The notes under the pieces: generated by a model
The model's input: only the letters and a program-made list of their open reading frames with translations
Databases searched by the model: none
What the model was told of the DNA's origin: nothing
Shown: positions 1 through 32,000 of the stretch, one piece after another
Layout of the letters: every line of letters begins with the position of its first letter
Position numbering within the stretch: the stretch's first letter is position 1
Made by a program: the position numbers and the translations under genes
Source of the DNA: an uncultured Pleomorphomonas sp.
GTDB taxonomy: Bacteria > Pseudomonadota > Alphaproteobacteria > Rhizobiales > Pleomorphomonadaceae
DNA: 32,000 nucleotides
Direction of reading: 5' to 3'
Assembly (NCBI GenBank): GCA_937868725.1
Contig: CALMMQ010000091.1
Span: forward strand, 5,663-37,662

Positions 1-597
1 GACGCGCGGGTCGCCGTTGGCGAACGAGACGTGCGGGAAGCTCTTGCCGTCGCTGACCTTGACCAGCGCCAGATCGGTCTTCGGGTCGGTACCGATCACC
101 TTGGCGGCGTGTTCCTTGCCGTCGTTGGTCACCACCTTGACGTCGGTGGCGTTCTCCACCACGTGGTTGTTGGTGACGACGTAGCCGTCATCGGAGATGA
201 AGAAGCCGGAGCCCTGGGCCATGCCGTAGCGATGCTGCGGTCCGGACTTGGGGCCGCGCTGGCCGGGCGCGCCGAAACGCTTGAAGAAGTCGTAGAACGG
301 GCTGTCGGGACCGAAGCCCGGCGGCAGGCCGTTGTCGTCCTGGCCGGTGGCGACGGCCTCGTCGGTCTTGACGCGGATGGAGACGACGGCCGGCTGCACG
401 CGCTCGACGATGTCGGCGAACGAGAAGACGGGCTGGCTGGCCATGGGCGCGCCCGAGAGGTTTTCGGCGTGGGCCGTATTGCCGAAGATGTAGGTCGTCT
501 CGCCAAGGACGATGCCACCGAGGGCCAGCGCGAACACCGAGCCGACGAGCAGCGTCTTGATGCGCTGCGTGGTGGATTTTTCGGGCCGAGAAGTCAT
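1..597 (-). CDS. degP: DegP/HtrA-family periplasmic serine protease, N-terminal part (gene runs off the left edge)
   Basis: Not in the ORF track (no stop in window). My translation from the ATG at 597: MTSRPEKSTTQRIKTLLVGSVFALALGG (signal/TM), then ...VQPAVVSIRV...GSGFFISDDGYVVTNNHVVENA...TDLALVKV. This holds the trypsin-like His (TNNHV) and Asp (DLALVK) motifs. Its position downstream of cycL is the usual rhizobial synteny. Confidence 0.85.
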   Translation of the reverse strand, partial: MTSRPEKSTTQRIKTLLVGSVFALALGGIVLGETTYIFGNTAHAENLSGAPMASQPVFSFADIVERVQPAVVSIRVKTDEAVATGQDDNGLPPGFGPDSPFYDFFKRFGAPGQRGPKSGPQHRYGMAQGSGFFISDDGYVVTNNHVVENATDVKVVTNDGKEHAAKVIGTDPKTDLALVKVSDGKSFPHVSFANGDPRV

Positions 598-763
598 GGG
601 TGCATACTCCAGTCTTGAAGCCAGGGGAACGGTCGGGGGCGACCGGCCGGAGGAAACCGGCGTTCCCGAATTCCATGGCGTCATATTGGTCCGGAGCAGC
701 TGACGACAACCTTGCCGACAGATTAAACTTCCGTAAGGAAAAGGCTTTTTGGCGGCATGCCGA

Positions 764-1243
764 TCAGTCGTCGCGGTCAGACGGCTCGGCATCGAGCAGG
801 CGGGCAAGGCGGGCCTCTTCCTCGGCCGACAGCGTCGCATCGGCCGGAACCGCCAGGGCCTTGCGCCGTCGCCAGGCCCACCAGGCACCGCCGCCGGCCA
901 GGGCCAGCATCAGGGCCGGCAACAGCCAGAGTACCACGCCCAAACCGTGGAAGCGCGGCTTCAGCAGCACGAACTCGCCGTAGCGTTCGACGAGGAAGGT
1001 CTTGATCGCATCGTCACTGTCGCCGGCAGTGATGCGCTCGCGCACCAGCAGCCGCAGGTCCTTGGCCAGTTGGGCATTGGAGGCTTCGATGGACTGGTTC
1101 TGGCAGACGAGGCAGCGTAGCTCCTCCGACAGGGCACGGGCGCGCGCTTCCTGGGCCGGATCGACCAGCTGTTCCGACGGGTCGGCGGCCAGCGCCGGCA
1201 ACAGCGCCCCGAGCAGGGCCAACATGACGATGATGAGGCGCAT
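764..1243 (-). CDS. ccmH: Cytochrome c-type biogenesis protein CcmH/CycL (159 aa)
   Basis: C-terminal part of ORF 764..2917. It starts at MRLIIVMLALLGALLPALA (signal peptide), has the LRCLVCQNQSI (CXXC) motif and a TM segment. Its ATG overlaps the ccmF stop (ATGA at 1241-1245). Confidence 0.9.
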   Translation of the reverse strand: MRLIIVMLALLGALLPALAADPSEQLVDPAQEARARALSEELRCLVCQNQSIEASNAQLAKDLRLLVRERITAGDSDDAIKTFLVERYGEFVLLKPRFHGLGVVLWLLPALMLALAGGGAWWAWRRRKALAVPADATLSAEEEARLARLLDAEPSDRDD

Positions 1244-3231
1244 CAGCCTTCCCCCGCGATGGCGACCGGACGGGCGTGCCGGCCCGGCTTCGGCGCGCCG
1301 ACGCGCAGGCGGCGATCGGCCAGCGACAGGCCGCCGCCGACCATCATGACCAGCGCGCCGAGCCAGATCAGCGTGACAAGCGGCTTGTCCCACATGCGCA
1401 CGATAATGCTGCCGGGAGTCTGGCCGCTGTCGCCGAGGGTGACGTAGAGCTGCGAAAAGCCGTGGTTGCGGATCGCCGCCTCGGTGGTCGGCATGGAGCG
1501 CGTCAGGAACGTCCGCTTGGACGGGGCGAGCTGAAACTGCTCGACGCCGTCCTGTCGCACCGTCATCGCGGCCACGGTGGCGCGATAGTTGGCGCCTTTC
1601 TCGGCGCGCAGACCGTCGAAGCTGATCTCGTAACGACCAACCGTCTGGCGATCGCCGGGCTTCATCTCGACGATGGTCTCGCTCTGGAAGCTGGTGGTGG
1701 CGATGATGCCGAGCAGCGTCAGTCCGAGGCCAGCGTGACCGAAGGCGGTGCCGAAGGCCGACGACGGCAGACCGAAGAGCCGCCGCAGCCCGACGCGCCA
1801 GCCGACACTGGCGAAACTGGCGCGGGCCAGCAGGTTGGTGATCGCGCCGAGGATGACCCAGCTGGCCAGTGCCAGTCCGAGCATGGCGAGGATCGGGCCG
1901 CCGTTGCGCCACCACCAGACGAGGAGACCGATGAGCAGGCTGGCGGCCAGCGCCGCCCACAGCCGCTCGAGCGCCCCGGCGAGATCGCCGCGCTTCCAGG
2001 CCAGCTCGGGACCGAGCGGCACGACCAGGAGCGTCGCCACGAACAGCGGCCCGAAGGTCAGATTGAAATAGGGCGCGCCGACCGAGATGGCGCCGCCGAA
2101 GGCCGAGGCGACCAGCGGGGCCAGCGTGCCGATCAGCACCACGGCGGCCGATACCGACAGGAAGACGTTGTTGAGGACGAGCGCGCCCTCGCGGGAGACT
2201 GGCGCAAACAGGCCGCCGGCCGACAGTTCGCCGGCACGGGCGGCGAACAGCACCAGCCCGCCGCCGATGAAGGCGCAGAGGATGCCGAGGATGAACACGC
2301 CCCGGGCGGGGTCGCTGGCGAAGGCATGCACCGAGGTCAGCACGCCTGAACGCACCAGGAAGGTGCCGAGCAACGACAGTGAAAACGTCAGGATGGCCAG
2401 CAGCACCGTCCAGATCTTGAGAGCGCTGCGCTTTTCCATGACCAGCGCCGAATGCAGCAGCGCCGTGCCCGACAGCCAGGGCATCAGAGAGGCGTTCTCC
2501 ACCGGATCCCAGAACCAGAAACCACCCCAGCCGAGCTCGTAGTAGGCCCAGTAGGAGCCGACGGCGATGCCGGCGGTGAGGAACATCCAGGCCCCCAGCA
2601 CCCAGGGCCGCACCCAGCGCGCCCAGGCGGCGTCGATACGGCCGTCGATCAGCGCCGCGGCGGCAAAGGAAAAGGCAACGGAAAAGCCGACGTAGCCGAG
2701 GTAGAGCAGCGGCGGATGGATGGCGAGACCAACGTCCTGCAGCACCGGATTGAGGTCGTTGCCCTCGAGTGGCGGCTTGGCGAGACGCATAAACGGGTTG
2801 GAAGTCAGCAGGATGAAGGCCAGGAAGGCAGTGCTGATCAGCCCTTGAACGCCGAGCACGTTGGCCTTGAGCGAGGCTGGCAGGTTGCGGCCGAACAGCG
2901 CCACGGCGCCGCCGCACAGGCCGAGGATCAGCACCCAGAGCAGCATCGAGCCCTCGTGGTTGCCCCAGACGCCCGACACCTTGTAGATCATCGGCTTCAG
3001 CGAATGCGAGTTCTCGACGACGTTGAGAACAGAGAAGTCGGAAACGACGTGAGCCCAGGTGAGGGCCAGGAACGACAGCAGGATGGCGACCATCTCCGCC
3101 AGTGCCGCCGGTCCGGCCACGGCCATCAGGCGGCGTTCGCCGCGCGCCGCGCCGACGATCGGTACCGACGACTGGATAAGCGCCAGCGCCAGGGCCAGGA
3201 TCAGGGCGAAATGTCCGGTCTCGACGATCAT
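1243..3231 (-). CDS. ccmF: Cytochrome c heme lyase subunit CcmF/CycK (662 aa, polytopic membrane protein)
   Basis: ORF 1243..3231. N-terminus MIVETGHFALILALALAL... and the WGNHEGSMLLWVLIL and WGGFWFWDPVENASLMPWL (WWD-like) motifs are typical of CcmF. Confidence 0.95.
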   Translation of the reverse strand: MIVETGHFALILALALALIQSSVPIVGAARGERRLMAVAGPAALAEMVAILLSFLALTWAHVVSDFSVLNVVENSHSLKPMIYKVSGVWGNHEGSMLLWVLILGLCGGAVALFGRNLPASLKANVLGVQGLISTAFLAFILLTSNPFMRLAKPPLEGNDLNPVLQDVGLAIHPPLLYLGYVGFSVAFSFAAAALIDGRIDAAWARWVRPWVLGAWMFLTAGIAVGSYWAYYELGWGGFWFWDPVENASLMPWLSGTALLHSALVMEKRSALKIWTVLLAILTFSLSLLGTFLVRSGVLTSVHAFASDPARGVFILGILCAFIGGGLVLFAARAGELSAGGLFAPVSREGALVLNNVFLSVSAAVVLIGTLAPLVASAFGGAISVGAPYFNLTFGPLFVATLLVVPLGPELAWKRGDLAGALERLWAALAASLLIGLLVWWWRNGGPILAMLGLALASWVILGAITNLLARASFASVGWRVGLRRLFGLPSSAFGTAFGHAGLGLTLLGIIATTSFQSETIVEMKPGDRQTVGRYEISFDGLRAEKGANYRATVAAMTVRQDGVEQFQLAPSKRTFLTRSMPTTEAAIRNHGFSQLYVTLGDSGQTPGSIIVRMWDKPLVTLIWLGALVMMVGGGLSLADRRLRVGAPKPGRHARPVAIAGEG

Positions 3232-3241
3232 GCGCCCTCGC

Positions 3242-3697
3242 TTACTTGGCCGGGGCGACGGTGTCGCCCTGCTGCCAGACGCCTTGTTTCTTGAGTGCCT
3301 CGGCCACTTCCTTGGGCATGTAGCGCTCGTCGTGCTTGGCCAGGACCGTGTCGGCGGCGAAGGTGCCGTCGGTGTCCATCTGGCCCTCGATCACCACGCC
3401 CTGCCCCTCGCGGAAAAGATCGGGCAACAGACCGCGATAGCTGACGGCAAGCGTGTTGGCGGTATCGGTGACACGAAAGCGGACGGTCGAATCGGCGCCG
3501 CGCTCGACCGACCCGGTCTCGACGAGGCCGCCGACACGCAGGCGCTGGCCGGCGGCGATGGTGGTGGTGCGAATCTCCGTCGGCGTCCGGTACAGCGTGA
3601 TCTGGCCGCTCAGGGCGAACAGCGTCAGGCCGACAGCGACGGCGAGAATGCCACCGATGACGGCGATCATGACCAGACGGCGTTGCTTGCGCGTCAT
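3242..3697 (-). CDS. ccmE: Cytochrome c maturation heme chaperone CcmE/CycJ (151 aa)
   Basis: Internal start MTRKQRRLVMIAVIGG (ATG at 3697) in ORF 3242..3865. N-terminal TM anchor, OB-fold region, and the heme-binding motif LAKHDERYMPKEV. Confidence 0.92.
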   Translation of the reverse strand: MTRKQRRLVMIAVIGGILAVAVGLTLFALSGQITLYRTPTEIRTTTIAAGQRLRVGGLVETGSVERGADSTVRFRVTDTANTLAVSYRGLLPDLFREGQGVVIEGQMDTDGTFAADTVLAKHDERYMPKEVAEALKKQGVWQQGDTVAPAK

Positions 3698-3711
3698 CCT
3701 TGCCTGCCCTC

Positions 3712-4878
3712 TCACTTGCCGGACATGCCGAGTTGGTTCGCCGCCGCGTCGAATTCGGCCAGCGCGGCCGCGTCGTCCTTGAAGGCCTGGCGCGCCGAAC
3801 CGAGCGCCGCGGACGCCTTGTCCGGCTGGCCGAGTACCATATAGGACCGCATCAGACGCAGCCAACCGTCCTTGTCATGCGGCGAGGCGGCCAGCCGTTC
3901 GGCCAACTGCTGCACCATGCCGCCGATCATCGTGGCACGATCGCCAGCACTCATGCCGCCCGCCGCCTGAACGTCGGCAGCCGTCGGTCCCGGCGCGGGA
4001 TTGACGGCCGGCAGCGTCGCCGGCTCGGGCGTATCGGCCGGCAGCTTCAACTGACCGAGCAGTTCGGCGCGCTTGCCGCGCACGGTTTCGAGCCAGGGCG
4101 CATCGGCCGGCGACCGGGCGATGGCGGCGTCGATCTCGACGAGGGCCGCCTTGGCGTCACCGGCCTGACGCAGCGCCTCGGCCAGATAGAAGCGGGCCGA
4201 CGGCCGATCCGGCGCTGCCTTGACGACGTCGGCGAACACGCCCTGGGCCTTGGCGCTGACGACGCCACCGGCCGCTGCCACCAGGGCAATGCCATAGGCT
4301 TCCTGGGTATCGGCGTCGGCGGCGCCGGCGGCGACAACCCGACCGTAGGCATCGGCGGCGGCCTCGAAGCGATCGGAACGCATGTAGATCGGAGCCAGCA
4401 CGCGCCAGCCGTCGACGTCTTCGGGGTGGGTTTCGAGATGCCTTTCGACGCGGGCCACCATGGCGTCGACGTCGGTTTCGGCCGGTGCCTCGGTCAGGCG
4501 CGCGGCGAGCGGCGCATCGGCCAGTCCGGGATTGCCGAGAAAAAGATAGGTGGTCAGCACCAGCGCCGGAATGAAGGCGACAACGATGACGACCGTCGGT
4601 CCGGCGATCGGCCGGCGTGAGGCGCTCGGCGCGCCGCGTTCGTGGGCGGCCAGCAGGCGGCGGGCAATCTCGGTGCGGGCAGCCCCGGCTTCCGCCGCGC
4701 CGATCAGTCCGCGCTGACGGTCGCGGTCGAGTTCGCTCAGCTGGTCGCGATAGATCGCCGCGTCCTGGCCTTCGCGGGAGAGATCGGCAGCGGCCGGGCC
4801 AATCAGCGGCCGCACCACAACAAGCGTCGCAGCGACGGTCAACAGCGCCATCATCACCCAGAACAGCATCGGCCGCAT
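3712..4878 (-). CDS. ccmI: Cytochrome c biogenesis factor CcmI/CycH (388 aa, two TM segments plus TPR-like periplasmic domain)
   Basis: Start MRPMLFWVMMALLTVAATLVVV (ATG at 4878) within ORF 3712..4998. The RDQLSELDRDRQRGLI motif, a second TM segment and an Ala-rich TPR-like C-terminus are present. It sits upstream of ccmEFH. Confidence 0.8.
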   Translation of the reverse strand: MRPMLFWVMMALLTVAATLVVVRPLIGPAAADLSREGQDAAIYRDQLSELDRDRQRGLIGAAEAGAARTEIARRLLAAHERGAPSASRRPIAGPTVVIVVAFIPALVLTTYLFLGNPGLADAPLAARLTEAPAETDVDAMVARVERHLETHPEDVDGWRVLAPIYMRSDRFEAAADAYGRVVAAGAADADTQEAYGIALVAAAGGVVSAKAQGVFADVVKAAPDRPSARFYLAEALRQAGDAKAALVEIDAAIARSPADAPWLETVRGKRAELLGQLKLPADTPEPATLPAVNPAPGPTAADVQAAGGMSAGDRATMIGGMVQQLAERLAASPHDKDGWLRLMRSYMVLGQPDKASAALGSARQAFKDDAAALAEFDAAANQLGMSGK

Positions 4879-5029
4879 CACTCCAGCGCGGTGCGAATGG
4901 TCCGGCGACGGTTGCACGCCCAGCGGCAGACCTTCGCCGCGCAGACCGTCATCCGCCTGCCCCGCACGAATGCTCCGACATAAGCCAATCAAGAACATTT
5001 CTCAATTGGCGTCCGTCGCGCCTTTCGAT

Positions 5030-6424
5030 TCACTTCTGCGGTGGGGCCTTCCTGTCGCCGGCGCCCTGCGCCGAGGCGGAGGCGCGCCGCAGATAGCTGG
5101 CGTAGTCCTCGCCATTGACATGGGCGGCCACGGCGAGGAAGTGCTCGAAGACGCTGACCGCCGCCTGACGATCGTCGCCACCGCCGCGCAGACGATGACC
5201 GAGATCGTCGGCGTAGACCTGGACGGCGTGATCGACCACTGGCCGCAGACGGGACAACAGCTCGTTGACGGCGAGACTGTCGCGATAGGCACGCGCGTTG
5301 CCATAGACGGCGGCGAGATAGGCGGCTTCGGCGGCGTCGCTGTCGGCGGGCGCCCGTCCGGCCTCGATGTGGAAAGCCCGCCGCAGCGATGGCACCAACC
5401 GCTCGATCTCGGCCGACACCGTTTCGGAGAAGGTCCGGCGGATGGCGGCGAGACGCTGGCGCCAAGTCGGGTCATCGTTGATGTCGATGCTGGTGATGAG
5501 ACCGCGAACCGCCTCGTGAAAGCGCTTGATGCCCTCGCCGAGACCGTTGGGCCGGCCGGCGTCGCGACAACGGATGGTCTGGCGCTCGGCCATCGACAGG
5601 GCGGCGTCGACGAAGACACGGCCAGCGGAGCGGCGGATGTCGGCGGGATCGGACGACGGCGCCAGCGCGATGGCAACGGCGGCCAGTGTCGAGGTCGAGC
5701 CGACGCGATTGGCGAGGCCGGCAGCGACGAGATCGGCGTCGGCGGCGTTGCCGGCGAGATATTCGACGACGCATTCGATGACCAGGCGATCGGACACATC
5801 GCCGCCCGACAGTGCCGCCGGCATGCGTGTGGCCAGACGGCGCAGATCGGCCTCGCGCCCGAGCAGGCGGCGCAGATCGGCGAAATCGGCGTAGGCGATG
5901 TCGCCGCCGAGCCGTGAGATCAGCCGCTGCCGTGCCCGCGGATCGTCGTCCGAAGCCCGGTCGCGTTCGCCGAGAGCCAGAAACAGCGCCCGGCGCAGTT
6001 GCGTCGTCAGGCTGTCGCGGGTGGCGGGGCCGAAGTCGGTGGGCCGCGGCTCGGCCCAAATGCCGAGATCAGCCGGCAACAGTTCGCGGCAGGCGAAGGT
6101 CCAGATGCTGTCGAGGCTGGCGCGCTCGATCCAGCCGGGCAGGCGAACCGACAGGCGCTCATCAATGATGTGAGGAAGAAAGGGGGCGAAGACGGCTGCC
6201 TTGGCGTCGAAAAGCGCCGCACTGTCGGCGCGCCCGGGCTCCTGACGGGGCGGCTCGACCTGCGGCGCCCTGGCCGGCTCGGGTCGCTCACGCAGCAGTG
6301 GTTGGCTCACCTTGGCCGGAACGGGATCGTCGACCATCCGGCGGGCCAACATCGCCCGGGCGCCCGGCGAAAGACGCTCCATGAACGACTGCAGCTTTTC
6401 CCTGATGATCGCCGGTTCCGCCAT
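5030..6424 (-). CDS. Hypothetical protein (464 aa), predicted all-alpha, Arg/Asp/Ala-rich; no family recognised
   Basis: Long ORF 5030..6448. The ATG at 6424 (MAEPAIIREKLQSF...) has a GGGGA about 9-13 nt upstream; the 6448 alternative is a GTG. No TM segment, no motif I can name. Confidence 0.6.
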   Translation of the reverse strand: MAEPAIIREKLQSFMERLSPGARAMLARRMVDDPVPAKVSQPLLRERPEPARAPQVEPPRQEPGRADSAALFDAKAAVFAPFLPHIIDERLSVRLPGWIERASLDSIWTFACRELLPADLGIWAEPRPTDFGPATRDSLTTQLRRALFLALGERDRASDDDPRARQRLISRLGGDIAYADFADLRRLLGREADLRRLATRMPAALSGGDVSDRLVIECVVEYLAGNAADADLVAAGLANRVGSTSTLAAVAIALAPSSDPADIRRSAGRVFVDAALSMAERQTIRCRDAGRPNGLGEGIKRFHEAVRGLITSIDINDDPTWRQRLAAIRRTFSETVSAEIERLVPSLRRAFHIEAGRAPADSDAAEAAYLAAVYGNARAYRDSLAVNELLSRLRPVVDHAVQVYADDLGHRLRGGGDDRQAAVSVFEHFLAVAAHVNGEDYASYLRRASASAQGAGDRKAPPQK

Positions 6425-6925
6425 GCCCGAAATCCCCGGTGAGCGCACGAGTTAAACTATTCCCCAACATGCAGGAAAAGTCGTTTAGGATTGGTAAGGA
6501 ACCTGGCTAAATGTCAGAGGGACCTTTACGTCGCCGAAGTTGAACCGTCAGGGACGGCAAGCAACGACTGGAGCCCCCGACGCAAGGCGGCCGGTCAGTT
6601 GCCGGACCGGGCCGAAACGGGGCGAGCGGCGGGCCGGATCGGGCAAGGCAATTGCAATTTGCAACGCCGCGCCGCGCGGGGCGCCTCATGAAATCAACAT
6701 ATATGAATTATCGCAGTCGCTTGCGCTACATATTGGGCTGCGGATTTTCCAAACCGGAAACGGAATCGCAACCATGATCGACAATAATCCAGTTGTCGGT
6801 ACAAGGTGCTGCGTAACCGACCTACCGGTGCAGCATCCGGGCTCGCCCTCATCAGGTTCTGCGTAGGGGGCGGCCGACCGCCGGCCTCGGTCATCAACGC
6901 CACGGCGGCTCCGACCTCAGACTCC

Positions 6926-6963
6926 AAAATGCGAAAAGAGCCAGCCCCCTCAGGGGCCGGCTC
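6926..6963 (-). terminator. Rho-independent terminator downstream of the lipoprotein gene
   Basis: Minus-strand read: gagccggcccc-tgag-ggggctggctc (11-bp stem with one mismatch), followed by ttttcgcatttt. It lies 54 nt after the stop at 7017. Confidence 0.6.
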
Positions 6964-7016
6964 CGCATCTCTTACCTTGCGGCCACCCGAACGGGCGGCC
7001 GAGCCGTTGCTGGCAA

Positions 7017-7484
7017 TCAGTTCACCACCTGCCAGCTGCCATCGTAGTTACGGCAGGCCGTGCCACGGGCCACCTGCGGCTTGCCATCGATGTAGATGGT
7101 GTTGGTGTACTGGCGGCACTGCTGATTGTTGACCATCTGCGCCGGACCCGGCTGAATGGTGCCGTAGACGCCGGTCTGCTGGTTCTGCCACTGCTGCGGC
7201 ACGCCGCTGTTGAGGGCCTGAACGCTGGCGGCGTAGTTGTACTGGCGATCCTGCTCGTCAAGACGGGCACCGATCTGGTTGCCCAGGAAGCCACCGACCA
7301 GTGCGCCGGCGGCCATGCCGACGTACTTGCCATTGCCACCACCGAACTGAGAGCCGAGCGCCGCGCCACCGACGGCGCCAACCAGCGTGCCGAGCGTCGA
7401 CTTCTGCCCCATGGTGGGGTCCGACGCGCAACCGGCAAGAACGGTCGCGACAAGCGTGGTGACGACGATTTTGTTGAACATCAT
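7017..7484 (-). CDS. Outer-membrane lipoprotein, glycine-zipper / 17-kDa surface antigen-like family (155 aa)
   Basis: Lipobox MMFNKIVVTTLVATVLAGC. Gly-zipper GTLVGAVGGAALGSQFGGGNGKYVGMAAGALVGGFLG. C-terminal Cys-containing domain ...QQCRQYTNTIYIDGKPQVARGTACRNYDGSWQVV. Confidence 0.8.
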   Translation of the reverse strand: MMFNKIVVTTLVATVLAGCASDPTMGQKSTLGTLVGAVGGAALGSQFGGGNGKYVGMAAGALVGGFLGNQIGARLDEQDRQYNYAASVQALNSGVPQQWQNQQTGVYGTIQPGPAQMVNNQQCRQYTNTIYIDGKPQVARGTACRNYDGSWQVVN

Positions 7485-7713
7485 GTTGTTTCCGTCTCCG
7501 ATGAATTGACTCGCAGCTTATGAAGCACGCATGAAATCGAACTCTTGCTTGCCCTAATAGCCTGAAAACGTGTCCAAATTAAGAATCTAGTCTTATTTTG
7601 GCATTTGTTTCTGCCTGTTTCTATAACGGACGGAGAGTCCGTCGGGCAAGAGCCGTCCTCCACCTCATGCGTGAACCCCTTTCCTGTTATCCATGTCTCG
7701 TTGTAGCCCACCC

Positions 7714-9099
7714 TCAAGCGGCAGGCAGGCGCACCTCCACCGCCAGGCCGCCGGTTGGCGCCCTGCCAAGGGCAATGGAGCCGCCGTAGGTCTCGACGAT
7801 CTCACTGGCGACGGCCAGACCGATGCCGGAACCCGGCACCGTCTCGTCGAGCCGCTTGCCGCGTCCGAGCACGCTGGCGTACTGGCTCACCGGCATGCCC
7901 GGCCCGTCGTCGTTGACAGCGATCACCACCATGGGGCGATAGCGATCGGTGCCGTCGAGGCGCAGATGGACATCGACCTGCTCGCGGCCGAACTTGCAGG
8001 CGTTGTCCATGATGTTGCCGACGACTTCCTCAAGGTCGCGCCGTTCGATGCGGGCGGCGACGCCGGCCGCATCGACAATGGTTTCGAGGGAGATGACGCG
8101 GTCGGGATGGGCGCGGCCGATGACCTTGGCCAGCGCCTCGAGCGAGTGCAGCACCATGGCTTTGGCACCCACCACCTTGCGGTCGGCGGCGAGCCGGGCC
8201 CGGTCGAGGTAGCGCTGCACTTCCGACTGCATGGCGCTCGCCTGCTCGATCACTTTTTCCGACAGCGGGCCGCCATCGGCGCGCGCCTCGTTGAACATCA
8301 CGGCGAGCGGCGTCTTGAGGGCGTGGGCGAGATTGCCGACCTGGGTGCGGGAGCGCTCGACGATGGCGCTGTTGGCCTCGATCAGAGCGTTGAGTTCCTT
8401 GACCAGCGGACCGATCTCGCTGGGAAAGCGTCCCTCGAGATGACTGGCCTTGCCCTCGCGGATGGCGGCCAGCGACCGCGTGACAGCACCGAGCGGCCGC
8501 AGGCCAACGCGTACCTGCAGTACCGAGGCGATCATCAGGCCGAGGGCGAAGACGGCAAGGGTGGCAAACACCTGCACGCCGAAGGTCGAGATTTCACCAG
8601 ACAGTTCCTCGACGTTGCCGGTGACAAAGAGATCGAAGGTGCGGCCGCCGCTGAGGTAGACGCGCTGGGAGACCGAGCGCAACCGCATGCCGGCGGGATC
8701 GTGCGCCTCGGCCGTTGCAACGACACCGTTGTTGGGCGGTTCTGGCAGGTCAAGCACTTCGCCGAGCAGCGATTGGCTGGCGGCCACCACCTCGCGCGTC
8801 TTGGGATTGCGCACCATCCAGTACCAGCCGGACTGGAAGCGGCCGAAGCGCGGATCGCCCATGGTGCCGGCGTCGGGCGCTTCGGTCGGGCCGGCGTCGG
8901 CGACGACACCGGCCAGCGTCTTCTCGAACACGATGATGCGTTCGTCGAAGGAGCGGATAAGGCTGGAGGTATAGAGCTGCACCAGCAGCCAGCCGGCACC
9001 GGCCAGCGCCAGGGCGCTCCAGAGCAGCGAGGTGAGAATGAGGCGGATGGCCAGCGAACCGGTCAGGCGGTCGCGCCAGGCCGCGAGGTGGCTCATCAT
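7714..9099 (-). CDS. Two-component sensor histidine kinase (461 aa), FeuQ/PhoQ-like
   Basis: Two TM segments flank a periplasmic domain. H-box VGNLAHALKTPLAV; ATPase motifs DNACKFG, DDGPGMP, GSGIGLAV. The start overlaps the stop of the upstream regulator. Confidence 0.9.
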   Translation of the reverse strand: MMSHLAAWRDRLTGSLAIRLILTSLLWSALALAGAGWLLVQLYTSSLIRSFDERIIVFEKTLAGVVADAGPTEAPDAGTMGDPRFGRFQSGWYWMVRNPKTREVVAASQSLLGEVLDLPEPPNNGVVATAEAHDPAGMRLRSVSQRVYLSGGRTFDLFVTGNVEELSGEISTFGVQVFATLAVFALGLMIASVLQVRVGLRPLGAVTRSLAAIREGKASHLEGRFPSEIGPLVKELNALIEANSAIVERSRTQVGNLAHALKTPLAVMFNEARADGGPLSEKVIEQASAMQSEVQRYLDRARLAADRKVVGAKAMVLHSLEALAKVIGRAHPDRVISLETIVDAAGVAARIERRDLEEVVGNIMDNACKFGREQVDVHLRLDGTDRYRPMVVIAVNDDGPGMPVSQYASVLGRGKRLDETVPGSGIGLAVASEIVETYGGSIALGRAPTGGLAVEVRLPAA

Positions 9100-9767
9100 C
9101 GCCCCTCGCCGGTCGAGGAGATGCGATAGCCGAGACCGCGCACGGTCTCGATAAGGTCGATGCCCATCTTCTTGCGCAGCCGGCCGACAAAAACCTCGAT
9201 GGTGTTGGAATCGCGGTCGAAGTCCTGATCGTAGAGGTGTTCCACCAACTCGGTGCGCGACACCACCTTGTCGACATGCAGCATCAGGTACTGGATGAGA
9301 CGAAACTCGTGCGAAGTGAGCTTGATCGGATTGCCGGCGACAGTCAGTCGCCCGGCCTTGACGTCCAGACGGACCGTGCCGATCTCGATTTCATTGGATG
9401 CGCGACCGGCGGCCCGCCGCATCAGCGCCCTGAGGCGAGCCAGCACCTCTTCCATGTGGAAGGGCTTGGCGACGTAGTCATCGGCACCGGCGTCGATGCC
9501 GGCCACCTTGTCCGACCAGCGGTCGCGGGCGGTCAGCAGCAGCACCGGCACCAGCCGGTCGGCCCGGCGCCAGGCTTCGAGCACACTGAGCCCGTCCATC
9601 TTGGGCAGGCCGATGTCGAGAATGACGGCGTCGTAGGGCTCGGTGTCGCCAAGGAAGTGACCTTCCTCGCCGTCATAGGCACTGTCGACGACGTAACCGG
9701 CATCGCGGCAGGCAGCGGTCAGCTGGCGATTGAGATCGAGATCATCCTCGACGATCAGAATCCGCAT
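9096..9767 (-). CDS. OmpR/PhoB-family response regulator (223 aa), FeuP/PhoP-like
   Basis: MRILIVEDD...DAVILDIGLPKMDG...DDYVAKPF receiver domain, plus a winged-helix C-terminus ...LTSHEFRLIQYLM...TVRGLGYRI. Confidence 0.93.
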   Translation of the reverse strand: MRILIVEDDLDLNRQLTAACRDAGYVVDSAYDGEEGHFLGDTEPYDAVILDIGLPKMDGLSVLEAWRRADRLVPVLLLTARDRWSDKVAGIDAGADDYVAKPFHMEEVLARLRALMRRAAGRASNEIEIGTVRLDVKAGRLTVAGNPIKLTSHEFRLIQYLMLHVDKVVSRTELVEHLYDQDFDRDSNTIEVFVGRLRKKMGIDLIETVRGLGYRISSTGEGR

Positions 9768-9774
9768 GGTCGTC

Positions 9775-10065
9775 TTACCTCAGCCGCTGACCGGACGTGG
9801 CGTCGACCACGATGTTCTCGATTCGCCCGCCCGGGTGCATGATGGCCAGCTGATAGATCAGCGGTCCCTGCGGCGATTCGCACAGCTGGGCGCTGACGAT
9901 CTCGCCACCAACGGCACGGGCGATCACTCCGAGGCGCAGCACGGCACCCGACGCCACCGCCTTCTGGGCCTGACTGGCCGTCAGGCACCCGGCGGCAGCC
10001 GGCGCAGCCCCCGTCAGACAGCCGACCAGCGCCAGGACCGCAAATCTCGAAAGGATCGATTTCAT
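9775..10065 (-). CDS. Small secreted PepSY-like protein (96 aa), first gene of the two-component operon
   Basis: Start MKSILSRFAVLALVGCLTG (signal/lipobox-like; ATG at 10065) within ORF 9775..10116. The C-terminus ...IYQLAIMHPGGRIENIVVDATSGQRL resembles PepSY. It lies 8 nt upstream of the regulator start. Confidence 0.65.
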   Translation of the reverse strand: MKSILSRFAVLALVGCLTGAAPAAAGCLTASQAQKAVASGAVLRLGVIARAVGGEIVSAQLCESPQGPLIYQLAIMHPGGRIENIVVDATSGQRLR

Positions 10066-10134
10066 GGCCAGAAGGTAACGCCCGGCGCCTGAATGCTCCA
10101 TGAACGGTGGCGTCATCAGGCGTTGAGCAATCGA

Positions 10135-13100
10135 TCATAAGGCGATCGTCGCCTGCAGTGGCCAGCCGGCGCCAACCGTTTCGCTCATCTGGGTGATCCG
10201 GACGTCGAGGCTGGCAGCCGGAGCGCCGAAGTCGGCCACTTGCGCGGCGGCCGCATAGCGCGCCCCCGGCTCGGTGACAGCGATGAGGCGGCGGATGCTA
10301 TCGCCGCTCAGGATGGCGATCTCATAGGCCTCCGTCCTTTCGCCGAGCGCCACGTCGACGGCGGCGAAGTCGTCACCGCCACTGCGCGTCCGCCGCACCC
10401 AGGAAAACAGGATGTCGCCGCTCTCAGCCTCGCGGCGCGCCTTGAGATGGACCGGGGCGAGCGGCCGCAGGCCGACACCGGTCGGCGTGACGGTGAGCGA
10501 GGCCAGTTCGTCGTCGGCGAGCCCGGCCGTGGCGTCGCCGACCCGCAGCGACAGCGGTCGGGCAATGGCGTCGCTGGCAAGCGGCAACTGAACGAGCGCC
10601 TGATCAAGCAGCACGAAGTCGGCTCCGGCGGCGTGTCCGCTGGCGGCTAGGCGCTCGCTGCCGCCCTGCCCGCGCAGCAGGCCGGACAGGCGGTAGCGGT
10701 AGGCGCCGATGAGCTCGGCGGCGAGAAACTGGATGAGCTCCCAGCCGCCGGCTGGCGAGCCGATGGCGGCAAGGTTCGCACCGGCCAGCACCGCCGTCTC
10801 GCTGGCGGACGCCAGCGTGCCGCGCACCAGCTCGACGTCGATATGACTAGCGCGGTCGAAGCGCCAGACCGGACCGGCCGGAACGGCAGTGGCCACCGTT
10901 CCGATGGTTGCCGCCCGCGTGAGCGTCTTCAGGACGGCAAAAGTACCGCCGACGTCGGCGTAGGCGGCGACGCGGCCGGGCCACGGCACGGAACAGACTG
11001 CCAGCCAGGGCCGATACGGCTTGTCGTCGCCGTCGCGAGCCGGCAGGTCGAGCACCAGCGCCAAGGGCGCGGCGATCGCCGGCAGCGATGTCAGCCGCCG
11101 GTCACCGAAGGGGAGAGCCGCCGCCCGTCGCAGCGACACCGGCACCACGGTCGTGGCCTCGATGAGGCGGCAGTCGCCGTCCTTGATCGACGCGACGCGC
11201 AGCCGCGCCGTCGTCTCGCGGCGAGCCAGCGTCACGACATCGCCCGGTTCGAGCGCCAGCGCCGTAGGCGACAGGCGGAAACGCACGTTCTCGCGCCCGG
11301 CCTCAAGATCGCGCAACCAGGCATCGGCGTGCCCCTGCATCACGGCTGCCGCCGCCATCACCGGCAGGCTGACATCCTTGACGCGTGGCGGCCCGTCACG
11401 CTGGGCCGAGACGGCGGCCGACTGGCCGTCGGCGGCGCTGTCACTGAAGGCGATCGCCACGGCTCCGGGCACGTCGGCGTCCTGAGCGCGGCGCACTTCG
11501 AGGTCGGCCTCGCCAGCGGTCGTCGCCAGATCGTCGTCGGTGAAGGCGGCCACCACCCGGTCGTCGGGATCGGCGAACGTCAGGCCGTTGGCGGTTTCGA
11601 CGACGCTGAAGCCGAGCACGGTCTGAAACGGTGTCAGCAGGTCGCGCAGCGAGCCGCGTTCGGCGATGGCAAGGCCATCGAACACCGGGGTCAGGCCGGT
11701 GGCGTCGATCGTCGCCAGGCCGAGCGCCTTGGCGAGCGCTTCGACCACCTCGCCCAGCGGCGCGGCGCCGAGCCGGCCGGTCAGCCAATGGCCGGTCTGC
11801 CAGTTGCCGCCGTCCTGCCAGACGTCGGTGGCGAGCGGAAACCAGGGATAGGGTCGGGCGTCCCAGGTCCAGACGTGGGCGCGCGCCACGTCGACCATGC
11901 GGCGCCCATCGCGCGGCGAGATGGGATTGTCGGCGCTGCGGAAGCCGGAGGCCGCCGGATCGAAGTGGCCGATCAGCGCCTCAAGGTAACGGCGCTGCGC
12001 CGCGTCATCGCGGCGGCCGTGGCTGAACCAGGGCGACCGCCCTTCCGAGGAACGGGCGTCGGGGAAGACGTTGGGCTGATTGGGGCCGAAGTCGACGGCC
12101 GGGCAGCCGATCTCGGTGAAGCGGATCGGCTTGAGGCCGGGCAGCCAGGCGCTGGCGGTCGCGAGCTCGACACCGCCGACGCGGTCGTAGTGGCGGTTCG
12201 ACCACCAGCCGACCAGATCCTTGCAGCGCCAGAGCCATGGCTTGCCGTAGTCGTCGCTGATCGGCGTTCGGCGGCCGGCCAGACGATCGGTGTCGCTCGG
12301 GTAATACCAGTCGAAGCCCTCGCCGCCGGCCACGTTGGCCGCGAGATAGCCAAGGTCATAGGGACCGGCCGAGGTCGTCCGGTCGGGACCGTCGACGTCA
12401 CGCCAGTCGCTGAGGGGGAAATAGGCGTCGATGCCGATGAAGTCGACGTCGGCCGACGTCCAGAGCGCATCGAGGTGAAAGGCGAAATCGCCGGCGCCGG
12501 CCTGATGGCCGTTCCACTCCGTCCAGTCGGCGGCGTAGGAGACGCGGGTGGCGCTGCCGAGCAGCGATTTGACGTCGTGGGCCAGTGTCACGAGGCCGTT
12601 GACGAAGGGATAGCTCCGCCCGGCGCCGCGCACCGTCGTCAAACCGACGAGCTCCGAACCGATCAGGAACGTCTCGACGCCGCCGGCAGCGGCGCACAGG
12701 GCGGCGTAGTGTAGCACCATGCGGCGATAGTGCCAGTCGTCCCCGCCCGAAAAAGTGACGGTCGTGCCGGACGCGGCGAACTGGTTCGGCTGCGCCGTAC
12801 CAAGGAAGGCGTCGATCTCGGCGGTCGCCGCCGCGCTGCCCCAGGGTGAACCAGCCACGTCCTTGGCCGGATGGCAGGTTATGCGGCCGCGCCAGGGCAA
12901 GGCCGCCTGTTCGGATTTTCCATAGGGGTCGGGTCGGCCGTTGCCGGCCGGCACGTCCATCATCACGAACGGGTAGAAAGTGACGGCAAGACCACGTGCT
13001 TTGAGCGCCCTGATGACCTCGACGACGCTGTCGTCGCTCGGCGTGCCGCCGTAGACGGCGGCGCCTGCCACCGTCGAAACGACGGCGGCATGGCTCCGCG

Positions 13101-14007
13101 TTTCCCCAGACACCGACCAGACGAGGCCGGACGTCGCCTTGGCGGCGTTCTCCACCTTGGGCCGGATGGTGCAGACGCCGGCCCGGAGATCATCGCCGAA
13201 CCAGGTGACAACGACGGCGACGCTTTCAAGCGCCGGGCAGACGGCGACCAGTTCGTCGAGCGAGGCTTCGAGATCGCTGGCCGCCACAGCGGCGTGGCGG
13301 TTCTCGGGCGCCGTCACGCCGGTACGGAGCTGCCGCGTTACCTTGGTGGTAGCGTAGCCGAACTCGGTGGCGGCGGGAATCAGCGTCACGGCTCGGATCA
13401 TGGACTCGAGCCGGCCAACCGGCCGGATCACCTCGAAGGTCAGCTGCGGCAGGCCATTGCCGAAGTCCTCGATCGGCAAGCGTTCGAACACCACGTACGC
13501 CAGGCCGCGATAGGCCGGCGCGCTCTGCTGGCGGGCCAGAATCAGCGAATCCGGCTCCTGCGTTTCGTCGCCGAGATAGACGCGCATCGTTACCTTGGTG
13601 AGATCGAGGAGATCGCCATTGGCCCAGACGCGGCCGACGCGAGCGATCGGCCCTTCGCAGAGGCCAACGGCGAAGTTGGCGAAATAGCTGTAGGTGGTGG
13701 TCTTGGCGCCGCGTCCCTTGCCGCCGACCGTCTCCGACGTGGTTACTTCCTCGAACCTGGTCGCCCAGATCACTTCGCCAGCCACGCGCATGCGGCCGAA
13801 AAGACGGGGAATGGCCGCCCCTTCGTCGGACGACTGCACGTCGAGGCTCTTGAGGCGGGCGCCAGTGGTCGACGACGACGAGCCGAACAGCGATCGGTCG
13901 ACGAGACCGCCGACCAGTGCCCCAGCCGCCTGGCCGAGGATGGCGGCGGTCGAGCCGAAAAGACCACCGACCGCCGAACCGGCGGCGGCGAGAAGCAGCG
14001 TTGCCAT
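10135..14007 (-). CDS. GTA g15 homologue: large baseplate/host-specificity multidomain protein (megatron-like, 1290 aa)
   Basis: N-terminus MATLLLAAAGSAVGGLFG...RLKSLDVQSSDEGAAIPRLFGRMRVAGEVIWATRFEE...YSYFANFAVGLCEGPI is characteristic of GTA ORFg15 / phage gpJ-like proteins. Its size and terminal position in the cluster fit. Confidence 0.9.
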   Translation of the reverse strand: MATLLLAAAGSAVGGLFGSTAAILGQAAGALVGGLVDRSLFGSSSSTTGARLKSLDVQSSDEGAAIPRLFGRMRVAGEVIWATRFEEVTTSETVGGKGRGAKTTTYSYFANFAVGLCEGPIARVGRVWANGDLLDLTKVTMRVYLGDETQEPDSLILARQQSAPAYRGLAYVVFERLPIEDFGNGLPQLTFEVIRPVGRLESMIRAVTLIPAATEFGYATTKVTRQLRTGVTAPENRHAAVAASDLEASLDELVAVCPALESVAVVVTWFGDDLRAGVCTIRPKVENAAKATSGLVWSVSGETRSHAAVVSTVAGAAVYGGTPSDDSVVEVIRALKARGLAVTFYPFVMMDVPAGNGRPDPYGKSEQAALPWRGRITCHPAKDVAGSPWGSAAATAEIDAFLGTAQPNQFAASGTTVTFSGGDDWHYRRMVLHYAALCAAAGGVETFLIGSELVGLTTVRGAGRSYPFVNGLVTLAHDVKSLLGSATRVSYAADWTEWNGHQAGAGDFAFHLDALWTSADVDFIGIDAYFPLSDWRDVDGPDRTTSAGPYDLGYLAANVAGGEGFDWYYPSDTDRLAGRRTPISDDYGKPWLWRCKDLVGWWSNRHYDRVGGVELATASAWLPGLKPIRFTEIGCPAVDFGPNQPNVFPDARSSEGRSPWFSHGRRDDAAQRRYLEALIGHFDPAASGFRSADNPISPRDGRRMVDVARAHVWTWDARPYPWFPLATDVWQDGGNWQTGHWLTGRLGAAPLGEVVEALAKALGLATIDATGLTPVFDGLAIAERGSLRDLLTPFQTVLGFSVVETANGLTFADPDDRVVAAFTDDDLATTAGEADLEVRRAQDADVPGAVAIAFSDSAADGQSAAVSAQRDGPPRVKDVSLPVMAAAAVMQGHADAWLRDLEAGRENVRFRLSPTALALEPGDVVTLARRETTARLRVASIKDGDCRLIEATTVVPVSLRRAAALPFGDRRLTSLPAIAAPLALVLDLPARDGDDKPYRPWLAVCSVPWPGRVAAYADVGGTFAVLKTLTRAATIGTVATAVPAGPVWRFDRASHIDVELVRGTLASASETAVLAGANLAAIGSPAGGWELIQFLAAELIGAYRYRLSGLLRGQGGSERLAASGHAAGADFVLLDQALVQLPLASDAIARPLSLRVGDATAGLADDELASLTVTPTGVGLRPLAPVHLKARREAESGDILFSWVRRTRSGGDDFAAVDVALGERTEAYEIAILSGDSIRRLIAVTEPGARYAAAAQVADFGAPAASLDVRITQMSETVGAGWPLQATIAL

Positions 14008-14040
14008 GGATATGTCCTCGCGTTGGGGGCGGGCGGCACT

Positions 14041-14472
14041 TCAGGCGTCGATGCCCGGCCAGCGATAGGCGCCGGCGAGATGGCGTTGCCACCACGGGCC
14101 GAGCGGCGCCTCGGCGACACAAGCGCCTTCATGGGCGTGGATGAAATGACCGCGATCGATGAGAATGCCAGCGTGCTTGGCCGGCAGGTCGGCACGCCAG
14201 CGGAACAGCACCAGATCGCTCGCCCCGGCCCTGTCGATGGCGATCGGCTGGAAATGCCGCGCCGCCGCGGCGGCCATCCGTTCGCCCCCGCCGGCTTCGG
14301 CCCAGTCGGGGCTATAGGCCGGCAGAGCCTCCGGCTCGCCACCGATGACGGCCCGCCAAACGCCACGCACGAGGCCGAGGCAATCGCAACCGACACCCTT
14401 GAGTGAACCCTGATGGCGATAGGGCGTGCCAAGCCAGCTTTGCGCCTCGGCGATGATGTCTTGTCGACGCAT
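14041..14472 (-). CDS. GTA g14 homologue: NlpC/P60-family phage cell wall peptidase (143 aa)
   Basis: AQSWLGTPYRHQGSLKGVGCDCLGLVRGVW (catalytic Cys) ... HAGILI...FIHA (His). ATGA overlap with g13. Confidence 0.9.
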   Translation of the reverse strand: MRRQDIIAEAQSWLGTPYRHQGSLKGVGCDCLGLVRGVWRAVIGGEPEALPAYSPDWAEAGGGERMAAAAARHFQPIAIDRAGASDLVLFRWRADLPAKHAGILIDRGHFIHAHEGACVAEAPLGPWWQRHLAGAYRWPGIDA

Positions 14473-15353
14473 CAGAACAGCACCTCGCCGTCGTCATCGC
14501 CATCGCCGCTGGCGTAGGAGAAGACGAAATCGCGCCCCGGCATGTGAGGAAAGCCGCGGAAGTTGACGGCGTTGGCGAAGCGGTCGCGACAGGTCTCGAA
14601 GCGCTTGTCGCAGCCGGCGACCAGCTGCAGCGCCGTGCCGGGGGCCGGCGCTTCGGACAGCGCCTGCCGCAGCAGCAACCGTGCCCCGAGATCGTCGCTA
14701 AGGTGGCTGTCGATGACAGCGCCGGTACCCGCGAGCAGACCGGCCATGACGGTGAGCCGCCCGCCCGAGAACCAGCCAGCGGCGAAAGTGCCCGCCCCGC
14801 TGAGCCAGATCTCGCGCGCCGTCGAACCGACTGCGACCGTGGCCGTGCTCGTCCAGGCGGCAGCGGCCAGCGTGCAGCGGCCATCGGCGAAGTCGGCGTC
14901 GCAGAAGCGCTGGAACAGCCGTCCGCACGGCTGATCGAGCAGAAAGGCAGGCCCGCGCACCTCGGCACGGAAGCCGCCATCGGCGGCGGTGATCTCGCCG
15001 ATGGTACCGGTGCGCAGCAACAGGTGGTTGTCGAGGTTCGTCCAGTCAACGCGCCAGACCTCGATGCCGGCTCCATCCCAGCGTCCGGCGGCGATGTCGG
15101 CTTCGGTGATGGCGTCGGAGGTAAGCGCCCCGGCGATCTCTTCCTCGCCGACAGAGAGGTCGGAGGTGCGGCTGGCGCTGGTGCGGTCGAAGCCGGTTGC
15201 CGGCTGGCACAGCACGCCATCAAGGATCAGTGGCCGATCGTGATCGGTGAAGCCGAACACGACGCCATCGCGTCGGCGGACGACCCAGGCCGTGCAGAGT
15301 GTTGTTGCCACCGAACCGAGAGCGGCGGCGAAGCCGGCGGTCAGCGTTCTCAT
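14472..15353 (-). CDS. GTA g13 homologue: DUF2163 / BR0599-family baseplate hub protein (293 aa)
   Basis: TLCTAWVVRRRDGVVFGFTDHDRPL ... CDKRFETCRDRFANAVNFRGFPHMPG is the hallmark of this family. ATGA overlap with g12. Confidence 0.88.
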   Translation of the reverse strand: MRTLTAGFAAALGSVATTLCTAWVVRRRDGVVFGFTDHDRPLILDGVLCQPATGFDRTSASRTSDLSVGEEEIAGALTSDAITEADIAAGRWDGAGIEVWRVDWTNLDNHLLLRTGTIGEITAADGGFRAEVRGPAFLLDQPCGRLFQRFCDADFADGRCTLAAAAWTSTATVAVGSTAREIWLSGAGTFAAGWFSGGRLTVMAGLLAGTGAVIDSHLSDDLGARLLLRQALSEAPAPGTALQLVAGCDKRFETCRDRFANAVNFRGFPHMPGRDFVFSYASGDGDDDGEVLF

Positions 15354-15982
15354 GACCGCACCTCGACGAGCGGAATGGTGGAGATGGAGCCGGCACCGAA
15401 GTGATCGAGGCTGACGGTCAGCTGGTCGGTATCGAACCGCACCGGCACGTCGAACAGAAAGCCGGCGGTGATGGCCTGGCCGGCCGCGGGCGCTGTCGCC
15501 AGCGTCACGAGCCCGGTGGAAGCGTCGACGGCAAAATCAGCGGCGGCCACCGGCACGCCAGCGACGGCGACGACCACCGATCCGGCGACCGGCTTTTCAA
15601 TCGTCCGGGCATACGGGGCAAAGGCGGCGCCGTAAGTCTTGCATAGTTGAAAGCAGCGCGTGGTGCCGTCACCGGTACCGATCAACTGGTCGAACGGCGC
15701 GATGACGGCGCCCGGCGCCGACGAACGATCGTCGGAACGATCGCGAAAACGGAAACCGTAGAGCCGGCCACGCCGCTCCTCGAAGAAGGCGACGACGGCG
15801 CCAAGATCGGCCAAGGTCTTGATGCCGCTTGCCGCGTCGTAACGTCGACGGCTGTCGGCCCAGCGGCCGTTGCGCACTTCGCGACCAGAGGTGAGCGTGA
15901 CGATCTCGGTCCGCCGTTCGGGTCCGCCGCTGGCACCGAGCGCAACGGCGAGCGGAAAGTCCGTCTCGTGGAAGTTCGACAT
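15350..15982 (-). CDS. GTA g12 homologue: DUF2460 / TIGR02217-family distal tail protein (210 aa)
   Basis: MSNFHETDFPLAVALGASGGPERRTEIVTLTSGREVRNGRWADSRRRYDA...FFEERRGRLYGFRFRD matches the family N-terminus. Confidence 0.88.
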   Translation of the reverse strand: MSNFHETDFPLAVALGASGGPERRTEIVTLTSGREVRNGRWADSRRRYDAASGIKTLADLGAVVAFFEERRGRLYGFRFRDRSDDRSSAPGAVIAPFDQLIGTGDGTTRCFQLCKTYGAAFAPYARTIEKPVAGSVVVAVAGVPVAAADFAVDASTGLVTLATAPAAGQAITAGFLFDVPVRFDTDQLTVSLDHFGAGSISTIPLVEVRS

Positions 15983-16089
15983 AGCTAGAAATCCGGTTTT
16001 TTGGAAGGCAGGAGAATTTTTGATTCATCTCAAGGCAGGGCCTAGGACCGGGAGTTACTGTTGTTTCATGTAAAACGGGGAGAAGGCTC

Positions 16090-16338
16090 GTGCCCATTCC
16101 GCATGAACTCGCTGTAGAATTCCCTCAGGCGTTCGAGTTCATCCAGGCTATCGAGCAGGACGATCATTCGTTCTGCGGTGTTACGGGGGCTTATCAGCAG
16201 ATCAATCGCCGCATTTACCGGATTGAATCGCTGATCGAGCCGGCAAGTAACGAAGTACTGGATGAACTCAAGCGGCGGCGTGAACTCCTCCGCCAAGAGA
16301 TCGCGACCTTCGTCGCAACCAAAAGCGCAGTGGCTTGA
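16090..16338 (+). CDS. DUF465 (YdcH-like) small coiled-coil protein (82 aa), opposite strand to the GTA genes
   Basis: GTG start preceded by GGAGAAGG. PHELAVEFPQAFEFIQAIEQDDHSF...YQQINRRIYRIESLIEPASNEVLDELKRRRELLRQEI fits the DUF465 pattern (HEL..FPE...I..L...D..F..L...Y..LN..I.R.E......E.L..LKK.RL.LKDEI). The locus is lower in GC: I counted 50-55% in two 60-nt samples. Confidence 0.75.
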   Translation: MPIPHELAVEFPQAFEFIQAIEQDDHSFCGVTGAYQQINRRIYRIESLIEPASNEVLDELKRRRELLRQEIATFVATKSAVA

Positions 16339-16363
16339 CACCCCTCCTCGTTGGGCCTCAGCG

Positions 16364-16951
16364 CTATAGCCCGCGCCGTCCCCGTCCGACGGCGCGGGCT
16401 AGCATCACGCCAAGCTGCGCTTCGGATTGACGGAAGCTGTCGGCGTTGGGCGTCGTCACGTTGAAGGTGACGTTGACACTGCCGCCACCGCCCCGCACGC
16501 CAAGGCTGCCATCGGCCGTCCGGCCCAGCGGCAGGATGGCTTCGGCACCCGCTTCCCCCATCACCCCCAGCCCACCGTTGCCGAGGGGGAAGTAGCTCGG
16601 CGTCGCCACGACGCCGCCGCTGGCGAACGGGACGACACCACCCTTGGCGAAGCCGGTGAGACCCAGCAGTTGGCCGAACAGGTTGCCGGTGGTACCAGCC
16701 AGCGAGCCGGCCAGGTTCTCGATCAGCGACACCAGCGGCTTCAGCGATGCTTCCAGCGCGGCGCCCGACAATCGCAGCGCGACCTGCTTCAAGGTGTCGT
16801 CGAGCGAGCGCCCCTGCAACACGGCCGATTTCAGCCCGGAGGTCAGCGCCTTGCTGAAGGAACCAGCCGCCGCCTCGAGGGCGGCGAAGTCCTTGAGCCG
16901 GGCGCCGAGGTCGGTGCCAAGGGCCCGGGTATTCAGCGCGTCATCGGCCAT
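16364..16951 (-). CDS. GTA g11 homologue: short tail tape measure protein (195 aa)
   Basis: Position between g10.1 and g12. Ala/Leu/Gly-rich helical N-terminus, then FAKGGVV..GGVVATPSYFPLGNGGLGVMGEAGAEAILPL, typical of the GTA tape measure C-terminal region. Confidence 0.75.
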   Translation of the reverse strand: MADDALNTRALGTDLGARLKDFAALEAAAGSFSKALTSGLKSAVLQGRSLDDTLKQVALRLSGAALEASLKPLVSLIENLAGSLAGTTGNLFGQLLGLTGFAKGGVVPFASGGVVATPSYFPLGNGGLGVMGEAGAEAILPLGRTADGSLGVRGGGGSVNVTFNVTTPNADSFRQSEAQLGVMLARAVGRGRRGL

Positions 16952-17129
16952 CGGTGGTCCTCTCTCGATCGGGATAGCGGTTGAGCAGCGCCGCGAACTC
17001 GTCGCGGCGCAGCGGCGCGGGGCGGTGGACGGGCGCCAGATGCCCGATCACCGCCGCCAGTTCACGCGGGGTCATGGCCCAGAAGTCGGCCGGCGCCAGA
17101 CGCAGCACGCCGAGGCCGAAGCCGATCAC
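16941..17129 (-). CDS. GTA g10.1 homologue (rcc01693/TIGR02216-like tail assembly chaperone, 62 aa from a GTG start); possibly expressed as a -1 frameshift extension of g10
   Basis: GFGLGVLRLAPADFWAMTPRELAAV motif. The only available start is the GTG at 17129 (GTGA overlap with the g10 stop). Upstream, the same frame stays open and encodes ...SAPFPWDD with no start codon. Confidence 0.7.
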   Translation of the reverse strand: MIGFGLGVLRLAPADFWAMTPRELAAVIGHLAPVHRPAPLRRDEFAALLNRYPDRERTTDGR

Positions 17130-17521
17130 GTCGTCCCAGGGGAAGGGGGCGGATCGGCCGCCGCCGGAGCCGGCAAAGGGGAGGCCGCGCCCTCCTCGCG
17201 CGGGTCGACGCCGAAGGTGGCGGCGATGAGCCGGACGACGATATCGACGTAACCGGCGATACCGCCATCGACGTGCATGGTAGCGACGTCATCGTCGCTC
17301 ACCTGTTCGCCAGCCCCGCGCAGGCCGGCACTAATCACTCGCGTCGCGTCACGCGCCTTGAGCGAACCGCTGGCGAAGCGGCGGGCCAGATCGGCCAGGT
17401 CCTCGGCGCCAAAGGCGTCCTCGAGGTCGGCGAGCGCGCCGAGCGTCAGGCGCAGACGGCGTTCGACGCCGCCGATGACGGCGGCGATCTCGCCGCGATG
17501 GCTGTTGGTCATGGGGATCAT
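17126..17521 (-). CDS. GTA g10 homologue: gene transfer agent family protein / tail assembly chaperone (131 aa), with an unusual Pro-rich C-terminal tail
   Basis: NSHRGEIAAVIGGVERRLRLTLGALADLEDAFG...LKARDATRVISAGLRGAG matches the GTA g10 family. The last ~20 aa (EEGAASPLPAPAAADPPPSPGTT) lie in the region that overlaps the g10.1 frame. Confidence 0.8.
   Translation of the reverse strand: MIPMTNSHRGEIAAVIGGVERRLRLTLGALADLEDAFGAEDLADLARRFASGSLKARDATRVISAGLRGAGEQVSDDDVATMHVDGGIAGYVDIVVRLIAATFGVDPREEGAASPLPAPAAADPPPSPGTT
17174..17180 (-). other. Candidate -1 ribosomal slippery heptamer C_CCT_TTG in the g10 zero frame
   Basis: The minus strand reads tcc cct ttg in the g10 frame (the ttg codon is 48 nt from the stop, so it is in phase). 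This fits X_XXY_YYZ. The -1 frame from here reads PFAGSGGGRSAPFPWDDVIGFGLGVL... straight into g10.1. Confidence 0.4.
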
Positions 17522-17931
17522 CCTGCAGTGAAGGTCAGCGCGCCGGCCGATTCCAGCGCGATCTCGTAGGTCACTTCGCCGTCGTGCTGGCCGGCGTAGT
17601 CGAGGGCGGTCAGCTGGAAGGGGCCGGCGATGGTGCCGAAGTCGGGGATCACCACTTGCCAGGTGCGAAGCAGGCCGCCGAAGAAGATCGAGCGCACCGT
17701 CTCGTCGGCAGCCGCGTCCTTGAACAGACCGGTGCCGGACAGCGCCGCCTTGCGCGCGCCCGCCCCTTCCAGCAGTTCGCGCCAGCGGCCGGGACTGTCG
17801 GCGTCGGTCACGTCGACAGTCCCGGCGGAAAACGAAATCTTGCGCGTGCGCATGCCGGCCACGGTCGAGAACGAGCCTGCACCCGTCGCGTCGACCTTGA
17901 GCAGCAAGGCCCGCCCAGCTTGAGCTGCCAT
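17518..17931 (-). CDS. GTA g9 homologue: major tail tube protein, TP901-1 family (137 aa)
   Basis: GRALLLKVDATGAGSFSTVAGMRTRKISFSAGTVDVTDADSPGRWRELL...GEVTYEIALESAG is typical of this family. ATGA overlap with g10. Confidence 0.88.
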   Translation of the reverse strand: MAAQAGRALLLKVDATGAGSFSTVAGMRTRKISFSAGTVDVTDADSPGRWRELLEGAGARKAALSGTGLFKDAAADETVRSIFFGGLLRTWQVVIPDFGTIAGPFQLTALDYAGQHDGEVTYEIALESAGALTFTAG

Positions 17932-17973
17932 GTCTTTCTCCTGTCGTTATTTGTCAGCTTCTTTTTGAGCCGG

Positions 17974-18387
17974 TCAGCCATCGACCAGAGCGTTCAGCAC
18001 CACGGTGGCCCGCCAGCCCTTGCCATCGCGGCTGCGCTCGAGGCGCGTCTCGCCGCCCTTGAGCAGTACCATCGCCCCGACGGTGAGCGTCAGGTCGGCA
18101 CCGAGCGCCCGTTCGAGCGCGGCGTCGACTATGGCCAGCGCCCGGGCTCGATCGCCGTCGTCGGTCACCGCTTCCAGCGTCAGCGCCACGGCGGCGCCGT
18201 CGCCGTCGCCGCTGGAAAAGTCGCCGCAGCGGGCCTCGGCGAAGGCAAGGTAGGGCAGCACGGGCCCGCGCGGACTGCCGCCATGGATGCGACCGCGCAC
18301 CAGGGCGCAGAGCGGCGCATCGGCGACGAAAGTCGCCAGCAGCGCCGTTTCAAGGGCCAGCAGGATGGAGGAGCGGCGGGCACTCAT
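17974..18387 (-). CDS. GTA g8 homologue: DUF3168 tail terminator protein (137 aa)
   Basis: ALETALLATFVADAPLCALVRGRIHGGSPRGPVLPYLAFAEA...LTLEAVTDDGDRARALAIVDAAL fits DUF3168. The ATG at 18387 forms an ATGA overlap with the g6 stop; an alternative ATG lies at 18414. Confidence 0.8.
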   Translation of the reverse strand: MSARRSSILLALETALLATFVADAPLCALVRGRIHGGSPRGPVLPYLAFAEARCGDFSSGDGDGAAVALTLEAVTDDGDRARALAIVDAALERALGADLTLTVGAMVLLKGGETRLERSRDGKGWRATVVLNALVDG

Positions 18388-18965
18388 GTCATCAGCCTCA
18401 GCCGGCGATGACATGCGGTGAGACGTTCGACATCGGCGGGCACGTCGGAAGGATTGATGGCGTTGCCACGCGCCGCGTACCAGTGCGCCGCCAGCAGGCG
18501 GACGGCCTGGACGAGGTCGGCCGGCACGACGTCGGCGCTGGTCCCGAAGCCGCAGGCGACGTTGATGTCGATGCCGTTGAGGCGACGGCCCGGGATCGGC
18601 CGGCCGCCATGGAACAGCAGCCGCGCCGGTTCGCCGACCAGATCGAGCGTGTAGGTGGCGGCCGGCCAGATGGTGCCGACGCCGATGGCGTCATAGACGG
18701 TCACCGAGGTCACCGTCTGTACCGGACCGAGCGGCAGGTTCATCAGGCCGCCGGGCGGAACGGCATCGACGGTGATCTTCCAGCTCTGCGTCAGCAGCAG
18801 CTGGCCGCTCAGCCGCTCGACGGTGGTTCGAGCCGCGACGATGAAGCTCGTCAGCAGCTCGTCCTGCTCGTCGCCGTCGATATCGAGGTGCGCCTTGAGT
18901 TCGGCGAGCGTCAACGGTTCGCTCACCGGCGCGGACATCATGCGGAAAGACATGGCAGCATCCAT
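18384..18965 (-). CDS. GTA g6 homologue: head-tail connector/adaptor, phiE125 gp8 (TIGR02215)-like (184-193 aa; start uncertain)
   Basis: C-terminal part of ORF 18384..19517. SEPLTLAELKAHLDIDGDEQDELLTSFIVAARTTVERLSGQLLLTQSW is the gp6-like connector signature. Candidate ATGs at 18965, 18953, 18941 and 18938. Confidence 0.8.
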   Translation of the reverse strand: MDAAMSFRMMSAPVSEPLTLAELKAHLDIDGDEQDELLTSFIVAARTTVERLSGQLLLTQSWKITVDAVPPGGLMNLPLGPVQTVTSVTVYDAIGVGTIWPAATYTLDLVGEPARLLFHGGRPIPGRRLNGIDINVACGFGTSADVVPADLVQAVRLLAAHWYAARGNAINPSDVPADVERLTACHRRLRLMT

Positions 18966-18983
18966 GATCGGCGGCACGCCGCC

Positions 18984-19024
18984 GGAAAAGGGGGCGGCGC
19001 CGGCGGGAGGAACACCGGCGCCGC
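18984..19024 (-). terminator. Terminator-like GC-rich hairpin between capsid (g5) and g6
   Basis: Minus strand: gcggcgccgg-(11 nt loop)-ccggcgccgc, a perfect 10-bp stem, followed by cccccttttcc. It starts 28 nt after the capsid stop. The U-tract is short (4 U). Confidence 0.45.
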
Positions 19025-19051
19025 TTCGGTCGGCCCTCAGGAGGCGGAGGA

Positions 19052-20323
19052 TCAGGCCGTACCGAACTTCATGAGCTTGATGGCGTCGAAGTCCTGCACG
19101 CCACCGCCCACCCGCTTGGTGGTGTAGAACAGCACGTAGGGCTTGGCCGAATACGGGTCGCGCATGACGCGCGTGCCGATGCGGTCGACGATCAGGTAGC
19201 CGCGCTTGAAGTCGCCAAAGGCGATGGAGAAGCTGTTGGCGGCGACATCGGGCATGTCCTCGGCCTCGACGAGCGGGAAGCCCAGGAGGCTCGCCTGCCC
19301 GCCCGCCACCGCCGGCGGCTGCCAGATGTAGTTGCCGGTGGTGTCCTTGAACTTGCGCACCGCCGCCTGCGTCTTGCGGTTCATGACGAAGGTGCCGTTC
19401 TGGCGATAGCCGGCCTTCAACGTGTAGATGAGGTCGAGCAGGCCGTCGGACGGGTTGGAGGCGGCAAAGCCGGCGGAAACGCCAGTCACCACGTAACCGA
19501 GGCCGCCCCAGGCCCACGACGCCTCAAGGGCGTTGGTGTAGGAGAGAAAGCCTTTCGGCTGGGTGGTGCCGTTGCCGCCGACGAAGGCGGCCCCTTCCTG
19601 CACGGCGAAGGCGAGTTCGATTTCTTCGGCCAGCCAGCTTTCGATGTCGACGGCAGCGTCGTCGAGCAGCGTCTGCGTCGCCGACGGCATGGCATAGAGT
19701 TCCATGGCCGGGAAGGTCAGCTCCGACAGCACCGGCGCCGTCGTCTCGACGCGGCTCGCCGTCTCGGCCGCCCAGCCGACCGTGGTGCCGGTGACGCGAT
19801 ACGGCTTCTTGTAGGTACCGACCGACACCGGCCGGATCGAGGCGATCGAGCGGATGGGCGAGATGGCCATGAGGCGGCGGCCGATCTCGTCCTCGACCGC
19901 CGGGGTCACCACATAGCCGCCGGCCGCGCCGGTGCCGGCCGACATGGCCTTGGCTTCGAGGAGCGCCAGCTTGCCCTCGGCGCCGGTGCGCATGTAGCTG
20001 TCGAAGGCGGCGCGGCGTTCGAGATCGGGCAGCGGCCGCGCCCCCTCGCCCGCCGACAGCGACGGCCGGCTGGCCTTGACGATCAGGCTGTCGAGGCGGT
20101 GCTTCTGCTCGTCGAGGGCGGTGTCGAGACGAGCGAGCTTCTCTTCGGAGAGCACATCGGCCGCGTGGCGCTCGATATCGGCAAGACGCCGATCGTTCGT
20201 TTCCTTGAACACCTCAAAGGCGTTCATGAACTCGGAAAAGGCGACGGCAATGTCGCCGGTGCCCTTGGTCTCGGGCAGTACGGCGCTCTTGGTTTCATTG
20301 GCAGAGGCAACAGGACTGGTCAT
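19052..20323 (-). CDS. GTA g5 homologue: HK97-family major capsid protein (423 aa)
   Basis: Start MTSPVASANETK (ATG at 20323, preceded by AAGAAGGAAGAA) within ORF 19052..20563. N-terminal coiled-coil delta-like region, then ...GGYVVTPAVEDEI...ELYAMPSATQTLLDDA...FGDFKRGYLIVDRIG, typical of HK97 capsids. Confidence 0.93.
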   Translation of the reverse strand: MTSPVASANETKSAVLPETKGTGDIAVAFSEFMNAFEVFKETNDRRLADIERHAADVLSEEKLARLDTALDEQKHRLDSLIVKASRPSLSAGEGARPLPDLERRAAFDSYMRTGAEGKLALLEAKAMSAGTGAAGGYVVTPAVEDEIGRRLMAISPIRSIASIRPVSVGTYKKPYRVTGTTVGWAAETASRVETTAPVLSELTFPAMELYAMPSATQTLLDDAAVDIESWLAEEIELAFAVQEGAAFVGGNGTTQPKGFLSYTNALEASWAWGGLGYVVTGVSAGFAASNPSDGLLDLIYTLKAGYRQNGTFVMNRKTQAAVRKFKDTTGNYIWQPPAVAGGQASLLGFPLVEAEDMPDVAANSFSIAFGDFKRGYLIVDRIGTRVMRDPYSAKPYVLFYTTKRVGGGVQDFDAIKLMKFGTA

Positions 20324-20429
20324 CAGTTCTTCCTTCTTGGGCTCGGGGCAGAACGGGATCGCGCCAGGGCGCGGGGAAGCGACCACCGACCTCGGTGGCC
20401 GGCGGTTCGGACAGGCACGGTGCGTCCGC

Positions 20430-21002
20430 TCAGACGGCGGGACGATGATCGCGATCGGGAAGCGGCATCGGCCGGCGGCGATCGGGCAGGCGCAGCGATC
20501 GCCCGAGCCGGCGCAGCCGGTCGGCGATGCCGGCCGACTTGACGCCATCGCCGACACTGGCAATGCGCGCCCCCGGCAGCATGGGAAAGGTCACCAGCGA
20601 GATCTCCCAGAGGTCGACCTCGGCGAGGCGGCGGGTGCCGGTCTTGGCGTCGGTGCGGGCGCGTACGGTGCGGAAGCCGATGGAAAGGCCGTCGAGAATG
20701 CCGGCCTCGACGAGGCTCCAGACGTCGCGCGCCTTAGCAACCTCCAGATGCAGCTGCCCGGTGACGCGGAGCCCCTTGCCGTCCTCCTCGATCTGCAACC
20801 AACGGCCGAGCGGCTCGGCCGGATCGTGCTGGTACAGCATCTTGATGCCGTCGGCGCCGCGCCGGGCGACCGAGGTGCGGAAGGCACCGGCGAGCAGCAT
20901 GTCGCCGGAGAGGTCGGCGACATTGAACAGGCTGGCGTAGCCGCTGAACAGGCCCGCCGGTCCAGCGTTGGCGAGGACGGTCAGGCCGGCCGCCGCGCTC
21001 AT
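20430..21002 (-). CDS. GTA g4 homologue: HK97-family prohead protease (190 aa)
   Basis: Start MSAAAGLTVL (ATG at 21002). FSGYASLFNVADLSGDMLLAGAF...KMLYQHDPAEPLGRW...LSIGFRTVRA...EVDLWEISLVTFPMLPGA. Confidence 0.9.
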   Translation of the reverse strand: MSAAAGLTVLANAGPAGLFSGYASLFNVADLSGDMLLAGAFRTSVARRGADGIKMLYQHDPAEPLGRWLQIEEDGKGLRVTGQLHLEVAKARDVWSLVEAGILDGLSIGFRTVRARTDAKTGTRRLAEVDLWEISLVTFPMLPGARIASVGDGVKSAGIADRLRRLGRSLRLPDRRRPMPLPDRDHRPAV

Positions 21003-21196
21003 GGTCGTCGCCCCTTCTGACGCGCTCGCGCCGCCAGGCCGGAGGAGGCGGACGCCCGGCCGGGGCGGCCGGCGCAGGAGCGCTCGACCGAGCGGCCGAA
21101 CTCCTGGAACACCGACAGCGGGTCGGCGCGGCCGGCGCGTGGCGTGCCACTCAGGCGATGGATGAGATTGGACAAAAGGCGAGTCTCCTTCTGCAT
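20999..21196 (-). CDS. Small hypothetical ORF (65 aa) directly upstream of, and ATGA-coupled to, the protease gene
   Basis: ATG preceded by AAGGAGcagcaa (strong RBS, 6-nt spacing). Third-codon positions are mostly G/C, as expected for coding here. ATGA overlap with the g4 start. No family recognised; the Arg/Ala-rich C-terminus lowers confidence. Confidence 0.4.
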   Translation of the reverse strand: MQKETRLLSNLIHRLSGTPRAGRADPLSVFQEFGRSVERSCAGRPGRASASSGLAARARQKGRRP

Positions 21197-21540
21197 TTGC
21201 TGCTCCTTGTGGCATCAACGAATCCGTTATCGCCGGCAGCCGCGAGGACCGGCTCCATTCCGGCCGCCGGCGCGGCCGTGGCGCTGGCACACAGATTCAA
21301 GGCGTTCACACGGCCACGCCGCATCGCTCCAGCGCCGGGTCGGCAGCCGGTTGGGAAACAGATTCAAGTTGCTCGGAAAATGATTCAGCGGCGGGCAGAA
21401 TCCGATGTCCGATGAATCACTTGGGGCCGGTTGTTGATGTGGGATCGTCGCTGTTCAGACGTTGATTCAAGTGCGAGATTTCGCTGACGAAGGCGTCGAA
21501 GCGGCGCACTTGTGCCAGGAGTTCCTTGAGAACCAGAATC
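21181..21540. promoter_or_regulatory. Cluster of nine GANTC (CcrM-type) sites with an exact repeated 11-mer, in and around the portal-protease spacer
   Basis: GANTC at 21181, 21220, 21294, 21361, 21382, 21398, 21414, 21464 and 21536. ACAGATTCAAG occurs at 21291-21301 and 21358-21368 (67 bp apart). GATTCAAG occurs again at 21464-21471. Confidence 0.4.
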
Positions 21541-21629
21541 AACAGGCCACTGGCGCCGCTCGCCCAGAGAAACAGGGCCAGGTGGGCAAGATCGCCACGT
21601 TCGACGAAGACATTGGCAAGGTCGATCAT
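21417..21629 (-). CDS. Small membrane protein (70 aa) at the g3.5 position of GTA clusters
   Basis: MIDLANVFVERGDLAHLALFLWASGASGLLILVLKELL... with one predicted TM helix. The ATG overlaps the portal stop (ATGA at 21626-21629). A GGAGA sits about 9 nt upstream. Confidence 0.5.
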   Translation of the reverse strand: MIDLANVFVERGDLAHLALFLWASGASGLLILVLKELLAQVRRFDAFVSEISHLNQRLNSDDPTSTTGPK

Positions 21630-22828
21630 GACGCCGCATCTCCGGTCGTCGCACCGGCTGCTGCCTCCGGGCCGTAGCCGACGGCGGCCCGCTTTTCGTC
21701 GCGGCTCAGGAAGTCCACCGCCGCCACCCGTGCCCAGATGGCATCGCGTTCGGCCTGCAGCGAGGGCACCTGATCGAGGTCGAGTTCCACCCGGAGATCG
21801 TCGCCGAAGGCTGGCAGCAGCCAGCCGCCGATGGCGTCGGCGATCTTGCGGGCGAGCGGCAGAATGGTCTGGCGCCACAGCGCCCGGTTCGCCTCCTGAT
21901 AGTTGGCGTAGGTGGCGTCCCCGGGGATGCCGAGCAGCATCGGCGGCACACCAAAAACGAGTGCGATCTCGCGCGCGGCCATGTTGCGGGCTTCGACGAA
22001 GTCCATCTCCTTGGGGCTGAGGGCCATCGACTTCCAGTCGAGTCCCCCTTCCAGTACCAGCGGCCGGCCAGCGTTCTCCGCTCCCTGGTAGCCGCGCTCG
22101 AGCTCATCCTTCAGCCGGTCGAACTGGTCTTCCGAGAGACCGTGCGGACCGGTGTAGACCAGAGCGCCGGACGGGCGGGCAGCGTTGTCGAGCAGCGCCT
22201 TGTTCCAGGTGGCGGCGGCGTTGTGGATGTCGAGGCTGGTCAGCGAGGCGGCCACCGGCGCCAGACCGTAGTGATCGTCGAGCGGGTGAAAGCTCTTGAG
22301 ATGCAGGATGGGCGCGATGCCGTCCGGCGCCTCGGCCGGCAGGCGCAAGGTCCGGCCATCGACAGTGTAGTCGTACCCGGTCGGCCAGCCGTCGGGACCG
22401 ATGACGACACGCAGGCGGTCGGGCCGCAGGACGTGCAGTTCGCGCGGCCGGCCGCCGGCAGTCACCACCTCGAGAAAGGCGTTGCCAGCCACCAGAAGAT
22501 GGCTCGCCACCGTCTCGACCAGCGACGCCAGGCCGTCACGCGAGTTGGGGCGACGGATGAGGTCGAGGAAGGCATGGTGATCAATATCCTGAACACCGGC
22601 CTTGAGAACCCAGGGCACCTGTCCAGCCGCTTCCGCCACCATGCGCACAGCGCGGAAGACGATGGGGTTGCCCATGTAGCCGGCCCGCGCCAGTTCGCCA
22701 TAGCTGCTGCCGGACCACACGGCCCGGCTGGAGGCGAAGGCCAGCATTGCGCCGGACCGCCCTCCCTTCGCCTCGCGCTTGTCGGGCGCCGGGCGGCGAC
22801 GCGGCCAGCTCAGCCATCCTGCACTCAT
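21626..22828 (-). CDS. GTA g3 homologue: HK97-family portal protein (400 aa)
   Basis: Start MSAGWLSWPRRR (ATG at 22828, RBS AAGGAAAGG). ...NPIVFRAVRMVAEAAGQVPW...LLVAGNAFLEVV...DHYGLAPVAA...NARPSGALVY... is typical of this portal family. Confidence 0.92.
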   Translation of the reverse strand: MSAGWLSWPRRRPAPDKREAKGGRSGAMLAFASSRAVWSGSSYGELARAGYMGNPIVFRAVRMVAEAAGQVPWVLKAGVQDIDHHAFLDLIRRPNSRDGLASLVETVASHLLVAGNAFLEVVTAGGRPRELHVLRPDRLRVVIGPDGWPTGYDYTVDGRTLRLPAEAPDGIAPILHLKSFHPLDDHYGLAPVAASLTSLDIHNAAATWNKALLDNAARPSGALVYTGPHGLSEDQFDRLKDELERGYQGAENAGRPLVLEGGLDWKSMALSPKEMDFVEARNMAAREIALVFGVPPMLLGIPGDATYANYQEANRALWRQTILPLARKIADAIGGWLLPAFGDDLRVELDLDQVPSLQAERDAIWARVAAVDFLSRDEKRAAVGYGPEAAAGATTGDAAS

Positions 22829-22844
22829 GGCCTTTCCTTTCATC

Positions 22845-22873
22845 AGTCTAGAACTGGAACAAAACAGGATCAA
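22845..22873 (-). promoter_or_regulatory. Candidate sigma-70-like promoter for portal and downstream GTA genes
   Basis: Minus strand TTGATC-N17-TAGACT (-35 at 22868-22873, -10 at 22845-22850), about 17 nt upstream of the portal ATG. Pattern match only. Confidence 0.3.
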
Positions 22874-22948
22874 TCGACTGGACGGGTGCCGCTGCCGCTG
22901 GCATGATCGGACGCCAGAGAATCCCGAAGATCCTGCAACGGTTGGTCC

Positions 22949-23665
22949 ATGTCCCGCGCCGAACGTCTTCTCATGCTCGTCCAGGCCCTGCGCCGCCGCC
23001 GCCGTCCGGTTGCCGGCGCCGTGCTGGCCGATGAGCTTTGCGTGTCGTTGCGCACGCTCTATCGCGACATCCAGGCCCTGATCGGCCAGGGTGCGCCGAT
23101 CGAGGGCGAGGCCGGTGTCGGCTACGTGCTGAAGCCGGGCTTCATGCTGCCGCCACTGATGTTCACCGAAGATGAAATCGAGGCGCTGGTGTTCGGCACG
23201 CGCCTTGCCGCTACGCGCGCCGACGAACGGCTGGCCTCGGCAGCGGAGAATGCGCTCGCCAAGATCGCCGCCGTACTACCGCCCGACCTCGCCGACCGCA
23301 TGGAGACCACCGGCCTCATCGTGGCGCCACCGTGGAACGCCCGGCCGGACGCCGTCGATCTCGGCCTCGTCCGCACCGCCATCCGCAACGAAACGCGGCT
23401 GCAGTTCTCCTACGTCAACGAAAAGGGCATCGCCACGCGGCGCGTCGTCTGGCCGATTGCCGTCGCCTTCTTCGAACGGGCGCGTGTACTCACGGCCTGG
23501 TGCGAGCTCCGGCAGGACTTCCGCCACTTCCGCCTCGACCGCATGGCCGAAGCCGTCGACCTCGGCGTGCGCTATCCGCGCCGCCGGCGCCAGCTGATGA
23601 AGGAGTGGCGCGAACTCGAGCCGGCGGTGCCGTCCGGCGAGATCGCCGCACCGAAGCCGGCCTGA
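22949..23665 (+). CDS. YafY-family transcriptional regulator: N-terminal HTH plus WYL domain (238 aa)
   Basis: MSRAERLLMLVQALRRRRRPVAGAVLADELCVSLRTLYRDIQALIGQGAPIEGEAGVGYVLKPGFMLPPLMFTEDEIEAL is the canonical HTH_11/YafY N-terminus. Then RLQFSYVNEKGIATRRVVWPIAVAFFERARVLTAWCELRQDFRHFRLDRM is WYL-like. Confidence 0.88.
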   Translation: MSRAERLLMLVQALRRRRRPVAGAVLADELCVSLRTLYRDIQALIGQGAPIEGEAGVGYVLKPGFMLPPLMFTEDEIEALVFGTRLAATRADERLASAAENALAKIAAVLPPDLADRMETTGLIVAPPWNARPDAVDLGLVRTAIRNETRLQFSYVNEKGIATRRVVWPIAVAFFERARVLTAWCELRQDFRHFRLDRMAEAVDLGVRYPRRRRQLMKEWRELEPAVPSGEIAAPKPA

Positions 23666-23744
23666 AGCGCCGTTGCTGCTGACAGGCCGTTGCGATCGCC
23701 GCTGCTAAGCTGGCGGTCTCTCCAACCGGTGAGCCAATCCCGCC

Positions 23745-24137
23745 ATGTCCTCCATGACCGCACAACACCCCGTCATCGCCCTCGAACAGGCCGCCCTCGC
23801 CCGCTGGTGCCGCGGCGATCCGTCCGGCTTCCTCGAACTCTCGGCCGCCGATGTCAGCTATTTCGATCCGTTCCAACCCAGACGCCTCGACGGCATCGCC
23901 GAACTGGCGGCGCTCTACGCCACGCTGCGCGGCCAGATCAGCGCCCCGCATTACGAGATGATCGACCCGCGCGTCACCCTTTGCGGCAACGCCGCCGTGC
24001 TGTCCTTCCGTTTCAACTCGTGGGGCGACGACCCCGCCGCCGCCATGCGCTGGAACTGCACCGAGGTCTATCGCTACGATGACGACGGCTGGCGCATCGT
24101 CCAGACCCATTGGTCGCTCACGGGGGCTGGCTGCTAG
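23745..24137 (+). CDS. NTF2-like / SnoaL-DUF4440 family small protein (130 aa)
   Basis: ...LEQAALARWCRGDPSGFLELSAADVSYFDP... and the C-terminus NCTEVYRYDDDGWRIVQTHWS fit the NTF2-fold (DUF4440) pattern. Co-oriented 79 nt downstream of the WYL regulator. Confidence 0.7.
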   Translation: MSSMTAQHPVIALEQAALARWCRGDPSGFLELSAADVSYFDPFQPRRLDGIAELAALYATLRGQISAPHYEMIDPRVTLCGNAAVLSFRFNSWGDDPAAAMRWNCTEVYRYDDDGWRIVQTHWSLTGAGC

Positions 24138-24164
24138 CTTGCTGTCATATTTTGTCAGCAATAG

Positions 24165-25523
24165 TTAACGAAGCGTCCGCACCCGCGGGTCGCCGCGTCG
24201 GTCCATCAGCGCCGTGATCGCCCAGACCAGCGCGTCGAGCCGGTCGGGTGATCGGCCACCGGACAAACCGTCCAGACCGAAGTCGCACATCTCGTCCTCG
24301 AGCTCGGCGAACAGACCGGCGTGGCGTACCCGTCCCTGGGCGTAGAGGGCGGCCACCGGTTCGGCCCGCACCCACTTGCCGCGGCTGGCCCGGACCATGT
24401 CCACCACCAGCGCCGGGTCGATCTGGGCAATCACCGAGGCGACCATGTCACCGCCCTGGTTGACCTCGGCGACGAGACGGTCGGCCTCCTGTTCGTGATA
24501 GAGGGCGACGGCACGGCCAGCCCAGACCTCCGGTCGGGCGCCGCGCACCGAGGCATCGGCGAGCACGATCGCCCGCCCCTCGCCGTCCAGCCCGGCAGCG
24601 ATGATGCCGCAGGCATCCGACGTCCGGTTCGACGAGGCCGGCGGGTCGATGGCCACGACGACACGCCTGACCTCCGGCCGGACGGACAGACGGATCGCCT
24701 CGATCTGCGCCCGGCTCCACAGCGCGTCCTGGCGGTCCTCGACCATTTCGCCGTCGAGTTCCTGGCGCCCAAGCCGCGTGCCCTGATAGCGGCCGACAAT
24801 GGTTGTCAGAAAGCCGTCGGCGAGAAAGGCGGCATTGTCGGCGGTGCGCGCCCGGCTGATCACCGTCCCGGGGGCGGCGATCAGTCGGCGCAGCAGTGGG
24901 ATGGGGCGCGGTGTCGTCGTCACCACCTGGCGTGGCCGGGAACCGCGCCGGAGGCCGAACTGCAACATGTCGAAGGTGGCGTCGGCATATTTCCACTTGG
25001 CCACCTCGTCGGACCAGGCGGCATCGAACTGCGGTCCGCGCAAGGCGTCCGGGTCTTCGGACGAGAACACCTGCGCCACGGCGCCGTTGTCCCATTGCAG
25101 GCGGCGCAATGACGGCGACCAGCGCGGCCGGTTCCAGCGCGGGTGGATGGCGATCAGTCCGGACACGCCCTCGATCATCACGTCGCGCGCCGCCTGATAG
25201 GTCTCGCCGACCAGGGCAATGCGCCCGGCCGGCGGGCCGCCGGCGTGTTCGGCGCCGGCGACGATGGCGCGCACCCATTCGGCACCGGTGCGTGTCTTGC
25301 CGGCACCGCGACCGCCCATCACCAGCCACACCGTCCAGTCGCCCGGCGGGGCCAGTTGATCGGCACGGGCGTAAACCGGCCAGCAGGTGGCGAGGGCGAT
25401 CTTCTGTTCGTCACTCAGCCGCGCGAGCCAGGCCCGCCGCTCGGCCGTCGACAAAAGCCTCGAGCGCCTCAAGAAGCGATTGCTCCAGCCCCGGCTCCGG
25501 AGCGGTCGCTGCGTCTGTCTCAT
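24165..25523 (-). CDS. GTA g2 homologue: large terminase subunit (452 aa from the ATG at 25523; true start uncertain)
   Basis: QLAPPGDWTVWLVMGGRGAGKTRTGAEWV (Walker A) ... WSDEVAKW ... VAIDPPASS...DACGII (nuclease). ATG 25523 would overlap g1 by 113 nt; a TTG at 25454 is an alternative start. Confidence 0.9.
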   Translation of the reverse strand: MRQTQRPLRSRGWSNRFLRRSRLLSTAERRAWLARLSDEQKIALATCWPVYARADQLAPPGDWTVWLVMGGRGAGKTRTGAEWVRAIVAGAEHAGGPPAGRIALVGETYQAARDVMIEGVSGLIAIHPRWNRPRWSPSLRRLQWDNGAVAQVFSSEDPDALRGPQFDAAWSDEVAKWKYADATFDMLQFGLRRGSRPRQVVTTTPRPIPLLRRLIAAPGTVISRARTADNAAFLADGFLTTIVGRYQGTRLGRQELDGEMVEDRQDALWSRAQIEAIRLSVRPEVRRVVVAIDPPASSNRTSDACGIIAAGLDGEGRAIVLADASVRGARPEVWAGRAVALYHEQEADRLVAEVNQGGDMVASVIAQIDPALVVDMVRASRGKWVRAEPVAALYAQGRVRHAGLFAELEDEMCDFGLDGLSGGRSPDRLDALVWAITALMDRRGDPRVRTLR

Positions 25524-25809
25524 CGCTGCCGGCACGTCGACCTCGCGGATTGATTTCGAGTTCCCTGATCTTGCCGACGAGCGCGGCAAGCGCGGTGGCG
25601 AGCTTCACCTCGCGGTCATCGAGCGGCGCGTTGGCCGCCAGCGCGTCGGCTTCGGCGCGTTCGATCTGGCGCGTGGCGATACGCTTCAGGCCGGCGAGCA
25701 TGCCGTCGACGTCGGCCGCCGCCGTCTCGGCAGGTGGGCTGGTCACCGGCGGCGGCGCCAGCCGCTCGGCGGCCAGCTGTCGCATCCTCGGCCTTGCGCT
25801 GGTTGCCAT
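25411..25809 (-). CDS. Small ORF at the GTA g1 position (132 aa; putative small terminase-like/g1 protein)
   Basis: Start MATSARPRMRQLAAERL (ATG at 25809, GGAAGG upstream). Helical, Ala/Glu-rich. It is the first gene of the cluster, directly upstream of and overlapping terL. The assignment is positional only. Confidence 0.5.
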   Translation of the reverse strand: MATSARPRMRQLAAERLAPPPVTSPPAETAAADVDGMLAGLKRIATRQIERAEADALAANAPLDDREVKLATALAALVGKIRELEINPRGRRAGSDETDAATAPEPGLEQSLLEALEAFVDGRAAGLARAAE

Positions 25810-25851
25810 CTGTCCTTCCCGCTTCGCTTTGCTGCCGCCAGCGGCAAACAA

Positions 25852-25868
25852 AAAGGCGACGCGCCTTT
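25852..25868 (-). terminator. Short terminator-like hairpin in the leader upstream of g1 (or the terminator of the upstream YitT-like gene)
   Basis: Minus strand aaaggcg-cgt-cgccttt followed by ttgtttg. 7-bp stem, 3-nt loop; the T-run is partly inside the stem. Confidence 0.4.
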
Positions 25869-25904
25869 CGGCCCGCCGCCTCGCAACTATCGGATCATGC
25901 CCAG

Positions 25905-25933
25905 AAGCTACCTGAGCAGCGTCACGCTGTCAA
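25905..25933 (-). promoter_or_regulatory. Candidate sigma-70-like promoter upstream of GTA g1
   Basis: Minus strand TTGACA-N17-TAGCTT (-35 at 25928-25933, -10 at 25905-25910), in the AT-richer stretch between the YitT-like stop and g1. Pattern match only. Confidence 0.3.
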
Positions 25934-25985
25934 GTGTGTTTCTTGAATATGTATATTTATGCGTGCATCACCTGGCCACGTCGGC

Positions 25986-26615
25986 TCAGTAGCCGTTATA
26001 GCGGCCGGGCTTGTGGTTGACGGCCAGCACCATGTTGAGCACCACCGCGCCGACCACCGACAGCGCCACCAGGTGCCAGTCCAGCACCAGGAAGGCCGCC
26101 GCCAGGATCACGCAGTCCATGCCAAGCTGGAACTTGCCGGCCCGCCAGCCGAACCGCTCCTGCACGAAGGCGGCGAGAATGCCGATGCCGCCGAGGCTCG
26201 AGCGGTGACGCAGCAGGATCAACAGACCGATGCCGACCAGCAGGCCACCCATCACCGCCGAATACCAGGGATTGCTCATGCCGATGGCAAACACCTTCGA
26301 CAGCAGCATGCTCTCGACGGCGAACAGCGCCACGGCGCCGAAAGTCTTGAAGGTGAACTCCTTGCCGAGCGTCACCCAGCCGAAGGCATAGAACGGCAGG
26401 TTCAGTACGAACAGCACCTGCCCGATGCCCCAGTCGGACACGTAATGGATCAGGAACGACATGCCGGCGGTGCCGCCGGTGGCCAGATGTGCTTGGCGGA
26501 AGAACTCCGTTCCCAATGCCGCCAGCAGCGTTCCAACCACGATGGCCTGGATGTCCTCGGCCAAACCATGGCGCACCGGGTCGTCCGTCCGCTGGCTATC
26601 TCTATCGTCAAGCAT
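25986..26615 (-). CDS. YitT-family integral membrane protein (209 aa, membrane domain only)
   Basis: Multiple TM segments. ...HLATGGTAGMSFLIHYVSDWGIGQVLFVLNLPFYAFGWVTLGKEF... resembles the YitT/DUF161 N-terminal domain. Confidence 0.75.
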   Translation of the reverse strand: MLDDRDSQRTDDPVRHGLAEDIQAIVVGTLLAALGTEFFRQAHLATGGTAGMSFLIHYVSDWGIGQVLFVLNLPFYAFGWVTLGKEFTFKTFGAVALFAVESMLLSKVFAIGMSNPWYSAVMGGLLVGIGLLILLRHRSSLGGIGILAAFVQERFGWRAGKFQLGMDCVILAAAFLVLDWHLVALSVVGAVVLNMVLAVNHKPGRYNGY

Positions 26616-26882
26616 GCCTCAATCGGCTCCACAATGGTTCGAACGCCGGCAGCAGACCACCAGCGGATTCGTCAGATTTGTTGCTGGCGGCGACGTTGCA
26701 TGCTTCGTGCCAAGGCGCAAGGGCCGGGGCACGGCCGTTGTCTTTTCCGGAAAGACGCCAAAGCGGACCTATTTTCACATCTTGCCGGAAATGGCCAAAG
26801 GGCCGACTCTAGCCCTCGTCAACGGACACTCGGCAGCGATCGGGGTCCAAACCAGTTCCTAACCCCCAAAGGAGCCAGCGCC

Positions 26883-27092
26883 ATGAAGATTTCCGCCCGC
26901 AACGTACTCGAAGGCACCGTCGTCAAGGTCACCAAGGGTGCCACCACCGCCCACGTCGTTCTGGAGCTCGCCGGCGGCGCCAAGGTTACCGCCTCGATCA
27001 CCAACGAAGCCGTCGAAGACCTCGGCCTCAAGGCCGGCGACAAGGCCAAGGCCATCGTCAAGGCGTCGGACGTTCTCGTCGCCATCGACTGA
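26883..27092 (+). CDS. mop: Molybdenum-pterin-binding protein Mop / molbindin (TOBE domain, 69 aa)
   Basis: MKISARNVLEGTVVKVTKGATTAHVVLELAGGAKVTASITNEAVEDLGLKAGDKAKAIVKASDVLVAID is a textbook Mop/TOBE sequence. AAGGAG RBS. This is the real gene inside the spurious long ORF 25959..27092. Confidence 0.9.
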   Translation: MKISARNVLEGTVVKVTKGATTAHVVLELAGGAKVTASITNEAVEDLGLKAGDKAKAIVKASDVLVAID

Positions 27093-27119
27093 ACGAGCCG
27101 CTCCTTCCGAGCATGACTG

Positions 27120-27152
27120 GCGGGTGGCTTGCGGGCCGCCCGCTTTTCGTTT
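27120..27152 (+). terminator. Rho-independent terminator of mop
   Basis: gcgggtggc-ttgcgg-gccgcccgc (9-bp stem with one G-U pair) followed by ttttcgttt. It starts 28 nt after the mop stop. Confidence 0.75.
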
Positions 27153-27168
27153 GTGCCAGGAAGACCGT

Positions 27169-28062
27169 TCAGGCGCTGTTGTAGTGCACGGTACCAAAGC
27201 CCGACACGTCGTAGCCGCCGAGCTCTGAGGCACGACTACGGAACACCTCACTGTGGCAGAAGGCCAGCAGCCGCTGCATCGGCGGCTCGAAATAGGCGTG
27301 CCGCCAGACCATGAGGTCGAAACGCTCCTCGACGAGCGGCACGAAATCCAGTCCGTACTGGCGCGCCGCCGCCTCGATGCCGAGGCCCACTTCCGCCCGT
27401 CCCGTGGCGATGGCCATCGCCAGGTCGTTCTCCGACCGCTCGACACCGGCAACGAGATTGAGATCGGCGCGGCTCAACCCTTCCTTTTCAAGCAGATGCG
27501 TCAGCACCATTTCGCTGCCCGCCGCCGCCTGTCGGCTCTGGAAGCGGTAGGCACGGGCCTGCTTCATGTTGCGTGGATTGGCACCGATGCCGCGGCGGAT
27601 GACCAGGCCGCGCTTGCGCCGCCCCCATTCGATTACCACCCAGGGCTCGTGTCCGAAGCGCTCGGCCACGTGGCCGACGTTCCAGCCATCCGGCTCGGGA
27701 ATGTGCAGCCCGGCGACGATGCATTCGCCGGTCGCCGCCCGTTCGAGGCCATCGAGCGCCCCGTCGAGAAAGGCGGCGATGCCGGAGCCCGACTGCCGCA
27801 GCGCCCATTCGAGCAACGGATCATGGCCGCCGGCGCAAACGGCCGGACGGTTCGCCACCACGGCCGGCGCGACAGCGGCAACGGTCGGAACAGTCTCCGC
27901 CGCCTGCCCGGCCATCCAGGCTTCGATCTCAGGGCGAGCGAACAGCAGCTTGCCAGTGACGCGGCGCACGGGGATTTCGCCTTTGGCGACGAGATCGTAA
28001 ACTTTGCGCTCCTTGACGCGCAGCAGCGCGGCAATCTCGCGTGTTGTCAGAAAATCCGACAT
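27169..28062 (-). CDS. Transcriptional regulator: excisionase/MerR-type HTH plus PBP-like (COG1910-type molybdate/tungstate-binding) domain (297 aa), TunR-like architecture
   Basis: MSDFLTTREIAALLRVKERKVYDLVAKGEIPVRRVTGKLLFARPEIEAWM (HTH_17), followed by a periplasmic-binding-protein-like domain. Convergent with mop. ATG at 28062; an alternative lies at 28089. Confidence 0.8.
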   Translation of the reverse strand: MSDFLTTREIAALLRVKERKVYDLVAKGEIPVRRVTGKLLFARPEIEAWMAGQAAETVPTVAAVAPAVVANRPAVCAGGHDPLLEWALRQSGSGIAAFLDGALDGLERAATGECIVAGLHIPEPDGWNVGHVAERFGHEPWVVIEWGRRKRGLVIRRGIGANPRNMKQARAYRFQSRQAAAGSEMVLTHLLEKEGLSRADLNLVAGVERSENDLAMAIATGRAEVGLGIEAAARQYGLDFVPLVEERFDLMVWRHAYFEPPMQRLLAFCHSEVFRSRASELGGYDVSGFGTVHYNSA

Positions 28063-28083
28063 GTCCGTCAGCCCCGGCGGAAT

Positions 28084-28138
28084 TTTCACAGATCTCCGGA
28101 AATTTCACATGCATCCGGAATAAACGCACTATTTCACA
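28084..28138. promoter_or_regulatory. Direct-repeat operator-like element upstream of the HTH-PBP regulator
   Basis: Two tandem 19-bp units: TTTCACAgatcTCCGGAAa at 28084-28102 and TTTCACAtgcaTCCGGAAt at 28103-28121. A third TTTCACA lies at 28132-28138. The element sits 22-76 nt upstream of the ATG at 28062. Confidence 0.4.
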
Positions 28139-28306
28139 ATGGAACGCAATTGTCCCGCCCCGTTTTGCCGCAACCCCGCTAATTTTCTAAGCTTTTTTGC
28201 TTTCCGCGCAGGCGAAAGCCTCCCCACCGCCCCAGTCGGTGAGGGTTGGGCGCTGGTCGCGCCCGCATGTGCCATCATGGACTCCCATGAGTCGGCATGA
28301 CGCCGC

Positions 28307-28792
28307 TCACACCCGGTGGCGGCGTTTCCGTCCGAGGGAGCCCGGCAAGCGGTTCGGCCAGGAGACGATGCGGTCTTCCCAGGTGTCGACGTCGGGCCAG
28401 TCTTTTTCCGCCACCGTCTTGCCGCGCACCGAAATGCCGGCGCTGTGCACGCTGTCGGGATCGCCCGAAACCAGCGGATGCCAATCGTAGAGGTCCTTGC
28501 CCTCCTCGATGAGCCGGTAGGCGCAGGTGGCCGGCAGCCACGACAGCGTCTGCACTTCCTCGACGGTGAGGCGGATGCAGGAGGGCACGGCGATCGAGCG
28601 GTTGGCGTAGTCGCTGCAGCGGCAGCTGGCGCCATCGAGCAGCGAGCAGGCGATGTCGGTGTAGGCGACGCGGCCGGTATCGGCATCCTCAAGCTTGTTG
28701 AGGCAGCAGCGGGCGCAGCCGTCGCACAGGCTCTCCCACTCGGCATCGTTCATCTCGTCGAGGCGTTTGGTGCGCCAGAACGGCGACGTCAT
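28307..28792 (-). CDS. ycgN: YcgN / UPF0260-family cysteine-cluster protein (161 aa)
   Basis: [36 protein letters not shown]...[15 protein letters not shown]...[29 protein letters not shown] is near-canonical YcgN. Start at the ATG at 28792 within ORF 28307..28870. Confidence 0.85.
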
Positions 28793-28896
28793 AATTTGAT
28801 CGGTTTCGTTAACCATCTCTTCATCGGAACCTAGGAACGGCGACGGTCGGGTTGTATTTTCACTCACCATAGTTCCACGTCTCGTTAGGCCCTGTT

Positions 28897-31134
28897 GTGG
28901 CAGATCACAAGCGCACGTCTCGTTGGCGCCTCAAATTGCTCGCGGTTGATGCCTGGGTCGATAGCACGACCTGGGCCGGTTGGCGTGCGTTTTCGCGCTT
29001 CTGGTCGTTGGCGCTGGATTTTTCCGGGCAATTGCGGGTGCGCGGCAAGCTGCGCGCCGTCTTCGAACTCGCGTCCGAAGGGGCGACGCTTGGTACCGTT
29101 GGCTTTGTCGGCCTGCTGACGCTGGCTCAGCCGGCCTTCAAGGCAACGCAGGGCGACTGGCGTGCCCGTGGCGACTATGCCGTCACCTTTCAGGACCGCA
29201 ACGGCGCCGTCATCGGTCGGCGCGGCATGTTCCTCGACGACAGCGTGCCGCTCAGCGAGATGCCGCCGCATCTCATCCAGGCCACCCTCTCGACCGAGGA
29301 TCGCCGCTTCTACGAGCATTTCGGCATCGACCCGCTTGGTCTGGTGCGCGCGGTGCTGACCAATGCCAAGGCCGGCGGTGTCGTTCAGGGTGGTTCGACA
29401 CTGACCCAGCAGTTGGCCAAGAACCTGTTCCTGTCCAATGAGCGGACCATCCAGCGCAAGATCAACGAGGCCTATCTGGCCCTCTGGCTGGAGGCGCAAC
29501 TCACCAAGGACGAAATCCTCAAGCTCTATCTCGACCGCGCCTACATGGGGGGCGGCACCCATGGCGTGACGGCGGCGGCGGAATACTATTTCGGCAAGTC
29601 GGTGCAGAACCTGACGCTGGCCGAGTCGGCGATGCTCGCCGGCCTCTACAAAGCCCCGACCAAGTACTCTCCCAACGTCAACCTGGCCGCCGCCCGCGCG
29701 CGCGCCAATCAGGTGCTTTCCAACATGGTCGAGGCCGGCTACCTCACCGAGGCGCAGGTCGTTTCGGCCCGGCGCGCGCCGGCAACGCCGGTGCCGACCA
29801 GTGCCGGCACGGCGCCCGACTGGTATCTCGACTGGGCCTTCGACGAGGTCAAGCGCATCGCTCCGCCGGGCGACCGCACCATCACCGTCCGGACGACGCT
29901 CGACCCGGCCGCCCAAAGGGCGGCGGAAACGGCGGTCGCCGACATGCTTCGCCAGTATGGCGCTCAGTACAAGGTCAAGCAGGCGGCCACGGTGGTGCTC
30001 GATCTCAACGGCGGTGTGCGTGCCATGGTCGGCGGCAGCGACTACGGCGAAAGCCTGTTCAACCGCGCCGTCTACGCGCTGCGCCAGCCGGGTTCGTCGT
30101 TCAAGCCGTTCGTCTATGCCACGGCGTTCATGAACGGCTACGCTCCCGACGACACCATCTCCGACGCGCCGATCACCATCGGCAACTGGAGCCCGCGCAA
30201 CTACGGCCGCTCCTATGCCGGCCGCATCAGTCTGCGCACCGCTATTGCCAAGTCGATCAACACGGTGCCGGTGCGACTCGCCGAGAGTTTCGGACGCGGC
30301 AAGATCGTCGAAACCGCCCATGCCCTCGGCATCAACACTGAACTCAAGATCACCCGCGCGCTGCCGTTGGGCGTTGCCGAGGTGACGCCGCTCGACATGG
30401 CCGGCGCCTATGGCGGCTTTGCCAATGCCGGCATCAAGACGACGCCGTTCGCCGTGCTGTCGGCCAAGACGCGAGCGGGCGATGTGACCTACGACCGGGC
30501 CCGCGATGAGGCGCCGCCACGGCGCGTTCTGCCCGAAGACATCGCCTACGAGATGAACGACGTGCTTTCCACCGTCGTCAACGCCGGTACCGGCGGCAAG
30601 GCCAAGTTCCCCGGCCAGATGCAGGCGGGCAAGACCGGCACGACGCAGGCCTATCGCGACGCCTGGTTCGTCGGCTTCACCGGCTGGTACGCCTGCTCGG
30701 TGTGGATGGGCAACGACGATTACACCTCAACGGCCAACATGACCGGCGGCAGCCTGCCGGCCATGACCTGGCGCGCCGTCATGGAACCGATCCACGCCGG
30801 CCTGCCGTTCAAGCCGATCCCCGGCGTCGCCGTGCCGCCTGACCTGCTCAAGCAGATGCCGGTGGCCCAGAACGCCACCGCGCCGTCCCTGCCCTCGCCG
30901 TCACCGGCGACGCTGACGCCTGCCGCGGCCACCGTCGTCGACGAGCTCGGCAAGATGATGAGCCGCCACCTCGCGCCCTTGGCCGGCGGCCTGCCCGCCG
31001 ACGATCGGTCTGCCACCTCCGACGAAGCGGCCGCCGACAACATCGCCGTCGATGCCTCGATATCCGGCCGCTCTTCCGCTACGCTGGATGGCATCGCATT
31101 CGATGGGGCGCTCGAAGCCTCGGCCGTCCGTTGA
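28897..31134 (+). CDS. Class A penicillin-binding protein (PBP1A family; transglycosylase plus transpeptidase, 745 aa)
   Basis: GTG start. GT51 motifs [31 protein letters not shown]. Transpeptidase motifs SSFKP (SxxK) and KTGTT (KTG). N-terminal TM anchor. Confidence 0.93.
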
Positions 31135-31146
31135 CGGGAGCTGACA

Positions 31147-31728
31147 GTGCTTTCCACCTGGCGCTTTATCCTTGTCGTGCTTCTCGGCTGCCTCGGCGGG
31201 CTGGCGTCGGTCTGGGTGGCCATGGAAGACCCGCGCTTCGACTTCACACCAACCATCGGCCCGTGGCGGCTCGTCGATCTCGCGCCGGGGGACGATCCGT
31301 ACGCCCAGGCGCGTTCGTCGCGGAAGGGGCTCGTCTGGCTTGGCCCGTCCGAGGGGCTCACGCTCGCCGCCTTCAAGGCCAGCGACGGACATTCGCTGTC
31401 GCCCAACTGCGTCTATGCCATCGAGGGGCCGGCGCCGAAGGATGTGCCGTGGACGCTCACCGTTGCCGACCACGACAACCACCTGCCGGTCAACCCGGCC
31501 GGTCGCACCGGTTTCTCCGTCTATGACGTGTCGCGCCCGGGTCCGGGCAACGGCATCCGCGTCGGCTTCGGTCCGACCGTCCGGCCGGGCGACTTCATCC
31601 CGACCGCCGGTCTGCGCTCCGTCGCCGTTTACCTGCGCGTCTACTCGGCGACGGCGGCCAAACAACCGCTGTCGGCGGCTGATCTGCCAGCCATCGTACG
31701 GCAGGATTGCCCGGCGGAGGCACCATGA
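31147..31728 (+). CDS. DUF1214-like membrane-anchored protein (193 aa)
   Basis: N-terminal TM MLSTWRFILVVLLGCLGGLASVWV, then ...DDPYAQARSSRKGLVWLGPSEGLTLAAFKASDGHSLSPNCVYAIEG...PWTLTV, recalled as DUF1214-like. GTG start. ATGA overlap with the next gene. Confidence 0.6.
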   Translation: MLSTWRFILVVLLGCLGGLASVWVAMEDPRFDFTPTIGPWRLVDLAPGDDPYAQARSSRKGLVWLGPSEGLTLAAFKASDGHSLSPNCVYAIEGPAPKDVPWTLTVADHDNHLPVNPAGRTGFSVYDVSRPGPGNGIRVGFGPTVRPGDFIPTAGLRSVAVYLRVYSATAAKQPLSAADLPAIVRQDCPAEAP

Positions 31729-32000
31729 TCACCAAGGTTGCCCGCTACCTGCTGGCTACGCTGCTCATCGCCGGTCTGGTGCATATCGCCGCCGTCCTGC
31801 TCATTCCGAACTATGCGCCGCACCGGGCCTATGACGCCGTCATCCAGGCGGCAGCACCGGCGCGGCTGACGCTCGTCGCCCCCAACGCTTCACCGCTGCC
31901 CGGCCTCGACCCGGCCTTTGTCTACGCCGTCTGTCCGTTGACGCCACACACCGGCCCCGTTCGGCTTGCCGGTGCCATGCCCGATTCCTACTGGTCGGTC
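31725..32000 (+). CDS. DUF1254-like membrane-anchored protein, N-terminal part (runs off the right edge)
   Basis: My translation: MITKVARYLLATLLIAGLVHIAAVLLIPNYAPHRAYDAVIQAA...DPAFVYAVCPLTPHTGPVRLAG..PDSYWSV. The usual partner of DUF1214 in alphaproteobacteria. No stop in the window. Confidence 0.6.
   Translation, partial: MITKVARYLLATLLIAGLVHIAAVLLIPNYAPHRAYDAVIQAAAPARLTLVAPNASPLPGLDPAFVYAVCPLTPHTGPVRLAGAMPDSYWSV

What the first reader, a model, noticed from the sequence alone, without database searches (positions are those of the whole stretch)
17126..17230. g10 to g10.1 junction looks like a lambda G/GT-style programmed -1 frameshift
- g10 carries an atypical ~20-aa Pro-rich tail (EEGAASPLPAPAAADPPPSPGTT).
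- g10.1 can only start at a GTG (17129) that overlaps the g10 stop.
- Upstream of that GTG, the g10.1 frame stays open for about 58 codons back to a TGA. By my codon-by-codon reading of that stretch it contains no ATG, GTG or TTG.
- Directly before the GTG this frame encodes ...GGGRSAPFPWDD. As I recall the rcc01693/TIGR02216 family, an FPW motif belongs to the conserved N-terminus, just ahead of GLG.LRL.P..FW.MTPREL.
- A heptamer fitting X_XXY_YYZ (C_CCT_TTG, 17174-17180, minus strand) sits in the g10 zero frame. A -1 slip there reads PFAGSGGGRSAPFPWDDVIGFGLGVLRLAPADFWAMTPRELAAV..., giving a g10-g10.1 fusion.

Tail assembly chaperones of siphophages are classically expressed this way. I am not aware that this has been shown for GTAs.
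Basis: partly seen in the sequence, partly recalled or inferred. Interest (0 to 1): 0.65.

Follow-up and report, generated by a model that had tools for sequence, protein, structure and literature searches.

The report
Frameshift-fused tail chaperone in a GTA
In this gene-transfer-agent (GTA) cluster, the second tail-assembly chaperone (g10.1) has no start codon for its conserved N-terminus, so it is most likely made as a fusion to g10 by a lambda G/GT-type -1 ribosomal frameshift; this is an expected phage trait that I found no paper describing for GTAs, though the literature check was incomplete.

Summary
g10 (17126-17521, minus strand) has a 27-aa Pro/Ala tail. The heptamer C_CCT_TTG (17180-17174) sits in its zero frame.

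The Pfam and TIGRFAM models of g10.1 begin at FPW. F[P/D]W is essentially invariant in 162 related loci.

Relatives fall into two architectures.
- **Own start.** g10 is short and g10.1 has its own ATG/GTG/TTG overlapping the g10 stop. This includes Paracoccus, which is in RcGTA's family.
- **No own start.** g10 has a long tail, there is no usable start before FPW, and a zero-frame slip motif with an open -1 frame is always present. The motifs are A_AAC_CCY (often followed directly by a stop), C_CCT_TTG (the window's clade), or C_CCT_TTC on the P-F-P-W codons.

The window's heptamer is conserved in its diverged relatives L019, L041, L173, L140 and L147.

A -1 frameshift giving a 193-aa g10-g10.1 fusion is the best explanation (confidence about 0.75). 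No significant downstream RNA structure is present; a GGAGG lies 10 nt upstream. This is a new member of the known tail-assembly-chaperone frameshift class. No experiment exists yet.

The parts
17518..17931 (-). g9, major tail tube protein. By analogy with lambda it is the presumed binding partner of the g10.1 (T-like) domain.
   Evidence: PF06199 E=1.5e-45 and TIGR02126. The binding role is inferred from lambda G/GT.
17126..17521 (-). g10, the G-like tail assembly chaperone (131 aa). The zero-frame product ends at TGA 17128-17126. Residues 105-131 form a Pro/Ala-rich tail that overlaps the -1 frame.
   Evidence: PF11836 Phage_TAC_11 E=1.4e-28, residues 9-104. The tail is 27 aa, against 3-7 aa in most relatives with an own g10.1 start.
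17191..17197 (-). Shine-Dalgarno-like GAGGAGG (followed by G17190). GGAGG at 17195-17191 ends 10 nt upstream of the heptamer and is a possible dnaX-type upstream stimulator.
   Evidence: Sequence. GGAG/GAGG lies 6-16 nt upstream of the slip site in 42 of 62 start-less loci (mode 10 nt), against 15% background in g10 bodies. The stimulator role is inferred.
17174..17180 (-). Slippery heptamer C_CCT_TTG in the g10 zero frame, the proposed -1 shift site. After the shift, G17174 is re-read as the first base of GCC.
   Evidence: Conserved in L162, L163, L019 and L041, and in L140, L147 and L173. C_CC.U_UU.G is shift-prone in E. coli (PMC4066793).
17145..17173 (-). Linker in the -1 frame, (A)GSGGGRSAP. 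It has no start codon and joins the slip site to the conserved N-terminus.
17136..17144 (-). FPW codons (TTC CCC TGG). This is the near-invariant N-terminal motif of the g10.1 family and lies upstream of the only available start codon.
   Evidence: FPW in 153 of 162 loci. Pfam and TIGR models start here.
17144..17147 (-). Secondary zero-frame C_CCT tetramer (C17147 plus CCT 17146-17144). A P-site slip here would also retain FPW. It sits where class D relatives carry C_CCT_TTC.
   Evidence: It is not shared with L019 or L041, so it is ranked below the heptamer.
16941..17129 (-). g10.1 as gene callers annotate it: 62 aa from GTG 17129, in a GTGA overlap with the g10 stop. It lacks FPWDD.
   Evidence: P0001 and P0002 were called this way. 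PF09550 E=1e-18.
16941..17521 (-). Predicted g10-g10.1 fusion of 193 aa. The zero frame runs 17521-17174 (116 aa, ...EEGAASPL), then the -1 frame runs 17174-16941 (AGSGGGRSAPFPWDDVIGF...TTDGR).
   Evidence: Inferred and the comparative data.
16364..16951 (-). g11, tape measure protein (195 aa), immediately downstream. The chaperone pair sits between tail tube and tape measure, as in phages.
   Evidence: NF058675 RcGTA_tape E=1.8e-43, 148.8 bits, below the 220-bit cut-off.

Best explanation
g10 and g10.1 are the G-like and T-like tail assembly chaperones of an RcGTA-type cluster.

Most ribosomes translate g10 to its TGA at 17128-17126 and release a 131-aa protein. A minority slip back one base at C_CCU_UUG (17180-17174). 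There, tRNA-Pro re-pairs from the rare CCU codon to CCC. Either tRNA-Leu re-pairs from UUG to UUU, or the slip happens while the rare UUG codon waits in an empty A site, and UUU is then read as Phe.

The shifted ribosomes read AGSGGGRSAP-FPWDDVIGF... through to 16941. The product is a 193-aa g10-g10.1 fusion that carries the conserved FPW N-terminus of the T-like domain.

By analogy with lambda gpG/gpGT, the g10 part would bind the tape measure protein (g11) and the g10.1 part would recruit the tail tube protein (g9). The frameshift efficiency would set their ratio.

- **Shown:** the sequence anatomy, the family membership, and the comparative pattern.
- **Inferred:** the shift itself, its efficiency, the partner proteins, and the role of the upstream GGAGG.
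For: 1. **FPW must be translated.** It is FPW in 153 of 162 loci with single-residue variants in the rest, and the Pfam and TIGRFAM models start there. In the window no ATG, GTG or TTG precedes it in the open 53-codon frame.
2. **Closest diverged relatives.** L019 and L041 keep CCCTTTG at the aligned position despite flanking substitutions and indels. They have no start codon near FPW: none for 43 codons upstream in L041, only a TTG 173 codons upstream in L019, and none in the 15 codons after FPW in either. Their g10 frame runs past FPW to +40. L173 (g10 66% identical) keeps CCCTTTGCCGG.
3. **Association across 143 non-identical loci.** An own ATG and a zero-frame C_CCT slip site almost exclude each other. 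With an ATG: 41 lack the site and 1 has it. With no start: 39 have it and 2 do not, and those 2 carry A_AAC_CCC_TGA. Fisher p is about 4e-20, not corrected for phylogeny.
4. **Frame-blind motif search.** AAACCC[TC] falls in the slip-competent frame 31 of 33 times, CCCT+stop 22 of 22 and CCCTTTG 5 of 5 upstream of FPW. In g10 bodies AAACCC[TC] and CCCT+stop never occur, and CCCTTTG occurs once, out of frame.
5. **Not a TTG start.** L056 and L065 have AAACCCTTAA, which contains no TTG, and Shinella has AAACCCTCCG. This rules out TTG initiation as the general explanation.
6. **Class D codon choice.** 15 of 16 class D loci fix the synonymous codons CCC TTT CCC, which creates C_CCT_TTC and T_TTC_CCT. 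Only 6 of 56 and 4 of 41 do so in the other classes.
7. **Rarity in the window.** In-frame heptamers occur 2 times in 3044 codons, and both zero-frame codons of this one are rare.
8. **Experimental support for the motif.** C_CC.U_UU.G is shift-prone and under-represented in E. coli, and C_CC.U is a shift-prone tetramer (PMC4066793).
9. **Upstream stimulator.** GGAGG lies 10 nt upstream, and this spacing is enriched family-wide.
10. **Downstream hairpins elsewhere.** Six of 41 class B loci have 10-17 bp hairpins 5 nt after the heptamer, with a compensatory change between L006 and L102.
11. **Position and absence from particles.** The genes lie between tail tube and tape measure. The RcGTA homologues rcc01692 and rcc01693 are not found in particles, as expected for chaperones (PMC5026251).
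Against: - There is no experimental evidence of any kind: no peptide and no reporter assay.
- The window has a GTGA overlap at 17129-17126, which is a normal arrangement for coupled re-initiation and could yield a 62-aa g10.1 without FPWDD.
- There is no RNA structure downstream of the window's heptamer beyond what composition gives (z = +0.2 and +1.5).
- UUG-to-UUU re-pairing is weak. U_UUG is only 1.8-3.6 times background as a tetramer in E. coli.
- About half of the relatives, including Paracoccus, express g10.1 as a separate gene, so a covalent fusion is not obligatory for this family.
- The association statistics are not corrected for shared ancestry.
Confidence: 0.75

Rival explanations
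1. There is no frameshift. g10.1 is an independent 62-aa protein initiated at GTG 17129 by termination-reinitiation at the GTGA overlap. The FPWDD codons upstream are an untranslated relic of a longer ancestor whose ATG, together with the g10 stop in an ATGA overlap, was lost by mutation.
For: - The GTGA overlap is a standard coupling arrangement, and gene callers chose this model (P0001 and P0002).
- Many relatives use NTGA-coupled own starts.
- A single mutation in an ancestral ATGA would remove both the start and the stop at once.
- L173 has both the heptamer and a GTG at -3, which shows that intermediate forms exist.
Against: - The protein would lack FPW, which is invariant in the family and is the start of both curated models.
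- A relic would decay. Instead FPWDD, the open frame and the heptamer are all kept in L019 and L041, where no start codon exists in the region (only a TTG 173 codons upstream in L019) and the g10 frame continues past FPW.
- Only a weak SD (GGA) precedes the GTG.
- All 41 loci with no start codon before FPW carry a slip motif with an open -1 frame.
Confidence: 0.15
2. A -1 frameshift occurs at a different site: P-site-only slippage of tRNA-Pro on the zero-frame C_CCU tetramer at 17147-17144. This lies directly before the FPW codons, at the position that class D relatives use. The product would be ...ADPPP-FPWDD....
For: - Class D loci place their slip heptamers exactly on the P-F-P-W codons, and 15 of 16 use CCC TTT CCC.
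- The window has C_CCT at that position.
- C_CC.U is a shift-prone tetramer in E. coli.
Against: - In the window this is only a tetramer (C_CCT_TCC).
- L019 and L041 have G_CCT there, which is not slippery, whereas CCCTTTG is shared by the whole clade.
- Tetramers are much weaker than heptamers without a strong stimulator.
Confidence: 0.07
3. The locus is decaying. g10.1 is a pseudogene or is unexpressed in this organism, and the heptamer is there by chance.
For: In-window statistics for the heptamer alone are only moderate, at about 2-4% by chance.
Against: - The whole cluster g5-g15 is intact.
- The g10.1 domain scores fully against Pfam and TIGRFAM.
- The arrangement is conserved in relatives at 66-83% g10 identity.
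Confidence: 0.03

Closest known systems
Phage lambda gpG/gpGT, and the conserved tail-assembly-chaperone frameshift of long-tailed phages (Levin, Hendrix and Casjens 1993; Xu, Hendrix and Duda 2004; summarised in PMC5009743)
   Same: - Two overlapping ORFs lie between the major tail gene and the tape measure gene.
- The downstream ORF is in the -1 frame and has no start of its own.
[quoted passage not shown]
- The products are expected to be absent from particles.
   Different: - The heptamer is C_CCU_UUG rather than G_GGA_AAG.
- There is no sequence similarity to lambda G or T; the families are PF11836 and PF09550.
- The element is an RcGTA-type GTA cluster, not a phage.
- In about half of the related clusters the T-like part is a separate gene with its own start, which is not the lambda rule.
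RcGTA g10 (rcc01692) and g10.1 (rcc01693) of Rhodobacter capsulatus, called 'tail chaperone 1 and 2' in PMC11409702
   Same: Same two protein families, same gene order g9-g10-g10.1-g11, and same cluster type.
   Different: - The literature I could read treats them as two genes. RcGTA itself could not be fetched.
- In Paracoccus, which is in the same family, g10.1 has its own ATG in an ATGA overlap and begins MSRGLDWPGLM.
- The window has no such start and carries a long g10 tail with a slip site.
E. coli dnaX -1 frameshift, as a mechanistic analogue for the stimulators (Larsen et al. 1994, from my own knowledge)
   Same: A heptamer with an internal Shine-Dalgarno-like sequence about 10 nt upstream. 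In the window GGAGG ends 10 nt before the heptamer, and this spacing is enriched in the family.
   Different: - dnaX also needs a strong downstream hairpin, and the window shows none.
- The dnaX shift produces a shorter product, whereas this one produces a longer fusion.
IS3/IS911-type -1 frameshifts and the shift-prone motifs tested in E. coli (PMC4066793)
   Same: C_CC.U_UU.G, C_CC.U_UU.C and the C_CC.U tetramer are experimentally shift-prone. Some class B relatives have a hairpin 5 nt downstream, like the IS stimulators.
   Different: The gene context is unrelated, and efficiencies in alphaproteobacteria are unknown.

Membership tests
Tail assembly chaperone pair with programmed -1 frameshift (lambda G/GT type) | Located between the major tail (tube) gene and the tape measure gene | tested here: met
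   g9 (PF06199) at 17518-17931, g10, g10.1, then g11 (RcGTA_tape) at 16364-16951.
Tail assembly chaperone pair with programmed -1 frameshift (lambda G/GT type) | The downstream ORF overlaps the upstream ORF in the -1 frame and lacks an own start for its conserved N-terminus | tested here: met
   The -1 relation holds. The frame is open for 53 codons with no ATG, GTG or TTG before FPW, and the only start (GTG 17129) lies inside the conserved domain.
Tail assembly chaperone pair with programmed -1 frameshift (lambda G/GT type) | X_XXY_YYZ slippery heptamer in the zero frame within the overlap, conserved in relatives | tested here: met
   C_CCT_TTG at 17180-17174. Conserved in L019, L041, L140, L147, L162, L163 and L173. 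Replaced by A_AAC_CCY or C_CCT_TTC in other start-less lineages.
Tail assembly chaperone pair with programmed -1 frameshift (lambda G/GT type) | A stimulatory element (downstream structure or upstream SD) | tested here: inconclusive
   The downstream fold is not better than shuffles (z = +0.2 and +1.5). GGAGG lies 10 nt upstream and this spacing is enriched family-wide, but it also encodes Glu-Glu and may be an ancestral SD.
Tail assembly chaperone pair with programmed -1 frameshift (lambda G/GT type) | Two products (short and frameshift-extended) made in a fixed ratio, both needed for tail assembly and neither present in the particle | not testable with these tools
   This needs proteomics or genetics. 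The only indirect support is that the RcGTA homologues rcc01692 and rcc01693 were not found in particles (PMC5026251).
PF09550 Phage_TAC_6 / TIGR02216 (rcc01693 family) | Score above the curated cut-off over the full model | tested here: met
   PF09550 scores 67.9 bits against a 23.4 cut-off, model positions 1-58 of 58. TIGR02216 scores 62.1 against 56.1. The full-length match needs the residues upstream of the GTG.
PF11836 Phage_TAC_11 (GTA gp10) | Score above the curated cut-off | tested here: met
   99.2 bits against a 27.8 cut-off, residues 9-104.
RcGTA-type gene transfer agent head-tail cluster | Collinear g5...g15 gene set with RcGTA-type tape measure, g12-g15 and peptidase | tested here: inconclusive
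   The ORF order matches, and the tape measure hits NF058675 but below its cut-off (148.8 against 220). I did not test whether the element is a GTA or a prophage remnant, for example by packaging behaviour or cluster size.

The most novel reading that the evidence does not exclude
RcGTA-like clusters have switched repeatedly between two ways of making the T-like chaperone. One is a frameshift fusion to g10, with the slip site having moved among at least three positions or motifs: A_AAC_CCY plus stop, C_CCT_TTG, and C_CCT_TTC on the FPW codons. The other is a separate, translationally coupled gene. If so, the covalent G-T link that is essential in lambda is dispensable or replaceable in this lineage. 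It would also mean that a large share of database 'rcc01693 family' proteins are annotated with truncated N-termini.
Probability: 0.55. Interest if true: 0.6.

Novelty: new member of a known kind. Interest (0 to 1): 0.45.

Why it matters
- **GTA biology.** It would extend the most conserved recoding event of tailed phages to the domesticated GTA clusters of alphaproteobacteria. In the literature I could read, the two chaperone genes are treated as separate ORFs.
- **Annotation.** Gene callers start g10.1 at GTG +5 or ATG +6 in about 40% of the sampled clusters, which cuts off the invariant FPW motif.
- **A natural experiment.** Closely related clusters either fuse the G-like and T-like chaperones by frameshifting or encode them separately. 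This makes it directly testable whether covalent linkage and a fixed ratio are needed for tape-measure-dependent tail assembly.
- **Limits.** For a phage specialist the frameshift itself is expected, so the surprise is moderate.

Tried and rejected
1. **Downstream stimulatory hairpin in the window.** Folding 48 and 74 nt after the heptamer gave energies no better than dinucleotide shuffles. The same held for the other class C loci. I rejected this as evidence.
2. **TTG in CCCTTGA as the general start of class B g10.1.** Rejected, because L056 and L065 (TAA), Shinella (CCG), L012 (TCG) and others lack a TTG but keep the slip motif. It remains possible in individual loci such as L181.
3. **Prior literature.** I ran nine full-text searches and read about a dozen papers. 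None states a g10/g10.1 frameshift in a GTA. Hynes 2016 proposes one only for rcc01079/rcc01080. Xu et al. 2004, Lang and Beatty 2007, and Lang et al. 2012 and 2017 are not held, so prior mention cannot be excluded.
4. **Solved structures.** A sequence search gave only spurious DARPin matches. PHROGs gave only 'tail protein' for g10.
5. **Phage homologues with an annotated frameshift.** There were only 2 hits in 50,697 phage records, both GTA-like or unannotated.
6. **RcGTA of R. capsulatus itself.** Paracoccus served as the proxy.
7. **Structure prediction.** Not run, because it would not discriminate between frameshift and re-initiation.
Full report
**What is in the window.**

The region is part of an RcGTA-type head-tail cluster on the minus strand. 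Its genes are:
- g9, tail tube: 17518-17931, PF06199;
- g10: 17126-17521, PF11836 Phage_TAC_11;
- g10.1: annotated 16941-17129, PF09550 Phage_TAC_6 and TIGR02216 'rcc01693 family';
- g11, tape measure: 16364-16951, NF058675 but below its cut-off;
- g12-g15 further on.

g10 ends ...ATFGVDPREEGAASPLPAPAAADPPPSPGTT*. Its Pfam domain stops at residue 104, which leaves a 27-aa Pro/Ala tail.

The g10.1 frame is -1 relative to g10. It reads ...GLPFAGSGGGRSAPFPWDD before the GTG. That GTG overlaps the g10 stop as GTGA.

The heptamer CCCTTTG lies at 17180-17174, phased C_CCT_TTG in the g10 frame.

**Is it more than chance?**

In 3044 codons of the cluster's genes there are only two in-frame X_XXY_YYZ heptamers, one of them this one. 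The chance of one falling in the 58-codon overlap is about 2-4%. Its zero-frame codons are both rare: CCT is 4.8% of Pro codons and TTG is 5.4% of Leu codons. This is suggestive but not decisive on its own.

**FPW belongs to the protein.**

Both curated models of g10.1 start at (P)FPW, 5-6 residues upstream of the GTG. I collected relatives from several sources:
- 80 loci from species-representative genomes;
- 80 from IMG/VR;
- further loci from phage, plasmid and metagenome collections and from look-ups of near-identical proteins.

Of the 162 loci screened for the motif, it is FPW in 153 and a single-residue variant (FDW, LPW, FNW, FSW or FHW) in the other 9. A protein started at the window's GTG would lack this motif.

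**Two architectures in the family.**

I analysed 143 non-identical loci with an adjacent g10.

*Class A: own start.* There are 56 loci in the -1 frame relation and 25 in other frame relations. g10 stops 3-7 residues after its conserved ATFG motif. g10.1 has its own start, mostly an ATG three codons before FPW in an ATGA overlap. Paracoccus, which is in RcGTA's own family, is of this type...IEGT* overlapping ATG, then MSRGLDWPGLM. This probably explains why the GTA literature speaks of two chaperone genes (PMC11409702).

*Start-less classes B, C and D.* These 62 loci have a g10 tail of 7-65 residues and no ATG before FPW. In 41 of them there is no ATG, GTG or TTG at all. In the other 21 the only candidate is a GTG or TTG, often the TTG inside CCCTTGA. 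Every one has a zero-frame slip motif from which the -1 frame is open to FPW.
- **Class B (41 loci):** A_AAC_CCT or A_AAC_CCC. It is often followed at once by TGA, TAA or TAG, and sometimes by a sense codon.
- **Class C (5 loci: the window, L019 Pleomorphomonas, L041, L140, L147):** C_CCT_TTG.
- **Class D (16 loci):** the g10 frame runs past FPW to +16 or beyond, and the slip heptamers C_CCT_TTC and T_TTC_CCT are formed by the P-F-P-W codons themselves.

**Tests of the pattern.**

1. An own ATG and a zero-frame C_CCT site almost exclude each other. With an ATG, 41 loci lack the site and 1 has it. With no start, 39 have it and 2 do not, and those 2 carry A_AAC_CCC_TGA. Fisher p is about 4e-20, but it is not corrected for shared ancestry.
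2. A frame-blind motif search in the 144 nt upstream of FPW found AAACCC[TC] in the slip-competent frame 31 of 33 times, CCCT+stop 22 of 22 times and CCCTTTG 5 of 5 times. In g10 bodies the first two never occur, and CCCTTTG occurs once, out of frame.
3. The TTG inside CCCTTGA cannot be the general start. L056 and L065 have CCCTTAA, Shinella has CCCTCCG, and L012 has CCCTTCG.
4. Class D fixes the synonymous codons CCC TTT CCC in 15 of 16 loci, against 6 of 56 in class A and 4 of 41 in class B.
5. An SD-like GGAG or GAGG ends 6-16 nt (mode 10) upstream of the heptamer in 42 of 62 loci, against 15% background. The window has GGAGG at 17195-17191 with a 10-nt spacer.
6. Six of 41 class B loci have 10-17 bp hairpins starting 5 nt after the heptamer (z from -2.5 to -5). 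L006 and L102 differ by a compensatory C:G to U:A change.

**The window's own clade.**

L162 and L163 are near-identical to the window. L019 and L041 have g10 79-83% identical. They keep CCCTTTG at the aligned position despite indels and substitutions on both sides. Neither has a start codon near FPW: L041 has none in its 43 open codons upstream, L019 has only a TTG 173 codons upstream, and neither has one in the 15 codons after FPW. Their g10 frame continues to +40. For them a frameshift is the only canonical way to translate the conserved half of g10.1. L173 (g10 66% identical) keeps CCCTTTGCCGG and also has a GTG at -3, so it looks like an intermediate form.

**Mechanism.**

The best-supported model is a lambda G/GT-type -1 programmed frameshift at C_CCU_UUG. 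It would yield a 193-aa fusion: 116 aa of g10 ending ...EEGAASPL (or ...SPF if the slip occurs with an empty A site), followed by AGSGGGRSAPFPWDDVIGF...TTDGR.

The element shared by all start-less classes is a zero-frame C_CCU or C_CCC, on which tRNA-Pro can re-pair to CCC. It is usually followed by a slowly decoded codon, either a stop or the rare UUG, or it is embedded in a full heptamer.

In E. coli, C_CC.U_UU.G is shift-prone at more than 0.1% without stimulators and is under-represented in genes. C_CC.U_UU.C is highly efficient, and C_CC.U is among the six active tetramers (PMC4066793).

The window has no downstream structure beyond what its composition gives. I therefore expect a low efficiency, which is what a G:GT-type ratio requires (about 30:1 in lambda; PMC5009743).

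The roles of the two domains, g10 binding the tape measure and g10.1 recruiting the tube protein, are inferred from lambda. The only indirect support is that the RcGTA homologues are absent from particles (PMC5026251).

**Rivals.**

- **Re-initiation at the GTGA overlap, giving a 62-aa protein without FPW.** This cannot be excluded for the window and may coexist with the frameshift. It does not explain the conservation of FPWDD, the open frame and the heptamer in start-less relatives. Confidence 0.15.
- **A slip at the C_CCT tetramer at 17147-17144, directly before FPW.** This is possible, but the tetramer is not shared with L019 or L041. Confidence 0.07.
- **Gene decay.** This is unlikely because the cluster is intact. 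Confidence 0.03.

**Comparison with what is known.**

The kind is well known: the conserved -1 frameshift of tail assembly chaperone genes upstream of the tape measure gene (Levin 1993 and Xu 2004, as summarised in PMC5009743). The defining features I could test were met: gene position, -1 overlap without an own start, a conserved heptamer and TAC-family membership. The stimulator test was inconclusive, and the two-product test cannot be done with these tools.

In nine full-text searches I found no paper that states this for GTA g10/g10.1. Hynes 2016 proposes a frameshift only for the head-spike genes rcc01079 and rcc01080. Xu 2004 and several Lang reviews are not in the held library, so an earlier mention cannot be excluded.

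**Verdict.**

It is a new member of a known kind and of moderate interest. The more interesting by-product is that related GTA clusters alternate between a frameshift-fused and a split chaperone pair, and that the slip site has moved during evolution.

Noticed in passing
window 16090-16338 (+): An 82-aa ORF on the opposite strand sits in the gap between g11 and g12. In the near-identical loci L162 and L163 the equivalent gene carries a weak PF04325 (DUF465) hit. It looks like a non-GTA gene inserted inside the tail module and kept in relatives.
   Followed up: partly
window 16364-16951 (-): The tape measure protein is only 195 aa. It matches the RcGTA tape-measure model (NF058675) from model position 49 onward at 148.8 bits, below the 220-bit cut-off, and it has no Pfam hit.
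   Followed up: no
L013 (JAWKWC010000002.1), around 2930-3200: In this Hyphomicrobiaceae MAG the g10 domain and g10.1 are in the same frame (…LAATFG…RP-FPWDDVM…, g10 stop at +198). This is either a natural in-frame fusion or a 1-nt assembly error in a class D locus. NCBI calls a 96-aa 'phage tail assembly chaperone' there (P0108).
   Followed up: partly
L006 2956-3008, L011, L023, L024, L102, L146: A strong hairpin (10-17 bp, z from -2.5 to -5) starts 5 nt after the A_AAC_CCT-TGA site. L006 and L102 differ by a compensatory change in the stem (GCCGC.../...GCGGC against GCCGT.../...ACGGC). Nearly all class B loci also keep GCCGC 5-6 nt after the slip site, whether or not they have the hairpin.
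   Followed up: partly
L081 (MW091529.1 'Bacteriophage sp. 103231') 2440-2520: This 18-kb 'phage' record from sewage is an RcGTA-like cluster. g10 ends AAACCCTTGA, and the annotated g10.1 (QPB10657.1) starts at the ATG six codons after the F of FPW, so FPW is left unannotated. The 54-aa database proteins P0080 and P0113 may be truncated in the same way; I did not check their sequences.
   Followed up: partly
L164/L165 (Paracoccus denitrificans and P. versutus second replicons): The Rhodobacterales version has LDW in place of FPW, an insertion (GLGPVRLGGLGLRPAEFW), and its own ATG in an ATGA overlap. No slip site is present. PLSDB lists no genes there.
   Followed up: partly
L181 (Ga0193743_1050953), about 20-40 nt upstream of FPW: The site reads AAGCCGTTGA instead of AAACCCTTGA. 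The -1 frame still reads K-P-L, but the zero frame is no longer slippery and the TTG overlaps the TGA. This may be a lineage caught switching from a frameshift to a TTG start.
   Followed up: no
L125, L133, L134 (IMG/VR): The slip region is CAAAAAACCCT, which forms overlapping heptamers A_AAA_AAC and A_AAC_CCT. The A-run could also allow transcriptional slippage.
   Followed up: no

Follow-up and report, generated by a model that had tools for sequence, protein, structure and literature searches.

The two-gene cassette that lies between the large terminase gene (terL) and the portal gene in the GTA cluster of an uncultured Pleomorphomonas sp. is probably long-resident cargo and not a purpose-built GTA switch. 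The window, i.e., the whole stretch of 32,000 nucleotides analyzed here, contains a complete RcGTA-type head-tail cluster on the minus strand, with g1–g15 homologues in order down to g15 (10135–14007). The order is terminase, portal, S78 protease, capsid, connector, tail completion, and tail tube, followed by the GTA-gp10 tail-assembly-chaperone family, DUF2460, baseplate hub/BR0599, NlpC/P60, and GTA_TIM/Rcc01698_C. The terL–portal gap (1,336 bp, 22829–24164) carries the cassette on the plus strand, opposite to the GTA genes. The genes concerned are as follows:

21626–22828, minus strand: portal (g3), 400 aa (Phage_portal, E = 1e-86; start at the ATG of MSAGW..., as called in same-organism contigs)
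22949–23665, plus strand: YafY-type HTH_11 and WYL transcription regulator, 238 aa (Pfam, PADLOC, structure model, orthologues, and dN/dS)
23745–24137, plus strand: SnoaL/NTF2-like (DUF4440, YybH-type) protein, 130 aa (SnoaL_3, E = 6e-11; DUF4440, E = 4e-10; SnoaL_2, E = 4e-9)
24165–25589 (longest open reading frame), minus strand: terL, the GTA large terminase (g2) (Terminase_6N, E = 5e-25; Terminase_6C, E = 6e-23)

The regulator and portal genes are divergent and 120 bp apart, and the SnoaL gene and terL are convergent, with 27 bp between their stops. The terL stop is at 24165, and gene callers, including the calls for same-organism contigs, give a protein of 429–435 aa extending from 24165 to about 25472. 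Identical gene calls were found in same-organism contigs from four separate metagenomes. The initial annotation had described an opposite-strand two-gene cassette in a gap of about 1.3 kb, encoding an HTH-WYL regulator and a DUF4440/SnoaL-like protein; both the anatomy (1,336 bp between 22828 and 24165) and the Pfam assignments, all above the cut-offs, were borne out.

The regulator consists of an HTH_11 domain (residues 6–59, E = 8e-14) and a WYL domain (residues 139–202, E = 4e-14), both matched well above the Pfam cut-offs. In the AlphaFold model (pLDDT 72), a wHTH of three helices and a β-hairpin (residues 3–61) is followed by a helical linker and a WYL β-barrel of five strands (residues 149–208), after which come a single helix (residues 211–222) and a disordered tail. 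The C-terminal WCX dimerization domain is absent, and the chain has only 238 residues versus 270–330 in the structural matches; the regulator is therefore a short YafY-type variant. Residues R188, R192, F194, R195, D197, and R198 are invariant across 22 homologues. A generic WYL model of PADLOC matches the protein (E = 6e-66). The PADLOC matches comprise generic WYL models only, and the neighbors are GTA genes and the SnoaL gene, with no adjacent defence system. In NCBIfam, neither cassette protein matched a specific family. By analogy with DriD, PafBC, SiwR, and CapW, the WYL domain probably senses a signal, the likeliest being ssDNA or genotoxic stress.

The SnoaL domain matches cover the full domain. 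The protein has 1,047 homologues, which are stand-alone proteins from many taxa named NTF2 family, YybH, or ketosteroid isomerase-like. Among 171 related loci, a SnoaL domain is found beside the regulator elsewhere only in Oryzibacter, where it forms the C-terminal half of a GNAT-SnoaL fusion and is 66% identical. Thus, the SnoaL gene is a variable second cassette gene and no conserved partner of the regulator.

A split terL–portal junction is common and nothing special to the present locus. Among 75 Hyphomicrobiales GTA loci, 41 have a gap longer than 300 bp, and in 27 of them it is longer than 900 bp. The split junctions hold 0.3–7.5 kb of unrelated cellular genes, and their 70 open reading frames fall into 41 Pfam families, including aldo-keto reductases, EamA transporters, methyltransferases, MarR, GGDEF, and others. 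The terL–portal junction is thus a general insertion hot spot of Hyphomicrobiales GTA clusters. To date, full-text searches of the literature on insertions in the GTA head-tail cluster, and on WYL proteins with GTAs, have returned nothing relevant, in agreement with the earlier statement that a WYL regulator inside a GTA cluster is not known to be described.

Within this family, the position of the regulator is fixed. Wherever a locus has GTA genes, the regulator orthologue (at least 71% identical) sits in the portal–terL gap and is divergent from portal; the GTA loci with the regulator so placed are the window, L001, L002, L004, L081, L082/83, L084, L088, and L089/90, and L096 has the same layout as seen on its terL side. 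Same-position orthologues occur in at least nine genomes or MAGs, comprising every GTA-bearing Pleomorphomonadaceae-like relative found. The identity of the HTH region is 84–94% inside the GTA clade and 72% versus the outgroup, and the identity ranks of the regulator parallel those of terL, portal, and g9. The regulator is apparently a single old capture, family-wide. This agrees with the initial annotation, which saw no recent insertion, and GC content over 22501–24500 (0.66–0.69) indeed equals that of the remaining window. The junction comparison that it proposed gave a divided answer: the regulator is conserved in position, but the SnoaL partner recurs in Oryzibacter only.

Outside the clade, 75 outgroup loci contain a regulator homologue that is 50–64% identical over the full length, and portal or terL is present in none of them. 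In 62 of the 75, a glyoxalase and/or EVE gene lies near the regulator, nearly always directly downstream. Closer to the window, three Pleomorphomonas-like contigs (L092, L093/94, and L095) have retained the two chromosomal flanks of the cluster as well as the regulator with its promoter motifs, but g1–terL and portal–g15 are missing. They are mutually distinct (dS 0.6–0.7), and the dN/dS of their regulators is 0.04–0.08. Conversely, the MAG L003 keeps terL and portal with a regulator reduced to residues 141–222, and 76 GTA loci have no regulator. Regulator and GTA have each been lost without the other, although L003 is a MAG and L092–L095 are metagenome contigs, and assembly errors could conceivably account for these losses. 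Because strong purifying selection persists after GTA deletion, the main function of the regulator is independent of the GTA. Dedicated GTA regulators of the GafA/GafYZ, RogA, or CtrA type are marked by co-occurrence with and dependence on the GTA, a trait that is not seen here. The refuting outcome named in the initial annotation was found in part: the regulator occurs without a GTA link both in near relatives and in about 75 distant loci, but the YafY/NTF2 pair as such is not conserved. The caveat already raised at the outset, that the cassette could be a passenger sensor module, was apt.

Alternatively, the cassette might be decaying junk, i.e., non-functional insertion remnants without any role. 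The loss of the VOC gene described below, the orphaned operator of the window, and a second gene that varies by genus are what such decay would look like. However, the regulator reading frame is intact at every clade locus but L003, its dN/dS across clade loci is 0.04–0.18, indicating purifying selection, and its conservation exceeds that of portal and capsid. Contigs of several metagenomes also encode the identical SnoaL protein. Decay is accordingly a scarcely credible explanation.

The function of the regulator was approached through the sites that it may bind. The noncoding elements discussed hereafter are the following:

17941–17957, no strand: operator-like palindrome (one mismatch) that abuts the Shine-Dalgarno sequence of g9 (tail tube) and ends about 9 nt ahead of the g9 ATG
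22829–22948, no strand: divergent regulator/portal intergenic region (direct sequence reading)
22857–22871, plus strand: conserved 15-bp motif GAACAAAACAGGATC (cross-locus conservation), part of the regulator's promoter region
22899–22907, plus strand: TGGCATGAT, putative extended −10-like element of the regulator promoter (conservation)
24142–24158, no strand: exact match to the predicted operator CTGnCA-N5-TGnCAG, in the extended form TTGCTGTCAtatttTGTCAGCAA, within the gap between the SnoaL and terL stops
25846–25934, minus strand: conserved GTA promoter and leader upstream of g1 (direct reading; conserved across loci)

The palindrome CTGnCA-N5-TGnCAG is the predicted operator of the regulator family. 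Of 72 outgroup loci, 59 have it just downstream of the regulator gene, and 37 of 71 have it upstream; a regulator dimer probably binds it via the wHTH ahead of the gene that it controls. In the window, the exact copy and the terL stop are 7 bp apart, and read-through from g1 would cross this copy. The same element precedes the glyoxalase gene in L088, L082, L096, and L003 and follows the GNAT-SnoaL gene in Oryzibacter. A bidirectional terminator hairpin was considered for 24142–24158 but discarded, since its AT-rich stem contains a mismatch at the center and the match to the extended family operator is exact. An in-silico search found no family operator in the g1 promoter or the portal-side intergenic region.

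These distributions suggest the following history. An ancestor of the Pleomorphomonadaceae-like lineage would have taken up a YafY-type regulator together with its VOC/glyoxalase target gene, a pairing known from the YafY-VOC-EVE "ligand-activated resistance" module (PMC7641849). This unit would have entered the terL–portal junction, a place where foreign cellular genes are tolerated across the Hyphomicrobiales. The VOC gene would afterwards have been kept, lost, or replaced, depending on the lineage. In the window and Oryzibacter, a SnoaL gene would have been placed between regulator and operator, and the VOC gene is gone; this insertion and loss would have stranded the operator against the 3′ end of terL. 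Indeed, a tblastn search of the window found no VOC gene, and the SnoaL–terL gap measures only 27 bp. No EVE-domain gene was matched in the window or in any GTA-clade locus.

The initial annotation had also proposed that the regulator acts on the 120-bp region shared with portal, which would contain a separate portal promoter, so that g3–g15 are gated apart from g1–g2. The geometry is suggestive: the two genes are divergent, their spacing is 117–145 bp in most relatives, the portal start codon is 29 bp away from a conserved 15-bp motif, and portal has no copy of the g1-type GTA promoter and needs some other arrangement. The region contains two conserved elements, GAACAAAACnnGATC and TGGCATGAT, exactly 42 bp apart. 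The motif GAACAAAACAGGATC (chance expectation in the window 0.02) is exact in the window, L001, L002, L081, L082/83, L089/90, and L092–L095, always 42 bp upstream of TGGCATGAT, and homology to the GTA-less contigs begins exactly at it. The element TGGCATGAT occurs in nearly every GTA-clade locus, with a degenerate version in L088, as well as within outgroup operators of the CTGCCAnnnnnTGGCAT form, and can also be read as the surviving right half of an ancestral upstream operator. The conserved motifs, however, travel with the regulator gene and not with portal: in L082, they are 68 bp from the regulator gene and 410 bp from portal, and in L092–L095 they are kept though portal is deleted. In addition, the family operator is absent from 22829–22948, a scan of 22600–24400 called no sigma-70-like or terminator-like site, and the CtrA box TTAA-N7-TTAA is not present in the window. 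A candidate −35/spacer of a portal promoter, GATC-N2-GTTTTGTTC, was rejected, with only 24–33 bp to the start codon, too short for a −10 element, a transcription start, and a Shine-Dalgarno sequence, an unconserved −10, and an association with the regulator gene. Dozens of other split clusters (the junction is split in 41 of 75 loci) work with unrelated neighbors or none, and regulator and GTA are lost separately. Most of the proposed gating thus finds no support, and we regard it as very improbable.

How, then, are portal and the downstream genes expressed? The most likely answer is read-through from the g1 promoter, which consists of TTGACA, the palindrome CAGCGTgACGCTG (also given as CAGCGTnACGCTG), and TAGCTT, with the window promoter copy at 25917–25934. 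Most of 80 GTA loci carry it in front of g1/terL, and none carries it in front of portal; a second g1-type promoter ahead of portal was sought in the split clusters and found in none. Within the g1 leader (about 25846–25882) are a GC hairpin and TTTTTGTTT. Rfam gave no match, either over the whole window at gathering thresholds or over 22700–26100 at E ≤ 1; hence neither this leader nor the palindromes belong to a known RNA family. In Caulobacter, the GafZ-binding palindrome likewise lies between −35 and −10, and antitermination by GafZ lets transcription pass a strong terminator immediately behind terL (PMC11150451). The two promoters share the position of the palindrome, but its sequence differs. 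Based on this promoter architecture, read-through may involve antitermination, which would explain the tolerance of the junction to cargo. As a separate observation, the g1 leader and the regulator promoter have the 9-mer GGCATGATC in common; in the latter, it is explained as the extended −10 plus operator half-site, and most other loci have CATGCTCC in place of the g1 copy.

Three observations run against a pure cargo reading. First, the family-wide pairing of regulator and portal could result from selection for position. Second, the regulator promoter of the clade has gained elements resembling an SOS box, which would fit a link between the GTA and DNA damage: GAACAAAACAGGATC is one base off the alphaproteobacterial SOS box GAAC-N7-GAAC, and a perfect box is present in the regulator promoter of L084/85 and L004. 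Third, operator-like sites conserved in a subclade at g9 and after terL suggest some wiring into the GTA, and cross-talk is therefore possible. At g9, Oryzibacter (L172), O. diazotrophicus (L082), and L003 have an exact copy in the corresponding position, and the copies of the window, L001, and L002 deviate by one mismatch, so that six loci share the site although the intergenic sequence around it is unconserved and varies in length from 26 to 134 bp. Across about 1.2 Mb from the 76 GTA loci that lack the regulator, no exact operator was found, and none of the one-mismatch matches lies at g9. An RNA hairpin is disfavored, since the central arm bases are never complementary in the six genomes, and a protein site therefore fits better. 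The window has three operator matches versus 0.84 expected, including the exact one in the read-through path beside terL.

On this evidence, the regulator may have kept its GTA-independent role and, in the subclade, also have come to bind sites within the GTA unit (24142–24158 and 17941–17957) as a ligand-released roadblock or occluder, such that the late GTA genes would need a second signal, e.g., DNA damage. On the other hand, L004, L084, L088, and L089 have the regulator but no g9 site, L003 has an exact g9 site but a truncated regulator, and the regulator is retained without any GTA. Moreover, the window's own g9 site is mismatched at a conserved arm position, and its right arm shares bases with the Shine-Dalgarno sequence (CAGGAG), which may impose part of the match. 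Such co-option is conceivable but rather doubtful. Less likely again is its most specific form, in which a captured ssDNA- or genotoxin-sensing YafY regulator of this organism, Oryzibacter, Pleomorphomonas, and Oharaeibacter would be wired into the GTA operon via the predicted operators at the terL 3′ end and the g9 ribosome-binding site, acting as a ligand-released checkpoint after promoter firing. If true, GTA head and tail production would need a second signal beyond activation of the GafA/GafYZ type, and functional g9 and terL operators would add a new, DNA damage-linked layer of GTA control.

A striking regulator inside a GTA is thus best read as cargo, which cautions against over-reading gene neighborhoods. 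For GTA biology, the by-products of the analysis may outweigh the finding itself: the hot spot, the g1 promoter, the losses, and the operator. The reciprocal losses that nature provides can serve directly as comparisons in experiments, and a clear predicted operator makes the regulon of the YafY-VOC-EVE regulator family searchable. The g1 promoters share the palindrome between −35 and −10, and in this family a leader terminator follows, matching the antitermination design of Caulobacter.

The Caulobacter crescentus GTA is also a close parallel for the junction, since its terL (gtaT) and portal (gtaP) are likewise non-adjacent, with gtaQ and gtaS between them (Tran and Le 2024, PMC11150451). 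Those intervening genes, however, are co-oriented GTA genes, whereas those of the window are opposite-strand cellular genes. Among WYL regulators, the best PDB fold matches are DriD of Caulobacter, PafBC of actinobacteria, CapW, and BrxR (Foldseek E values of 1e-9 to 1e-6, probability 1.0), with only 14–27% identity to the regulator. The best PDB sequence match is PafC, whose VRLFRFDR aligns to the family-invariant R-x-F-R-x-D-R of the WYL domain. All four have the WCX domain that is replaced here by a single helix past the barrel, and regulators of the BrxR, CapW, and CRISPR WYL1 type are defence-linked, unlike the present one. SiwR of Mycobacterium smegmatis is an HTH-WYL protein that regulates neighboring genes for small enzymes (DinB-like, or in some Actinobacteria glyoxalase-like) via an imperfect promoter palindrome; it reacts to genotoxic stress, zeocin among others, and has a WYL domain that binds ssDNA (PMC10693628). 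SiwR has a WCX domain, belongs to another phylum, and uses another operator sequence, and its demonstrable kinship to the present regulator goes no further than the domain family.

Also among the closest known systems is the YafY-VOC(EhpR)-EVE operon, a predicted ligand-activated antibiotic-resistance module (Bell, Wolf and Koonin 2020, PMC7641849). Its regulator is homologous to that of the window, and the two have the predicted palindromic operator in common. The window differs in having neither VOC nor EVE gene, in the SnoaL gene that follows the regulator, in the disappearance of the upstream (autoregulatory) operator copy, and in the location of the whole unit inside the GTA cluster. Its relatives L088, L082, L096, and L003 still carry a VOC gene of the YafY-VOC-EVE type, which adjoins the regulator inside the GTA cluster.

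The RcGTA-type cluster of the window is complete and lies on the minus strand, from g1 (~25411–25809) through g15 (10135–14007). Its genes have Pfam matches to terminase, portal, S78 protease, capsid, connector, tail completion, and tail tube proteins, and also to GTA-gp10, DUF2460, baseplate hub, NlpC/P60, and GTA_TIM/Rcc01698 proteins. The start codon of the portal gene (22828) and the stop codon of terL (24165) are separated by 1,336 bp containing two genes on the opposite strand:

22949–23665, plus strand: HTH_11 + WYL regulator, 238 aa (Pfam E = 8e-14 for HTH_11, 4e-14 for WYL)
23745–24137, plus strand: SnoaL_3/DUF4440 protein, 130 aa (Pfam E = 6e-11)

The two-gene cassette proposed in the initial annotation is thus real, and contigs of the same organism from several metagenomes show the same gene order. 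The AlphaFold model of the regulator (pLDDT 72) consists of a wHTH, a helical linker, a WYL barrel, and a single terminal helix. Its best PDB matches, PafBC, DriD, CapW, and BrxR, carry a WCX domain, whereas the window's protein, a short YafY-type HTH-WYL regulator, does not. A second opposite-strand passenger, a DUF465-like gene (82 aa, window 16090–16338, plus strand; 2043–2294 in the Oryzibacter locus L172), occupies a patch of low GC (0.58) that separates the g11-like gene from g12 (DUF2460) inside the cluster.

A portal-based scan with one genome per species yielded 80 Hyphomicrobiales loci (L001–L080), the nearest by portal being those of Pleomorphomonas koreensis and of a MAG labelled Rhodobacterales bacterium (71% portal identity each). 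In 41 of the 75 loci with both genes, terL and portal are more than 300 bp apart, and in 27 more than 900 bp, with a maximum of 7.5 kb; adjacency of g2 and g3, previously taken as canonical, is therefore not the rule in Hyphomicrobiales. The gaps hold 70 ORFs (≥100 aa) that match 41 Pfam families, including aldo-keto reductases (9), EamA transporters (5), methyltransferases (~5), MarR (4), WYL (3), DUF1236 (3), and GGDEF (2), as well as cupin, Dabb, GIY-YIG, cysteine synthase, PCMT, a response regulator, and an IS fragment. These are unrelated cellular genes on either strand, those of DUF1236 encoding secreted proteins. Given the gap sizes and the variety of gene families, the terL–portal junction is an insertion hot spot, i.e., a general landing place for cellular genes in Hyphomicrobiales GTA loci.

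A metagenome scan recovered 75 more distant homologues of the regulator (50–64% identity). Neither portal nor terL was found near any of them (0/75), and 62 have a glyoxalase/VOC and/or EVE gene nearby, nearly always directly downstream. This YafY–VOC(EhpR)–EVE context was proposed by Bell et al. to be a ligand-activated resistance module (PMC7641849), and the window's regulator is descended from it. These outgroup loci share a palindrome with an AT-rich spacer, CTGnCA-N5-TGnCAG (extended form tGCTGnCA-N5-TGnCAGCa). With at most one mismatch, it lies just 3′ of the regulator gene, ahead of the VOC/EVE genes, in 59 of 72 loci, and 35–70 bp upstream of the regulator start in 37 of 71. From comparative genomics, we infer that this palindrome is the regulator's operator. 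Such an arrangement parallels that of SiwR, an ssDNA-sensing HTH-WYL factor that acts on neighbouring small enzyme genes via a palindrome in their promoter (PMC10693628).

Orthologues of the regulator (≥71% identity), divergent from portal and preceding terL, occur in the nine locus entries below, in which the following gene varies.

Genes following the regulator in relatives
L001, MAG: nothing visible, the contig ending just past the regulator
L002, P. koreensis: none
L004, Chthonobacter rhizosphaerae: 403-aa gene
L081/L172, Oryzibacter oryziterrae: GNAT-SnoaL fusion, TOBE, HTH_17/PBP_like
L082/83, Oharaeibacter diazotrophicus: glyoxalase/Ble-like
L084, Mongoliimonas terrestris: aldo-keto reductase, other strand
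L088, JGI contig: glyoxalase
L089/90, JGI contig: none
L096, metagenome contig: glyoxalase

The identity of the regulator declines in parallel with that of terL, portal, and g9, and portal and capsid are both less conserved than the regulator, consistent with one capture event and vertical inheritance thereafter. The GC content of the cassette matches its surroundings. As initially suggested, the insertion is not recent where the regulator is concerned: orthologues occupy the same position in relatives, and the regulator has long resided at the junction. The SnoaL gene, by contrast, was added later and is specific to its lineage. Among the regulator loci compared, it has a counterpart only in Oryzibacter (66% identity), and it is otherwise one of the stand-alone NTF2/YybH proteins, a family with a very wide distribution. 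The Oryzibacter cassette has grown to four genes (L081/L172 10767–13077), encoding the regulator, the GNAT-SnoaL fusion, TOBE (68 aa), and an HTH_17/PBP_like (ModE-like) regulator; the window's TOBE gene (69 aa, ~26883–27092) lies outside the cluster, past YitT.

Natural losses separate the regulator from the GTA. Three distinct Pleomorphomonas-like contigs, L092 (89 kb), L093/94 (59 kb), and L095 (13 kb), with 85–89% DNA identity to P. koreensis, lack g1–terL and portal–g15 except for small remnants. They keep the g15-side flank, a response regulator (window 9096–9767) and its neighbours, and the g1-side flank, YitT (25986–26615) followed by PBP1A (28897–31134). They also retain the regulator gene, and the stretch homologous to the window begins exactly at the 15-bp motif GAACAAAACnnGATC. 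The gene is intact, with dN/dS values of 0.04–0.08, also between GTA-less lineages. Conversely, the Oharaeibacter MAG L003 retains terL, portal, and tail genes, with the regulator cut to residues 141–222 and followed by the operator and a VOC gene. Hence, the regulator has a GTA-independent function, and GTA genes can persist without it; it is a long-time resident of a permissive GTA junction. Among the remnants in the GTA-less contigs are a weak one of the region downstream of portal (L092 2702–2886) and the 3′ part of the DUF465 patch (window 16189–16406; L092 1611–1831, L094 1808–2028).

The regulator had been proposed to gate g3–g15 separately from g1–g2 through the 120-bp region that it shares with portal. 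Two conserved elements lie there:

22899–22907: TGGCATGAT, which can be read as an extended −10; of the ancestral upstream operator, this right half has survived
22857–22871: GAACAAAACnnGATC, a conserved 15-mer (chance expectation in the window, 0.02)

In the window, L001, L002, L081, L082, L089, and L092–L095, GAACAAAACnnGATC precedes TGGCATGAT by exactly 42 bp. Because the pair in L082 is 68 bp from the regulator start and 410 bp from portal, both elements belong to the regulator's promoter. In the 120-bp region, no full operator palindrome was found and no promoter-like site was called. With the operator absent and the conserved motifs belonging to the regulator, gating of portal through this region is unsupported. 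The 15-mer, of the form GAAC-N7-GATC in the window's clade, is one base off the alphaproteobacterial SOS box, GTTC-N7-GTTC (PMC9578287). In L084 (~5978–5992), L085, and L004 (Mongoliimonas, Chthonobacter), there is instead a perfect GAAC-N7-GAAC, located 14 bp downstream of TGGCATGAT; the background rate of the box is 0.02 per kb, and none of the 74 outgroup regulator promoters examined contains a perfect one. LexA control of the regulator in the GTA clade would be a reasonable hypothesis. The 9-mer GGCATGATC occurs both in the regulator's promoter (22899–22907) and where transcription from the g1 promoter presumably starts (25891–25899), which may be a coincidence, since most other Hyphomicrobiales g1 promoters have CATGCTCC there. 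REP-like GC-rich repeats, e.g., GGTGGACCCCTCATCC...CCCACAAGGGGAGAAGG, enlarge intergenic regions adjoining portal or g1 in some relatives (L082 ~5520–5900, L003 ~7700–7950, L089 8770–9100).

A limited co-option is possible, in which the regulator would act through predicted operator sites elsewhere in the cluster. The window has three operator matches versus 0.84 expected. Two sites fall inside the presumed GTA transcription unit:

24142–24158: TTGCTGTCAtatttTGTCAGCAA, sole exact copy in the window, between the SnoaL and terL stop codons
17941–17957: one mismatch, ending ~9 nt before the g9 ATG and adjoining its Shine-Dalgarno sequence

The first has an equivalent in Oryzibacter, and in loci with a surviving VOC gene the operator precedes VOC; in the simplest history, SnoaL would have been inserted between regulator and operator, with VOC lost afterwards. 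The g9 site is exact in Oryzibacter (L172 3885–3901), O. diazotrophicus (L082 696–712), and L003 (12572–12588), has one mismatch in L001 and L002 (L002 12812–12828), and is absent from L004, L084, L088, and L089. It is also absent from 76 GTA loci without the regulator, in which no exact operator match occurs anywhere; the palindrome is thus restricted to a subclade with the embedded regulator. Its flanking intergenic sequence is unconserved. In no case are the central bases of its arms complementary, a point in favour of a protein site rather than a hairpin. However, its right arm overlaps the Shine-Dalgarno sequence, and L003 has the site despite lacking an intact regulator. Given these two points, we consider it rather unlikely that the regulator binds the terL-end and g9 sites, where it could serve as a roadblock or occluder.

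Portal is probably expressed from the g1 promoter instead. Most of 80 GTA loci have a strongly conserved element upstream of g1/terL, CCTTGACAGCGTGACGCTG-N7-TAGGGT..CATGCTCC, in which TTGACA, the palindrome CAGCGTnACGCTG, TAGGGT, and CATGCTCC follow one another (most of L002–L083), the palindrome sitting between a consensus −35 and a −10.

25846–25934, minus strand: g1 promoter and leader, with the promoter element at 25917–25934

In the window's family, a ~55-nt leader with a GC hairpin, a T-run, and TTTTTGTT separates the element from the g1 start codon; no Rfam match to the promoter/leader was found. A second copy lies further upstream in L016, L021, L028, L057, L073, and L079. No split cluster has a copy before portal. 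By analogy with Caulobacter, portal would be expressed by read-through, GTA-strand transcription starting at g1 and crossing the cassette to reach portal. Such read-through would account for the junction's tolerance of cargo in either orientation. In that organism, terL and portal are also set apart by two genes, and the strong terminator directly 3′ of terL is bypassed by a terminator-resistant elongation complex loaded by GafZ, which is bound by a palindrome at the same position (PMC11150451). With its palindrome between −35 and −10, the Hyphomicrobiales g1 promoter parallels this GafZ-binding promoter in architecture.
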